Virus record (IMG/VR): IMGVR_UViG_3300010032_000001
Coordinates: 1 to 48,116 of that record
Origin: a virus
Direction: 5' to 3' (one strand)
Length of the DNA stretch: 48,116 bases
Positions within the stretch are counted from its first letter, which is position 1. Every line of letters starts with the position of its first letter. Made by a program: the position numbers and the translations under genes. Of the stretch, positions 1 through 48,116 are shown piece by piece. Under the pieces are notes generated by a model. That model saw only the letters and a list, made by a program, of their open reading frames with translations, was not told the origin of the DNA and did no database searches.

Positions 1-123
1 ATAATACTGCGAGTGACAGCCATGCGACTCGTGTATTTGGTAATCCTTTTACTCGTCCGGTGTTAGCGCCCAGTTGGCAACACGTTTTCAAAGGTATTCA
101 AGGAACGTATGACACTGACCCTG
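1..123. repeat. 123-bp exact direct repeat of 47994..48116 (circular-assembly overlap or terminal redundancy)
   Basis: Bases 1-123 (ataatactgcgagtgac...gacactgaccctg) match 47994-48116 base for base. The repeat lies inside a CDS and keeps its frame. Confidence 0.95.
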
Positions 124-1757
124 AAGTAGGAACTTACAATCGTTATCGTATTCCTACTATGGTTGTTGCTGGTAATGGTGACCTACTGTTGTTTGCAGAG
201 GGTAGGGAATTAGGAGACCTTAACAAAGTAGATACTATTTACAGTAGAAGTACTGACAATGGGTTAACTTGGAGTAGCTCAGTTTTGGTCGCTGGCAGTG
301 CTGACAACACAGTTGGTAACCCTACGGTCATAATTGATGAAACTACTCAACGTATTCATCTTTTCTACGTATTTGAAGAAGAAGACCAGATATACAGATT
401 TAGTGATGACAACGGTTTAACTTGGTCTGCTGAGCAAAACCTTACTCCTACTTTGACATCTGGATTTTTTAACAGTATCTATATAGAATCAACCGGACGT
501 CGTAGATTTAGATGTGGTCCTGGCGGCGGTATTCAAATTAAAAATGGACCTTACGCAGGAAGACTTATTGCTTTAGCTTTTTATCGATTTGGTACCAGTC
601 CAGAAGATAGAGTAATCGCTTCCATTTATTCCGATGATAACGGTACTACTTGGTCTTTAGGTAATTCTACTACTTCTGGTGTCGAAGCTCATATAGCTGA
701 GCTAAGTGACGGTTCTTTAATTACGATTAATCGTAATCAAGAACTATTAATAAGTAGTCATAAAATTATTAATCGTTCTACGGACGGAGGAGTTACTTGG
801 GGACCTTATGACGTTGTAGATGGAGATAACGGTTTAGTTGAACAAGTTTGTCAAAACAGTATAGAGCGTATTTGGTTCGGTTCAGGTAACCAAAATATTA
901 TTCTTGGTACCTCATTAGATTCTACTAATACTGACGACCGTAGTGTTTTGTACTCTACTGTCAGTTTAGATGATGGTTCTAGTTGGCCTATTACTATACG
1001 TCGGTTACTTTGGAAATACTGGGGTGCTTACTCAGAGGCTATTCTTCTACCCGACGGTTATATCGGAATTGTCTGCGAAAGGAATCAGAATTTCTTTGTA
1101 CAGAACATTGACTTCACTCGTGTATCGTTAGCTTGGTTACTAGCTCAGAATAATGACCAATTCTACGAAGATTTACAAGGTATATCTCCATCACCTGAGA
1201 TAACAGGAAACTGGAGCAATTTTAATGCTTCTACTAGAAATGGCTGGACTGCAGACGGTAATCAAATAGGTCAGTATTTCAATGCTATTAATAGTAGACG
1301 CAGAATGACTAGTGCTACTACGTTTACAAATGGCGCATTGGGGAACAATCCTGCGGAATTGAGAATTCGCTTTGCTCTTCGTATAGACCAATTTGCTCCT
1401 GAGAGTACTAGTAGTACCAATGCAGGATTTAGACTTAGTTGCGTAAGAGACAATGAACGTTCTTACTTTCTAATTGCTGACAATGGAATTCATCATCGTA
1501 CTAATGCGGATGCTTATCCTTTGATTACTTCTATTACTACAGAAGTTTTTCGTTGGTACGAGTGGCGTTTGGATATCAACTTTAATACTAACGTAACTAC
1601 AGTGTTTAGAGATGGTGTTCAGATAGGAACCTACCCGATTGACACTATTGGGTTTAGTGCTCAATACATTCGTTTTCTCGCTGCTGGAGACAGTTCAGCT
1701 ACAACCTATTGCCAGTTTTCTATAAAGTGGGCGGCTCTAGATGACAACCTTTCTTGA
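1..1757 (+). CDS. Virion-associated GH33 sialidase-like BNR beta-propeller with a C-terminal ConA/LamG-like domain (3' part of the gene starting at 47630; 706 aa in total)
   Basis: YRIP motif (nt 144-155) followed by LLLFAEGRE. Five Asp-boxes S-x-D-x-G-x-T/S-W at nt 249-272, 402-425, 630-653, 777-800 and 963-986. Same frame as 47630..48116 through the overlap. Confidence 0.8.
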   Translation, partial: NTASDSHATRVFGNPFTRPVLAPSWQHVFKGIQGTYDTDPEVGTYNRYRIPTMVVAGNGDLLLFAEGRELGDLNKVDTIYSRSTDNGLTWSSSVLVAGSADNTVGNPTVIIDETTQRIHLFYVFEEEDQIYRFSDDNGLTWSAEQNLTPTLTSGFFNSIYIESTGRRRFRCGPGGGIQIKNGPYAGRLIALAFYRFGTSPEDRVIASIYSDDNGTTWSLGNSTTSGVEAHIAELSDGSLITINRNQELLISSHKIINRSTDGGVTWGPYDVVDGDNGLVEQVCQNSIERIWFGSGNQNIILGTSLDSTNTDDRSVLYSTVSLDDGSSWPITIRRLLWKYWGAYSEAILLPDGYIGIVCERNQNFFVQNIDFTRVSLAWLLAQNNDQFYEDLQGISPSPEITGNWSNFNASTRNGWTADGNQIGQYFNAINSRRRMTSATTFTNGALGNNPAELRIRFALRIDQFAPESTSSTNAGFRLSCVRDNERSYFLIADNGIHHRTNADAYPLITSITTEVFRWYEWRLDINFNTNVTTVFRDGVQIGTYPIDTIGFSAQYIRFLAAGDSSATTYCQFSIKWAALDDNLS

Positions 1758-2385
1758 AATAGTTAATAAAGTATTTCTTCGTATAGGAGAGCAGAGAGTT
1801 AACTCTGTAACTTCTAATGAAGTATCGATTCTTTGCGGACAAAACGTTAATACTGCTTTAGTTCAGTTAGCACAGGACTACCCCCACTGGCCTTGGCTTA
1901 GTGGAATTTATTCTGCTAACTCTTGGAATGTGCAAGAAGCTACTCTTGACCCTACCGCTCTTTCTATTCGTTTTATACGAGATGCAGGAAGCACTCTTAG
2001 GTTAGAGTATGAGACTGAGGAAGTGTTCTTTCGTAGGCAAGCTCAAGCCTACACAGGAACTAACGGTGGAGCACGTTATTACACTGTTGTAGGAGAAAAG
2101 TTTTACCTACATCCTTACCCCAATGATTCTGAATCTCAGTTAAACATTAAGTTCCACGGTTCTTTTCTACCTTCTAAATTAGTAGCAAACACCGATGAAC
2201 TACCTGTTTCTATGAGAGATGAGGACTTGATTATTATGAGAGCTGCTATGAACATGGCGGCGGACCATCTAAAGAATGTAGATATCTACAGAGTGTATTC
2301 AGCTGAGTACCAGAGATTACTTCAATCTGCTAAGGCAAGACTAGTTACTGACATAACAGATAAGCGTAGGAGTGCGATCAGATGA
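1741..2385 (+). CDS. Tail tubular protein A / adaptor-like (T7 gp11 position)
   Basis: 214 aa, just upstream of a very large tail gene. N-terminus MTTFLEIVNKVFLRIGEQRVNSV resembles podovirus gp11-type N-termini. Call rests on synteny only. Confidence 0.45.
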   Translation: MTTFLEIVNKVFLRIGEQRVNSVTSNEVSILCGQNVNTALVQLAQDYPHWPWLSGIYSANSWNVQEATLDPTALSIRFIRDAGSTLRLEYETEEVFFRRQAQAYTGTNGGARYYTVVGEKFYLHPYPNDSESQLNIKFHGSFLPSKLVANTDELPVSMRDEDLIIMRAAMNMAADHLKNVDIYRVYSAEYQRLLQSAKARLVTDITDKRRSAIR

Positions 2386-5300
2386 CGTTTTCAGGGGAAA
2401 GTCGACAACCAAGATTAGCTGATGATGTCGCACTCGTTCGCAATTTAGCGGGCGGGTTAAATACTATTTCTGGTGACTTAGCTATTCCTGAGGGCGATGT
2501 TCCCTATTTGTTTAACGTAGATATCAACGATGCCGGACATGTCGTTACTAGAAATGGTACTCAGTACGACGGGACATTTGATGCCATTGGTAATGACCCT
2601 ACCAGCATAGCTGGTGCTGTCTCCGTAAGTTACACTACTAAAGCCGGTACAAAGTTTTCTGTTATTAAAGTAGGAGTAAACCTTTACGTTTACTGGATGG
2701 AAGCTAGTACAGCTACTGAAGTTTCTCGCTCGGACTTAATAACTGCTAAGCTTAATGTTTGGAGCAGTGCCGCTTCCACTGTTAAACCTGACTACGTAAT
2801 TACTAATGAGAACGCTAGTCGTATTATCTTTGCTAGTGGTGTAAATGTTCCTGTTCAATTACAATTTATCGAATCCAGTCAAGTAGTTACTGAGGGTGCT
2901 GCTTTTACTACAGTAACTGTTACATCTTCTAGGTACGCTAATGCAGCAGTCGAAAATGTATTTGTTTGGATTGACGGTACTAGAAAATCTGTATCTAACG
3001 TATCCTTCAACACGGGTACAAACGAACTAACTATTACTATAGATTCTACGGCTGCGGGTACGTATGCTGTAGAAGTTGTATTTATAACTTGGCAGTGGTT
3101 ATGTGAAGGAATTCTTCTAGAAGGTAGCCAAGTTTACGAGAGTGTAACTAGATTCCATTCTACCGAGTCTGATAAAACCATTGCTGTTCCTACGAACCTT
3201 ATTCGTAATTATCAGTCGTTGGAAGATGAAAACATTCTCTACCCTTTGATTCCGTATCTATCCTCTAACAGAGGAGCTTACTATACCTACGACGCTACCA
3301 GAAAACCAGACACTGTTGATGAGTTCGTATTCTCTAACGGAATCGCTTACGATTCTACGCTAAACAGCGATGAGATTGTTCCTGGTGTAAGTCATCTAAC
3401 ATTTGGTGCGGTACGTGACAACGTAATGGGTGAGATAGACCCACCGGAAGAAGTTCATCTTGTACGTGCGGTAAGATTAGATTTCGATGATGATTCGGAT
3501 ACTATAGAAGTAGGTAACCTTTTAGTTCTACTTAATGGTACTGCTGCTACTAGAATAACCAGTAGCACTATAGGTTCAAATACGACTACTTGGAATCAAT
3601 CTTATGTAGCCAGGACTGTTCCAGTTTCTGCTGTGAATTTCTACAATAGTAGTTCTATAGTAGGAGATACTTCTACTTCACCGGCTAAGTACATTACGTT
3701 TGATGGAAGTGAAGCTGTAGGTATTCCTCCTACTTCTGTAATAGAAATAATTCATGCTCGTGTTCCAACTAACTTTGTAGGAAGTAATGCAAATGCCACA
3801 GTTAATCAATTGGCTCCTGGAGACGGATACGCGGTCCCTGCTCACGGGATTCAGGAACATGCTAGTTATTCTCTCGGTAGCTTTCCTCGTGCTGTTACTC
3901 TTTATCAAGGTCGTTTAGTATTTGGAGGATTTCCTGCTGACCCTTTGAAGGTTATAACTAGCGAAGTAATTGGTACGAGTAGGACTGGATTTGACTTCGT
4001 TAATTATTCTATTGCTTGGGAGAACCTGGAACAGACTGACCCTGTTGTCACTAGAATATCTACTAATCAGAATAACGCTTCTATTACTGCGCTAAACACC
4101 TTGATTGGAAATATCTTTGTGTTTACAGTAGAGAAGACATTTAGAGTATCCGGTGGAAGCTCCGTACTTTCTCCTACTTCTGTATTGGTACAAGAGGTAG
4201 CAGACGTAGGTGCGGTTAATGCTCAGAGTGTAATTGGTATTGAGAACACTCTGGTTTTTCTATCTCTAGCTGGAGTTTATCGAGTAGCTCCATCGCTGGA
4301 ACTAGGAGACTTTAACGTAACTCTACTGTCTGTCAAAGTAAACACAGAGTTCAAAAATAGAAACAACATTATTGCTGGTTGGTTAGTATTTGATAGAATC
4401 AACAATAGATTGTTTGCAGGTATAGATAACTTCGGAGACTCAGACGTAGCTACCGAGCTGTATGTTCTTAATTTTAATCGTAACGCATGGTTTAGGTACT
4501 CTACTTACTATGGTTACTGGTACTGTGCTGGGGCTAGCTTTATCGACTTAGACAACCCATTCATAGTTTTTTTGATGCCTACATCAAGAAACAATGCCAT
4601 GGGTCTTGACCTAGTGTTCTACCCCTACTTCTACGCCACTGACTTTACCCGTGTACAAACTCCTTTCAATCTAACTGATTCAGGTTATGACGAGTTCCCT
4701 TTAATTGAGGATTCAATTACTGTTTCTAATAACGAAGTTCGTGATACTTACAATATAAGCAACTTTCGTTTATCGGAGTTCTCCGGTATTAATGACGTTA
4801 CAGTGATATTAGATGGAGAGGAGATACAGTTTGGTACCGACTTTAGAAAGATTGATGAGGGTCAGTTAGACATTACACGTGTGTTCTCTATCGGTGCCTC
4901 GTTAGTTTTAAGACCTAGAAACACTCTGGGAAGATATCCTATTCTTCTGTATCTTGATAACATATTTCAAGAGGACCTAACATTATCGTTTGATTCAGTA
5001 AATAATATTGTTACTGTGTCTTTGAATGCATCAGATGAGGATACTATTGCTCGCATAGGAACCAGCATTCCTTGCTTTTATTCTACTCCTGTGTTGGTAC
5101 GTAACAGTATTACAGGAAGAAAGTTAAGCACTGACTTGTATGCTGTACTATTAAACGCTAACTTTCAGGATAAGTTTAGAGAAGCTGACGTTAACACTTC
5201 TACTAGTCAGGATGCTTCCTCTCTAATAGGTAACTGGCAAAGGGTAGTTAATGTTTCTGTATCTAAAGTAATTAGCGCTGCAGAAATAGACTTTGTCCCT

Positions 5301-5525
5301 AATACTCAAGATGCTTTAGGATTTCAGGATTTATACTGGGACTTAGGTAGCTTTGATTCTGACTCTAATGCTCGTCAGTTAGATAAGTATTCTAGAATAC
5401 AGGCTACTATTAAGGGTTCTAACAACTTCCTTCAAGTGTTCTTCTATACTTATGGAGAAGCTAATGTGTTTGAGTTGATTGCATATCAGATTGTAACTGG
5501 TAATCTTGGTCGAGGTAACTTCTAA
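2382..5525 (+). CDS. Tail tubular protein B / nozzle-like large tail protein
   Basis: 1047 aa. ATGA overlap with the upstream gene. N-terminal LAGGLNTISGDL...VVTRNG pattern resembles T7 gp12-type proteins. Synteny supports the call. Confidence 0.45.
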   Translation: MTFSGESRQPRLADDVALVRNLAGGLNTISGDLAIPEGDVPYLFNVDINDAGHVVTRNGTQYDGTFDAIGNDPTSIAGAVSVSYTTKAGTKFSVIKVGVNLYVYWMEASTATEVSRSDLITAKLNVWSSAASTVKPDYVITNENASRIIFASGVNVPVQLQFIESSQVVTEGAAFTTVTVTSSRYANAAVENVFVWIDGTRKSVSNVSFNTGTNELTITIDSTAAGTYAVEVVFITWQWLCEGILLEGSQVYESVTRFHSTESDKTIAVPTNLIRNYQSLEDENILYPLIPYLSSNRGAYYTYDATRKPDTVDEFVFSNGIAYDSTLNSDEIVPGVSHLTFGAVRDNVMGEIDPPEEVHLVRAVRLDFDDDSDTIEVGNLLVLLNGTAATRITSSTIGSNTTTWNQSYVARTVPVSAVNFYNSSSIVGDTSTSPAKYITFDGSEAVGIPPTSVIEIIHARVPTNFVGSNANATVNQLAPGDGYAVPAHGIQEHASYSLGSFPRAVTLYQGRLVFGGFPADPLKVITSEVIGTSRTGFDFVNYSIAWENLEQTDPVVTRISTNQNNASITALNTLIGNIFVFTVEKTFRVSGGSSVLSPTSVLVQEVADVGAVNAQSVIGIENTLVFLSLAGVYRVAPSLELGDFNVTLLSVKVNTEFKNRNNIIAGWLVFDRINNRLFAGIDNFGDSDVATELYVLNFNRNAWFRYSTYYGYWYCAGASFIDLDNPFIVFLMPTSRNNAMGLDLVFYPYFYATDFTRVQTPFNLTDSGYDEFPLIEDSITVSNNEVRDTYNISNFRLSEFSGINDVTVILDGEEIQFGTDFRKIDEGQLDITRVFSIGASLVLRPRNTLGRYPILLYLDNIFQEDLTLSFDSVNNIVTVSLNASDEDTIARIGTSIPCFYSTPVLVRNSITGRKLSTDLYAVLLNANFQDKFREADVNTSTSQDASSLIGNWQRVVNVSVSKVISAAEIDFVPNTQDALGFQDLYWDLGSFDSDSNARQLDKYSRIQATIKGSNNFLQVFFYTYGEANVFELIAYQIVTGNLGRGNF

Positions 5526-6613
5526 TGGCAGTCGCACCAGTCATAGGCATAGGTCTTAGTGCAGTAGGAACTGTTAGCGGTATTAGCCAAGCTAACAGAC
5601 AAGCTAACGCACAACGCCAATCTATTGAAGCTCAACGTGTAGCTGCTCAACAACAATACGAGTTGAACAAACAGAGATTTGAATACTCTCGTCAAAATGC
5701 TGAGCAGACGTTTGCACGTGAGACTGTCATAGCCAACGAGATGCGTCAGAATGCATTTCAGAATCTAGAGATACAGACTATTCAACAGTCTCTGGCTAAT
5801 AGTGCTCAGGATATGCAGCAGGCTCAGCAGCTAGCTGGGCTTGACCAACAAGTTAATCAGTTAATTGCTAATGCTGCCAATATTCGAACACAGACAGGTC
5901 AGGCTAACGTAGAAGATTTAACTACTCTAGCTGCTATATTCACAGGCAGCGACCAAGCAGGACGCAACTTTATACAACGATTAGCTTCTACTAACCAGGA
6001 CCCAGCTATCGCTCAACAAGTACTAGAAGATTCTTTATTGCAACAGATAGCCAACTTTCAGGCTACTCAGGAAACTGTAACTACTAGAAATAGAAGAGCA
6101 GACATAGAAGCTGGAGGACTAGAAACACAGGCTGATTTAACTAGCAGGTACAGAGATGCGGTAAGCAACTTCTTTACTGCTCAGAACACAACCAACAGGC
6201 AGTACCAAGAGTTCGTAAATCAACAAGCTCCTTCTCTACTTAATCTTCAGCATGAACGTAATCTTGCAGCTTTAGAAGCAGCTAAGTTCTCTAACCAGGC
6301 TGAACTGAACATAGCTAATCAGAGTGCAGCTATCCAGTTTGCTAATCAGAACAGACAGCTAGATGCACAAGCTTCAAGTATTCAGAGTCCCAATATTTTA
6401 GGTTCGTTAGTAGGACTAGGAGCACAGAGCCTTTCTCTACTTAACTTTGGAAGCCAGCCACAGCAACGATCATTCAGCTTTGCTAATTCTGGGCCAACGT
6501 TTAGTCCCACAACTAGTTCATTTCAAGGCATTAACGATATAAACTTTTCTACCTCTGGACAAAGCTTTGGACCTGTAATAACAGACTTCACTGGTAGCAA
6601 CATATTCGGATAG
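5525..6613 (+). CDS. Internal virion / ejection protein candidate (Q/N-rich coiled coil, hydrophobic N-terminus)
   Basis: 362 aa. TAATG overlap with the upstream gene. N-terminal MAVAPVIGIGLSAVGTVSGI, then Q/N-rich low-complexity sequence. Sits in the position of T7 gp13-14. Confidence 0.4.
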   Translation: MAVAPVIGIGLSAVGTVSGISQANRQANAQRQSIEAQRVAAQQQYELNKQRFEYSRQNAEQTFARETVIANEMRQNAFQNLEIQTIQQSLANSAQDMQQAQQLAGLDQQVNQLIANAANIRTQTGQANVEDLTTLAAIFTGSDQAGRNFIQRLASTNQDPAIAQQVLEDSLLQQIANFQATQETVTTRNRRADIEAGGLETQADLTSRYRDAVSNFFTAQNTTNRQYQEFVNQQAPSLLNLQHERNLAALEAAKFSNQAELNIANQSAAIQFANQNRQLDAQASSIQSPNILGSLVGLGAQSLSLLNFGSQPQQRSFSFANSGPTFSPTTSSFQGINDINFSTSGQSFGPVITDFTGSNIFG

Positions 6614-6617
6614 AACG

Positions 6618-8351
6618 ATGACTGACGCAGCACGCACACCACAACGTAGACCAGTAGGACAAGCAGGGGCTCCTATTCAGATAGCAGGTATTAACGGTAT
6701 CGGCCAGCTACCTCAAGTTGAATTACCTGTAGCTCCTACTGTTCAGATAGAAGACAGGACTCAGGACTTTCTAGCTCGTAGTCAGCAGTCAGTTCAGAAT
6801 GCTTTTGATTTACAGCAGCAAGCTATCGAAAGTACTGCTCGTGCTGACGTAGCTGAAGCTCAGGCTAGAGGTAGAAATAACTTTGCTTCTAATTTCTCTG
6901 GTGTTGTTTCTGCTATTCAATCTGGTATGCAGATGTACCAGGAGGTTCAGGCTGGACGTAGAGAACAGGAGAGCCAACAGTTAGCTGCTCAGTTTGAGAA
7001 TGAGTTGAGACAGCGGGTGGTTCAGTTACATCGTGACGTAGGACAGAATGCATCAGACGAAGGGCTTATTCCTACCTACACAGCTATGCTGCGTCAGCTC
7101 CGACAGCAGTATGCTGGACGATTAGATCCTCAAACTCTTCAAACTATCTCTAACATCGGTTGGGACGCTATCACTGAAGTACAAAGGGAACAGGGTGCTC
7201 GTTGGGTTAACGAACTCGAAGACACTCAAGCTCAAGGAAGAGAGCTTCGTCTCAATGAGCTGCGTCTGCAGATTGCTCCTCTGATTAATCAACTTACGCA
7301 TGGTAGTATTTCTGTTGACCCTAATGCTGTAACTGATCAGATCAATCAGCAGTTGGGGTCCTATTTGTCTCAGCACGACATGTCTGGTATAGATGCCCTT
7401 ACTACTCTTAACGGTATCTATCCTTTTGTTATCAGTGCTTATGAGACAGCAGGAGCAGATGCTACTAGGCTCACAGCTCAACAGGGTATCATCACTTCTG
7501 TTCTACAAGAAGCTGCTACTATTAATTCTCAATTATCAGGAAACAAAGAGAGTAGAGATGCTGCGTTCGCTCAGTTACAACTACTTTTAAACAACGCTGG
7601 AATTCAAGGAGTAACTCTCACTGATATTTTTCAGACTGATGTTCAGAGGCTACAACAGAATACTACTATTCAAAATAATTTAGATTCTCTACGTAGAGCA
7701 TCACTAGCTAATCCTCGACAATCTCCTGAGTATCAAAGAGCTACTGATATTCAGAACAGAGCTATTGCACTCAACTGGTTCAACAATCCTTCTCAGAGTG
7801 CTAGAGAAATTGAGGCTGCTAGTGGCGCTGATGCTACCCTAGATCAACGCACTCAACTCAGAATCTATAATGGTATTCAAGAGGGGCGTTCTCGCATTAG
7901 AGAACTGGAAGACCAGAACGGTCAGCTTCTACAAACACAATACGAATCCTTAGCTGAGATTGAAACTATAGCTCGTAAGCTTGACCCTACTGGAGAACTA
8001 GGACCACCTACAATTGCTATCGATTATATTCGTAGACTAGTAGAACTTAATACTGATAATGCTGTAGAGCGCGGAGCTATTAGCGCTACGGAAGCTAATC
8101 GCTTACAGGAGTTAGAACGTTCTGTATTCACTGATGCTCAACGGCAGATAGATGCCAATACCAGAGAGATAGGAAACATCAACAGTGACTTTCTTTCTAT
8201 CGGTATTAACATGGTTAACCCTGCTGATACTACTCAGATAGATAGGCAGTTAGCTGAGATTGAACCTATTCTCCAGGATGCTTTACAACAATCCGACGCT
8301 CTGAGTCCACCAAATTTTCAATTGGGCCTACCTCCACTGCCCCGCAGGTAG
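6618..8351 (+). CDS. Frame-0 product: 577-aa Q-rich coiled-coil internal virion protein
   Basis: Long ORF ending at TAG 8349-8351. Composition is similar to 5525..6613. Confidence 0.6.
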   Translation: MTDAARTPQRRPVGQAGAPIQIAGINGIGQLPQVELPVAPTVQIEDRTQDFLARSQQSVQNAFDLQQQAIESTARADVAEAQARGRNNFASNFSGVVSAIQSGMQMYQEVQAGRREQESQQLAAQFENELRQRVVQLHRDVGQNASDEGLIPTYTAMLRQLRQQYAGRLDPQTLQTISNIGWDAITEVQREQGARWVNELEDTQAQGRELRLNELRLQIAPLINQLTHGSISVDPNAVTDQINQQLGSYLSQHDMSGIDALTTLNGIYPFVISAYETAGADATRLTAQQGIITSVLQEAATINSQLSGNKESRDAAFAQLQLLLNNAGIQGVTLTDIFQTDVQRLQQNTTIQNNLDSLRRASLANPRQSPEYQRATDIQNRAIALNWFNNPSQSAREIEAASGADATLDQRTQLRIYNGIQEGRSRIRELEDQNGQLLQTQYESLAEIETIARKLDPTGELGPPTIAIDYIRRLVELNTDNAVERGAISATEANRLQELERSVFTDAQRQIDANTREIGNINSDFLSIGINMVNPADTTQIDRQLAEIEPILQDALQQSDALSPPNFQLGLPPLPRR

Positions 8352-9703
8352 CGCCCTTAGCAACACAAGAAGGGCTTCAGTATCCTTTTAGTGGTGGGCA
8401 AGGAGTTACAATTACATCTCCTTATGGCAATCGAGTTCATCCTGTCTATGGTGATACTCGATTTCATGCTGGTATAGACATAGTTCCTGATGGAGATGAC
8501 TGGACAGTAAGAACTGTAGCAGGAGGAGAAGTCACCCATGTTATCCCTGATGTTAGTGGTTACGGTCAGGTCGTTATTGTCCGTACTCCTAATGGTTTTT
8601 CTGAGCAGTTTGCTCACCTCGGAGAGATGCACGTAAGGGTAGGAGAAGTGATTCAGCCTGGTGCATCGGTAGGTCTAATGGGTGCTAGTGGTGTAGGTAC
8701 TGGTCCTCATTTGGATTTTGCTGTTTACAAACCCGGGGCACAAGTACTCACTCCTGGTGCTTACGAAGAAGGTACGGTAGATCCGATGAGTTACCTTCGT
8801 ACCATTCAACCTACTGTTCCTACTCCTAGAGGACTGGGCGCACCAGGGAGACAGGCTGATCAACTGCCTGACCCCAATACTCCATTAAGTCGAGTTCAGA
8901 GCCTACTAAGTGAAATCGATAGATACTCCCAATCAATCGCAGGAAATGGTGGAAGAGTTAGAACCGGTAACTCTTTCTCTACTCCACAATCTGTATTCAA
9001 CAATGCAAACCCTCAACAAACGTCTAGGGCAGCACTCAGTCGAAGTGCGTATAACTTTCCTAACAACCCCGAACACAACTATGGATATCAGGCTATTGAA
9101 AGCGATAGGGAATATAGTAGAGCTTTAGCTTCCTACTCCGATAGGCTTAACATTCCTGCTCAATGGTTAGCTGACCTTATCGACTTTGAGACCGGTGGAA
9201 CTCACTCTCCTTCTATCACTAACTCATTAGGTTGTGTTGGTGCCCAGTTCTGTCCTGGTGGCGGATTGTCGGATGTAGCTCAAGAGATGGGAGTTAACGA
9301 TACTGTAGCCGCTAGCCGACTAGCTAACATGTCTATGGGCCAGCAGCTTCATTGGGTCTGGTACTTTCTAGATAGGTATAGTAATGGCGGGGCGGATATC
9401 AATACGATAGAAGATTTGTATGCTCTGTGGAATGGTGGACCCAGTGCTCTACAAATGACTCCTGAGCAGAGGCGTAGAGTGAATGACATAGGAGTAGACT
9501 CCAACGGTCATCGTTATGGTGGGCATTTGACCGAACATTTTGAACGTTTGGGCCATAGAGTAGGACGTAGGTACGAATCTTCATACGATAGACTGCAATC
9601 CAACAGAGGCAATGTACACGAAAGACCTTACCCTGGTTGTGCTGAGTGTAACAGAATGATTGCTCACTTCGGTGTGGTTATGCCGCATTATGCAGATGCT
9701 TAA
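6618..9703 (+). CDS. Predicted -1 frameshift fusion (6618..8318 joined to 8318..9703; 1028 aa): coiled-coil, M23 peptidase and lysozyme/transglycosylase-like domains; virion peptidoglycan hydrolase
   Basis: M23 motifs PYGNRVHP, HAGID (8465-8479), FAHL and GPHLDF (8708-8716). The first two lie upstream of the first in-frame start codon (8627). C-terminal DFETGGT...LWNGGP resembles a lysozyme-like fold. Confidence 0.6.
8312..8356 (+). promoter_or_regulatory. -1 programmed ribosomal frameshift cassette (slippery heptamer plus hairpin)
   Basis: A AAT TTT at 8312-8318, in phase with frame 0. 5-nt spacer caatt. Hairpin 8324-8333 / 8346-8356 (6+4 bp, bulged C8352, 12-nt loop) contains the frame-0 TAG. 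Confidence 0.6.
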
Positions 9704-9941
9704 GAAACCAGATGTGAGTTTTGACATAGAAGACTTAGAAGAACTTTCAAAAGCTATAGCTTCTAGTGCTATAATGATAAGTGAAGCTTGGCAACAAATC
9801 ATTATTGCTACTCTTCTTCTAAGTTTTGTAATAGTTGTTGGTACAGGAGCATTGGTTATTAGAAATCATTTACTTCTACTTAATGTACTAGAAGAGGTAG
9901 AGGAAGAAGACATAATACGTAGGTACAAGCTAGGAGATTGA
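9690..9941 (+). CDS. Small membrane protein (one TM helix, acidic C-terminus)
   Basis: ATG 9690 overlaps the end of the hydrolase gene. Hydrophobic stretch IIIATLLLSFVIVVGTGALVI, then EEVEEED. Confidence 0.45.
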   Translation: MQMLKKPDVSFDIEDLEELSKAIASSAIMISEAWQQIIIATLLLSFVIVVGTGALVIRNHLLLLNVLEEVEEEDIIRRYKLGD

Positions 9942-9943
9942 TT

Positions 9944-12900
9944 ATGGCTAATAGAATTCCTGATAATAACGATTTGCAATTAGATCAACAAAGGAGAAGA
10001 ATTCCAAGTGCTCCTGCTGTATCGTCTGAGGGAGCAACTATTGAGCCTATTGCAGGTCCTGATATCACTGCTGGTCCGATTACTGCCCCTCAACAATCTT
10101 CTATTACTTCTAGTTCTGCTGAGTCTCTTATTAACACTCAGCAGCCAATTCCTTTTCGCCCCATTCACTATTCTTTACCATCTATTCCTGACTTTCTAGC
10201 TACTCAAGTACCAGGAGATTTAGAACAGGCCGAGCAATTTAACCAACAAATTCAAGCTCTTAATAATACTCCTGACGTTTATTCTGTAGGCCAACTGCGC
10301 AACAGATTACAAAGTACATTTAATCTTAATCGTCATTCTTCTACTCTTGCTCCTACTGATAGAGGGTTACCGTCCGAGATAGATGTATCCATTGAACAAG
10401 CTAATACTCGTCGTGCTTTACAAACTCAGAATGCTTCGGTTGCTCCTTCCGCTGATAGAGGGCTAGTAGGCGTTGCTCGTTCTCTTAACGAAGGACAGCC
10501 TTTTACTTCTGCTAGTAACCAGAGTGTACGTGATTTCTTCCTTAATACATTAGGTGTAGATGTTGCTCCTGTTGCCACGGAGAGAGAAGAAACAGAACCT
10601 ACCACTATGCTCGATAGAGTAATAGCTGGTGCAGTAAATGCTACTAGTGCTTTAATTCCTGGAGCTGCTGGTGTGATAGGGCAGTTAGTGGCACCTGGTG
10701 CTGACGATGTTGGAGCAGGTCGCCGTATATTTAGAGATGCTGGGCGCATAGCTAACAATCGTATACAGCGTAGAATAGAAGAAGTAGGGTTAGGACAATT
10801 CCTTAGTGAGAATACGTTAGGTCGTATTACTCCTGGACGCACAGTAGAGAACGTAGCTCGTAATATTCGTAGACAGTACGGCACTCCTTCTGCTGCTATT
10901 AATTCTACCATTCAGAACTACACCTTGGGTATAGGTGGATTTGAGAATGGTAGATTAGTGTTGGGAGCAGGCGATGTAGCTACAGACAGAGAAGGATTTG
11001 AACCGTTCGAATCTACAGATACTACTGGAGTTACTTCTATTCTATCAAGGGTCGCAGGTAGTACAGAACAAGAGTCCATTAGTCTTCCTACCGATTCTAG
11101 TTTTATAGGAGAGTTAGCTAATACTTCTCCTGACCTTCGTAACCTACTCAGAGATTTAGAACCCGTTGTTAATGAAGCTGGAGAGATCGGTTTCAATCCT
11201 TTCTCCGGACACTTCGGTGAGTTCGGTAGTGCCGGTTCTTTGTCTGGTTTACTATGGTTAGCTAACCTTCCTGAGGGCGTGGTTACCGGAGCACTATACG
11301 ATATAGCAGACCTAGCTAGGCATGTTACCTACGACACTAGGGTAGGAAGGTTATTAGGTCGTGTGTCTCCTATATTCAATGAGCAATTACCGGTAGATAA
11401 CGCTAGACGTTTAGATCTACTTGGTGCTGCAGTAGGAAGAGACTACGGATTTACTCAACGCTACACTGAGGATAGATACCTATCATTCATCGGCAATCCT
11501 GGATTACGATTTATTCCTAAGCCTGCTCAGATTGCTGCTGGTTTTATAGCTGACGCAGCACTAGGAGGATTCACTGATTTTGCTCTAACTGACCCTGTAT
11601 TTGATTTAATTACTCGTGGTTCGAGAAGAGCTACTCAGAATGTAGCTGAAGAGTTGGTTGAAACTGCAACTACAGTAGCTCGTAGAGAAGTAGACGATGC
11701 TGTTACTCGGTCAGTGGACGACGTTCTAAGAAGGAACCAATTACCTGAGCAGATTATAGAACGTATTGATAGAACTGTTAACAGAGTAGTAGCTGACTCT
11801 GCTCCTATTGATAGAGCAAGAGTTGCGGTACCTGATGTTGATACAGCTATTCGTAGGTTCAATCTCGATAGTGATACTTCTTTTTCTCTTACTACTTCTA
11901 TTCGTAGAGCAGGAGACGCACAACTTGAAATACCTTTTGTTCGTCCGTCGTTAGTAGGAGAAGTTGCTGAAACCATTGCTCCACTAACTAGAAGAATAGA
12001 TGATGTGTTCATTAGTGGTGAAAGAGTTACTCGTAGACTACGCACACTCGACGAGCAGGTAGACAGAATACAGTCTCTTATTAGTTCTCAGGCTGCCAGA
12101 AGAAACTCTACTGAGATTGTCGCTCCTGCTGACGAAGTAGCAGAACAACTTACTCTTAACTACGAACAATCTTTGGTTAACGTTCTAGAAGAACAGACTA
12201 CTCTACTAAGAGGTGCATCATCGCAGGAGATTGAACTTTACTCTCAGAATCTTTTGCGTCGAGCTGACGAAATTACAGATAACGGTTTTATTATTCAGGA
12301 GAATGCTGATGAAGTTCTTGACACTCTTGCTCCTAGGATTTCTGTTGAGCAGATTACTCCAAGAGCCACTGACTCCACCACTGAACTTCTTTTCGCGTAT
12401 CGTTCGGACCCTTACTCGTTAAACGATTTAGATGTCTTTAGTGTTCGTCGAAATGACCAGACAGTTTCTGAGGTAGCTAATCTATGGGGTTTACCTACTC
12501 CTCCGGTAGGTGACCCATCTACTCCTATAGGAGAACTAAGAAACCTTTATCGTTCTACTTCTCTTGAGCAACGATACCCTCGTTTACTAGGACGGTACGG
12601 TAAACCTATTTCTACTAACATAGAAGCTCCTATCAAAAGAATTGACTTTAGTTCTCAGATAGACCAGCCCTACACGCTTAGTGCCATAGCTCAACCTAGA
12701 GCACGTACTTTGCCTGTAGTAGAGGATAACGTACCGCCACAGATTCGTAGACAGGAAGTTAGTAGAGAAAGAAGAAGGTTAGTTTCTCTACAGAACCGTG
12801 CTGGACGTACGATGTCTGAGATTCAGAGAAACCTCTACGATAACAACGTTGATAAAGTATTCGAATTAGAAGACAGGCTTCGTAATATCTCTTCTGAGAT

Positions 12901-14947
12901 TAACGAGCTATTTGCTAATAACCCAGACATAGCTATAGAAGAGATAGTAGAGAATTTACCTACCTCTGTACGTCCTACAGGTAGAGAAAGTAGGGCATTA
13001 AGAGATAGGTACGCTTTAGCTGAACATAGATTTCACTATGAGAATGGTATTCTCAAATCTATGGAAGCAGACTTAGCTGATGTAGATAGGCTAGTTAAAC
13101 AGCAGCAGGATGTTGTAGCTAGATTACCTCAATTGGAACGGTACTCACCTGCTAATGAACTAGCTACTCGTAGAAGAGAAGGTTTATCTACTCGTACAGC
13201 TACAGGGGAAGTAGCTCAGCCTGGCCCTGACTTTACTATCCCTGAACTAGGAGACACAAGAACTACTACTATTACTGCTCTACAACAGAACCCTGAGCTA
13301 GAAGACTTCACCGTAGAGCAACTTAGACGGGCTGTTGAGAACAGTCCTGACTTAGAATTAGAACCCTCTAATAGAATGTTAGTTCGAAGAGCAGAGGGTG
13401 GTGTTGACCCTGATGTTGCTCGTTATGCTGCATTTCTAGACGAAGACGAGGTGTTTAATGGGTTGCAACCTGGTTCGTTGGAAGCGGTCTCTAGGTCAAT
13501 TCTAAACCAAGAAGACCAAGTTTACCCTGTTAGTTTCTCTAATGATGTTGAACTAGTTCTAGGCAATGATGCTTTCAATGAGATTACTATAGATTTCTCT
13601 GTGGGTGGAAGGTTTGTAAGAACGAACCGAAGGCCTCTGAGCGTTAAGAAAGGTCTTTCAGAGATGAAATCTTTTCTTAATGACTTTATGAAGATGAATC
13701 CTTCCTACGATTATAAAGTAACTGGAATAGCATTCACTCCTAGGGAACCTTCGTTGTCTACTGTTCTTGAAAGATTCCGGGTCGAGGGAATGACTGATGA
13801 AGTAGCCAGGGACTTCACTAGTAGTATCGGAGAAGTCTATTCGAAGTACACTACTTATTATAAGTACGGATTCAGACTGGACGATGGTTCAGACGCTGGT
13901 CGCCGTTTGTCTATTCAAGACTACGCTGAGGCTCTTCAAAGAGACGTAAATCAACCTATGACCTTTGGGTTCAATCCCGAGGAGGGTCTTCAAGGATTAC
14001 GTAACCAGCCATCAGTAGGTGACTACTACCATGGTACTAAAGCTACGTCACTAGATGTTCCTGCATTCTCTCCTACTAATGAACTAGGAATGGGGTTATA
14101 TTTGTCTACTGACATTAACGTAGCTAGACGGCATGCGAGAGCCATACCTGCTGAAGATTTAGTAGATGTAGGAGATCTAACGAATAGGTTTACCAATCAA
14201 GGAAGCATTTACTCTATTGCTATTCCTAACAGAAATCAGGTTACTGATTTTGGTAGCATTGACTTTGAACAGTTTAATGTGATTAACATTAACCTCATGT
14301 CTAACGATATGATTAATGTAGCCCAGGAGGAATTTCGTAGAGTAATAGAAGATTTGATTCCTGAGATATTACCTCGTTGGAGCAGTTGGTCTAGACGTCA
14401 TCGTGACATGGGTGAGTGGTGGAACTACATTCGTAGTCAGTACATTAGGCTACGAGGTGTTGACTCTATAGACGAGTATACGGAATTCGCTCAACGTATT
14501 CAAACTAGTCTGACCGATATAGGAATAGACGGATTACAGGATGGCAACAACTTGGTTGTTCTTAATCCTAGTAAGATATCTATTCGTCCTCCCGTTGTTG
14601 ATGAGACTTCCACTGGTAGCATTGCTGAAGGTCTACTCAACCGTTATGCTGCAGACCTAGACTTACACAATCGAGTTAACAACACTACTACCGAAGCTAT
14701 TCTAGAAACTGACCGACTGGCTATTGACCAGTACATTCGTAATCAATTAGCTGACTCTGTAGCAGAGCAGGAGAACATAGCTATTCGTGCTACTCGTTCT
14801 TACAATGAGATGGCCGATAGAATGGAACGTTCAGTTAATGTTGACCGAAGTCGTAATGTTTCTATAGAGATAGATGAAGCTAATCGAAATGCAGTCAATA
14901 ATTACAATCGGGTAAATCGTACACCTAACCTACCAACGGAGTGTTAA
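9944..14947 (+). CDS. Very large (1667 aa) internal virion / polyvalent-type protein with a candidate ART-like module near the C-terminus
   Basis: GGAG (9933-9936) sits 7 nt before ATG 9944. Uninterrupted ORF. YYHGT (H codon 14030-14032), GLYLST (Y codon 14099-14101) and DFEQF (E codon 14267-14269). Confidence 0.6.
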   Translation: MANRIPDNNDLQLDQQRRRIPSAPAVSSEGATIEPIAGPDITAGPITAPQQSSITSSSAESLINTQQPIPFRPIHYSLPSIPDFLATQVPGDLEQAEQFNQQIQALNNTPDVYSVGQLRNRLQSTFNLNRHSSTLAPTDRGLPSEIDVSIEQANTRRALQTQNASVAPSADRGLVGVARSLNEGQPFTSASNQSVRDFFLNTLGVDVAPVATEREETEPTTMLDRVIAGAVNATSALIPGAAGVIGQLVAPGADDVGAGRRIFRDAGRIANNRIQRRIEEVGLGQFLSENTLGRITPGRTVENVARNIRRQYGTPSAAINSTIQNYTLGIGGFENGRLVLGAGDVATDREGFEPFESTDTTGVTSILSRVAGSTEQESISLPTDSSFIGELANTSPDLRNLLRDLEPVVNEAGEIGFNPFSGHFGEFGSAGSLSGLLWLANLPEGVVTGALYDIADLARHVTYDTRVGRLLGRVSPIFNEQLPVDNARRLDLLGAAVGRDYGFTQRYTEDRYLSFIGNPGLRFIPKPAQIAAGFIADAALGGFTDFALTDPVFDLITRGSRRATQNVAEELVETATTVARREVDDAVTRSVDDVLRRNQLPEQIIERIDRTVNRVVADSAPIDRARVAVPDVDTAIRRFNLDSDTSFSLTTSIRRAGDAQLEIPFVRPSLVGEVAETIAPLTRRIDDVFISGERVTRRLRTLDEQVDRIQSLISSQAARRNSTEIVAPADEVAEQLTLNYEQSLVNVLEEQTTLLRGASSQEIELYSQNLLRRADEITDNGFIIQENADEVLDTLAPRISVEQITPRATDSTTELLFAYRSDPYSLNDLDVFSVRRNDQTVSEVANLWGLPTPPVGDPSTPIGELRNLYRSTSLEQRYPRLLGRYGKPISTNIEAPIKRIDFSSQIDQPYTLSAIAQPRARTLPVVEDNVPPQIRRQEVSRERRRLVSLQNRAGRTMSEIQRNLYDNNVDKVFELEDRLRNISSEINELFANNPDIAIEEIVENLPTSVRPTGRESRALRDRYALAEHRFHYENGILKSMEADLADVDRLVKQQQDVVARLPQLERYSPANELATRRREGLSTRTATGEVAQPGPDFTIPELGDTRTTTITALQQNPELEDFTVEQLRRAVENSPDLELEPSNRMLVRRAEGGVDPDVARYAAFLDEDEVFNGLQPGSLEAVSRSILNQEDQVYPVSFSNDVELVLGNDAFNEITIDFSVGGRFVRTNRRPLSVKKGLSEMKSFLNDFMKMNPSYDYKVTGIAFTPREPSLSTVLERFRVEGMTDEVARDFTSSIGEVYSKYTTYYKYGFRLDDGSDAGRRLSIQDYAEALQRDVNQPMTFGFNPEEGLQGLRNQPSVGDYYHGTKATSLDVPAFSPTNELGMGLYLSTDINVARRHARAIPAEDLVDVGDLTNRFTNQGSIYSIAIPNRNQVTDFGSIDFEQFNVININLMSNDMINVAQEEFRRVIEDLIPEILPRWSSWSRRHRDMGEWWNYIRSQYIRLRGVDSIDEYTEFAQRIQTSLTDIGIDGLQDGNNLVVLNPSKISIRPPVVDETSTGSIAEGLLNRYAADLDLHNRVNNTTTEAILETDRLAIDQYIRNQLADSVAEQENIAIRATRSYNEMADRMERSVNVDRSRNVSIEIDEANRNAVNNYNRVNRTPNLPTEC

Positions 14948-14949
14948 TC

Positions 14950-17900
14950 ATGGTTGAAGCTTTTGAGTGTGGTATTAAAGCAGTAGACGATGTACTTCAA
15001 CGTAGGTTTAAAGATTTACCTGAGGAACGTCAGTCTGACATCAATCGTAGAATTGAACACAGTCTTCGGCAGCTTAACAGTGTAGCTACGACAGCTAAGG
15101 ATAGTGGATTAAGTAGAGAAGCTAGAGCACATGCCGAGGATATTTTTCGTAACATACTTTCTACCGCTTCTCTTAGTCACATAAGTCCTGGAGCTACCAA
15201 AGGATTAGCTCATCACTTGGCTATGAATATCGGACTTAATCGAAGAGGTCTGGGTTTACTAGATGACTTCACTGACAGTGGTGCAGTAGCTAACATCATT
15301 AAATCTCTAAGACGTAGGGGTGGTGGAGAGATTCACCAAATGTTAGCACATATTCATTTTATTGATAGAAACATTATAGCTGACCAACGTCTTGATGCTT
15401 TAAGAAGAACTCTAAACATTACTAAAGACGATTGGGACCGCCTCAAACTAGATGCTCTTGAGATCGGTATGCAGCCGTTTATGCAGAAAGACTTAGGTGT
15501 CGTAGGTCCTGCTGGTATAGAGTTTCTTCGTGGTAAACAGCAACGATTCTTTCGTAGGCTAGAGGAGTTAGGAGTAACTGATTCAGCTGCTGACCTACTA
15601 GCTAAAGAAACTACTGAAGTAGCTAATACGTACAGAGAAGTATTAGAAGTTATTCGTACGTTTGGTGTTAACACTAACGATGCTGATGGACTCATAGCTT
15701 ACCTACCTCGCTCTGTTTCTCCTGAAACCATTCGTAGATTTCAATGGCACAAACTAGAAAATGGTAACTACAACATTGGAGGTTTCGGTGGAGTATCCAC
15801 TGAATCCCTTCCCTCAGTTTTCACCAAATCCAGAACCTCTAACCAATTCATTGTTGAAGACAAGATTGTCTTGGATGAACTCATACGAGCTGTGGATGAA
15901 GACATCTACTCCTCTCTTGGTGTGGATGGAATTGATGGACTTATTGAAGACACAGGAAAACTCACAAGGGGATTGGTCGAGACTCTCGATAGACGCGCTC
16001 CCGAACTCTTTGACGGACTAGTAGACGTAGGAATGATATCTAAAATTCCTATGACTTCTACTGAATTATTTGAGTATGCTAAACTACGATACGAACTACC
16101 ATTTAAAACAATAGATGAGTTCATGGCTACTGACTTTCGACAAGTAGCTACTCTTTATCGCAATCAGACTGAGCGATTAGTAGGTAGAAGTGTGATGTCT
16201 CACTTCACTGCTAAGTCTGCTATCGACGGTGGATGGGGAATTACTGAGGCTCAACGACTAGCTGAACCAGAGAAGTACAAGAACTGGGTACAGTTATCGT
16301 CCCCTGTGGCTGGTAGAAGTGATGTAGTTATTACTGCTGCTGAGGCTCAACGCTTCGGCATGCCTGCGTTTCAGCATTCTCATGTGTATGTTCATCCTGT
16401 GGTAGCAGATATCTTTAAAGCTCAGACTCAGGTACTTAGTCGTCCTGATCAGTTGGGGATACTAGGAAGACTAGCTAACGATTTGCGAACTACTTTCTCT
16501 ACCATGGCTTTAGCCTCCAGTGGATTTGTATTTCGTCAGCTTTACACTCCTATCTTTCAGGTATGGGCTGCTGGTGGTAGAATAGATACCTATGCTGCTG
16601 ACATCACTAGGTCTATAGCTCACATCGCTGGTCTTAAGAGTAGAGGATTATCACTAGACCAGTTCGATGGGTTCATGGATAACACTAGAAAAATCTATAG
16701 AGTAAACAATGAACTAGTTACCGAACGTTCTCTATGGAACATTATGAGACGTAGAGGATTTGTAGAAGAAGTACTTCCCTGGTTGGGTGCCCCTGCTAAT
16801 AGCCGTAACTTCAAACCTAGTGCTGGATTTCTTACTGCTACTGAGAGACAAGTTCGTTACCTTAATGACGTAATTAATGCCTATCCTAAACTAGGAGCAT
16901 TAGGAACAGTAAGCGAGTTCGCTTCCACTATCTCAGAAGGAAGTAGAAGATTTGGTGAGAGAGCATTTCATTGGTTCGGAGCTACTAACGTACTGTTTGA
17001 TAACGTAGCTAGGTTCTCTACCATCAAAGCGCTTACTTCTACCACTAACACTAATCGAATAGTGAAAGCTGCTCAAGGTAATTTCAACAATAATCTAGGG
17101 TTCGAGCAAGCTGTAGAAAGAGCACAAAGGTATTTCTTTAACTACGATGATACAGGAAGAGTCGATGACTTCATGGCTCACATCCGTCCCTTCTGGGTGT
17201 TTCAGAGTAGAAATACTTTTGCTATCTTCAAGATGATGACGAGAGAGCCTGGTAAGTTCATGGCTTATCAACGACTCTTCGCTGCCATCAATGAACCTGA
17301 GCAAGGTGATGAACCTCTACCCTACGGAGCTATGCCTGATTGGATGAGGGGTGAGTCTCCCATGTTCTGGATTCAGAGGGACGATGAAGGTAATCCTACT
17401 GAAGCTTGGACTCTGCCTCGTTCTATGTTTGACCCTATCGCTGAGGGTACAGGTGCTGTAACTGAGGGACTAGATGGTCTACTAAATTACTTTGGTATCT
17501 GGCCTGATGGTCAATTCCCTTCTAGAGGAATAGATGATAGGCTGAACGATTTACCCTGGAACAATACTCCTACCAATCGAGCACTAGAAGATCAGGTGAG
17601 TCAAGCGTTCGGTCACTACAAAGCAGCTTACTCCTTAATTACTGGACGTAACCCCGATACCGGTAGAGAGTTCATAAGAGAAGGAGATACTACCAGGTTC
17701 TCTAATTTCCTTGGTATGGAAGTCTCTCCTATGACTCAGTACATAGCCGAGAATTTGTTTCCTATTCTTCGTAACGTTAACCGTGCTAATCCTTTCTACA
17801 TGTTCGGTTACCCTCCTGAGTTTGATACTAAGACTGGAGAAGTAATCGACATGGGAACTCCTTCTTGGTTTGGTACTTCAGGAACAGGAAGACCTAGTGC

Positions 17901-18312
17901 TGACTTTCGTAGCTGGTGGCAACGTTCTCTTTCTACTGTAGGTTTTAACATTTATCGTATTGATATCCTGGAGTCAATGGGATATCGAGAGACGGATATT
18001 CTATTTGCTCTACGAGAAGGAGAGACAGCCCTAGAGAAAAAGCGTAGAGATATCCGTCTTCTTACCAACGAACAACAGTTTAATAGAGAGGTAGGAGAAC
18101 TGAGAGAAATGGAAGCTTTGCATGCTGCACTGATGATTGATTACGAGAACATTAGAGCATGGGCTGACAATAGAGGATTAGATTATTCAGCAGCTATTCG
18201 TTTTGCTAGAAAAGAAAACATCGCGGCTGAACAATTGAGAGGACTAACACCGGACGAAGAAAGAAAACTACTAGAAAAAGTGTATGGACCTCTAGAAAAT
18301 TTTAGGAGATAA
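14950..18312 (+). CDS. Large (1120 aa) virion / ejection protein candidate
   Basis: ATG 14950 lies just after the upstream TAA. Position matches T7 gp15/gp16-type genes. I recognised no motif. Confidence 0.5.
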   Translation: MVEAFECGIKAVDDVLQRRFKDLPEERQSDINRRIEHSLRQLNSVATTAKDSGLSREARAHAEDIFRNILSTASLSHISPGATKGLAHHLAMNIGLNRRGLGLLDDFTDSGAVANIIKSLRRRGGGEIHQMLAHIHFIDRNIIADQRLDALRRTLNITKDDWDRLKLDALEIGMQPFMQKDLGVVGPAGIEFLRGKQQRFFRRLEELGVTDSAADLLAKETTEVANTYREVLEVIRTFGVNTNDADGLIAYLPRSVSPETIRRFQWHKLENGNYNIGGFGGVSTESLPSVFTKSRTSNQFIVEDKIVLDELIRAVDEDIYSSLGVDGIDGLIEDTGKLTRGLVETLDRRAPELFDGLVDVGMISKIPMTSTELFEYAKLRYELPFKTIDEFMATDFRQVATLYRNQTERLVGRSVMSHFTAKSAIDGGWGITEAQRLAEPEKYKNWVQLSSPVAGRSDVVITAAEAQRFGMPAFQHSHVYVHPVVADIFKAQTQVLSRPDQLGILGRLANDLRTTFSTMALASSGFVFRQLYTPIFQVWAAGGRIDTYAADITRSIAHIAGLKSRGLSLDQFDGFMDNTRKIYRVNNELVTERSLWNIMRRRGFVEEVLPWLGAPANSRNFKPSAGFLTATERQVRYLNDVINAYPKLGALGTVSEFASTISEGSRRFGERAFHWFGATNVLFDNVARFSTIKALTSTTNTNRIVKAAQGNFNNNLGFEQAVERAQRYFFNYDDTGRVDDFMAHIRPFWVFQSRNTFAIFKMMTREPGKFMAYQRLFAAINEPEQGDEPLPYGAMPDWMRGESPMFWIQRDDEGNPTEAWTLPRSMFDPIAEGTGAVTEGLDGLLNYFGIWPDGQFPSRGIDDRLNDLPWNNTPTNRALEDQVSQAFGHYKAAYSLITGRNPDTGREFIREGDTTRFSNFLGMEVSPMTQYIAENLFPILRNVNRANPFYMFGYPPEFDTKTGEVIDMGTPSWFGTSGTGRPSADFRSWWQRSLSTVGFNIYRIDILESMGYRETDILFALREGETALEKKRRDIRLLTNEQQFNREVGELREMEALHAALMIDYENIRAWADNRGLDYSAAIRFARKENIAAEQLRGLTPDEERKLLEKVYGPLENFRR

Positions 18313-18313
18313 G

Positions 18314-19483
18314 ATGGCATTTACTATTAGCACAGCAGCAGTATTAGTTACTCGTAGCGGAACTTCATTTTCAATTGATGTCACCGCTGCGAATCTTAGT
18401 GAGGATTTGAACGTTAAAGACTTTGTAGTTTTAGATCAAACCAACCAGTTAACCCTGTCTAACGTTAACTTTACCAAGACTAGTCAAACCGTTATTACCT
18501 ACTCTGGCGCAGACATAGGAACAAACATTAACCTTGAGGTTCGTCGCAACACTGCAGTAGAAAGATTTCAGGTCACTCAGTTCGGTAACAAATTTTCTTC
18601 TACTATCTACAATGAAGAGGTGGATAGGATATTAGGTAAAATATTTGAGATTGTAGAGTTTGGAGTAGGAGATGACACCTTCTTTATTCCTACTCCTCAA
18701 AACCAAGCTTATGGCCCAGCATGGGCTACAGATTCTGTAAGAGGAAGAACGGCTAACGTACTGTATAATGAGCTAGAACTTATTCCTAGGTTAGCTGACA
18801 ATGAAATCATTACTGGTACTAGACAATTTAACAACTCAGTTAACATGTCTGGTGCTACTCTAACGATTAATAGTAATGCTGGAATTGTTGTTAATGGTAC
18901 GTTTAACGCTAACTCCAACACGGCTGATTTCACTGGTGCCACAGCTTTTGTAAAATCTACCCCTCCTACTACTGATGCTTCCAACGAGGTAGCCAATACT
19001 AACTTTGTCTACAATGTGTTGGATGACATCTTTGTAGGAATGATTTCTCACTTTAACCAGGGTGTTACTAACCGTTGGTTATTGTGTAATGGTTCTAGTT
19101 TTAGTGGAACAACGTACCCCCTTCTCGCATCAAGATTAGGGGGCACCACACTACCTAATTATTTAGGTAGATTTATTGTTTCTGCTGATGGAGGAACTTA
19201 CGTATTAGGAGCTACTGGTGGTAGCAAAGATGCTATCACGGTAAGTCACACTCACGGGGTTACGGACCCAGGTCACTTTCACTCAGGAGCTATGTTTAGG
19301 AGTTTTGCTCCTGGTGGTTTTCTTGTTCAAACTACAACCGGAAGTGTTCACGTGCAGGGTAACACTGATACTGCTGGTACCGGTGTGAGTATTAACAGTG
19401 CAGGTGCTTCTGGAGTGAACGCTAATCTTCCACCTTACCTTGCGCTCAACATATATATCTATGCTGGGCGGCCACAAGCCTAA
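18314..19483 (+). CDS. Tail fibre: T7 gp17-like N-terminal adaptor plus C-terminal phage tail-collar domain
   Basis: AGGAGA precedes the ATG. N-terminal ...NINLEVRRNT pattern. C-terminal LPNYLGRF...GGSKDAITVSHTHGVTDPGHFH...NLPPYLALNIYI is typical of tail-collar domains. Confidence 0.7.
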   Translation: MAFTISTAAVLVTRSGTSFSIDVTAANLSEDLNVKDFVVLDQTNQLTLSNVNFTKTSQTVITYSGADIGTNINLEVRRNTAVERFQVTQFGNKFSSTIYNEEVDRILGKIFEIVEFGVGDDTFFIPTPQNQAYGPAWATDSVRGRTANVLYNELELIPRLADNEIITGTRQFNNSVNMSGATLTINSNAGIVVNGTFNANSNTADFTGATAFVKSTPPTTDASNEVANTNFVYNVLDDIFVGMISHFNQGVTNRWLLCNGSSFSGTTYPLLASRLGGTTLPNYLGRFIVSADGGTYVLGATGGSKDAITVSHTHGVTDPGHFHSGAMFRSFAPGGFLVQTTTGSVHVQGNTDTAGTGVSINSAGASGVNANLPPYLALNIYIYAGRPQA

Positions 19484-20220
19484 CTAATCAGCAACACGTC
19501 GTCAGGTACATATTTAGGAGTAGAGTTCTGATAACGGTACTCTGCTCCTATTTCTTTTGTTAACTGAATAGCGTAATCATTATCTACATGGCCGAACACT
19601 AGCTTAAGGTTCTTACATTTTTTTAGAACCTTAACTTTATTTTCAACATCTGTAAGAACTAAAGCTCTACCGTAAGAGCCTAGTTCTTTAGACTTTTCTT
19701 TCTGACGTGCTTGCTCTTTAGCTAGGATGGTGTAAGGTTGAGCCTTATGGGTTCTTCGTTCAATAGGGTAGAGGTCCTTAGGTTCACGATAATAACTTAC
19801 ACGTTCAATAACACTATTGTTTTCCATCCAACGAAGAGCACTATCCATGGTACGCTCTAGATTTTTGTACCGCTCTCTGAGTAGAGCATTTTGACTGCAA
19901 AGGTAGAGAAGCTCAGCTCTGGTAAAGTCTTCATCCGGAGCGTCACTCATCATACGAGTTAACTCTACTCTCATCTCTGAACGGTTAACCATGTCTAGCC
20001 GTTTAAGGTCTGGACCTCCACAGTAAACCTTGTAAAGGCTTCTTAGCTCTTCTACAAGCTCGTTGTTAACAACAGTGGTTGAGGACAAACTGTAGATGTA
20101 GGATTGTAGAGCTTTACGTGAGTGGCGGTCACCTACCAGGTCTATCATAATCTTAGACCCGTAGACTTCTATGCTTGGTTTAACTGGTTTTCTTCCCATG
20201 GTTATTCTCCTTAACTCCAA
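19480..20220 (-). CDS. Hypothetical protein (last gene of the leftward arm)
   Basis: 246-aa ORF with no recognised motifs. Its stop overlaps the tail-fibre stop. Confidence 0.5.
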   Translation of the reverse strand: MELRRITMGRKPVKPSIEVYGSKIMIDLVGDRHSRKALQSYIYSLSSTTVVNNELVEELRSLYKVYCGGPDLKRLDMVNRSEMRVELTRMMSDAPDEDFTRAELLYLCSQNALLRERYKNLERTMDSALRWMENNSVIERVSYYREPKDLYPIERRTHKAQPYTILAKEQARQKEKSKELGSYGRALVLTDVENKVKVLKKCKNLKLVFGHVDNDYAIQLTKEIGAEYRYQNSTPKYVPDDVLLIS

Positions 20221-21098
20221 TCTAATTCTGGTTCGTAACCTCTAGCACCCTCTGGATAGTTCCAACCCTTAACGTAGTATTTACCGTCTTCTTCATAGAA
20301 ATCGTAAAGACTGCAGGCGGGATGTAACCTACCTTTACCTGAGTACATTTCAGGGGAAATGTAGAAACTGCCATCTTTTCTACGTCTAGGGAAAGGAGGA
20401 GCCATACCATTCTTGAGTACTTCTTCGAGACTAGATGATGCTGCACAGGCTACAGTAACCATCTGTGCTCTCATGATAAGTTCATCATAGAAAGTATGAA
20501 CCTGTTCATTGGTTACTGGTAAGCCCATCACTTCACCAGTACAAGCATTACCTACAACCCATATTGCATCACAGTTAAGATGACTAGCGTAGAGTGCTAA
20601 CTGGGTCTGGTATTGCTGGTTGTTCATTCCGTATTTTCTGTAAGCTTTGTACTTGGCATCATCTACATGCTTACATTCTACTACAAAACGTTGCTGAGTA
20701 GTAGGGTCAGTTACTACAAAATCTGGATGGCCTTGGATAAGCTCAGACACTTGGATACTGACCTGATGTTGTACCTCATATCCTAAACGATGTAGATACA
20801 TATACACTTCAATTTCGAATGTATGACCACCGAACCACTTACGTTTCATAGCGAACGAAGGAGGATTATTTTCTACTCCATTAAAGTGGTCCCATGCCGT
20901 GATGATAGCAGGCTTACCCAGTTGAGATACACCAAACACACCAGATTCGTACTTGTCTTCTCGAAGATAATTTTTACTGACCGCACTACGGTACAGGTCA
21001 GTCATGGTTTCTAGTAACTCGTTCTTTGTCTCTACTGACTGCGGTAAGATAAAGTCAGCATTGTTAAACTGATTAAGAAATGCAAGTAGTTTGTTCAT
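20211..21098 (-). CDS. PD-(D/E)XK (RecB/YqaJ/Cas4-like) exonuclease
   Basis: HPDFVV...FVVECKH (D...ExK) and QTQLALY (QxxxY). AAGGAGGAA lies upstream of the ATG. Adjacent to the ERF and SSB-like genes. Confidence 0.55.
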   Translation of the reverse strand: MNKLLAFLNQFNNADFILPQSVETKNELLETMTDLYRSAVSKNYLREDKYESGVFGVSQLGKPAIITAWDHFNGVENNPPSFAMKRKWFGGHTFEIEVYMYLHRLGYEVQHQVSIQVSELIQGHPDFVVTDPTTQQRFVVECKHVDDAKYKAYRKYGMNNQQYQTQLALYASHLNCDAIWVVGNACTGEVMGLPVTNEQVHTFYDELIMRAQMVTVACAASSSLEEVLKNGMAPPFPRRRKDGSFYISPEMYSGKGRLHPACSLYDFYEEDGKYYVKGWNYPEGARGYEPELDWS

Positions 21099-21109
21099 AG
21101 TTCCTCCTT

Positions 21110-21165
21110 AAAGAAAAGAAGACTGGTAGTTAAGTCTGAGTCTTTGTTCGGACTACCAGTCTTCT
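21110..21165 (-). terminator. Intrinsic terminator (14-bp stem, 21-nt loop, U-tract) between the SSB-like and exonuclease genes
   Basis: Minus-sense AGAAGACTGGTAGT (21165-21152) pairs with ACTACCAGTCTTCT (21130-21117). TTTCTTT follows and runs into the RBS of the next gene. Confidence 0.6.
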
Positions 21166-21197
21166 CTGTCTCGATGTTGCACTGTTCCGAACAAAGG

Positions 21198-21992
21198 CTA
21201 TCCAAGCAGATTGCGAATGTCGTCTACTTCCGCATCTACTAGTAATTCACTGTTAGCTGCTGGAGCACCAGGAAGAATGTCCATTGTAGGGGTAGACATG
21301 ATGGGGTCTGCTGGCGCACCAGGACCGGACATCAATCCACTCATTACATTGTCGCTAACTAATTGTTGCATAATCTCAGGGTCTTTGGGAACACCCGGAA
21401 GTTCAGGGGTAGGTAAATGAGTTTTAACAAACTCAACTCCTGTATGGCAAACAGCACGCATATGAGGATAGTTATCGTTAGCTCTATTTTCTACTGCTGC
21501 TAGCTCACCTGAAAACTGTACTTTGTAGTTAGCAGGTGACTCGTCAAAGCGACCTGAGATAGTAAACTTACCGCCAGGAGCAGTGTTGATAAATAGAGCG
21601 CCAATTTGATTGTCTCTAAAAGAACCCTCACCTCGCTCCAGAGGAACAATGCCGCCATTGAAAACCATTCCTCGGTCGTTAGGATTGGAGTTGAACAATA
21701 CACACCTTGCTTTAGCAATTTCTGCGTTGTTCTGACGAACAGTTACAACTCCTGTGAGCTTGTCTCGTTTCCAGAGAGCTACTTCAATCACCACTCCTTC
21801 CCCTGCCTGAGGAGTAGCGGTAGGTAAAGGCTCAGCGATGACAGGCAGTGCTTCAAGAGTACTCTTAACGTTCAGCAGCTCAAATGCTTGGCGTTGATAT
21901 TCGATAGCTTGGGCCAGTACTTTGAATGCACGAGCCATCTCGTTGTTAGCGTTGTTCAGTAGCGTGAAAGCAGCGTTGAGTTTTTCAGACAT
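21198..21992 (-). CDS. SSB-like protein candidate with an acidic C-terminal docking tail
   Basis: 264 aa, between the ERF and exonuclease genes. Beta-rich core. C-terminus ...DAEVDDIRNLLG. No diagnostic motif, so the call rests on position. Confidence 0.35.
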   Translation of the reverse strand: MSEKLNAAFTLLNNANNEMARAFKVLAQAIEYQRQAFELLNVKSTLEALPVIAEPLPTATPQAGEGVVIEVALWKRDKLTGVVTVRQNNAEIAKARCVLFNSNPNDRGMVFNGGIVPLERGEGSFRDNQIGALFINTAPGGKFTISGRFDESPANYKVQFSGELAAVENRANDNYPHMRAVCHTGVEFVKTHLPTPELPGVPKDPEIMQQLVSDNVMSGLMSGPGAPADPIMSTPTMDILPGAPAANSELLVDAEVDDIRNLLG

Positions 21993-22003
21993 GAGGTTTC
22001 TCC

Positions 22004-22609
22004 TTAGGATAGAAATTGAGATAAAGCATTCTTAGCTGGAGCAGGTTGAGCGGTAGGTTGACTCAGCATTGAACCTACATCATTGGAAGTGGAAGAGGTA
22101 GAAGAGAAGCGGCGTACATCACTTTCGTCATTGTCAGGGTCATCTCCTGTGTCGAAGTTGAACAGACTGGAGAGAAGATAGCGTTTCATGATGGTAACTG
22201 CACCGAGAGTCTTGTCGCTGACCTGGTCTACTTTGAATCCATACCCGCTAACACGTACCCAATCCTTAGGGTTCTTGATGTTCACAAGAGTACAGTGGCC
22301 TGCAGCGTAAGCAGAGGATACTAATTTGTCTCTCGGTGTAGCGTCACGTCCACTCTGCAGCTTAAAGAACTCAGAATTAACGTGAGATGATTCTACACCA
22401 AACAGAACAATACAGTTGTGCTTAGATAAAAAAGGTTTGATGGCTTTGTTGATGTCTTCTAATTGAGCATACTTATACCTACCCCCCTGAGTATTTTGTC
22501 CTCCCAACGCTGCAGTTGCTTCTTGCTGCACCTCAAAGATACATTGAAGTGTAACAACAGCTTCATCACTATACTTAATGGAATGTTCGGTGTTGTGGTT
22601 AACTAGCAT
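22004..22609 (-). CDS. ERF-family single-strand annealing protein
   Basis: GRYKYAQLEDINKAIKPFLSKHNCIV and GAVTIMKRYLLSSLF match the conserved ERF N-terminal core pattern. Confidence 0.65.
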   Translation of the reverse strand: MLVNHNTEHSIKYSDEAVVTLQCIFEVQQEATAALGGQNTQGGRYKYAQLEDINKAIKPFLSKHNCIVLFGVESSHVNSEFFKLQSGRDATPRDKLVSSAYAAGHCTLVNIKNPKDWVRVSGYGFKVDQVSDKTLGAVTIMKRYLLSSLFNFDTGDDPDNDESDVRRFSSTSSTSNDVGSMLSQPTAQPAPAKNALSQFLS

Positions 22610-22791
22610 TATTTTTCCTCCTTCTTTTTCTTGGTTACTTCCAGCGACATTACCCCTGGTTCTTCTGGAACATTCTTAATTGATACATCCTCATATTTAC
22701 CAGTAGAAGAGAGATAATTAAATAAGCCAAATACATCTTTGATTCTCAACTGTCCCATCTTCATCCTACCTTGTCCCTTCTTGACTGTCAA
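22609..22791 (-). CDS. Hypothetical small protein
   Basis: 60-aa ORF whose stop (22609-22611) overlaps the ERF start codon by 1 nt. Confidence 0.4.
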   Translation of the reverse strand: MTVKKGQGRMKMGQLRIKDVFGLFNYLSSTGKYEDVSIKNVPEEPGVMSLEVTKKKKEEK

Positions 22792-22987
22792 GTATGCTGT
22801 TAACTACATGGTCAGCTAGCTCATCATGAGTGGCTGCCCCAACCCAATCGCTCCAACGCAATCGAAATAGATTCCATGAGCGCTCACTCTTAACTTCCAT
22901 CATGCTGTCGGACTCTCGGTACTTCACTGAAAATTTTTCTGGAAGTTTTGTCCTTACTTTGTTAGCGATAATATCTTCATCCTTCAT
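22766..22987 (-). CDS. Hypothetical small protein (start moved to the internal ATG)
   Basis: ATG 22987 forms an ATGA overlap with the upstream micro-ORF. The ORF-track start at 23053 is a TTG. Confidence 0.4.
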   Translation of the reverse strand: MKDEDIIANKVRTKLPEKFSVKYRESDSMMEVKSERSWNLFRLRWSDWVGAATHDELADHVVNSILDSQEGTR

Positions 22988-23094
22988 TTCTTTTTTCTCC
23001 TCAGTGTTTTTGATAATCCTTTTACCAAACCTTTTGTGAAACTTAGAACACAAAGTACCACAATGAATGCAATAATCAGTCCTTCAAAGGTCAT
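22984..23094 (-). CDS. 36-aa single-pass membrane micro-protein
   Basis: Hand translation: MTFEGLIIAFIVVLCVLSFTKGLVKGLSKTLRRKKK. ATGA coupling on both sides. Confidence 0.35.
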   Translation of the reverse strand: MTFEGLIIAFIVVLCVLSFTKGLVKGLSKTLRRKKK

Positions 23095-23240
23095 TGCTTG
23101 CTCCTTCCTATAAGCTTACGGTTTTCATTGATGATACGTACTTCATTAGCTACTAGATGAGCTTTGGTACGCTCTTCTTTTTCTACTTCTCTTTCTAGAG
23201 GTAGGGTATGTGAAGCTCTAATCTGCCATAGTTTTATCAT
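23091..23240 (-). CDS. 49-aa hypothetical micro-protein
   Basis: Hand translation MIKLWQIRASHTLPLEREVEKEERTK... The ATG overlaps the polymerase stop (ATGA). Confidence 0.35.
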   Translation of the reverse strand: MIKLWQIRASHTLPLEREVEKEERTKAHLVANEVRIINENRKLIGRSKQ

Positions 23241-25264
23241 GCTGCTTTCTCCTTAGCTTTCTTCTCTCTAATCTCTCCGTCTTCCTTAGCCTCACTCCAG
23301 GTCATTCCTACTCCTGGAGTAGCACACATCTTCAACCCTTTCAACAATATCCTATTGTTAAATGCTTTGTCAAGCGCATCACAGAACCAAGGAACATTAC
23401 CATAAGGTACTTCATATACTACCTCATCGTGTACTTGAATAAGAACTTTAGCACCACATGAAGTCATAGCACTACGTACTTGCCACATGAGTATTTTAAC
23501 TATGTCAGCTTGGGTACCCTGAATAAGAGCATTAAAGTACTGACGCTTAGCCTGAGATATTTCTCTCTTATCATTAGATTGCCACAGTTTAGGGTAGACG
23601 ATTTTATGACCATACATCGTCCTTAGTACATGTAGACGCTCAGCACTTTTTTCTACAAGCTGTTTTAACTTAGGTAGAGCAGTTACGTTCTTATCCAAGT
23701 TAGACAAAATAGTTCGTGCTTCTACGATAGGTATACCTACAGACTGGGCTAACTTACTAGGACCTCCGCCATAGATGTTAAGAAATATAGCTATCTTAGC
23801 ATTCTTTCTTTCAGTATCCATCATCTGACGATTAGCTTCATGAACGTCAGCATCTTGTTCGTATAGTTTCCAAAGGTAGTAGGATTGTGGGTCAGAGTCT
23901 CCTACTATCATAGCCATGTACCAGGCTAGAATACGTAATTCTATCTGACTAAGGTCAATACAAACAATGCGCTTGTCTTCATCGGAAGCAGTAATAATCT
24001 TTCGAATGTCGCCTCTAGGAATGTTTTGAAAGTTAGGTCTACGACTAGCATATCTACTAGTTCTAGTGGCACACACTAGAAAAGAAGGATGGATACGATT
24101 GTCTTTGTCGGTAATGGTAAACGGTTTAAGATAAGTAGACAGAAGCTTAGCGTTCTTACGATATTTCTGCATCAAGTTGGCAAAGACATACCTATTTGAT
24201 AGTTCGGAAATAACAGCTTTGTTTACTGTAGGTTCATTGGTTTTCTTAGAGAACACAGTAGGCTGCCATTCGCAGTGGTATTTGAGAGCAACTACTAAAT
24301 GCTTAGAACTATTAGGATTAAACTTTTCTATCTTCCAGTACAAGTAGTCGCTACCTTGTTTACCAATAGGAACATGGTATCCTATCTGACTCTGTTTGTA
24401 GATACCTGAAACACTTACTGGTATTTTGTTCTGGCGAGGCCTAGCGAACGTAACTTCTTTGATAGCCACAGCCGGACACATCGTATAAATTTTTTCTAGT
24501 AAATCCTCAGTTTCTTTCTCCTTTTCTATCAGTAGATTATTGAGGGCATCAGTATTGATGTATACACCGTTGCGGTTCATCTCTAATCCCATGACCGTCG
24601 CCGTTAGGTCGACGATGTAAGCATCAAACGTCTTGTGGTCTTGGCATAAAAGAGGTAGAAAATTCATCGCTAATTGAGTACAACTCTTGGCGTCCCCTTG
24701 GTTGTAGATTAGCATGTCCTCACTGAACTTTCCCCATTCATTAGAGAACTCTATCTTAGTATCGCAGAATCCTAGTTCTCCTAAATATTTTAGAGAGTAG
24801 AAACGCATAGCATCTTCATCTCCCATGCTCCCCATCATAGAAGGAGGCACAGAACAGAAGCATAATACCATCGTATCATGAAAGTAGGGAATGTAAATAC
24901 CGCACTCGCTTAGATGTCGATAGTCAAACTGGCTGTTATGAAAACAAGGAACGTACTTAGTTTCTCCACACAGAATATTTCGTAACTCTAAGAGCTTGGT
25001 GGACTGAGGATCTATAGCTTGCCTTACGATAGCCAGTGAACCACAATTCTCAAATAGAAATGCTAAGTGCTGTTTAGTTATTCCATCTTTCCAAAAGACT
25101 GACGATGGTTTATCCTTATCAGAGCAGTACCAAGAGATAGACCAAATCTTTTCTACGTCTCCTGTGACATCATCAATAGCTGTAGTCTCAATGTCTATTC
25201 CACATAGATTGAGTACAGAAGTATTTTCTTTTAGTCTACTAAAATCAGGCCAGCGATTCAGCAT
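23237..25264 (-). CDS. Family A DNA polymerase with 3'-5' exonuclease domain
   Basis: Exo motifs GIDIETT, NSQFDYRHL and YNQGDAKS. Pol motifs DLSQIELRILAW (A), RKNAKIAIFLNIYGG (B) and QVHDEVVYE (C). ATG 25264 with GGGAGAAAG upstream. Confidence 0.9.
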   Translation of the reverse strand: MLNRWPDFSRLKENTSVLNLCGIDIETTAIDDVTGDVEKIWSISWYCSDKDKPSSVFWKDGITKQHLAFLFENCGSLAIVRQAIDPQSTKLLELRNILCGETKYVPCFHNSQFDYRHLSECGIYIPYFHDTMVLCFCSVPPSMMGSMGDEDAMRFYSLKYLGELGFCDTKIEFSNEWGKFSEDMLIYNQGDAKSCTQLAMNFLPLLCQDHKTFDAYIVDLTATVMGLEMNRNGVYINTDALNNLLIEKEKETEDLLEKIYTMCPAVAIKEVTFARPRQNKIPVSVSGIYKQSQIGYHVPIGKQGSDYLYWKIEKFNPNSSKHLVVALKYHCEWQPTVFSKKTNEPTVNKAVISELSNRYVFANLMQKYRKNAKLLSTYLKPFTITDKDNRIHPSFLVCATRTSRYASRRPNFQNIPRGDIRKIITASDEDKRIVCIDLSQIELRILAWYMAMIVGDSDPQSYYLWKLYEQDADVHEANRQMMDTERKNAKIAIFLNIYGGGPSKLAQSVGIPIVEARTILSNLDKNVTALPKLKQLVEKSAERLHVLRTMYGHKIVYPKLWQSNDKREISQAKRQYFNALIQGTQADIVKILMWQVRSAMTSCGAKVLIQVHDEVVYEVPYGNVPWFCDALDKAFNNRILLKGLKMCATPGVGMTWSEAKEDGEIREKKAKEKAA

Positions 25265-25643
25265 TAGCTTTCTCCCACAAGTCCTTAGCGTCAACGAACC
25301 ATTGGTCAGGAATAGTAAACTCAGACCATTTGATTCCTATTTTAGTAAGAGTTTTTCCTACTTTTTGTCTTTCATTCTTACTACTTTGAACCAGAACAAC
25401 ACGATAATATTGTTTTAAGTCTTCGGGAAAATGACGAAGCATATGTAGGTAGAGACGGTCGCGAATATGTCCCTTGCATTCTACCCACAGGCCAGCTTTG
25501 TCTTCTGGAAATAGAATCTTAAAATCTGGATAATGGTTTTTGGTTATAGTCACAGAGATAGGAGGCGCACCCACCTTTTCTGGTATTCTAATTAATGCTG
25601 GATACTTATCTAGTAAGCCCTGTTCAACTACGTTCACTGGCAT
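25245..25643 (-). CDS. T7 endonuclease I-like Holliday junction resolvase
   Basis: YPDFKILFPEDKAGLWVECKG...IKWSEFTIPDQWF parallels T7 gp3 (PDFLLPNGIFVETKG...IKFADKLIPAEW). Confidence 0.7.
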   Translation of the reverse strand: MPVNVVEQGLLDKYPALIRIPEKVGAPPISVTITKNHYPDFKILFPEDKAGLWVECKGHIRDRLYLHMLRHFPEDLKQYYRVVLVQSSKNERQKVGKTLTKIGIKWSEFTIPDQWFVDAKDLWEKANAESLA

Positions 25644-27156
25644 AATCGTATTGTACTCCTGAGTAACGACTGGTGTTTAGGTCATAGGTTAGACTGAACA
25701 CTCCTTCCCCTGGCGGACCTACCTCTCTGTTCTTAAGTATCTCGATTCGAGACTTATTATCTCCTCTCTTTCTGTGTACTCCGATAACATTGAACCCTAC
25801 TCTTTCTATCATGCCTGAGCCTAGACCAGAACCGAGTGCGGGAGGTTCATTGTACCCTGCTCTACCCACGTGACTGATAACTATGAAATGAACTCCTAAC
25901 TCAGTAGCTAACCTATCGAACATGTAGACAAACTCACTAGTAGATTCGAAGAATTTGTCTGTGTTTCCTGCGGCGGTTATATTGTCTACAACTACTACTT
26001 TGGCGTTGTGAACTTTACAGGCTGCTTTAATGTGCTGTTCAATGTCTTTAGGAGATGCTCCACTACTACTCTTGTCTACTAAAACAAACTCATCTATTTG
26101 TTGATTAACAGCTTTAGTTTGTTCCTTGTCACATAGGTAATAGTTACCGCCAGCGAATACGTTAGCTAACTTAGTGACAAACTTTCTATGACCTCCTTCT
26201 AGAATAACAGCACACGTACGTACTTGTCTACTAGCTAAGCACCACATCAGGTACTGAACAAACGTAGTCTTACCTTGCCCTGGAGCACCTAATACGTAGG
26301 TAACTTCTTCGCTTCTCAGGCCTTGAAGCTTCTCATCAAGAGGAGCCATACCCGTGATTATGCCCATCTGGGTAGGGCTTATTAAAGAAGAGGTAGAAGA
26401 GTAGAAAAAGTCTGCTGTGCATGGTTGTGCGGACCAGAAAGCTTCTTTGAGTAGGCTAGATTTACCTTCTAATAGATACTCGTTGGGGTCATCATAGGAA
26501 AGGTTAGCTACTAAGCATCGTTCCTTTCCTAGAAGTTTAACCGCTTCTTCTACTGCTTGACTTGGTTGCAATGCATTGCGATTATTTTTGTCCCTGTCTG
26601 GTATGAAATAAATTTTCTCAAATCCGGATAGCTGCTCATAGTTTCGTTTGATGGATGGAACCAAGGATGAGTCCCCGTTTGGTGGAGATATACAGGGTAT
26701 CCCAGTTGCTTGTAGAACCGACATTGCATCAAATTCACCTAGCGCAATCGCTATAATTTTTTTGGTATTAACTGCATTCCATCCAAAGAAATGTCCAGAG
26801 TACTGACCTTCTGTTGACATGTGCAAGTCTTTCTCAGACTTATGAAACAGAAAATCTCTGTACTTTACACCTACCACCTTGTTCTTTACGTACAAAGGAA
26901 AAGCTATGACTTGTCCTGACTTAAGAACATCATATTTGATACAAGTTTCCTTCGTAATCTTTCTCCATTCGATAACGCCATGGCTGTAGCTGCGTAGAGG
27001 CCATCTAATTTTCTTATGAGGTTTAGCTCCGATTGTCTCCTCGCAACTGAAGCAATAGCGTTTTTCCCTACCCTCTGGAGACTTCCAGACTCCGACGTTG
27101 TCTTTGGAACCACAACGGGGACATGGCTCGTATCCGAGGAAAGTATCGTCTGACAT
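25624..27156 (-). CDS. T7 gp4-like bifunctional primase-helicase
   Basis: Zn finger CPRCGS...CFSCEE. TOPRIM-like GEFDAMS...PDRD. Walker A GAPGQGKTT. Walker B VVVVDN. Confidence 0.9.
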   Translation of the reverse strand: MSDDTFLGYEPCPRCGSKDNVGVWKSPEGREKRYCFSCEETIGAKPHKKIRWPLRSYSHGVIEWRKITKETCIKYDVLKSGQVIAFPLYVKNKVVGVKYRDFLFHKSEKDLHMSTEGQYSGHFFGWNAVNTKKIIAIALGEFDAMSVLQATGIPCISPPNGDSSLVPSIKRNYEQLSGFEKIYFIPDRDKNNRNALQPSQAVEEAVKLLGKERCLVANLSYDDPNEYLLEGKSSLLKEAFWSAQPCTADFFYSSTSSLISPTQMGIITGMAPLDEKLQGLRSEEVTYVLGAPGQGKTTFVQYLMWCLASRQVRTCAVILEGGHRKFVTKLANVFAGGNYYLCDKEQTKAVNQQIDEFVLVDKSSSGASPKDIEQHIKAACKVHNAKVVVVDNITAAGNTDKFFESTSEFVYMFDRLATELGVHFIVISHVGRAGYNEPPALGSGLGSGMIERVGFNVIGVHRKRGDNKSRIEILKNREVGPPGEGVFSLTYDLNTSRYSGVQYDYASERS

Positions 27157-27566
27157 AGCTCATCTACAAAGGTGGTTGGCGGAATAGAGAGACAGTAGGA
27201 AACAAAATGCGTACAGCAGGCGTGCTCATGATAGCAGTTAGGACGCGATAAAGCACGTAGAAGAGAAGGTAGAGTAACCCGTACCTTGTTTCCTACTATA
27301 TCTCCAAACCTAACTATCTGAGTCAGAACTACGTATTCATCTACATCTAATAGAAGGTAGTCGTGAGTGAAATGATTAGCTTCATCTTCATCATAACTAA
27401 CTATCCCATCTATAGTGAGGCTGTATTCTGTTTTATCAACTACTAGAGCGCAATGCCCGTAGTGCCCAAGTCTAAATATTTTTTTTCCTATCCAAAATAA
27501 AGTTGTTAATACCCCCTGGTTCATCACCTCTCGAAGATTTAAACTGTAGAGCTTTAGTTTTATCAT
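26904..27566 (-). CDS. Hypothetical protein, possibly a permuted papain/NlpC-P60-like fold; its 3' 253 nt overprint the primase gene
   Basis: GGAGGAACT precedes ATG 27566. H...C pattern (LGHYGHCALVV ... HACCTHFVSYCL). The ORF stays open 84 codons into the primase CDS in another frame. Confidence 0.4.
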   Translation of the reverse strand: MIKLKLYSLNLREVMNQGVLTTLFWIGKKIFRLGHYGHCALVVDKTEYSLTIDGIVSYDEDEANHFTHDYLLLDVDEYVVLTQIVRFGDIVGNKVRVTLPSLLRALSRPNCYHEHACCTHFVSYCLSIPPTTFVDELCQTILSSDTSHVPVVVPKTTSESGSLQRVGKNAIASVARRQSELNLIRKLDGLYAATAMALSNGERLRRKLVSNMMFLSQDKS

Positions 27567-27903
27567 AGTTCCTCCAAGCATTAGCGTTCTCTTTGCTAGT
27601 GACCCAACGTAGATTACTGATATCGTTGTTGGCCTTGTCTCTGTCTATGTGGTCTACTTCTGGTAGGTTATCGGGATTAGGCAGAAAAGCTTGAGCTACT
27701 AGACGATGAATGAGATGCTCCTGACCGTTAGCTGTGACTTGGAGGTATCCTCCTGAGTCTGGTCTGGGTCGAAGAAGTTTGTAAGACCTACTTCGTCTAG
27801 TAGATAGTATCCTACCATTCTCTACTATCCAGTAGTCAGGGCTGAACTCTTTTATTCTTAAGCCCGCTAAGTAGCGAACGCACTGCTTTTGACTGTTGTT
27901 CAT
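27472..27903 (-). CDS. HNH homing endonuclease (NUMOD4-like N-terminus plus HNH_3-type core)
   Basis: YWIVENGRILS..., HRLVAQAF, EVDHIDRDKANNDISNLRWVTSKEN. Confidence 0.8.
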   Translation of the reverse strand: MNNSQKQCVRYLAGLRIKEFSPDYWIVENGRILSTRRSRSYKLLRPRPDSGGYLQVTANGQEHLIHRLVAQAFLPNPDNLPEVDHIDRDKANNDISNLRWVTSKENANAWRNYDKTKALQFKSSRGDEPGGINNFILDRKKNI

Positions 27904-28165
27904 TTCTAGGTTTGTTGTCTACTACCTTAGTCTTAGTAGGAGGAGTGTAGCTAGTACAGGGCTTCCACTTATCACTTACTCTAGGGTCACTAGTACCTTC
28001 AGGTTGTCGTCTTCTAAACTCCGCTATCTCCTGTTCAGTGTGCTGGTATCTAGTGAGTGCTCTAGAGAACATCTCGTGGTCGGCAGAGTCCAGACCGCGT
28101 CGTCTTTGGACCTCTTGCTGCTTTGTCACGATGACTGCAGCTAACCATTCAGTTGCGTTCTTCAT
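27836..28165 (-). CDS. Hypothetical protein
   Basis: 109-aa ORF. Pyrimidine-rich leader holds two copies of CTCCTTACC. Its 3' end overlaps the HNH gene by 68 nt. Confidence 0.4.
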   Translation of the reverse strand: MKNATEWLAAVIVTKQQEVQRRRGLDSADHEMFSRALTRYQHTEQEIAEFRRRQPEGTSDPRVSDKWKPCTSYTPPTKTKVVDNKPRNEQQSKAVRSLLSGLKNKRVQP

Positions 28166-28249
28166 GTCATAGGTTATAGGTAAGGAGTAGGAAAGGGAGA
28201 GGTAAGGAGAACAGAGGGTGACCTCTCCCTAAAGGTTTGCCTAAAGCAA

Positions 28250-29617
28250 TTAGCCTAGCAGATCACGAAGCTCATCTGTAGTGTCAGCTTGAGGCAGTTT
28301 TTCGACAACAGGAGAAGCCGCTAACTCTTGCCGAAGCTCAGCACGCTTCTGCTCAATCTGTTGACGGAAGGTGTCGGGAACAACCATGTTGAGACGCTCG
28401 AACTGTTCAATGCTGTTCTGAAGAGTAGCAATAGAACGCTCAATGGCCTTAGCCTTGTTGTTCTCTTTGGCTTGCTGCTTCTTCTGGGCATCCTTCTGAC
28501 GCTCAGCTTCAACGATGGTACCAAGTTGCTCACCTACGCTTTCCATCATCACTTCACACAGCATTTGTGCAAGCTGATTGACGGAGCGAGAGATGTTCAG
28601 GTTGAACATGGTCTGACCTTCTTCGTCTGTCTTGAGGGTGCCGTCACGTCCGCGAACAGGGACACGAATTTCTTGACAGTAAGCATGCCAGTTGTTAATC
28701 AAAGTTTCGAATGCAGAAGTAGTTACTGCCTCAAATACTTGAGTCTCATCATCAACCAGGAGCAAGCACTTGTCTGCACCACGACCATAAACAGCGTTCA
28801 GCTGACGGCAGAACTTGGAGGTAAAGCTGTAGCCTAAGTCACCAATAGCGTTGGTAGTGGTAGAGGATTCGAGTACAGTGTTTTCTGCAAGCGCTACCCA
28901 CAGACGGCGAGCTAGGTCTTTGAGGTCAGCAGTCTGAGTGAACTTACGAGCACGCTTGTAGAATTCTTCAGGAGTAGAGAAGATGGTTAGACCTTCACCT
29001 TTAGCTGCAGAGTCAAGCATGCTGACTTCAGTTGCAGTCATCGTGCGAGACTTGTTATTCAGTTCGACGTAGACGGCCAAATCAGAGTTAGATTTAGCAT
29101 AGTTTTTGTTTACATAGATAACAAAATTCTCGTAGCCGCGAATGACCTTAAACATGGTCAACAGCGCAACCAGCCGGTGACGTCCACCACCGATGATAGC
29201 CTGGTCACTGTTGGGGCGGTAGACAACAGAGATAGGAGTGTAGAGTTTGGCATTCTTTAGAAGACCGTGCTCACGATCAACCAGAAGCTTTTCTACAATA
29301 TTAGGATTGACCTGGAATTGAAACAGATTAGTTTCAAATTCGCGAGACTCAGCTAACTCGCCAAGAGTCATCAATTCGCCTTCTTCCCAATCATCAGGAA
29401 GAGCACCTGCCCATTGTAGATTCTCGACGATGAATCCCTTTCCCAGGGTATCCATATCTAACAGGTAGCCGTCAGCATCGAACTTGTACTGAAGACCAAG
29501 ACGCTCACAGGTTTCCATCCAGAACTTGTATAGAGCTTTCTGAGATGTCTGCTTGAGGTCATCGCCAATGACTAGCGGTTCGTACTTGTCGAAGTTGACT
29601 TCAGATAATGATTTCAT
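28250..29617 (-). CDS. ParB/Srx-fold (DGQHR/DGQQR-like) domain protein with a C-terminal coiled coil and docking tail
   Basis: VYRPNSDQAIIGGGRHRLVALL resembles the ParB N-terminal / DndB / DUF262-type motif. AGGAGG RBS. C-terminus ...TTDELRDLLG. Confidence 0.5.
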   Translation of the reverse strand: MKSLSEVNFDKYEPLVIGDDLKQTSQKALYKFWMETCERLGLQYKFDADGYLLDMDTLGKGFIVENLQWAGALPDDWEEGELMTLGELAESREFETNLFQFQVNPNIVEKLLVDREHGLLKNAKLYTPISVVYRPNSDQAIIGGGRHRLVALLTMFKVIRGYENFVIYVNKNYAKSNSDLAVYVELNNKSRTMTATEVSMLDSAAKGEGLTIFSTPEEFYKRARKFTQTADLKDLARRLWVALAENTVLESSTTTNAIGDLGYSFTSKFCRQLNAVYGRGADKCLLLVDDETQVFEAVTTSAFETLINNWHAYCQEIRVPVRGRDGTLKTDEEGQTMFNLNISRSVNQLAQMLCEVMMESVGEQLGTIVEAERQKDAQKKQQAKENNKAKAIERSIATLQNSIEQFERLNMVVPDTFRQQIEQKRAELRQELAASPVVEKLPQADTTDELRDLLG

Positions 29618-29696
29618 GTGTTTTGCCTCCTAAGGCTTAAGTTACTTGTCGAAAGGAAGGTGCTTTAAGTGTAGCATAACTTAATAGTTTTATAAC

Positions 29697-30257
29697 CTAA
29701 AAAGGAGCTAACTCAGAGCATTCTACATCCTTGATTTTGTCAACGTTTAGCAGCCACTGAGGCATAAGCCTTTTAGTGTAGCTATCGAACTGCATGCGCT
29801 TGCTGTAGTAGCAATACGCTCGGTACAGTTTAACGACTTGATCCAGGTCAGAGCAGTACTTACCACCTGCTAATTCTAGGTACTGCCCGGGTAGACAAAG
29901 GCAGTAGGAAAAGTTATCTCTACTGGGAAATGCATACCGATAGTGTTTTAGTTGTTTGAGCTGAGTTATTAACTTGTAGTGTGTTCCAAATCGATGATGG
30001 TGTTCAATTAAGCAGTTGACTGAAACATCGTACATCAACCGAAATGCTTGTCCTGACTGAGCTACCCACTTAGTTAACGGATGGTTTTGATGAGCAGGTT
30101 TCATCAGTTCACCATTTGATTTGTAGATAGGACGACCGATAGCTAGTATAGCAGTAGAAAGCATTTGTACGCCTTCTTTAGCTTGAGCAAACAAACGTTT
30201 ATCGTCTAATGCTTTTGCTATTAGGTCAGGATGTCGCTCAATCAGGAATAAGTTCAT
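29697..30257 (-). CDS. T4 endonuclease V (DenV)-type pyrimidine-dimer DNA glycosylase family candidate
   Basis: MNLFLIERHPDLIAKALDDKRLFAQAKEGVQMLSTA ... HQNHPLTKWV ... IEHHHRFGTHYKL follows the family pattern. AAGGAGAA precedes ATG 30257. Confidence 0.45.
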   Translation of the reverse strand: MNLFLIERHPDLIAKALDDKRLFAQAKEGVQMLSTAILAIGRPIYKSNGELMKPAHQNHPLTKWVAQSGQAFRLMYDVSVNCLIEHHHRFGTHYKLITQLKQLKHYRYAFPSRDNFSYCLCLPGQYLELAGGKYCSDLDQVVKLYRAYCYYSKRMQFDSYTKRLMPQWLLNVDKIKDVECSELAPF

Positions 30258-30356
30258 CGTCAGTGTTCTCCTTCTCTGTGTTTGACTAAACTTTCTCAAG
30301 GTCTAGTCGAATCCTTGGCTCTCACCCCAAGGAAAAAATCTTACTCTCTGTATACC

Positions 30357-30386
30357 AGTATAGGGTATTTGGAAGGTGTTGTGCAA
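30357..30386 (-). promoter_or_regulatory. Sigma70-type promoter candidate TTGCAC-N18-TATACT
   Basis: -35 at 30386-30381 and -10 at 30362-30357 (minus sense). Intergenic position, upstream of the DenV-like and ParB-like genes. Confidence 0.4.
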
Positions 30387-30389
30387 CCC

Positions 30390-30611
30390 CTAGTTTAGGT
30401 CTAATTCCAGCTGAACTGGTTGAAATTTTTTACCAGATTCGCCTACGCGGTGATGATTGAGCATGTACTCTCTACGTAGCTCGGTACACTTGGCAGCAAC
30501 ACTGTGATAAGCACTGGTGTCATCAAAGAACTCTGGAATATCGTGGTCGCTGTTGAGTAGACAGAAGAGAAGTACTCTCAATTCATCTTGTGTTAGTTCT
30601 AGCTTAACCAT
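30390..30611 (-). CDS. Hypothetical small protein
   Basis: 73-aa ORF that overlaps the upstream gene by 8 nt. Confidence 0.4.
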   Translation of the reverse strand: MVKLELTQDELRVLLFCLLNSDHDIPEFFDDTSAYHSVAAKCTELRREYMLNHHRVGESGKKFQPVQLELDLN

Positions 30612-30816
30612 GTTTTTCTGCCCTCATCTTACGGATTAACGCTAATTGTAGATAGACCTGAGCGAAGCCAAGTGACTCAGCGTAGAGTAGAATACGTTCA
30701 GCTGTCTTGTCATCTGACTGCTCCAGTGCAGACTGGAGAGCATGAGCCTTAGCTTCGGAGGTCTCGGATACCAGATCCTTCAATCCAGTCGTAGTCGTAG
30801 AATCCCTCTTCATCAT
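30604..30816 (-). CDS. Hypothetical small protein
   Basis: 70-aa ORF. Confidence 0.4.
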   Translation of the reverse strand: MMKRDSTTTTGLKDLVSETSEAKAHALQSALEQSDDKTAERILLYAESLGFAQVYLQLALIRKMRAEKHG

Positions 30817-31027
30817 TCAATTCTCCTAGTAGAACCATATCTAAATCATACTCGGTATTGTCTAGAATGTCCAGTGAAGTTAACACAGCGTTACGCACTA
30901 GATGACTATCGATGGGTACATCACTGTGTTCCGATAGTAATGCTTGAACATTGCCCACTACCTGAGTGTAGTCTACCGGATAGGGTAGAGATATTAGAAT
31001 GTTAGTGATGATAGCAGGAATGTTCAT
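30749..31027 (-). CDS. Hypothetical acidic small protein
   Basis: 92-aa ORF rich in D/E (…ELNDEEGFYDYDWIEG…). Confidence 0.4.
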   Translation of the reverse strand: MNIPAIITNILISLPYPVDYTQVVGNVQALLSEHSDVPIDSHLVRNAVLTSLDILDNTEYDLDMVLLGELNDEEGFYDYDWIEGSGIRDLRS

Positions 31028-31032
31028 GTCTT

Positions 31033-31158
31033 CTACCTATTTCTAGAATTAATCCTTCGTATCGCCTGGTATTCTTCCACTGTGATTTGCTTAGCGCCCA
31101 GCCTGTTAGCTTGCAGTTCAGCGCACCGCTTATTCAGCCATCGTGTGATTCTGTCCAT
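31033..31158 (-). CDS. 41-aa hypothetical micro-protein
   Basis: Hand translation MDRITRWLNKRCAELQANRLGAKQITVEEYQAIRRINSRNR. TAATG overlap with the upstream gene. Confidence 0.3.
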   Translation of the reverse strand: MDRITRWLNKRCAELQANRLGAKQITVEEYQAIRRINSRNR

Positions 31159-31475
31159 TAGTATAGTCCTCCAATCTGTGGTTTATCTATTGGTTCTTCT
31201 ACTACTTCTACAGTACCACCATTACTACGAATTGTGTTAGCCATGTTACTTACTTCATTACCGTAGACGTGTCCTTCTTCTACAATCTCGGTAACCGCTG
31301 TGGTGCAGTAATAAAGGTTAGGTGTGTCTGTTTCTACACATACAGTACTAGCGAATCCAACATTACCTGTGCTGCGACTGACGCCCTCCGTAACCATCTG
31401 AATTGTTTCAGACTGAGCAGCGGTAGGAAACATAACAGCTGCAATGATACTAGCTCCAATGATTAATTGTTTCAT
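31158..31475 (-). CDS. Secreted / periplasmic small protein (signal peptide)
   Basis: MKQLIIGASIIAAVMFPTAAQSE looks like a signal peptide with an AQS-type cleavage site. Confidence 0.5.
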   Translation of the reverse strand: MKQLIIGASIIAAVMFPTAAQSETIQMVTEGVSRSTGNVGFASTVCVETDTPNLYYCTTAVTEIVEEGHVYGNEVSNMANTIRSNGGTVEVVEEPIDKPQIGGLY

Positions 31476-31678
31476 TTGTCTTCCTCCTTTGTTACTTCAA
31501 TTGAAGCGATATGGCTGGGGACTATGAAAACTAACGTTTCCGAAACCCAAATAGGAATGTACCTAAGCTTGGTTAGATACTTATTTATTGCGTCCTCAGC
31601 TTCGCGGTAGTTATTAAACGTGGTGTTGTCTTTGTAGCTTTGTCCATTGCTAAGGCAAAAGGTAAGAATGAGTCGCAT
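31472..31678 (-). CDS. Hypothetical small protein
   Basis: 68-aa ORF with an ATGA overlap to the next gene. Confidence 0.4.
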   Translation of the reverse strand: MRLILTFCLSNGQSYKDNTTFNNYREAEDAINKYLTKLRYIPIWVSETLVFIVPSHIASIEVTKEEDK

Positions 31679-31810
31679 AGTTCTCTCTCTCGTGATAGTA
31701 GAAAAGTAGATGACCCTGATTTCCCACTGTGATGGGTTCGTCGTATGCTGTTGTTAGAGTAGCGGTATTCGCCGCAATCCCTAGTAACAACAATTAAAGC
31801 TTAGTACATT

Positions 31811-31951
31811 TCAATCGTCGTTGTCAACTGCGTCGTCCATCTCATCTTGAGAAGGATGAGGCATCTCTTCATCAGCAGCTACTGCCATGGCGTATGCAAA
31901 GGTAAGAAAGATACCGAACACTGCGAATCCTAAGATAAATGCAAACATCAT
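31811..31951 (-). CDS. 46-aa single-pass membrane micro-protein with an acidic tail
   Basis: AGGAGGTGT precedes the ATG. MMFAFILGFAVFGIFLTFAYAMAVAADEEMPHPSQDEMDDAVDNDD. Confidence 0.45.
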   Translation of the reverse strand: MMFAFILGFAVFGIFLTFAYAMAVAADEEMPHPSQDEMDDAVDNDD

Positions 31952-32019
31952 ACACCTCCTTGCCTACTAATCCAAAGAATACAAATCAACATGCCCAACA
32001 TAATCGCTAGTAGTTCCAT
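31948..32019 (-). CDS. 23-aa hydrophobic micro-protein
   Basis: MELLAIMLGMLICILWISRQGGV. The TGA overlaps the next ATG. Confidence 0.3.
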   Translation of the reverse strand: MELLAIMLGMLICILWISRQGGV

Positions 32020-32022
32020 GGT

Positions 32023-32154
32023 TTAATCCTCATAGTCATCGTAGTGACGGCGACGGCGGCGCTTAGGAGGTCCGTCTTGTCCGGGTAGATCACCCAGGGT
32101 GTACATTGCGATGAATACACCGAGCAACAAACCAACAATCATTACTCCAGTCAT
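32023..32154 (-). CDS. 43-aa single-pass membrane micro-protein with a basic tail
   Basis: GAGGAAG upstream. MTGVMIVGLLLGVFIAMYTLGDLPGQDGPPKRRRRRHYDDYED. Confidence 0.45.
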   Translation of the reverse strand: MTGVMIVGLLLGVFIAMYTLGDLPGQDGPPKRRRRRHYDDYED

Positions 32155-32156
32155 AG

Positions 32157-32246
32157 TCACTTCCTCTTGAATGGTTCAGCAAACAGTACACCGAGTAGTA
32201 GTCCTACTCCAGCTACAAGAAACATGATAAGAAATGCTTCAGTCAT
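32157..32246 (-). CDS. 29-aa single-pass membrane micro-protein
   Basis: MTEAFLIMFLVAGVGLLLGVLFAEPFKRK. Confidence 0.4.
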   Translation of the reverse strand: MTEAFLIMFLVAGVGLLLGVLFAEPFKRK

Positions 32247-32361
32247 TGTCAAACTCCATAGGTTTAGGGATAGTTTTCTCTAACTTTTTAATACGGTCAT
32301 CCAGGTCAATCACCTTCCAGACTAGCAGGCTAAACAAAACTACAAGTGCGAATCCAAACAT
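32239..32361 (-). CDS. 40-aa single-pass membrane micro-protein
   Basis: AGGAGG upstream. MFGFALVVLFSLLVWKVIDLDDRIKKLEKTIPKPMEFDND. Confidence 0.45.
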   Translation of the reverse strand: MFGFALVVLFSLLVWKVIDLDDRIKKLEKTIPKPMEFDND

Positions 32362-32363
32362 AT

Positions 32364-32504
32364 CTAATCCTCCTTATCAGCTTCGATGTTACGAATGAAC
32401 TCTTCTACCACTTCTAGCTTTACACCCGCACGTTCAGCTATCTTCTCAGCACTCCAACCTTTTAGGTAGAAGTTAAACATTCTTATCCTAGTAAGTATCC
32501 ACAT
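32364..32504 (-). CDS. 46-aa helix-turn-helix micro-protein
   Basis: ...FYLKGWSAEKIAERAGVKLEVVEEFIRN resembles a sigma-r4 / LuxR-type HTH. Confidence 0.45.
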   Translation of the reverse strand: MWILTRIRMFNFYLKGWSAEKIAERAGVKLEVVEEFIRNIEADKED

Positions 32505-32506
32505 TC

Positions 32507-32635
32507 TTACCTCCTGTACTTTCGAATCACTCTCTCTACTCTATCTTCCCGTAGGCTAAGACGAATGGCTATGTCTCTAGTAGATAACCCGAGATCATGC
32601 AGCTTAAGAATCTGTACTCTCTGTAATACAAACAT
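32507..32635 (-). CDS. 42-aa helix-turn-helix micro-protein
   Basis: MFVLQRVQILKLHDLGLSTRDIAIRLSLREDRVERVIRKYRR. Confidence 0.45.
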   Translation of the reverse strand: MFVLQRVQILKLHDLGLSTRDIAIRLSLREDRVERVIRKYRR

Positions 32636-32849
32636 CGTCGGTTAAGTCCCTAGCTTCTACATAAATGTTAAGTTCAGCATTACCAGCATCAACAACCTTC
32701 ACATCACCCACTGCTTGCTGTAGATTGAATCGCTTATGGAACTTACCGATAGCTGATTCCAGTGCAGGGTCATCAGTGTATATCAGTGATTCTAGAAGTT
32801 GCTGATAGACAGCGTCAAACTCTTCGTTCGTAAGCATTATATGTTGCAT
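32604..32849 (-). CDS. Hypothetical small protein
   Basis: 81-aa ORF. Confidence 0.4.
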   Translation of the reverse strand: MQHIMLTNEEFDAVYQQLLESLIYTDDPALESAIGKFHKRFNLQQAVGDVKVVDAGNAELNIYVEARDLTDDVCITESTDS

Positions 32850-32852
32850 ATG

Positions 32853-33296
32853 TTACCTCCCAAAATCCACTTGTCGATTGTTCTTCACTCTTCTGAATAC
32901 GGTCTGTTTATGAACTCCGAAGAACTCAGCTGCCTGTGAGTAAGTCCATCCTGGATTAAGTCTACCATACAACATAAGCGCAGTGGTAGTAAACTTTTCT
33001 GGATGATTCGCTCTACCCTTGTTCATCATGTCTCTCACATTGTCAAGTTGTGTACCAAGAAACAAATGGTCTGGGTTGACACAGCTTGGGTTATCACAAC
33101 GATGGCAACAATACAAACCTTTAGGTATAACAATGTCGTGATAAGACTCGTACGATAGTCTGTGCGCACGAACACCACTTCTTAACACACCGTAACCTGA
33201 CCTATGTCGATATCGTATCCAGTTCCAGCACCCTGTCTTCTCGTCTACCTCGTAGTGCTTACCTTCTTCAAACGGGTAGGGCATGCGGTAGCTCAT
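32853..33296 (-). CDS. HNH homing endonuclease with a C-terminal HTH
   Basis: GCWNW...GYGVL...AHRLSYE...CCHRCDNPSCVNPDHLFLGTQLDN, then YSQAAEFFGVHKQTVFRRV. Confidence 0.85.
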   Translation of the reverse strand: MSYRMPYPFEEGKHYEVDEKTGCWNWIRYRHRSGYGVLRSGVRAHRLSYESYHDIVIPKGLYCCHRCDNPSCVNPDHLFLGTQLDNVRDMMNKGRANHPEKFTTTALMLYGRLNPGWTYSQAAEFFGVHKQTVFRRVKNNRQVDFGR

Positions 33297-33559
33297 GGTT
33301 GATTGTCTTCTCCAAAAGTAAACTCAGTTAATCTTTGTGAACCAGGTAAGTACTTGCTTATTACCCATCGAGTACACTCAATGTTATTAGGTACGCCGTT
33401 GCAAGAAACTTTAACCATGTCTAACAGCGTGTCACTATTGATGTAAACAGGCTTAGCTCTTATAACATTAGCATGGTAAACAACAGATGCGCTAAGGATA
33501 ATTGCCGCTAGTAGATTGTACTTCAAGATAGTACCTCCATTAACTTCACCACTAGACAA
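33293..33559 (-). CDS. Small signal-anchor / secreted protein
   Basis: Hydrophobic N-terminus KYNLLAAIILSASVVY. The likely real start is TTG 33526, which has GGAGG 7 nt upstream. Confidence 0.4.
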   Translation of the reverse strand: MSSGEVNGGTILKYNLLAAIILSASVVYHANVIRAKPVYINSDTLLDMVKVSCNGVPNNIECTRWVISKYLPGSQRLTEFTFGEDNQP

Positions 33560-33617
33560 ATCGATAGTAACACAGCTAGTGAGTGAGTGCCAACTAGAAC
33601 CAACAAAGGAATTAACA

Positions 33618-33917
33618 TCATGGCTCTACCTCCTCTAAATCTTCACATAACTGATCTACTTCTCGTTCTAATTCTTCCACTTGAGTGATAGCATCAATGT
33701 ACTCATCCTTATCACAATCGTAATGTACGAAATCAGTTTGTTGAGCACGCTTACGTAGGTAGGAAAGATATCCATGAATGGTAGGATTATCAAGACTAGT
33801 AACGTACTCACTCATCGTCTTGACTACATACATCAGTACATCGGTTTGCTGTTGGTTGTGCTGTCTCACTGACTTTCCATCCTTAGTCATTGTTCCAATA
33901 ATATTAAATCCCGTCAT
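33618..33917 (-). CDS. Hypothetical protein with an acidic C-terminus
   Basis: 99-aa ORF. Confidence 0.4.
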   Translation of the reverse strand: MTGFNIIGTMTKDGKSVRQHNQQQTDVLMYVVKTMSEYVTSLDNPTIHGYLSYLRKRAQQTDFVHYDCDKDEYIDAITQVEELEREVDQLCEDLEEVEP

Positions 33918-34024
33918 CGTTCTACCTCCACTACTGAATTGTTGTTAGCTTCGGGTGTGACCACCACTCCTAGTAGAAGTAGAGTGATGATGACGTAGAG
34001 TAATCGTCTAGATAGTGCTCTCAT
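33914..34024 (-). CDS. 36-aa single-pass membrane micro-protein
   Basis: MRALSRRLLYVIITLLLLGVVVTPEANNNSVVEVER. ATGA coupling. Confidence 0.35.
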   Translation of the reverse strand: MRALSRRLLYVIITLLLLGVVVTPEANNNSVVEVER

Positions 34025-34184
34025 TGATTCTCCTTCTCTTTCTGTTTCTCTCACTGTTGATAGCATTACCGATGGTGGATGCACTAACGTTGAACCTTTG
34101 AGCTAGTTCACTATAACTCATATCGGTAGAATCGTACAACTTTCTGATTGCTACTTTATCCTCAAAGGTAAGTTTACGAGTCAT
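34008..34184 (-). CDS. 58-aa helix-turn-helix protein
   Basis: GGAGGAACTA precedes the ATG. ...DMSYSELAQRFNVSASTIGNAI... is an HTH. Confidence 0.45.
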   Translation of the reverse strand: MTRKLTFEDKVAIRKLYDSTDMSYSELAQRFNVSASTIGNAINSERNRKRRRINESTI

Positions 34185-34235
34185 TAGTTCCTCCTTAGTG
34201 TGGACAAGAGGGAGACCGTAGTCCCCCAGTTATCC

Positions 34236-34358
34236 CTACTTAGAAGTACGCTTAGCGCTTAGGCGATTGAGCTTACGCATGCGATAGAGCTTCTGTTCGG
34301 AGTAGCCCCTCAGTGTCTTGCGTGTTACGCTCACTGACTGGTTGTTAGAGTAGGTCAT
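34236..34358 (-). CDS. 40-aa highly basic micro-protein
   Basis: AGGAGA precedes ATG 34358. MTYSNNQSVSVTRKTLRGYSEQKLYRMRKLNRLSAKRTSK. Confidence 0.3.
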   Translation of the reverse strand: MTYSNNQSVSVTRKTLRGYSEQKLYRMRKLNRLSAKRTSK

Positions 34359-34434
34359 GGTTGTTCTCCTGTTTTGTTGTTCGCTACTTAGATTGTAGCT
34401 GCTAGCCCTGAAGATTGCAAGGCTAGAAGTACAA

Positions 34435-34644
34435 TCATTCATATTTCTTAATAAACCAATCGTACGCCTCCATTACCTCAACATTACTTGCGTAGTCATC
34501 AATAGATTCGGATGCACTAGGTTGATAGGAACTTAGACAAGTATGTAAGTACCTCCAGTCACTCATACCATTGTGATAGTCGGAAGCGTACCAGTAGCTA
34601 GCGATAGCTCTAGATTCAGTGGAAATGTAAGTAGGAATGTTCAT
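34435..34644 (-). CDS. Hypothetical small protein
   Basis: GGAGG precedes ATG 34644. MNIPTYISTESRAIASYWYASDYHNGMSDWRY... Confidence 0.4.
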   Translation of the reverse strand: MNIPTYISTESRAIASYWYASDYHNGMSDWRYLHTCLSSYQPSASESIDDYASNVEVMEAYDWFIKKYE

Positions 34645-34645
34645 G

Positions 34646-34798
34646 TTATCTACCTCCATTCGCTGCTCGTCTCACTCTCTCAGCATCACGCTCATCCTGA
34701 GAGGAGTAGGTATCATCTCCTAGATCTACTCCTAACTGAGCTGCGGTAGCCTCGTTGATACGACGTAGTTTCTCTTGCTCTCTACTTTCACTACTCAT
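34646..34798 (-). CDS. 50-aa hypothetical micro-protein
   Basis: Hand translation MSSESREQEKLRRINEATAAQLGVDLGDD... Confidence 0.3.
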   Translation of the reverse strand: MSSESREQEKLRRINEATAAQLGVDLGDDTYSSQDERDAERVRRAANGGR

Positions 34799-34947
34799 GG
34801 TTGTATCATCTCCTGATATTGAGTATCGTACCAGTGGTCTGGAGTAGGAGAGGAAGGGCTTAGCCTTGACTGTACCCCCGCTACTAGAATCAGTGCCATC
34901 ATAAATACGAATGCCTTAGGTCCCATGTTGTTGGTTGTGTAGTCCAT
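34795..34947 (-). CDS. 50-aa membrane / signal-peptide micro-protein
   Basis: MDYTTNNMGPKAFVFMMALILVAGVQSRLSP... ATGA overlap with the next ORF. Confidence 0.35.
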   Translation of the reverse strand: MDYTTNNMGPKAFVFMMALILVAGVQSRLSPSSPTPDHWYDTQYQEMIQP

Positions 34948-35000
34948 CGGAATACCTCTAAGTTTGTAGACTATCTGTTCTACCTCTTGTTTGTACTACT

Positions 35001-35018
35001 GGAGGGCTCACGCCCTCC
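35001..35018 (-). other. Stable intergenic stem-loop (7-bp GC stem, GNRA-type GUGA loop in the minus-sense RNA)
   Basis: ggagggc tcac gccctcc is perfectly complementary. No U-tract follows. Confidence 0.5.
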
Positions 35019-35027
35019 TCATTATCT

Positions 35028-35204
35028 CTACTCTTCTACCCCCTCTATAGTTTCAGAGAGGATGGTTTCTACCTCATCCAGTCCGTGCTTGATTGAGTTC
35101 AACTGTGATAGCATCAGCTTCAGTCTCTCATCCTGCTGTCTCTCTAGTTCCTGAATCTCTCTGGACCTAGTGAGAATGGATTGGATTCGTTCTCTTGCGC
35201 TCAT
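35028..35204 (-). CDS. 58-aa coiled-coil micro-protein
   Basis: Hand translation MSARERIQSILTRSREIQELERQQDERLKLMLSQL... Confidence 0.35.
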   Translation of the reverse strand: MSARERIQSILTRSREIQELERQQDERLKLMLSQLNSIKHGLDEVETILSETIEGVEE

Positions 35205-35280
35205 CTTCGTTCTCCTGTTCTCTATGTTTCTAGATTAGCACCCTCAAACTGAGGAGTCAAGGGTGCTTATGTACTACTTT

Positions 35281-35547
35281 CTAGAATTCGTCTCCGTTCT
35301 CGTCGTGGCAACAGTCGATGGTCTTGTTGTTGTTTTCCCAGTTCCAGTCCTCTGACTCTACTACCTCAGAGACTTGCTCTACGAGGATGTTGTAGTGAAC
35401 TTGTAGTTCGTTCGCACTGATGGGCATCTCTTGCTCAGTGTAGCCTTCGGACATGGATTTCAGCATCCTACTCATCTCTTCTTCACCCTGGTAGGCCAGT
35501 GCTTCGAAGATGATAGCTAGTTGAGCTTTGTTGATTTCGAGTTTCAT
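35281..35547 (-). CDS. First gene downstream of the 35573-35602 leftward promoter candidate: strongly acidic 88-aa protein (possible DNA mimic)
   Basis: GGAGAA precedes ATG 35547. About 20 D/E against 5 K/R. It is the first ORF downstream of the TTGACA promoter candidate. Confidence 0.5.
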   Translation of the reverse strand: MKLEINKAQLAIIFEALAYQGEEEMSRMLKSMSEGYTEQEMPISANELQVHYNILVEQVSEVVESEDWNWENNNKTIDCCHDENGDEF

Positions 35548-35572
35548 GTCTGTTCTCCGTTTCGATGTGTAC

Positions 35573-35602
35573 ATCATGGCACAGGTAGGTTCAGGATGTC
35601 AA
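35573..35602 (-). promoter_or_regulatory. Leftward early promoter candidate TTGACA-N18-CATGAT
   Basis: Perfect -35 at 35602-35597 (minus sense). The -10 at 35578-35573 is weaker. Confidence 0.4.
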
Positions 35603-35646
35603 CAGGTAGAAATACCTAATTTTGAAGTAGGAAAATCTTAGGTGTC

Positions 35647-35679
35647 TGCGCGTGCGTATCGCGTACGTGCGTGCGCGTA
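35647..35679. other. Alternating pyrimidine-purine (CG/TG)n block, Z-DNA-prone
   Basis: tgcgcgtgcgtat / cgcgtacgtgcgtgcgcgta gives 13 + 20 nt of strict Py-Pu alternation with one phase slip. It sits in an otherwise AT-rich spacer. Confidence 0.8.
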
Positions 35680-35691
35680 AGAGTATTATAA

Positions 35692-35735
35692 TATAATATA
35701 TATTTATATTTAACTAAATATAAATATATATTATA
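35692..35735. repeat. Perfect 44-bp A/T-only palindrome (21-bp arms, 2-bp spacer)
   Basis: tataatatatatttatattta-ac-taaatataaatatatattata. The arms are exact reverse complements, checked base by base. Confidence 0.95.
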
Positions 35736-35757
35736 GTACTATGTATGTACTAGGTAC

Positions 35758-36178
35758 CTCCAAGTTTTCCATCTCCTTCTAATCTTAGTTAGGAAGGTAC
35801 TTAAGAGAAGAAGTATAAGAAGAAGTTATATAAAGAAAAGAATATATATTAGAAGAAAGAATAGAAGAGAGAAGAATGATAATAGGAAGTTATATTAGAG
35901 AATATTATTTCTATACACTTCCATCATTAAAATACCTTATTCGTTCTATTCGTTCTAAAAGTACAAGGGGGGATAAAATGTTGTTACTTTTATATTCAGT
36001 ACTCTACAAATTTTTTTCCTAGAAGAAGTACCTAAAAAATTTTTACCTTAAATTTTTTCATAGTATTTCTTACCATCTTCTCATTCTAATCTACTCCATG
36101 TTTTCCATTCTGTAGTAATTCATTTAGAGTAGAAAAGAAGTCTAGAAACTTTAGAAGAAGAAGAGTAGAAGTATAAGA
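35758..36178. repeat. Non-coding block with dispersed short direct repeats, a C-free tract and AnTn tracts (iteron-like)
   Basis: 15-mer ctcca[a/t]gttttccat at 35758 and 36094. ttctaatct at 35777 and 36084. agaagtataaga at 35809 and 36167. Tandem attcgttct x2 at 35939-35956. No C on the plus strand from 35801 to 35910. Confidence 0.7.
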
Positions 36179-36209
36179 CGACTACTCGACTGATACTAAA
36201 TGTTTCAGA

Positions 36210-36452
36210 CTAAGTAGAAGGATAGTTTTTATTACGTTCTACTTTAAGTACGATTCTATCACCTTCTCGAACTAGTTTTTTATTGTACCTTTTAATACGT
36301 TTAACTTTAGAAGAATAATACTTATAAGACTTAAAATGAGTAGGAGTTAAACCCGCTACCCATCTACTACCTCGGTTCTTAGCCATTTTATTTAACTTCC
36401 TGTTCCTTCGTGTGAGGCCTCTTTGTTCGGCCTCGTACAGGTCCAACCGCAT
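36210..36452 (-). CDS. Highly basic 80-aa protein (about 30% K/R), isolated gene between two non-coding regions
   Basis: ORF with ATG at 36452. MRLDLYEAEQRGLTRRNRKLNKMAKNRGSRW...KVKRIKRYNKKLVREGDRIVLKVERNK. Confidence 0.45.
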   Translation of the reverse strand: MRLDLYEAEQRGLTRRNRKLNKMAKNRGSRWVAGLTPTHFKSYKYYSSKVKRIKRYNKKLVREGDRIVLKVERNKNYPST

Positions 36453-36488
36453 CTTAGCATACGATACCAATAGGGTTCTACGATTGAG

Positions 36489-36530
36489 CCGAACCTTGGA
36501 GTACGGTTTACCGAACGTTACCAGTACGGT
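36489..36530. repeat. Two tandem 19-20-bp direct repeats, CCGAAC-N5/6-AGTACGGT (operator-like)
   Basis: ccgaaccttggagtacggt (36489-36507) and ccgaacgttaccagtacggt (36511-36530), in the divergent control region. Confidence 0.8.
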
Positions 36531-36569
36531 AACATCTGTTTTCTAACTCTCCTTCTACTCTACTACTAG

Positions 36570-36599
36570 TTGACTCTACTTCTTCTAATAGAGTATACT
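36570..36599 (+). promoter_or_regulatory. Rightward early promoter candidate TTGACT-N18-TATACT
   Basis: -35 at 36570-36575 and -10 at 36594-36599. GGAGG (36614-36618) and the first ATG (36627) follow. Flanked by inverted 8-mers ctactact (36560) and agtagtag (36602). Confidence 0.55.
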
Positions 36600-36626
36600 T
36601 GAGTAGTAGCGATGGAGGTGTAACTG

Positions 36627-36791
36627 ATGGATGTAGATGAGATTGAAAGGGAGATTGAGAGAAGGGATTTAGAGATTAAGAGAATGTTGTTACTGATGAA
36701 ATGGCGTAATAGCCTAGCTAATGCGAGGAGGAAAGAAAATGCATCTAATTGTTCTACTGATGGGAGCGCTTCTGATAGCGTTTGTGATTAG
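36627..36791 (+). CDS. 54-aa hypothetical micro-protein
   Basis: GGAGGTG precedes the ATG. MDVDEIEREIERRDLEIKRMLLLMKWRN... Overlaps the next ORF by 53 nt. Confidence 0.3.
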   Translation: MDVDEIEREIERRDLEIKRMLLLMKWRNSLANARRKENASNCSTDGSASDSVCD

Positions 36792-36894
36792 ATCTACTTC
36801 TGCTCATGCTGAAAGAATGGCTGTTCGCAAGGCCTATGAGGATTGGTTAGAGTATGAGAGACAGCAGGCTATTAAGGCTCAGGAGGAGGAGTAA
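36739..36894 (+). CDS. 51-aa single-pass membrane micro-protein
   Basis: GAGGAGGAAAG precedes the ATG. MHLIVLLMGALLIAFVIRSTSAHAERMAVRKAYEDW... Confidence 0.4.
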   Translation: MHLIVLLMGALLIAFVIRSTSAHAERMAVRKAYEDWLEYERQQAIKAQEEE

Positions 36895-36898
36895 GACT

Positions 36899-37054
36899 AT
36901 GAAACTATTTCGTAAACTAAAGCAAGAGTTAGAATACCAGCACCAACTTTATCTACTTGAACAGGAGAAGAGAGAAGCAGACGAAAAGATGCGTGAACTT
37001 AACGAACAGTTTCACTACGCTTCGTCCAAAGAGTTGAGAGCTTTGGTAGAATGA
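36899..37054 (+). CDS. 51-aa coiled-coil micro-protein
   Basis: AGGAGGAGGA precedes ATG 36899. The ORF-track start at 36854 is an upstream alternative start. Confidence 0.4.
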   Translation: MKLFRKLKQELEYQHQLYLLEQEKREADEKMRELNEQFHYASSKELRALVE

Positions 37055-37128
37055 GCCTAGGACTGATACTGATGTTGATAGGAATTATTCTACTTCTACT
37101 AGGAGGAAAAGATGGAAGAGATAAATGA
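37051..37128 (+). CDS. 25-aa hydrophobic micro-protein
   Basis: MSLGLILMLIGIILLLLGGKDGRDK. ATGA overlap. Confidence 0.3.
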   Translation: MSLGLILMLIGIILLLLGGKDGRDK

Positions 37129-37243
37129 TGGATACTGGCAATTGCTGAGAGATATCTTTTCTAAAGAACGTCTCTCTAGAGTACACGAAAGGAACGATAG
37201 ATTAGCCAAGAAACAAGAAGAAGAGGACAAGAAAGATGTTTAA
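37112..37243 (+). CDS. 43-aa hypothetical micro-protein
   Basis: AGGAGGA precedes the ATG. MEEINDGYWQLLRDIFSKERLSRVHERN... Confidence 0.35.
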   Translation: MEEINDGYWQLLRDIFSKERLSRVHERNDRLAKKQEEEDKKDV

Positions 37244-37457
37244 CTATGCTTGGGCTCAGGAGCAGATAGCTTTAGGTAACCGTGTTCGTAGAGCTTCTAT
37301 TCCTACCGTTTATCTGAGGACTTGGCAGCCTGCTTGGTCTCCTTGGGCTCCAGTCGTTAGTATCTTTTACGTTTCTGACGACACTATTGCTTCTGAACAA
37401 CCGTACTTTCCTTCTCTAGATGATTGTTTTGCTACTGATTGGGAGCTTGTACCTTAG
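37236..37457 (+). CDS. DUF2829 / Tad2-like candidate (anti-Thoeris signal sponge family)
   Basis: N-terminal FNYAWAQEQIALGNRVRR and C-terminal PYFPSLDDCFATDWELV fit the family pattern (F..A...l..G..vrR ... W.pS..D.lA.DWe.v). Confidence 0.5.
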   Translation: MFNYAWAQEQIALGNRVRRASIPTVYLRTWQPAWSPWAPVVSIFYVSDDTIASEQPYFPSLDDCFATDWELVP

Positions 37458-37652
37458 ATGTGGAAGAAGTTTCTTGGTGTAAGTCTTGATGAGGATAAGT
37501 TTAGGAACTGGAGAGAAGAAAACTTCGAGTCTGCGTCTACCTCTGTTGATGCTTGGCTAAGCAAAGACCCTCAAGACTACAAGCACTACAACACTCGAAT
37601 GCTTCGTAGAAAATACGTTCAAGACACAGGAGACGGTGAAATCGATAGTTAA
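37458..37652 (+). CDS. Hypothetical small protein
   Basis: 64-aa ORF that abuts the upstream stop. Confidence 0.4.
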   Translation: MWKKFLGVSLDEDKFRNWREENFESASTSVDAWLSKDPQDYKHYNTRMLRRKYVQDTGDGEIDS

Positions 37653-37672
37653 CAAATCTAGAGGTATATCCG

Positions 37673-37891
37673 ATGGTTAAGTTTCTACGTTGGTTCAAGT
37701 CCGATGAGTATTCTACTCCTCAACTCCAATACTCCAATGACCAGGTTCAATGGTCCTCTCACACTGCTCACCCTCACTATGGAGTCGTAGGAGAATATAA
37801 GGACCACGATGGTTCTAAAGGTTTTCGAATGATGCAGTATCTCCTGCGCAATGGGTACACGATGCTAGACCAAAACGGAGAAGAAGTATGA
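37673..37891 (+). CDS. Hypothetical small protein
   Basis: 72-aa ORF with an ATGA overlap to the HTH gene. Confidence 0.4.
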   Translation: MVKFLRWFKSDEYSTPQLQYSNDQVQWSSHTAHPHYGVVGEYKDHDGSKGFRMMQYLLRNGYTMLDQNGEEV

Positions 37892-38100
37892 CTGATTTCT
37901 ACCAAGAACTTGGAAGATGCATACGTACCAGAAGAGAAGAGTGCGGTTTGAACCAAAGTCAGTTAGCTTTAGAAATAGGAGTTAGTCGTCCTTCTCTCAC
38001 TAATATGGAACTGGGAAAACAAAGAATCCGAGTTCTGCAGTTTGTTCAAATAGCTAAAGTTCTTGAAGTGTCTGTTGAAGATTTGTTGGAGTACATTTAA
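37888..38100 (+). CDS. Cro/CI (XRE)-type HTH transcriptional regulator
   Basis: RTRREECGLNQSQLALEIGVSRPSLTNMELGKQ...LQFVQIAKVLEVSVEDLL. Confidence 0.75.
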   Translation: MTDFYQELGRCIRTRREECGLNQSQLALEIGVSRPSLTNMELGKQRIRVLQFVQIAKVLEVSVEDLLEYI

Positions 38101-38165
38101 TGACCCTGTTTCCTTTACTACTGATTGTTTTGACTCTTTATGCTGCGTTCGTGGTGATGATGTGA
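38100..38165 (+). CDS. 21-aa hydrophobic micro-protein
   Basis: TAATG overlap. MTLFPLLLIVLTLYAAFVVMM. Confidence 0.25.
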   Translation: MTLFPLLLIVLTLYAAFVVMM

Positions 38166-38395
38166 CTATATTCGGATTACTTGCATTAATTCTACTAGCT
38201 TGGATTATTCTACGCTCCATTTCTAACGCTGAACGTAGAAAACGAGCAGAGGCTCAGCGACAAGCGTTTGATGATGACTTTAAGCCTAGCGAATTTCCTG
38301 ACTCAGGCTGGTTTCATGACCCTAAATATCGTCCCCAAGCCAAGCCTTTTCCGAAGTACTATGGTCGTGTAAAAGGCAGAGGAACCGGAAGATGA
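38162..38395 (+). CDS. 77-aa membrane protein (N-terminal TM helix, basic tail)
   Basis: GTG 38162 forms a GTGA overlap. TIFGLLALILLAWIILRS, then ERRKRAEAQRQ... Confidence 0.35.
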   Translation: MTIFGLLALILLAWIILRSISNAERRKRAEAQRQAFDDDFKPSEFPDSGWFHDPKYRPQAKPFPKYYGRVKGRGTGR

Positions 38396-38517
38396 TAATT
38401 TTTCTACTCTCTGTAATTCTGTTCTTTGTTGTTCTAATTTTTCTACGTCCTAAACTCAAACCTCGTAGAAAAAATGATTTGAATTCTTTACATCGTGAGT
38501 GGAGAAAAAGGAAATGA
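38392..38517 (+). CDS. 41-aa single-pass membrane micro-protein
   Basis: ATGA overlap. MIIFLLSVILFFVVLIFLRPKLKPRRKNDL... Confidence 0.4.
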   Translation: MIIFLLSVILFFVVLIFLRPKLKPRRKNDLNSLHREWRKRK

Positions 38518-38933
38518 TGAAAAGTTACATTTGTCATAAGATTGTTGAAGCTGCACGAATTCAGGGTGAGCACAAAAATACCTTAATTCTTGGAGAAGGT
38601 CAAGAAGTATTGTTAACGGATTCGGACAAAGTTCGTTTTGAAAGCATGGCTTCGAATAGCGGCCTTAGTGTTGTAGATGGTTATTTTGTTATGTACAAGG
38701 ATGGATACGTTTCTTGGTCTCCTGCTGATGTGTTTGAAAAGGGTTACACTGAGTTATCGTCGAATGGTGGTCCTACGCGAATTCTCAGCGAGATTAGTTT
38801 CTTTCTACATACTGTGCTCAGAAAGTTAGTCGACATCGATGATGCTTATCGTGACGTTATTAACTCAGTTGCTAACATGTCGGAAAACATTAGGTACGAG
38901 AAGATTAAAGTGAAAGAGGAGGAAAACGAATGA
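38514..38933 (+). CDS. Hypothetical protein
   Basis: GGAGAAAAAGGAA precedes ATG 38514. MMKSYICHKIVEAARIQ...DGYFVMYKDGYVSWSPADVFEKGY. Confidence 0.45.
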   Translation: MMKSYICHKIVEAARIQGEHKNTLILGEGQEVLLTDSDKVRFESMASNSGLSVVDGYFVMYKDGYVSWSPADVFEKGYTELSSNGGPTRILSEISFFLHTVLRKLVDIDDAYRDVINSVANMSENIRYEKIKVKEEENE

Positions 38934-39061
38934 TTTACGCTGCATTGTTCGGAATTATGGTTTTCGGTTTGTTAGTTATCTTTCAGACTCTAGCTACCGG
39001 TGGAGTTCCTGAGTCTCGTACACCCGCTATGAAGCGTCGTGTGAGAAACTATCGAAGGTAA
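38930..39061 (+). CDS. 43-aa single-pass membrane micro-protein
   Basis: ATGA overlap. MIYAALFGIMVFGLLVIFQTLATGG...KRRVRNYRR. Confidence 0.4.
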   Translation: MIYAALFGIMVFGLLVIFQTLATGGVPESRTPAMKRRVRNYRR

Positions 39062-39065
39062 ATCT

Positions 39066-39149
39066 ATGGCTTTATTTTTTGTTTGTTTAGCTTTAGTGTT
39101 CTGGGCTTTGTTTGTAATATTTCTTTGGTTTAACTCTGAAGGTAGATAA
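39066..39149 (+). CDS. 27-aa hydrophobic micro-protein
   Basis: MALFFVCLALVFWALFVIFLWFNSEGR. Confidence 0.3.
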   Translation: MALFFVCLALVFWALFVIFLWFNSEGR

Positions 39150-39157
39150 ACTGGGGG

Positions 39158-39187
39158 TTGCATACTCGTTGTAAAATCTACTATACT
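39158..39187 (+). promoter_or_regulatory. Structural-module promoter candidate TTGCAT-N18-TATACT
   Basis: -35 at 39158-39163 and -10 at 39182-39187. The bases after the -10 (TATACTTGTAGTAGT) resemble those of the 36594 promoter (TATACTTGAGTAGTAG). Confidence 0.5.
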
Positions 39188-39262
39188 TGTAGTAGTTCGT
39201 CATAGGTTTCTCTTCTCTCGAATCTTACTCTCTCCTCTCAAACAACTCAGGAAACCAAATAA

Positions 39263-39682
39263 ATGGCTGATATCGTAGAATACCGTAGACAAAGAGGGCA
39301 ACAGCGCCGAGATGAGTTGCTATTTAGCATCATGTCTCAATGTGACAAGGCTAACGTCACTCTTGTTGAACTAACTGAATATTACACCAACAAGTATGAC
39401 TCTCGAATCAACTCCAATTCTCTGGATGCTCGGCGCTCATCTAAGCGTCGCTCAGAAGTAGCTCGTAACGCCGTTAACACTCGTTGGAAGAAGTACTTCG
39501 ACTTTCTCAAAGGTTCTTCTACCTACGCTGAGAAGCTCCAAAGTTTGGGAGCAGATAAGAAAGTTTCTCTACCTTCTAATCCTGTAAAGGCTCCAACACC
39601 TCCTATTGAGCCTATTGAGCAGGAAGTTGAAGAAGAGAACGATTTAGGTGACTTTTTATCATCGTTCGGGGGTGACGACTAA
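39263..39682 (+). CDS. Hypothetical protein, first gene of the late arm (basic middle region)
   Basis: 139-aa ORF. ...RRSSKRRSEVARNAVNTRWKKY... No assignable motif. Confidence 0.45.
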   Translation: MADIVEYRRQRGQQRRDELLFSIMSQCDKANVTLVELTEYYTNKYDSRINSNSLDARRSSKRRSEVARNAVNTRWKKYFDFLKGSSTYAEKLQSLGADKKVSLPSNPVKAPTPPIEPIEQEVEEENDLGDFLSSFGGDD

Positions 39683-40134
39683 TGGGCGGACGTGGACCTT
39701 CGGGACCTGATCCCGCAACCCAACGAGCACAAGAGCAACAATTTCTACTTGAACAGGAACGTATTCGTTTAGAGCAAGAAGCTGCACAGGCTAACCAACG
39801 TGAGCTAGACCTATTGCAGCAGCAGTTGGAACAACAATCAGAAGTTACTAACCAGCAAATTAATGCTCTTAACGTACTTCAGCAACAGACTACCGAAGCT
39901 CAAACTTCATTTGCTTCTCTACTCGAAGAAGCTACCGCTCAACAGGCTCGGCAAGCTGATTTAGCTACTCAAGAGTCACTACGAATTCAATCCGCAGAAC
40001 AACGCCAACAACGACGTGCCGCTGCCGGACTTAACGCTCAAGTAGAAAACAATGCTAGACGTCGACGCGTTAATCGCTCGGCACCTGCCTCATTACTACT
40101 CACCGAACAAGAACGACAAGGATTATTAGTTTAA
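39682..40134 (+). CDS. Q-rich coiled-coil protein
   Basis: 150-aa ORF with a TAATG overlap. Composition resembles the internal virion proteins. Confidence 0.45.
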   Translation: MGGRGPSGPDPATQRAQEQQFLLEQERIRLEQEAAQANQRELDLLQQQLEQQSEVTNQQINALNVLQQQTTEAQTSFASLLEEATAQQARQADLATQESLRIQSAEQRQQRRAAAGLNAQVENNARRRRVNRSAPASLLLTEQERQGLLV

Positions 40135-40136
40135 TC

Positions 40137-40628
40137 ATGGCCAACCAAGGAACGATACGAACACGAGCGGAGTTGTGGAATGATGCTCTTTTAGCGGGCA
40201 ATATTCCTACTAGTCTTCGCTACTTTACTGAAGTGACTGTAGGTTCTCCTACTTCTGCGGTTGAGTTGTTCATTAACGGGGAACAGGACCAACGATTTTA
40301 TCTACCTACTAATTCTGCAGTTGTTGGGCTTTTGAAGATTTCTGCTTGGCCTCCCGGTGCTAGCGCTTCTAACGAGACATGGACTGCAGGTATTGGTTTT
40401 GAAGGTTTCAATATCAATGGAACCGTTACAGCAGTTGAAGCTGGTCTTTTTGGAGCTTCAGGTAATCCCAATGTATCATTTGCGGTTACCGCAAATGATA
40501 CAATTAAAGCACTTACAATGCTGTTTACTCCTGCTCTCAACAGCACTTTTATTGTCACTGCAACTTTGGATTATACGTTTGTGTCTCCAGACTTTAGGCC
40601 TTCTAACTACTACTCGATTACCGCTTAA
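40137..40628 (+). CDS. Beta-rich structural protein candidate, paralogue 1
   Basis: MANQGTIRTRAELW...LRYFTEV...FINGEQDQRFYLP... is shared with the next ORF. Confidence 0.5.
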   Translation: MANQGTIRTRAELWNDALLAGNIPTSLRYFTEVTVGSPTSAVELFINGEQDQRFYLPTNSAVVGLLKISAWPPGASASNETWTAGIGFEGFNINGTVTAVEAGLFGASGNPNVSFAVTANDTIKALTMLFTPALNSTFIVTATLDYTFVSPDFRPSNYYSITA

Positions 40629-40639
40629 TAGGAATTCAC

Positions 40640-41152
40640 ATGGCTAATCAAGGTACTACTCGAAATCGTGCAGAACTTTTTCATACAGCTTTAGAAGAGA
40701 ACGCTCTTCCTGGTGTACTTCGTTATTTTGGCGAAGTAATTGGGGACGGTTCTCCCGGAGCAGCAGAGGTTTTTTTGAATGGAGAAGAAGGAAGTCGCTT
40801 TTATCTTCCTCAGGATTCAATTGTTACAGGTCAAATAATTGTTTCTGCTTGGAACGTTACTGACGGTGGTAACCCTGCTTCATCAATCATCTACTTCTCT
40901 GTTCAAAACAATGCTGGAACTGTATCAGTTTTTCCTACCAACTTTAGGGCAACTGATGGAAACCCAATTGTTGAATTTGATGCTGCTGTTGCTGGCCTTA
41001 CTGTCGCTGTCGTTGCTGACGACACGAACAAAGCGGTCGGTCTTAACCTCACTCCAACCCCTAATGATACCTATCGTGTTGCGGCGACGATGATTTACTC
41101 TTTCTCTGCAACTGGTATGCGTAGCCCCAATGTTTATTCGGTAACCAACTGA
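40640..41152 (+). CDS. Beta-rich structural protein candidate, paralogue 2
   Basis: MANQGTTRNRAELF...LRYFGEV...FLNGEEGSRFYLP... Tandem duplicate of 40137..40628. Confidence 0.5.
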   Translation: MANQGTTRNRAELFHTALEENALPGVLRYFGEVIGDGSPGAAEVFLNGEEGSRFYLPQDSIVTGQIIVSAWNVTDGGNPASSIIYFSVQNNAGTVSVFPTNFRATDGNPIVEFDAAVAGLTVAVVADDTNKAVGLNLTPTPNDTYRVAATMIYSFSATGMRSPNVYSVTN

Positions 41153-41610
41153 TGGACTTAAAACGATTCAAGAACCTCGGAATTACTACTGGCCTCGGTC
41201 TTATTGCTAACATGGCTAACGGCTCTTCAGCTCGTGATGCTATTCGTACTGCCGGTACTTCCGCTCTCATCGGAGAGTTTGTGAAAGATGAAGAGATGGC
41301 ATTTGGCATCAATACGGCTGTTGATGTACTCGCTAAGCAGCGCAAGGTTGCTACGGACCTCGACCGTCCTATTAGCCTTCAATATGCTTCAGCGCTTACC
41401 GTTGAGCCTTCCGAAGACGACAGTGTCCAAGCGAAAATGGAATTACTTTCTCTTCTTCGTGAGTTTGACTTTGGTCGCTACGACGAAATCATTGATTTTG
41501 TTATTGATGGATTGATTGAAGTCAAGTCTATCGTTCGTCGATTGAAAGACGAAGAGGACGGCGTAGACACTCCCTCTGGTCCTTCAACTTCTGCTGCGGA
41601 TTTACTGTAA
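41152..41610 (+). CDS. Hypothetical protein
   Basis: 152-aa ORF with a TGATG overlap. Confidence 0.45.
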   Translation: MDLKRFKNLGITTGLGLIANMANGSSARDAIRTAGTSALIGEFVKDEEMAFGINTAVDVLAKQRKVATDLDRPISLQYASALTVEPSEDDSVQAKMELLSLLREFDFGRYDEIIDFVIDGLIEVKSIVRRLKDEEDGVDTPSGPSTSAADLL

Positions 41611-41867
41611 TGGAGAACAAGGTAACACGGGAACAAATTGACCAGTTGTTAGATGAAGCTGAAACTCAAGAGAGTGTGTTCTGGGATAAAGAACTAGTAG
41701 TTTCTTACCGTCTCAAAAAGAACGGTTTTACTCTCATAGGTCGTGCTGCTTGTGTTGATCCGGCTAATTTTGACTTAGAAATCGGTCGAAGGGTGGCTAG
41801 AGAAATGGCTGCTAAAACTCTCTGGCAATTAGAAGGTTACTTACTTCAACAGGAATTGTTTGGTTAG
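41610..41867 (+). CDS. Gp49-like small phage protein (function unknown)
   Basis: ...NGFTLIGRAACVDPANFDLEIGRRVAREMAAKTLWQLEGYLL fits the Phage_gp49_66-type pattern. Confidence 0.5.
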   Translation: MENKVTREQIDQLLDEAETQESVFWDKELVVSYRLKKNGFTLIGRAACVDPANFDLEIGRRVAREMAAKTLWQLEGYLLQQELFG

Positions 41868-41870
41868 AAT

Positions 41871-43883
41871 ATGACTAATCGCTACCTAAAGGGTTTTCTT
41901 AACGAATTGTCTACCTCTCCGGTTCAAAAGCCGGTGGAGGTAGAACAGTTTGGTAGCGATAAGAAACGTTCCGCAATTCTGAGTAATGAGTCTCAGTTAA
42001 TCGAAGAACTGTTAGAAGGTCTTGAAATTCCTGACCGAACTAAAGACCTTCTTTCTCTCAATATTTCTACTTCCGCTGTATCAGCTGATCGACCTGTTCC
42101 TAGTCGAGTAGAAAAAATCCAAGCTCTTTTTGACTTCTGGAAGTTTCTGAAATTAATTAACTTTCATGGTGGTCCATTAGCTTTTGCTGAATGCCATCGT
42201 GAGTTAGTAGCTTGGAAGTTTCGTCCCTACGCTTCGTTTCGTTCTCTCGTTCTAATGCCTCGTGGACATCTCAAGTCTACGATTTTATCCGTTGCCTACT
42301 CTCTGTGGCGGATTTACCAAAACCCAAACATTCGTTTGTTTGTTGGTTGTGAGTCTCTCAAACTCTCTAAGGCATTTATTCGAGAGGTAGAATCGTATTT
42401 AGTGGACGATTGGAACAAAGAAAACGTTTGGAACTCAAGGCCTCATATTGAAGGTCAATTGATTCCGGATATGGATTCTTTAGGAAAACAGCGTCGTAGC
42501 TTGATACGAGATGTTAGTAGTGAATTTGGAGATGAGTTCTCTATTACCGATAAAGCTAACACCAAGAAGAAAGTTTGGAGAGCTGAAGCGCTCCAAGTTG
42601 TTAGGTCGAGAGTTCTTAAAGAACCTACTCTAACTGCTGGTTCAGTAGGCCAGACTTCTACTGGTTTTCACTTCGATGAGATTATTTTCGATGATGTCCA
42701 TACGTTTGAGAACTGCTCATCAGAGACTAAAATCCAGAAAACCTACTCCTGGATTTATGATATTGAATCAGTACTCGACGACCCCTATATCGACGTTGAA
42801 CTCGTCCAGCAGTTTAAAGCAGTATCCGAAACGCACTTTAACAGTTTACGGAACTGGGCGATATCTGGGGGAAGAATGAGTGTCATTGGCACTCGTTACG
42901 ACGATATGGACTATTACGGTCATATCATTGAGAATGCTGACGAACTTCATTTTGAAGTGTACCAAAAGAACATCTATCAAAATGGGATTGATAATTCAGA
43001 TGGATACCTATGGCCAGAAAAGTGGAATGAAGAAGTCGAGAAATACAAGCGAGCACAATTTGAACGAGCATTTGGTGCAACAGGGTTGGCTAGGTTCTAT
43101 AGCCAGTATTACAACAGAATCGAGGATTTTGAAGACGCAGTACTTGATTGGCAAAAGATAAACTTTCTACAGCCTAACCAAATCAAACTAGATGACGACG
43201 GGTTTGTAACCATCTTTAACTACGACCATTCGGTTCTTGGTAGATTTAAACCACGTCTTATAGTTGACCCTACCTCTACTGCATCTAAAAAGTCAGACTT
43301 TTGTGCGATGGTTGTGGGTGGTAAGATTGAAGACAAGCTCATGGTTATTGACTTCTGGATGAGACGTGAGAAACCAGAGGTTTGGTTAAAACAACTTTAT
43401 GAGTTTGTTGACAAATGGAATCTTCATGAAGCTGTTGTAGAAATGGTTGGTGGATTCAAAATACTTGAGTTTACCATTAAGCAGATGTGGATTAAGCAAC
43501 CTGAGAAGTATCGTCCTATTTCTGTTAAGTCGTACAATCCTCCTACTAACACTGGAGATGGTAAGATAAACAGAATAGAGACTGTTCTTTCTCCTGTCGT
43601 GTCTAACGGACTATTACATCTTCCTTTGTATGTTTCCAAAAACGAAGAATTGTCTAAGCAGTTTAGATTCTTCGGCAAAGATACTACCAAAGATGATGGA
43701 GTTGACGTTCTTGCTATCCTCTACGAAAAAGCTTTTCAGACCAAAGATACAAAGCAACGTCGTCGTAAGTCTATGACTATGAGAACCCATCCTATACATG
43801 GTGGAGTTGTGTACCATGACTTCGGACGACAAGAAACATTTTATGATAAAGAGAATCGTTGGGGCAGTGTAAATGTCGGATAA
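41871..43883 (+). CDS. terL: Terminase large subunit
   Basis: Walker A-like LVLMPRGHLKST. Walker B FHFDEIIFDDVH. Nuclease-domain start LIVDPTSTASKKSDFCAMVVGG. The portal gene follows. Confidence 0.85.
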   Translation: MTNRYLKGFLNELSTSPVQKPVEVEQFGSDKKRSAILSNESQLIEELLEGLEIPDRTKDLLSLNISTSAVSADRPVPSRVEKIQALFDFWKFLKLINFHGGPLAFAECHRELVAWKFRPYASFRSLVLMPRGHLKSTILSVAYSLWRIYQNPNIRLFVGCESLKLSKAFIREVESYLVDDWNKENVWNSRPHIEGQLIPDMDSLGKQRRSLIRDVSSEFGDEFSITDKANTKKKVWRAEALQVVRSRVLKEPTLTAGSVGQTSTGFHFDEIIFDDVHTFENCSSETKIQKTYSWIYDIESVLDDPYIDVELVQQFKAVSETHFNSLRNWAISGGRMSVIGTRYDDMDYYGHIIENADELHFEVYQKNIYQNGIDNSDGYLWPEKWNEEVEKYKRAQFERAFGATGLARFYSQYYNRIEDFEDAVLDWQKINFLQPNQIKLDDDGFVTIFNYDHSVLGRFKPRLIVDPTSTASKKSDFCAMVVGGKIEDKLMVIDFWMRREKPEVWLKQLYEFVDKWNLHEAVVEMVGGFKILEFTIKQMWIKQPEKYRPISVKSYNPPTNTGDGKINRIETVLSPVVSNGLLHLPLYVSKNEELSKQFRFFGKDTTKDDGVDVLAILYEKAFQTKDTKQRRRKSMTMRTHPIHGGVVYHDFGRQETFYDKENRWGSVNVG

Positions 43884-45726
43884 AATACTAGATATAAGAG
43901 GCATTAGCACTGTTGGTTCTAAGTCTCCACAAGTTAAATCCTCTGAGGTTATTAAAGAACTTCAGAGGCTTCTTGACGATTACTCCAAAGAACGTACCCA
44001 AATGGAGTGGAATTGGAGAGCTTACTACACTAACTATTTAACTACCCCTGAAGCCAAGAGAAGCAATCTTACCTACGTATCTCAAAATCTAGGTGGAGAT
44101 GTCGATGTGAATTGGAGACACAATATCAAGTCTCCTAAAGCTTATGAAGTGGTAGAGACTCTTACTTCCTACTTCATGTCTGCTTTCTTTCCTAACGAAA
44201 GGTGGTTTGACTTAGTACCCATTGAGCCTATGGGAGTAGACTTTAATGCTCATATAGAAATCAATAGAAAGTTCATAGCTAACAAGCTAGACCAGTCAAT
44301 GTTTAAGAGTAACTTTCGAGTGTTCCTTCGAGAGTGCTGCATCGCTGGTACCGCTGCGCTAATGTTTCCTTGGGTAGAAGATAACGTTCGTTTTCGTGTT
44401 CTATCTCCGTTTGAGTTTCTTCTTGATCCTCGTGCTCAGATGGCAAATGACGCTAATATGATTCGTTCGTACGAACTTTCTCTACCTGAGTTTCGTCAGT
44501 TAATTCGTGACGATGTATTTAATCTTACCACTGAGAAAGAAGTAGAGACTATGATGTCTCCCGCTATTTCTCCTACTCATGACTTTCGTATAGATAAAGA
44601 TACATTTAATTCTGTTTCTAGTTTATTAGGTTTGTCTCATAATCCTAGAACTTCGAGCGAAGGTAGGTTTGTACGGATATACGAATTCTGGGGTGATTTA
44701 CTTCTACATGACGTTCTACTAAAAAATGTTCGTGCTTCCTGGACAGACCAAGGAGTGTTATTAGCGTTAGATACTAATCCTTATGGCAGCAAGCCTTTTA
44801 TTGTTGGAACTTACCTACGTCTTTCTCAATCTCCGTACGGAGTTGGAGCACTACAACCTATAGCTTCTCAGATATTCTACAAAGACCAGCTAACGTCTCG
44901 TAATGCAGATAATGTTGCTGTAGCTTCTGACACTATGTTGGAAATCGTACAGGACGGTATTCTTGACCCTGATGACATCTATGTAGCGCCAGGCAAAAAG
45001 ATATTTGTGACTGAGCGAGATACAGTTCGTCCTATTAATATGAACTATGGTGGTGGAGTTACTGTTCAGGAACTCGGTCTAATGGACCAGACGATGGACA
45101 AGGCCATAGGTACTGGTCCGTTTATTGGAGTAGGTAACCAACGTCAGGCTGAGCGTGTGACCGCTGCGGAAGTTCAGGCACAAAGAGATGTCGGAGGAAC
45201 CAGATTAACAGATGTTTTTTCAGAACTTGAGTCTACAGTTCTTATTCCTTTTCTTGAGAAGTTTCATGTCTACTGCCGTCAGTTTTATCAAGACCGTGAA
45301 CTGATACAGATGGGACCTGTACATCTTAACATTGGACCTGAGAATATAGATTTTCCTTTTCGTGTTAAGGCTCTTGGTGCAGCTAACGTTGCTGATAGAG
45401 AGTATAACCTACGTCAGCTTTTGGATTGGCTTAACATTGTAGGTCAGAACGAAATGATGGCTCAGATGGTTAACTGGGCTGAAGTCATTAAAGAACTTAC
45501 CTACATGATGAATCCCATGATAGCTGACCGTATTGTTATGAGTCAGCAACAGATGCAAGGTGCTGCCGGTCCTCCTTCTATGGCTCAAGAATTAAACGAT
45601 AGTGCTCAATTTCTAGGAGGTAATGCAGCACAAGGAGCGTTACAGGCGGCACAACAGGCAGGCACTATGCCTCAACTTACTGAACAATTAGCATCATCAC
45701 TTGGATTAGGAGGAGTACCTCAATGA
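43873..45726 (+). CDS. Portal protein
   Basis: 617 aa, directly after TerL and before the scaffold and capsid genes. Call rests on synteny. Confidence 0.65.
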   Translation: MSDKILDIRGISTVGSKSPQVKSSEVIKELQRLLDDYSKERTQMEWNWRAYYTNYLTTPEAKRSNLTYVSQNLGGDVDVNWRHNIKSPKAYEVVETLTSYFMSAFFPNERWFDLVPIEPMGVDFNAHIEINRKFIANKLDQSMFKSNFRVFLRECCIAGTAALMFPWVEDNVRFRVLSPFEFLLDPRAQMANDANMIRSYELSLPEFRQLIRDDVFNLTTEKEVETMMSPAISPTHDFRIDKDTFNSVSSLLGLSHNPRTSSEGRFVRIYEFWGDLLLHDVLLKNVRASWTDQGVLLALDTNPYGSKPFIVGTYLRLSQSPYGVGALQPIASQIFYKDQLTSRNADNVAVASDTMLEIVQDGILDPDDIYVAPGKKIFVTERDTVRPINMNYGGGVTVQELGLMDQTMDKAIGTGPFIGVGNQRQAERVTAAEVQAQRDVGGTRLTDVFSELESTVLIPFLEKFHVYCRQFYQDRELIQMGPVHLNIGPENIDFPFRVKALGAANVADREYNLRQLLDWLNIVGQNEMMAQMVNWAEVIKELTYMMNPMIADRIVMSQQQMQGAAGPPSMAQELNDSAQFLGGNAAQGALQAAQQAGTMPQLTEQLASSLGLGGVPQ

Positions 45727-46559
45727 CTACTGCAAGCGAATTAAATACCAATCCTACACCTCAAGAACATGAGGGTATTGTTGACCCTGGTATGGCTGAT
45801 GAAGCTGCACTAGAACAGCAAATGAATGCTGCTTTTACTCAGCATCAGCAGAAACTGGAAGGTCAAGAAGTACAGCAGCAACCAGCACAACAAGAAGTAC
45901 CTCAGCAGCAACAGCAGTCGGTGCCTCAAGACTTAGCTCAACAGATTGAGCAAACGTTTCAACAGTCAACAGAGACTTCTACTGAAGAATCTCAGCAACC
46001 TGCTGAACAGCCGCCAGAAGAATCTAACGACCGTGTTAAGTACATGCAACAGCTGTTTAAAGACACGCTCGGCGTAGATGTAGGCGAAGCTGTACAAACG
46101 ATGAACAGCTTTAACGAGACTGCCCAGGGTACAATGCAACAGATGCAAGCTATGGAGAACAAAATTGCTCTTCAGCAGCAGCGTCTTGACCTCATGTACC
46201 AATGGGGAGCAGAGGCAGCACAGTTAGGTACAACTCCTTCTGAGCTTGTCAATCAACGACTAGCAGAAACTACGCAAGTTTTTTCTACTCTCAACGAGGG
46301 ATTAAGAACTCGAATTGCGTCGCAAGGTTCTAAAGGAATTATTGACTTATACAATTTGATTCAAAAGAATCGTGGTGTTACTGCTCAACAGTCTCCTCAA
46401 ACTACGGTTCCCAATGCAGGACGGGCTAACATCGCTAATGCTCCTCAAGGTAACCAATCTGACCAAAACCTTTCTGATGTTATTTCTATGAAGTCAGATG
46501 ATGATTTCTGGAATAGCATTCGTAAAGGTTACCATGATGACCTAGGAATTAGACGATGA
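45723..46559 (+). CDS. Scaffolding protein
   Basis: 278 aa, Q/E-rich and helical, between the portal and capsid genes. Confidence 0.5.
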   Translation: MTTASELNTNPTPQEHEGIVDPGMADEAALEQQMNAAFTQHQQKLEGQEVQQQPAQQEVPQQQQQSVPQDLAQQIEQTFQQSTETSTEESQQPAEQPPEESNDRVKYMQQLFKDTLGVDVGEAVQTMNSFNETAQGTMQQMQAMENKIALQQQRLDLMYQWGAEAAQLGTTPSELVNQRLAETTQVFSTLNEGLRTRIASQGSKGIIDLYNLIQKNRGVTAQQSPQTTVPNAGRANIANAPQGNQSDQNLSDVISMKSDDDFWNSIRKGYHDDLGIRR

Positions 46560-47620
46560 CTACGTATACTGGATATAGCGCTGCTCAAGGTGGCGTTATT
46601 GGACAATCAGAAGCAGTAGCATATACTCCGGAAATTTGGATTCCGGCTACTCTTCGCTATCGCGCACGTGAAATGGCCATGAGCCGTTACGTGCAAATGA
46701 TTTCATTTGACGGCAAGAAAGGCGATACTATTCGTAAGCCTTTCATCGGTCGACTAAAGCCTCGCCGCAAAGTTGCTGGTTCTCCAGTTCAGTTTGAAAC
46801 TAGGACTGAAGGCGAATGGAAAATGGTGGTGGATCGCCACACCTATGCTGGTTTTTCTGTTGACTCCAAAGTGGACTTATTTGCTGAGATTGATGTTGCT
46901 CGTGAGTACACTCCTGAGATTGCTCAGGCATTGATGGAGGATGTAGAATATTCTTTACTCGCCGAGCGCGCTACGTTTATCTCTTGGGACCCCACCAACA
47001 ACCACATCGTATCTACTGTCCCTCTTGCCTACGCTGATATTCTGAATGCTGCAGAAACCATGCTTCTGCGCGGAGTCCCGTACTCGGATATGGTTATGGA
47101 GATTGGACCTCGCCATATGGTGACTTTGTTTACCATTGATGAGTTCATTCAATCCGGTGTGTTCAATAGCGGTGATATTGCTAACATTCGCTCTGGAACG
47201 ATCGTGGGTACCATTATGGGTATTCCCATCGTGTTGAACCACAACATTCGGACCAACAGTCTAACTGGTTTGTCATTAGGTGGCAACGACTACGCAGATA
47301 TTGACCCCAGTTCTGTGAATGGTGCAGAGACTTCTCCTACTCCCGGCATGGCTGGGTCTCTTTACCTACCTACTCAATGGGGTAGTGACCAAGACGACTT
47401 CCTTCTTGATGATTACTTAGTTGCTGGTTACGAATCTGCTCTACTTCATTCTCGTCGTGCCATCGCATTGGCTATGCCCAAAGCTCCTAGTTTAGAGATG
47501 TGGTGGAATGCCGATTATCAAGAAACCCGGGTGCTAAGCACCCAGGTTTATGATATCAAAGTTCAATTTCCTGATGAAGGTATCGTCATCTCCACTGACG
47601 AAACCGCTTCAATTGCATAG
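46556..47620 (+). CDS. Major capsid protein
   Basis: 354 aa, in the position after the scaffold gene (T7 gene 10 position). Ends at TAG 47618-47620. Confidence 0.65.
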   Translation: MTTYTGYSAAQGGVIGQSEAVAYTPEIWIPATLRYRAREMAMSRYVQMISFDGKKGDTIRKPFIGRLKPRRKVAGSPVQFETRTEGEWKMVVDRHTYAGFSVDSKVDLFAEIDVAREYTPEIAQALMEDVEYSLLAERATFISWDPTNNHIVSTVPLAYADILNAAETMLLRGVPYSDMVMEIGPRHMVTLFTIDEFIQSGVFNSGDIANIRSGTIVGTIMGIPIVLNHNIRTNSLTGLSLGGNDYADIDPSSVNGAETSPTPGMAGSLYLPTQWGSDQDDFLLDDYLVAGYESALLHSRRAIALAMPKAPSLEMWWNADYQETRVLSTQVYDIKVQFPDEGIVISTDETASIA

Positions 47621-47629
47621 GACAATCTA

Positions 47630-48116
47630 ATGACTTTAATCACTGAACGCGACAACTTTGGCAACTTTGTAACGTACGATGATGCAGTTACTGTACCTGC
47701 CACAGCACCTACAGCTTCTTTTGTAAGTGCTCCTGTTAATGCCTTTGCTGGTAATTCTTTTCCAGTAGTGTTCGACCTAAAACATCCTAGAGTGTTGGAT
47801 ACTTCCATTACTGCTAGTACCTTAACGGTTACTGGTCCAGCAGGTTCAGCTCCTATTGTGAGTTTGGACTTTGCAAAGTATTTAGGAGTAGGTACTTATC
47901 GCGTTCAGTGGTTAGTCAATCCTATCGATGGACAAGAGGGATTTTACAACTGCCAGATTGAAGCAGGAGGATTTACTTCTACTACTCCTACCAATAATAC
48001 TGCGAGTGACAGCCATGCGACTCGTGTATTTGGTAATCCTTTTACTCGTCCGGTGTTAGCGCCCAGTTGGCAACACGTTTTCAAAGGTATTCAAGGAACG
48101 TATGACACTGACCCTG
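47630..48116 (+). CDS. 5' part of the sialidase-like virion protein gene (Ig-like N-terminal region); continues at window position 124
   Basis: ATG 47630. Open to the window end in the same frame as 60..1757 once the 47,993-bp offset is applied. MTLITERDNFGNFVTYDDAVTVPATAPTASF... Confidence 0.7.
   Translation, partial: MTLITERDNFGNFVTYDDAVTVPATAPTASFVSAPVNAFAGNSFPVVFDLKHPRVLDTSITASTLTVTGPAGSAPIVSLDFAKYLGVGTYRVQWLVNPIDGQEGFYNCQIEAGGFTSTTPTNNTASDSHATRVFGNPFTRPVLAPSWQHVFKGIQGTYDTDP
47994..48116. repeat. Second copy of the 123-bp terminal overlap
   Basis: Identical to 1-123. Unique genome length is therefore 47,993 bp. Confidence 0.95.

Follow-up and report, generated by a model that had tools for sequence, protein, structure and literature searches.

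The gene at positions 6618 to 9703 of the virus record IMGVR_UViG_3300010032_000001 (IMG/VR), which represents a cyanophage-like podovirus, is the counterpart of gp28 of cyanophage A4, a pre-ejectosome and DNA-ejection protein, and it is very probably decoded in two ways, with a predicted -1 frameshift at 8312-8318 giving rise to a second, longer product. The whole stretch of DNA analysed, hereafter the window, comprises 48,116 nt. The sequence around the shift site suggests that the shift is ribosomal. The mechanism as such is ordinary, while its use in the gp28-type ejection gene family appears to be unreported.

An earlier note on this DNA had described a frame-0 ORF (6618..8351) that overlaps a -1 frame lacking a start codon, and all of its coordinates for the ORF, the overlap, and the first start could be verified. 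The -1 frame is open from 8264 and shares 88 nt with the frame-0 ORF. Its earliest ATG, GTG or TTG lies at 8627, which is 315 nt from the beginning of the slippery heptamer and 162 nt past the peptidase HxGxD codons starting at 8465. Conceptual translation of the codons from 6618 to 8318, followed by the -1 part from 8318 to 9703, reproduces the product sizes given in that note, namely 577 aa and 1028 aa (567 + 461), as well as the junction ...SPPNF/SIGPTSTAPQ. The predicted junction peptide is SPPNFSIGPTSTAPQ, written across the shift as ...SPPNF-SIGPTSTAPQVAPLATQEGLQYPF.... The features are listed in the table.

Table. Features of the predicted frameshift gene in the window (positions are those of the 48,116-nt record)
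Feature	Positions	Strand	Remarks
Short isoform, frame-0 ORF	6618..8351	+	577 aa; predicted to be all-helical; corresponds to the N-terminal half of gp28-type ejection proteins (ORF list, translation)
Candidate slippery heptamer A_AAT_TTT (AAATTTT)	8312..8318	+	In phase with frame 0; Asn-tRNA would occupy the P site and Phe-tRNA the A site
-1 frame part after the predicted shift	8318..9703	+	461 aa plus stop
Spacer CAATT, slip site to stem	8319..8323	+	5 nt; equal length in 12 of 12 aligned sequences
Putative stimulatory hairpin, 10 bp	8324..8356	+	5' arm 8324-8333, loop 8334-8345 (12 nt), 3' arm 8346-8356, C8352 bulged
Loop bases GCCCC, stem 2 of a candidate H-type pseudoknot	8339..8343	+	Could pair with 8372-8376
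Frame-0 stop TAG	8349..8351	+	Within the 3' arm of the hairpin
GGGCT, downstream partner of candidate stem 2	8372..8376	+	Complementary to the loop
Peptidase_M23 domain	8459..8746	+	Pfam PF01551 at 64 bits (cut-off 28.7); M23 structures also matched by profile
Lytic-transglycosylase-like domain	9080..9470	+	Approximate limits; profile against PDB

Ahead of any start codon, the -1 frame has a pN/pS of 0.18, which indicates purifying selection, and over the whole -1 part the ratio is 0.16-0.25 across a deep clade. These values rule out a decaying gene whose peptidase half is no longer expressed, and a pseudogene was rejected on the same ground. The single-ORF homologue P0006 can be aligned with the conceptual 1028-aa fusion over its entire length, including the junction (E 3e-124). 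At the junction P0006 reads GCA AAT TTT AGT GCA GGG CCA (A-N-F-S-A-G-P), in agreement with the predicted NF/SIGP. The residues F-S-x-G-P, located across and just past the slip site, are conserved and are the same in the single-ORF homologue. Removal of one base from the T run of the fused reading yields the split form. This relation, along with the single ORF of the cultured relatives, would also be expected from a sequencing or assembly indel, either through loss of a T from TTTTT or through an error in the CCCC run, with the true gene being continuous as in A4 and Pf-WMP4. The same frame relation is, however, present in 11 other contigs, together with varied slip sites and compensatory changes in the stem. 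Since a whole clade cannot inherit such an error, the indel was rejected and retains next to no probability. A 1-nt assembly error, named in the earlier note as an outcome that would overturn the frameshift, is effectively refuted by the split that independent assemblies from other samples share.

These 11 independent metagenome relatives each show the 0/-1 split, and in each the slip site occupies the same codon (L004-L009 and L048-L055, from differing samples and assemblers), and their contigs originate from separate projects, namely TARA/ENA, Logan/SRA, and JGI. Their identity to the window is 30-78% in the N-terminal part, where the homologues measure 572-604 aa, and 48-81% in the C-terminal part. 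The set of relatives was enlarged only by searching with a profile of the C-terminal domains, and a protein search with the N-terminal profile yielded no further relatives. No match to the gene was returned by megablast among 50,697 phage records. The IMG/VR protein search likewise gave none, and the 31 matches of a DNA-pattern search were all unrelated chance hits. Among JGI metagenome contigs, protein alignment found nothing and the pattern GGGCCTA-N20-24-GCCCTTAGCAAC gave four chance matches. The phylogenetic tree, in which Saffermanviridae served as outgroup, groups the split sequences in a single clade whose sister is the single-ORF L010; because of this grouping, the split arrangement is regarded as old and maintained. 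In related phages the lytic half is ancestrally fused within one ORF. The frameshift therefore splits an old fusion and does not create a new one, contrary to the earlier proposal that it delivers the lytic domain onto the virion protein.

Canonical in-phase heptamers occur at 17 of the 11,801 codon positions in the ORFs of the window, with 0.04 expected in the 29-codon overlap, and the heptamer at 8312 is the sole one of the 17 that leads into a long -1 ORF. It is unchanged in five close relatives, and at the same codon the more distant ones have A_AAT_TTC, G_GAT_TTT or A_ACT_TTT. The G_GAT_TTT variant is carried by L009, L048, L049, and L052. A_ACT_TTT, the form present in L053, is poorly suited to tandem slippage. 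The region in which a shift could take place is narrow, with a -1-frame stop seven codons 5' of TTT in L007 and a frame-0 stop four codons 3' of TTT in L009. In E. coli, A_AAG sites shift better than U_UUU-type sites, and this ranking may differ with the host's own set of tRNAs. A_AAU_UUU belongs to the most efficient class of E. coli heptamers, as H_HH.U_UU.Y motifs rank near the top there (PMC4066793). Shifting is known at G_GA-type heptamers, G_GAU_UUU among them (PMC5009743).

The heptamer, the 5-nt spacer, and a hairpin that buries the frame-0 TAG had all been described in the earlier note, and sequence inspection and folding bear them out. The hairpin has a folding energy of -16.5 kcal/mol (z -2.9), and 3 of 200 shuffled sequences are equally stable. 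A longer stretch of 89 nt folds unremarkably (z -0.98), and only the local hairpin stands out. Across the 12 sequences its pairing is kept in 97.5% of cells, compared with at most 54% at slid control positions, and both sides have changed in 5 of the 10 pairs. The covariation score of 0.365, which derives from a few lineages, compares with 0.145 in shuffles, and none of 500 shuffles attains the observed value. Folding of the single-ORF homologue L010 reveals no such hairpin. Rfam holds no family for the element, its one match being a chance lncRNA (E 0.53). Complementarity between the loop and downstream bases is suggestive of an H-type pseudoknot. In 10 of the 12 sequences, loop positions 6-10 could pair with downstream positions +16..+20, the location being identical in each, and in the L009 clade ACUCC/GGAGU stands in place of ACCCC/GGGGU. 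When complementarity was compared with shuffled sequences, this second stem was significant in no individual sequence, though its position is consistent.

Conservation is concentrated in the same region. Nucleotide identity amounts to 0.90-0.97 over 8312-8386, compared with 0.46 directly upstream and 0.5-0.8 elsewhere, and the peak extends to ~8386, about 30 nt past the hairpin. Synonymous divergence is low in the overlap (pS 0.10) compared with the sequence directly downstream (0.58-0.71). The alignment of the relatives, in which heptamer, spacer, and stem are kept and the flanks drift, favours the programmed -1 frameshift originally proposed. Transcriptional slippage on the T run could also restore the frame; a TTTT homopolymer is present at the site, and some phages and IS elements are generally known to use slippage (review PMC5009743). 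Four T's are nevertheless well below the ~7-9 or more in runs established to slip, and a covarying RNA hairpin at a spacing of 5 nt is a hallmark of ribosomal shifting. Slippage was rejected on these grounds and, taken together with gene decay, is judged highly improbable.

The remaining alternative, itself improbable, consists of two separate genes, with the M23 and transglycosylase part being made alone by a start near the junction or by termination-reinitiation and the hairpin serving coupling or mRNA stability. Gene callers did report the peptidase as a separate ORF of 358-460 aa, often without the catalytic HxGxD. An ATG or GTG is located 9-18 nt past the heptamer start in four relatives. 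In L004 and L049 this is an ATG at 9 nt, and in L009 and L048 the sequence AGGA is followed after 6 nt by GTG and shortly afterwards by an ATGA stop/start overlap. In L052 an ATG follows some 54 nt past the heptamer start, and in L008 and L055 the sole start candidates are GTG or TTG farther downstream. Of the 12 sequences, 8 have ATT, ATG or GTG as the codon that follows the slip-site Ser, which is compatible with a start, but L051-L055 carry GCA, GCC or TCA there. Furthermore, the window and L005, L006, and L007 contain no ATG, GTG or TTG in the -1 frame ahead of HxGxD, and L051 and L053 have no start near the junction, their earliest one cutting off conserved M23 sequence. The possibility that homologues carry their own peptidase start, raised earlier as an argument against the frameshift, thus applies to L004, L009, L048, L049, and L052, but not to the window, L005-L007, L051, and L053. 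Initiation at 8321 would be hindered by the 10-bp stem 1 nt away. The conserved F-S-x-G-P lies upstream of most candidate starts and matches the single-ORF homologue, and two separate genes offer no reason for a conserved slip site that is in phase. Independent or coupled initiation could contribute in L004, L009, L048, and L049. For the gene as a whole, frameshifting remains the preferred reading. In every member of the clade the peptidase has been truncated or mis-started by gene callers, and a join at 8318 corrects the annotation of the lytic module.

According to the frameshift model, most or some ribosomes would translate the frame-0 ORF to its stop and release the all-helical 577-aa protein. 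Other ribosomes would pause with A_AAU_UUU in the P and A sites, hindered by the hairpin 5 nt further on, perhaps as part of a pseudoknot. The Asn and Phe tRNAs would then move back by one base, and the -1 frame would be read to 9703. The additional 461 residues of the resulting 1028-aa product would comprise an M23 endopeptidase and a lytic-transglycosylase-like domain. Both products are presumably packaged in the virion.

The protein fused in this manner had been described as a coiled-coil virion protein joined to an M23 peptidase. The peptidase is supported by its Pfam match, with the lytic-transglycosylase-like domain additionally present, and the N-terminal part is more exactly the predicted helical-bundle half of an ejection protein resembling A4 gp28. 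A profile of the C-terminal alignment matches A4 gp28 (9k2v_E) with E 2e-144 and the 'lytic transglycosidase' 9udh with E 3e-20 in PDB. The M23 domain contains HxGxD, the conserved FAHL histidine, and the first of the two His in HxH. The second motif reads H-L-D, with the second His being Asp in the window clade, L009, and L010, compared with H-L-H in Saffermanviridae. The N-terminal sequence profile matched nothing in PDB. An AF2 model of this part is all-alpha with low confidence (pLDDT 61, pTM 0.36), and Foldseek with this low-confidence model returned E<1e-3 only for chains a and A of A4 gp28 (9k2v), at low TM-scores of 0.25-0.30. P0006 serves as a bridging homologue aligned along the full length. 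The gene order of the window, with a gp29-like inner protein, the split gene, and a ~1700-aa gp27-like protein, is as in Pf-WMP4, A-4L, and LPP-1. The ORF at 5525..6613 gives a weak match to T7_gp14.

The closest comparison is offered by the Saffermanviridae orthologues A4 (A-4L) gp28, Pf-WMP4 gp33, and LPP-1 g30, which form the middle layer of the pre-ejectosome. A nozzle, an inner protein of ~360-380 aa, this gene, and a protein of ~1700 aa are common to these phages and the window. The total length of ~1030-1060 aa is of the A4 gp28 type, and in both the M23 and transglycosylase domains reside in the C-terminal half. Identity between the window and the A4 gp28 type is ~27% in the C-terminal part and ~16% in the N-terminal part. 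The cultured Saffermanviridae encode the protein in a single continuous ORF of 1007-1058 aa, whereas the window and its 11 relatives divide it between frame 0 and frame -1. In A4, gp28 is a decameric pre-ejectosome protein with transglycosylase and M23 domains, and its C-terminal 469 residues are visible in five subunits but not in the other five (PMC12002296). For gp28B, density is missing for Leu590-Ala1058 (PMC12002296). The shift at residue 567 of 1028 aligns within ~10 residues of Leu590, the order-disorder boundary between gp28A and gp28B.

Since the shift coincides with this boundary, the short and long isoforms may correspond to the two states of gp28 in A4, fixed genetically by frameshifting. 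The two-state link to A4 depends on density that was left unmodelled in a different phage and that may reflect simple disorder. A more speculative proposal, which is possible but rather doubtful, is an ejection machine of broken symmetry in which the 577-aa and 1028-aa polypeptides would occupy alternating positions of a decamer, with the shift efficiency (~50%, or corrected at assembly) setting the number of lytic domains per virion. If true, this would be the first recoding known to fix the subunit composition of a podovirus ejectosome, and the five unseen C-terminal halves in A4 would be dispensable or obstructive. The position of the shift site at the point where A4 gp28 loses order suggests how podoviruses may ration bulky enzymatic domains in the crowded capsid core.

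Several known frameshift systems share features with the window. T7 10A/10B also concerns a podovirus structural gene with a U-rich heptamer, and its C-terminally extended minor isoform is co-assembled with the short one. The T7 heptamer is G_GUU_UUC, and its stimulator is atypical and long-range (PMC5009743). The T7 extension is short and non-enzymatic, whereas that of the window would comprise 461 aa, include two lytic domains, and have a local hairpin as stimulator. The G/GT-type shift of lambda is likewise a conserved -1 event in morphogenesis genes, with a fixed ratio of short to C-terminally extended product (general knowledge; cited in PMC10885494). Its products are chaperones of long-tailed phages, carry no virion enzymatic domains, and are not homologous to the protein of the window.

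The window clade provides a conserved U_UUU-type -1 signal in bacterial viruses, with the variants A_AAU_UUU, A_AAU_UUC, G_GAU_UUU, and A_ACU_UUU and a covarying stem, and these natural heptamer variants are useful material for shift-site rules outside E. coli. G_GAU_UUU is a proven -1 site in pea enation mosaic virus 2 and dianthovirus, where a stop codon follows close behind (PMC5009743). These are RNA viruses of plants, and thus of eukaryotes, whose stimulators act at long range, and they show only that G_GAU_UUU can slip.

The earlier note knew of no frameshift that places a lytic domain on a podovirus internal protein, but a precedent had already been annotated. In Alteromonas phage vB_AspP-H4/4 (MF278336), a -1 frameshift is annotated for gp39/gp40, as a prediction only (PMC5658483). 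H4/4 is likewise a podovirus, and its proteins are unrelated to those of the window. There too, the predicted -1 shift links a peptidoglycan-degrading module with an internal virion or ejection protein. The topology is reversed, with the 161-aa lysozyme-like protein being the frame-0 product and A_AAA_AAG just before TAG adding the large gp16-like body.

In the window, the open reading frames (ORFs), heptamer, spacer, hairpin and product sizes were found as described in the earlier note (Table). The -1 frame had been called start-less ahead of the catalytic motif, and its first ATG/GTG/TTG indeed lies at 8627, 162 nt past the HxGxD codons, which begin at 8465. A slip at the heptamer joins 567 to 461 residues, which gives the predicted fusion of 1028 aa. 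The frame-0 TAG is located inside the 3' arm of the hairpin, which has a folding energy of -16.5 kcal/mol (z -2.9; 3 of 200 shuffles equally stable). Of the 11,801 codon positions in the ORFs of the window, 17 carry a canonical heptamer in phase; 0.04 would be expected by chance in the 29-codon overlap, and only the 8312 site among the 17 opens a long -1 ORF. An in-phase G_GGT_TTT is also present at 41891-41897, where the terminase large-subunit ORF begins. The fold 3' of it is strong (-22.6 kcal/mol over 50 nt), and its -1 frame closes after one codon, giving premature termination at most.

Table. Location of the frameshift elements and neighbouring genes (window coordinates unless a relative is named)
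Feature	Location	Strand	Description
Adaptor	1741..2385		SU10_adaptor
Nozzle-position protein	after adaptor		1047 aa
362-aa protein	between nozzle-position gene and split gene		weak T7_gp14 match
Frame-0 ORF	6618..8351	+	ATG to TAG, 577 aa
-1 frame	open from 8264	+	encodes ...KFSIGPTSTAPQVAPLATQEGLQYPFSGGQ...FHAGIDI...
Slippery heptamer AAATTTT	8312-8318	+	phase A_AAT_TTT on frame 0
Hairpin	8324-8333 with 8346-8356	+	5 nt past heptamer; one bulged C; 12-nt loop
Small ORF	9660-9941; L004 7092-7337; L005 7089-7319		
1669-aa protein, then tail-fibre genes	after split gene		

Although no start codon is present in the window between the frame-0 stop and HxGxD, the ratio of nonsynonymous to synonymous divergence (pN/pS) in this stretch is 0.18. 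A canonical start before the catalytic motif is absent from the window and from the metagenome relatives L005, L006 and L007, and in the relatives L051 and L053 the first start codons cut into conserved M23 sequence. The possible shift region is bounded by stops: in L007 the -1 frame has one 7 codons upstream of TTT, and in L009 frame 0 has one 4 codons downstream of TTT. The predicted junction N-F-S-I-G-P, with the shift between F and S, is matched by the single-ORF homologue P0006 (GCA AAT TTT AGT GCA GGG CCA, A-N-F-S-A-G-P). Alignment of the conceptual 1028-aa protein to P0006 runs unbroken from residue 15 to 1027 (E 3e-124). Independent or coupled initiation of the peptidase would fit the ATG or GTG that follows the slip site in L004, L049, L009 and L048, and the AGGA-N6-GTG and ATGA overlap of the last two; it is nevertheless improbable, as it cannot serve members without a start codon and leaves the in-phase slip site unexplained. 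The codon after the slip-site Ser (8321-8323 in the window) is ATT, ATG or GTG (I/M/V), all possible start codons, in 8 of 12 sequences, and AGGA lies 6 nt upstream of it in L009 and L048, so that some lineages may also initiate there.

Four homologues of the frame-0 product (N-part) in the protein database, at 66-77% identity, are all 577-579 aa long and therefore end at the same place. Further homologues are a 572-aa protein at 30% identity and P0006 with 1050 aa. The contigs of the N-part homologues derive from four TARA/ENA assemblies and a single Logan/SRA run. In every one, the frame-0 TAG, the -1-frame M23 ORF and an identical AAATTTT are present; the heptamer is followed by ~65 nearly invariant nt, in contrast to the freely drifting sequence directly upstream of it. 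A third search, with a profile of the C-terminal domain, yielded more distant members (48-59% identity). Six distant loci (L048, L049, L051, L052, L053 and L055) likewise place the peptidase ORF in the -1 frame and have a slip site at the corresponding codon. Across all relatives, this site reads A_AAT_TTT in the window clade and L055, G_GAT_TTT in L009, L048, L049 and L052, A_AAT_TTC in L051, and A_ACT_TTT in L053 and L054. In a rough NJ tree of the -1-frame parts (C-parts), the split sequences form one clade, with the single-ORF locus L010 as sister and Saffermanviridae as outgroup. The split is thus inherited across one clade, and since an assembly error is not heritable, the arrangement arose once and was maintained; the probability of such an error is close to nil. 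Gene decay is excluded by purifying selection across the deep clade.

Alignment of related phages, proposed earlier as a check, revealed that a slip site and the stem are kept while the upstream flank drifts. Over 8312-8386, pairwise identity at the nucleotide level is 0.90-0.97; it is only 0.46 in the 30 nt preceding the heptamer and 0.5-0.8 in other regions. Synonymous divergence, at 0.58-0.71 just downstream, is 0.10 in the part of the overlap that follows the heptamer. In 12 sequences, 97.5% of the cells of the 10-bp hairpin are paired, and in five pairs both bases have changed (C:G to A:U or G:U; C:G to U:A; C:G to G:C; U:A to G:C; A:U to G:C). The covariation score of 0.365, versus 0.145 in shuffles, was reached by 0 of 500 shuffles, and slid 3' partners reduced pairing to 54% or less. 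No comparable hairpin was found at L010 (z 0.09). Loop bases (window 8339-8343) could pair with a segment 16-20 nt past the stem, a complementarity that keeps its position in 10 of 12 sequences; in the L009 clade, ACUCC/GGAGU takes the place of ACCCC/GGGGU. None of the sequences was significant on its own against shuffling, so this pairing is only a candidate pseudoknot; if formed, it would explain why the conservation peak reaches ~30 nt past the stem. Transcriptional slippage at the T run is very unlikely, as four T are not enough for it and an RNA stem would play no part in such slippage.

The heptamer class H_HH.U_UU.Y, which includes A_AAU_UUU, is among the most efficient in E. coli (Sharma et al., PMC4066793), and G_GA variants, specifically G_GAU_UUU, count as -1 sites in other systems (PMC5009743). 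This makes classical tandem slippage the best reading of the site. Asn-tRNA and Phe-tRNA would slip in tandem at A_AAU_UUU, stimulated by the hairpin and possibly the pseudoknot, yielding an unshifted product of 577 aa and a shifted one of 1028 aa.

The gene has no DNA-level match among phage records. At the protein level, the M23 part shares ~27% identity with Saffermanviridae, podoviruses of filamentous cyanobacteria (Pf-WMP4, Pf-WMP3, PP, LPP-1, A-4L and CHP58), which encode the homologue as a single ORF (1007-1058 aa), whereas the window gene occupies two frames. Their gene order comprises the nozzle (tail tubular B), a ~380-400-aa gene annotated as internal protein in Pf-WMP4 and LPP-1, the gp28 homologue and a very large protein. 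The window has the same order around the split gene, with terminase, portal and capsid genes at its opposite end. Leptolyngbya phage Lbo240-yong1 (OM897575, 2129-5195) contains an intact 1022-aa gp28-like ORF that is unannotated in GenBank, which is an annotation gap without a frameshift.

The C-part matches Peptidase_M23 (64 bits), and its profile retrieves chain E of PDB 9k2v ('Internal protein', 1058 aa, E 2e-144) and, for the distal region, the lytic transglycosylase (LT) 9udh (E 3e-20). In cyanophage A4, gp28 forms a decameric middle layer, and its LT and M23 domains were proposed to digest peptidoglycan during infection (PMC12002296). The N-part has no sequence match in Pfam or PDB. Its AF2 model is all-helical with low confidence (pLDDT 61), and in a Foldseek search of 350,542 PDB chains this low-confidence model gave E < 1e-3 only for the two gp28 chains of 9k2v. 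The second M23 motif (8708-8716, GPHLDF) has H-L-D in place of H-x-H in the window clade, L009 and L010, and H-L-H in Saffermanviridae (alignment A3 of the C-parts); Asp may therefore serve as third zinc ligand, or activity may be altered. At the extreme C-terminus (about 9617-9690), H...CxxC...H is invariant in all aligned gp28-type proteins (H434, C441, C444 and H457 of the C-part) and looks like a small metal-binding knuckle.

A 565-aa ORF with BNR/sialidase-like repeats (60-1757; BNR_2, 3e-18) directly 5' of the adaptor gene is unusual cargo in a podovirus structural module. In the window clade, a conserved small ORF of 76-93 aa follows the peptidase gene and precedes the ~1670-aa gene; L053 and L055 have a 196-aa ORF instead, with an FHA-domain match in L055. 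In the TARA relative L008, an HNH_3 endonuclease ORF (2427-2900) is inserted between the nozzle and gp29-like genes, and the gp29-like ORF is shortened to 291 aa. The ORFs of the two largest structural proteins (9938-14947 and 14941-18312) have TTG and GTG as listed starts, and the second overlaps the 3' end of the first.

The ten gp28 subunits of A4 alternate between two states: gp28A, modelled over nearly the whole chain, and gp28B, for which the map lacks the last 469 residues (Leu590-Ala1058) (PMC12002296). The shift site, at residue 567 of 1028 and followed by the 461-aa C-part, aligns to ~597-601 of A4 gp28, the same domain boundary as that of the part missing in gp28B. Our hypothesis is that the short isoform is the counterpart of the gp28B state and the long one that of gp28A. 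If so, splitting the ancestral fusion by a frameshift would ration a bulky lytic module in the capsid core.

Programmed -1 frameshifts are well known in phage structural genes, such as T7 10A/10B and the G/GT chaperones. In literature searches, none was found to be reported for ejection proteins of the gp28 or Saffermanviridae-like type. The predicted frameshift in the window has strong comparative support, with a specific structural hypothesis attached. In the genome announcement of Alteromonas phage H4/4, a -1 shift at A_AAA_AAG was predicted to join a 161-aa lysozyme-like protein to a large internal virion protein (PMC5658483). This case, likewise only predicted, differs from the window in its reverse topology and unrelated protein.
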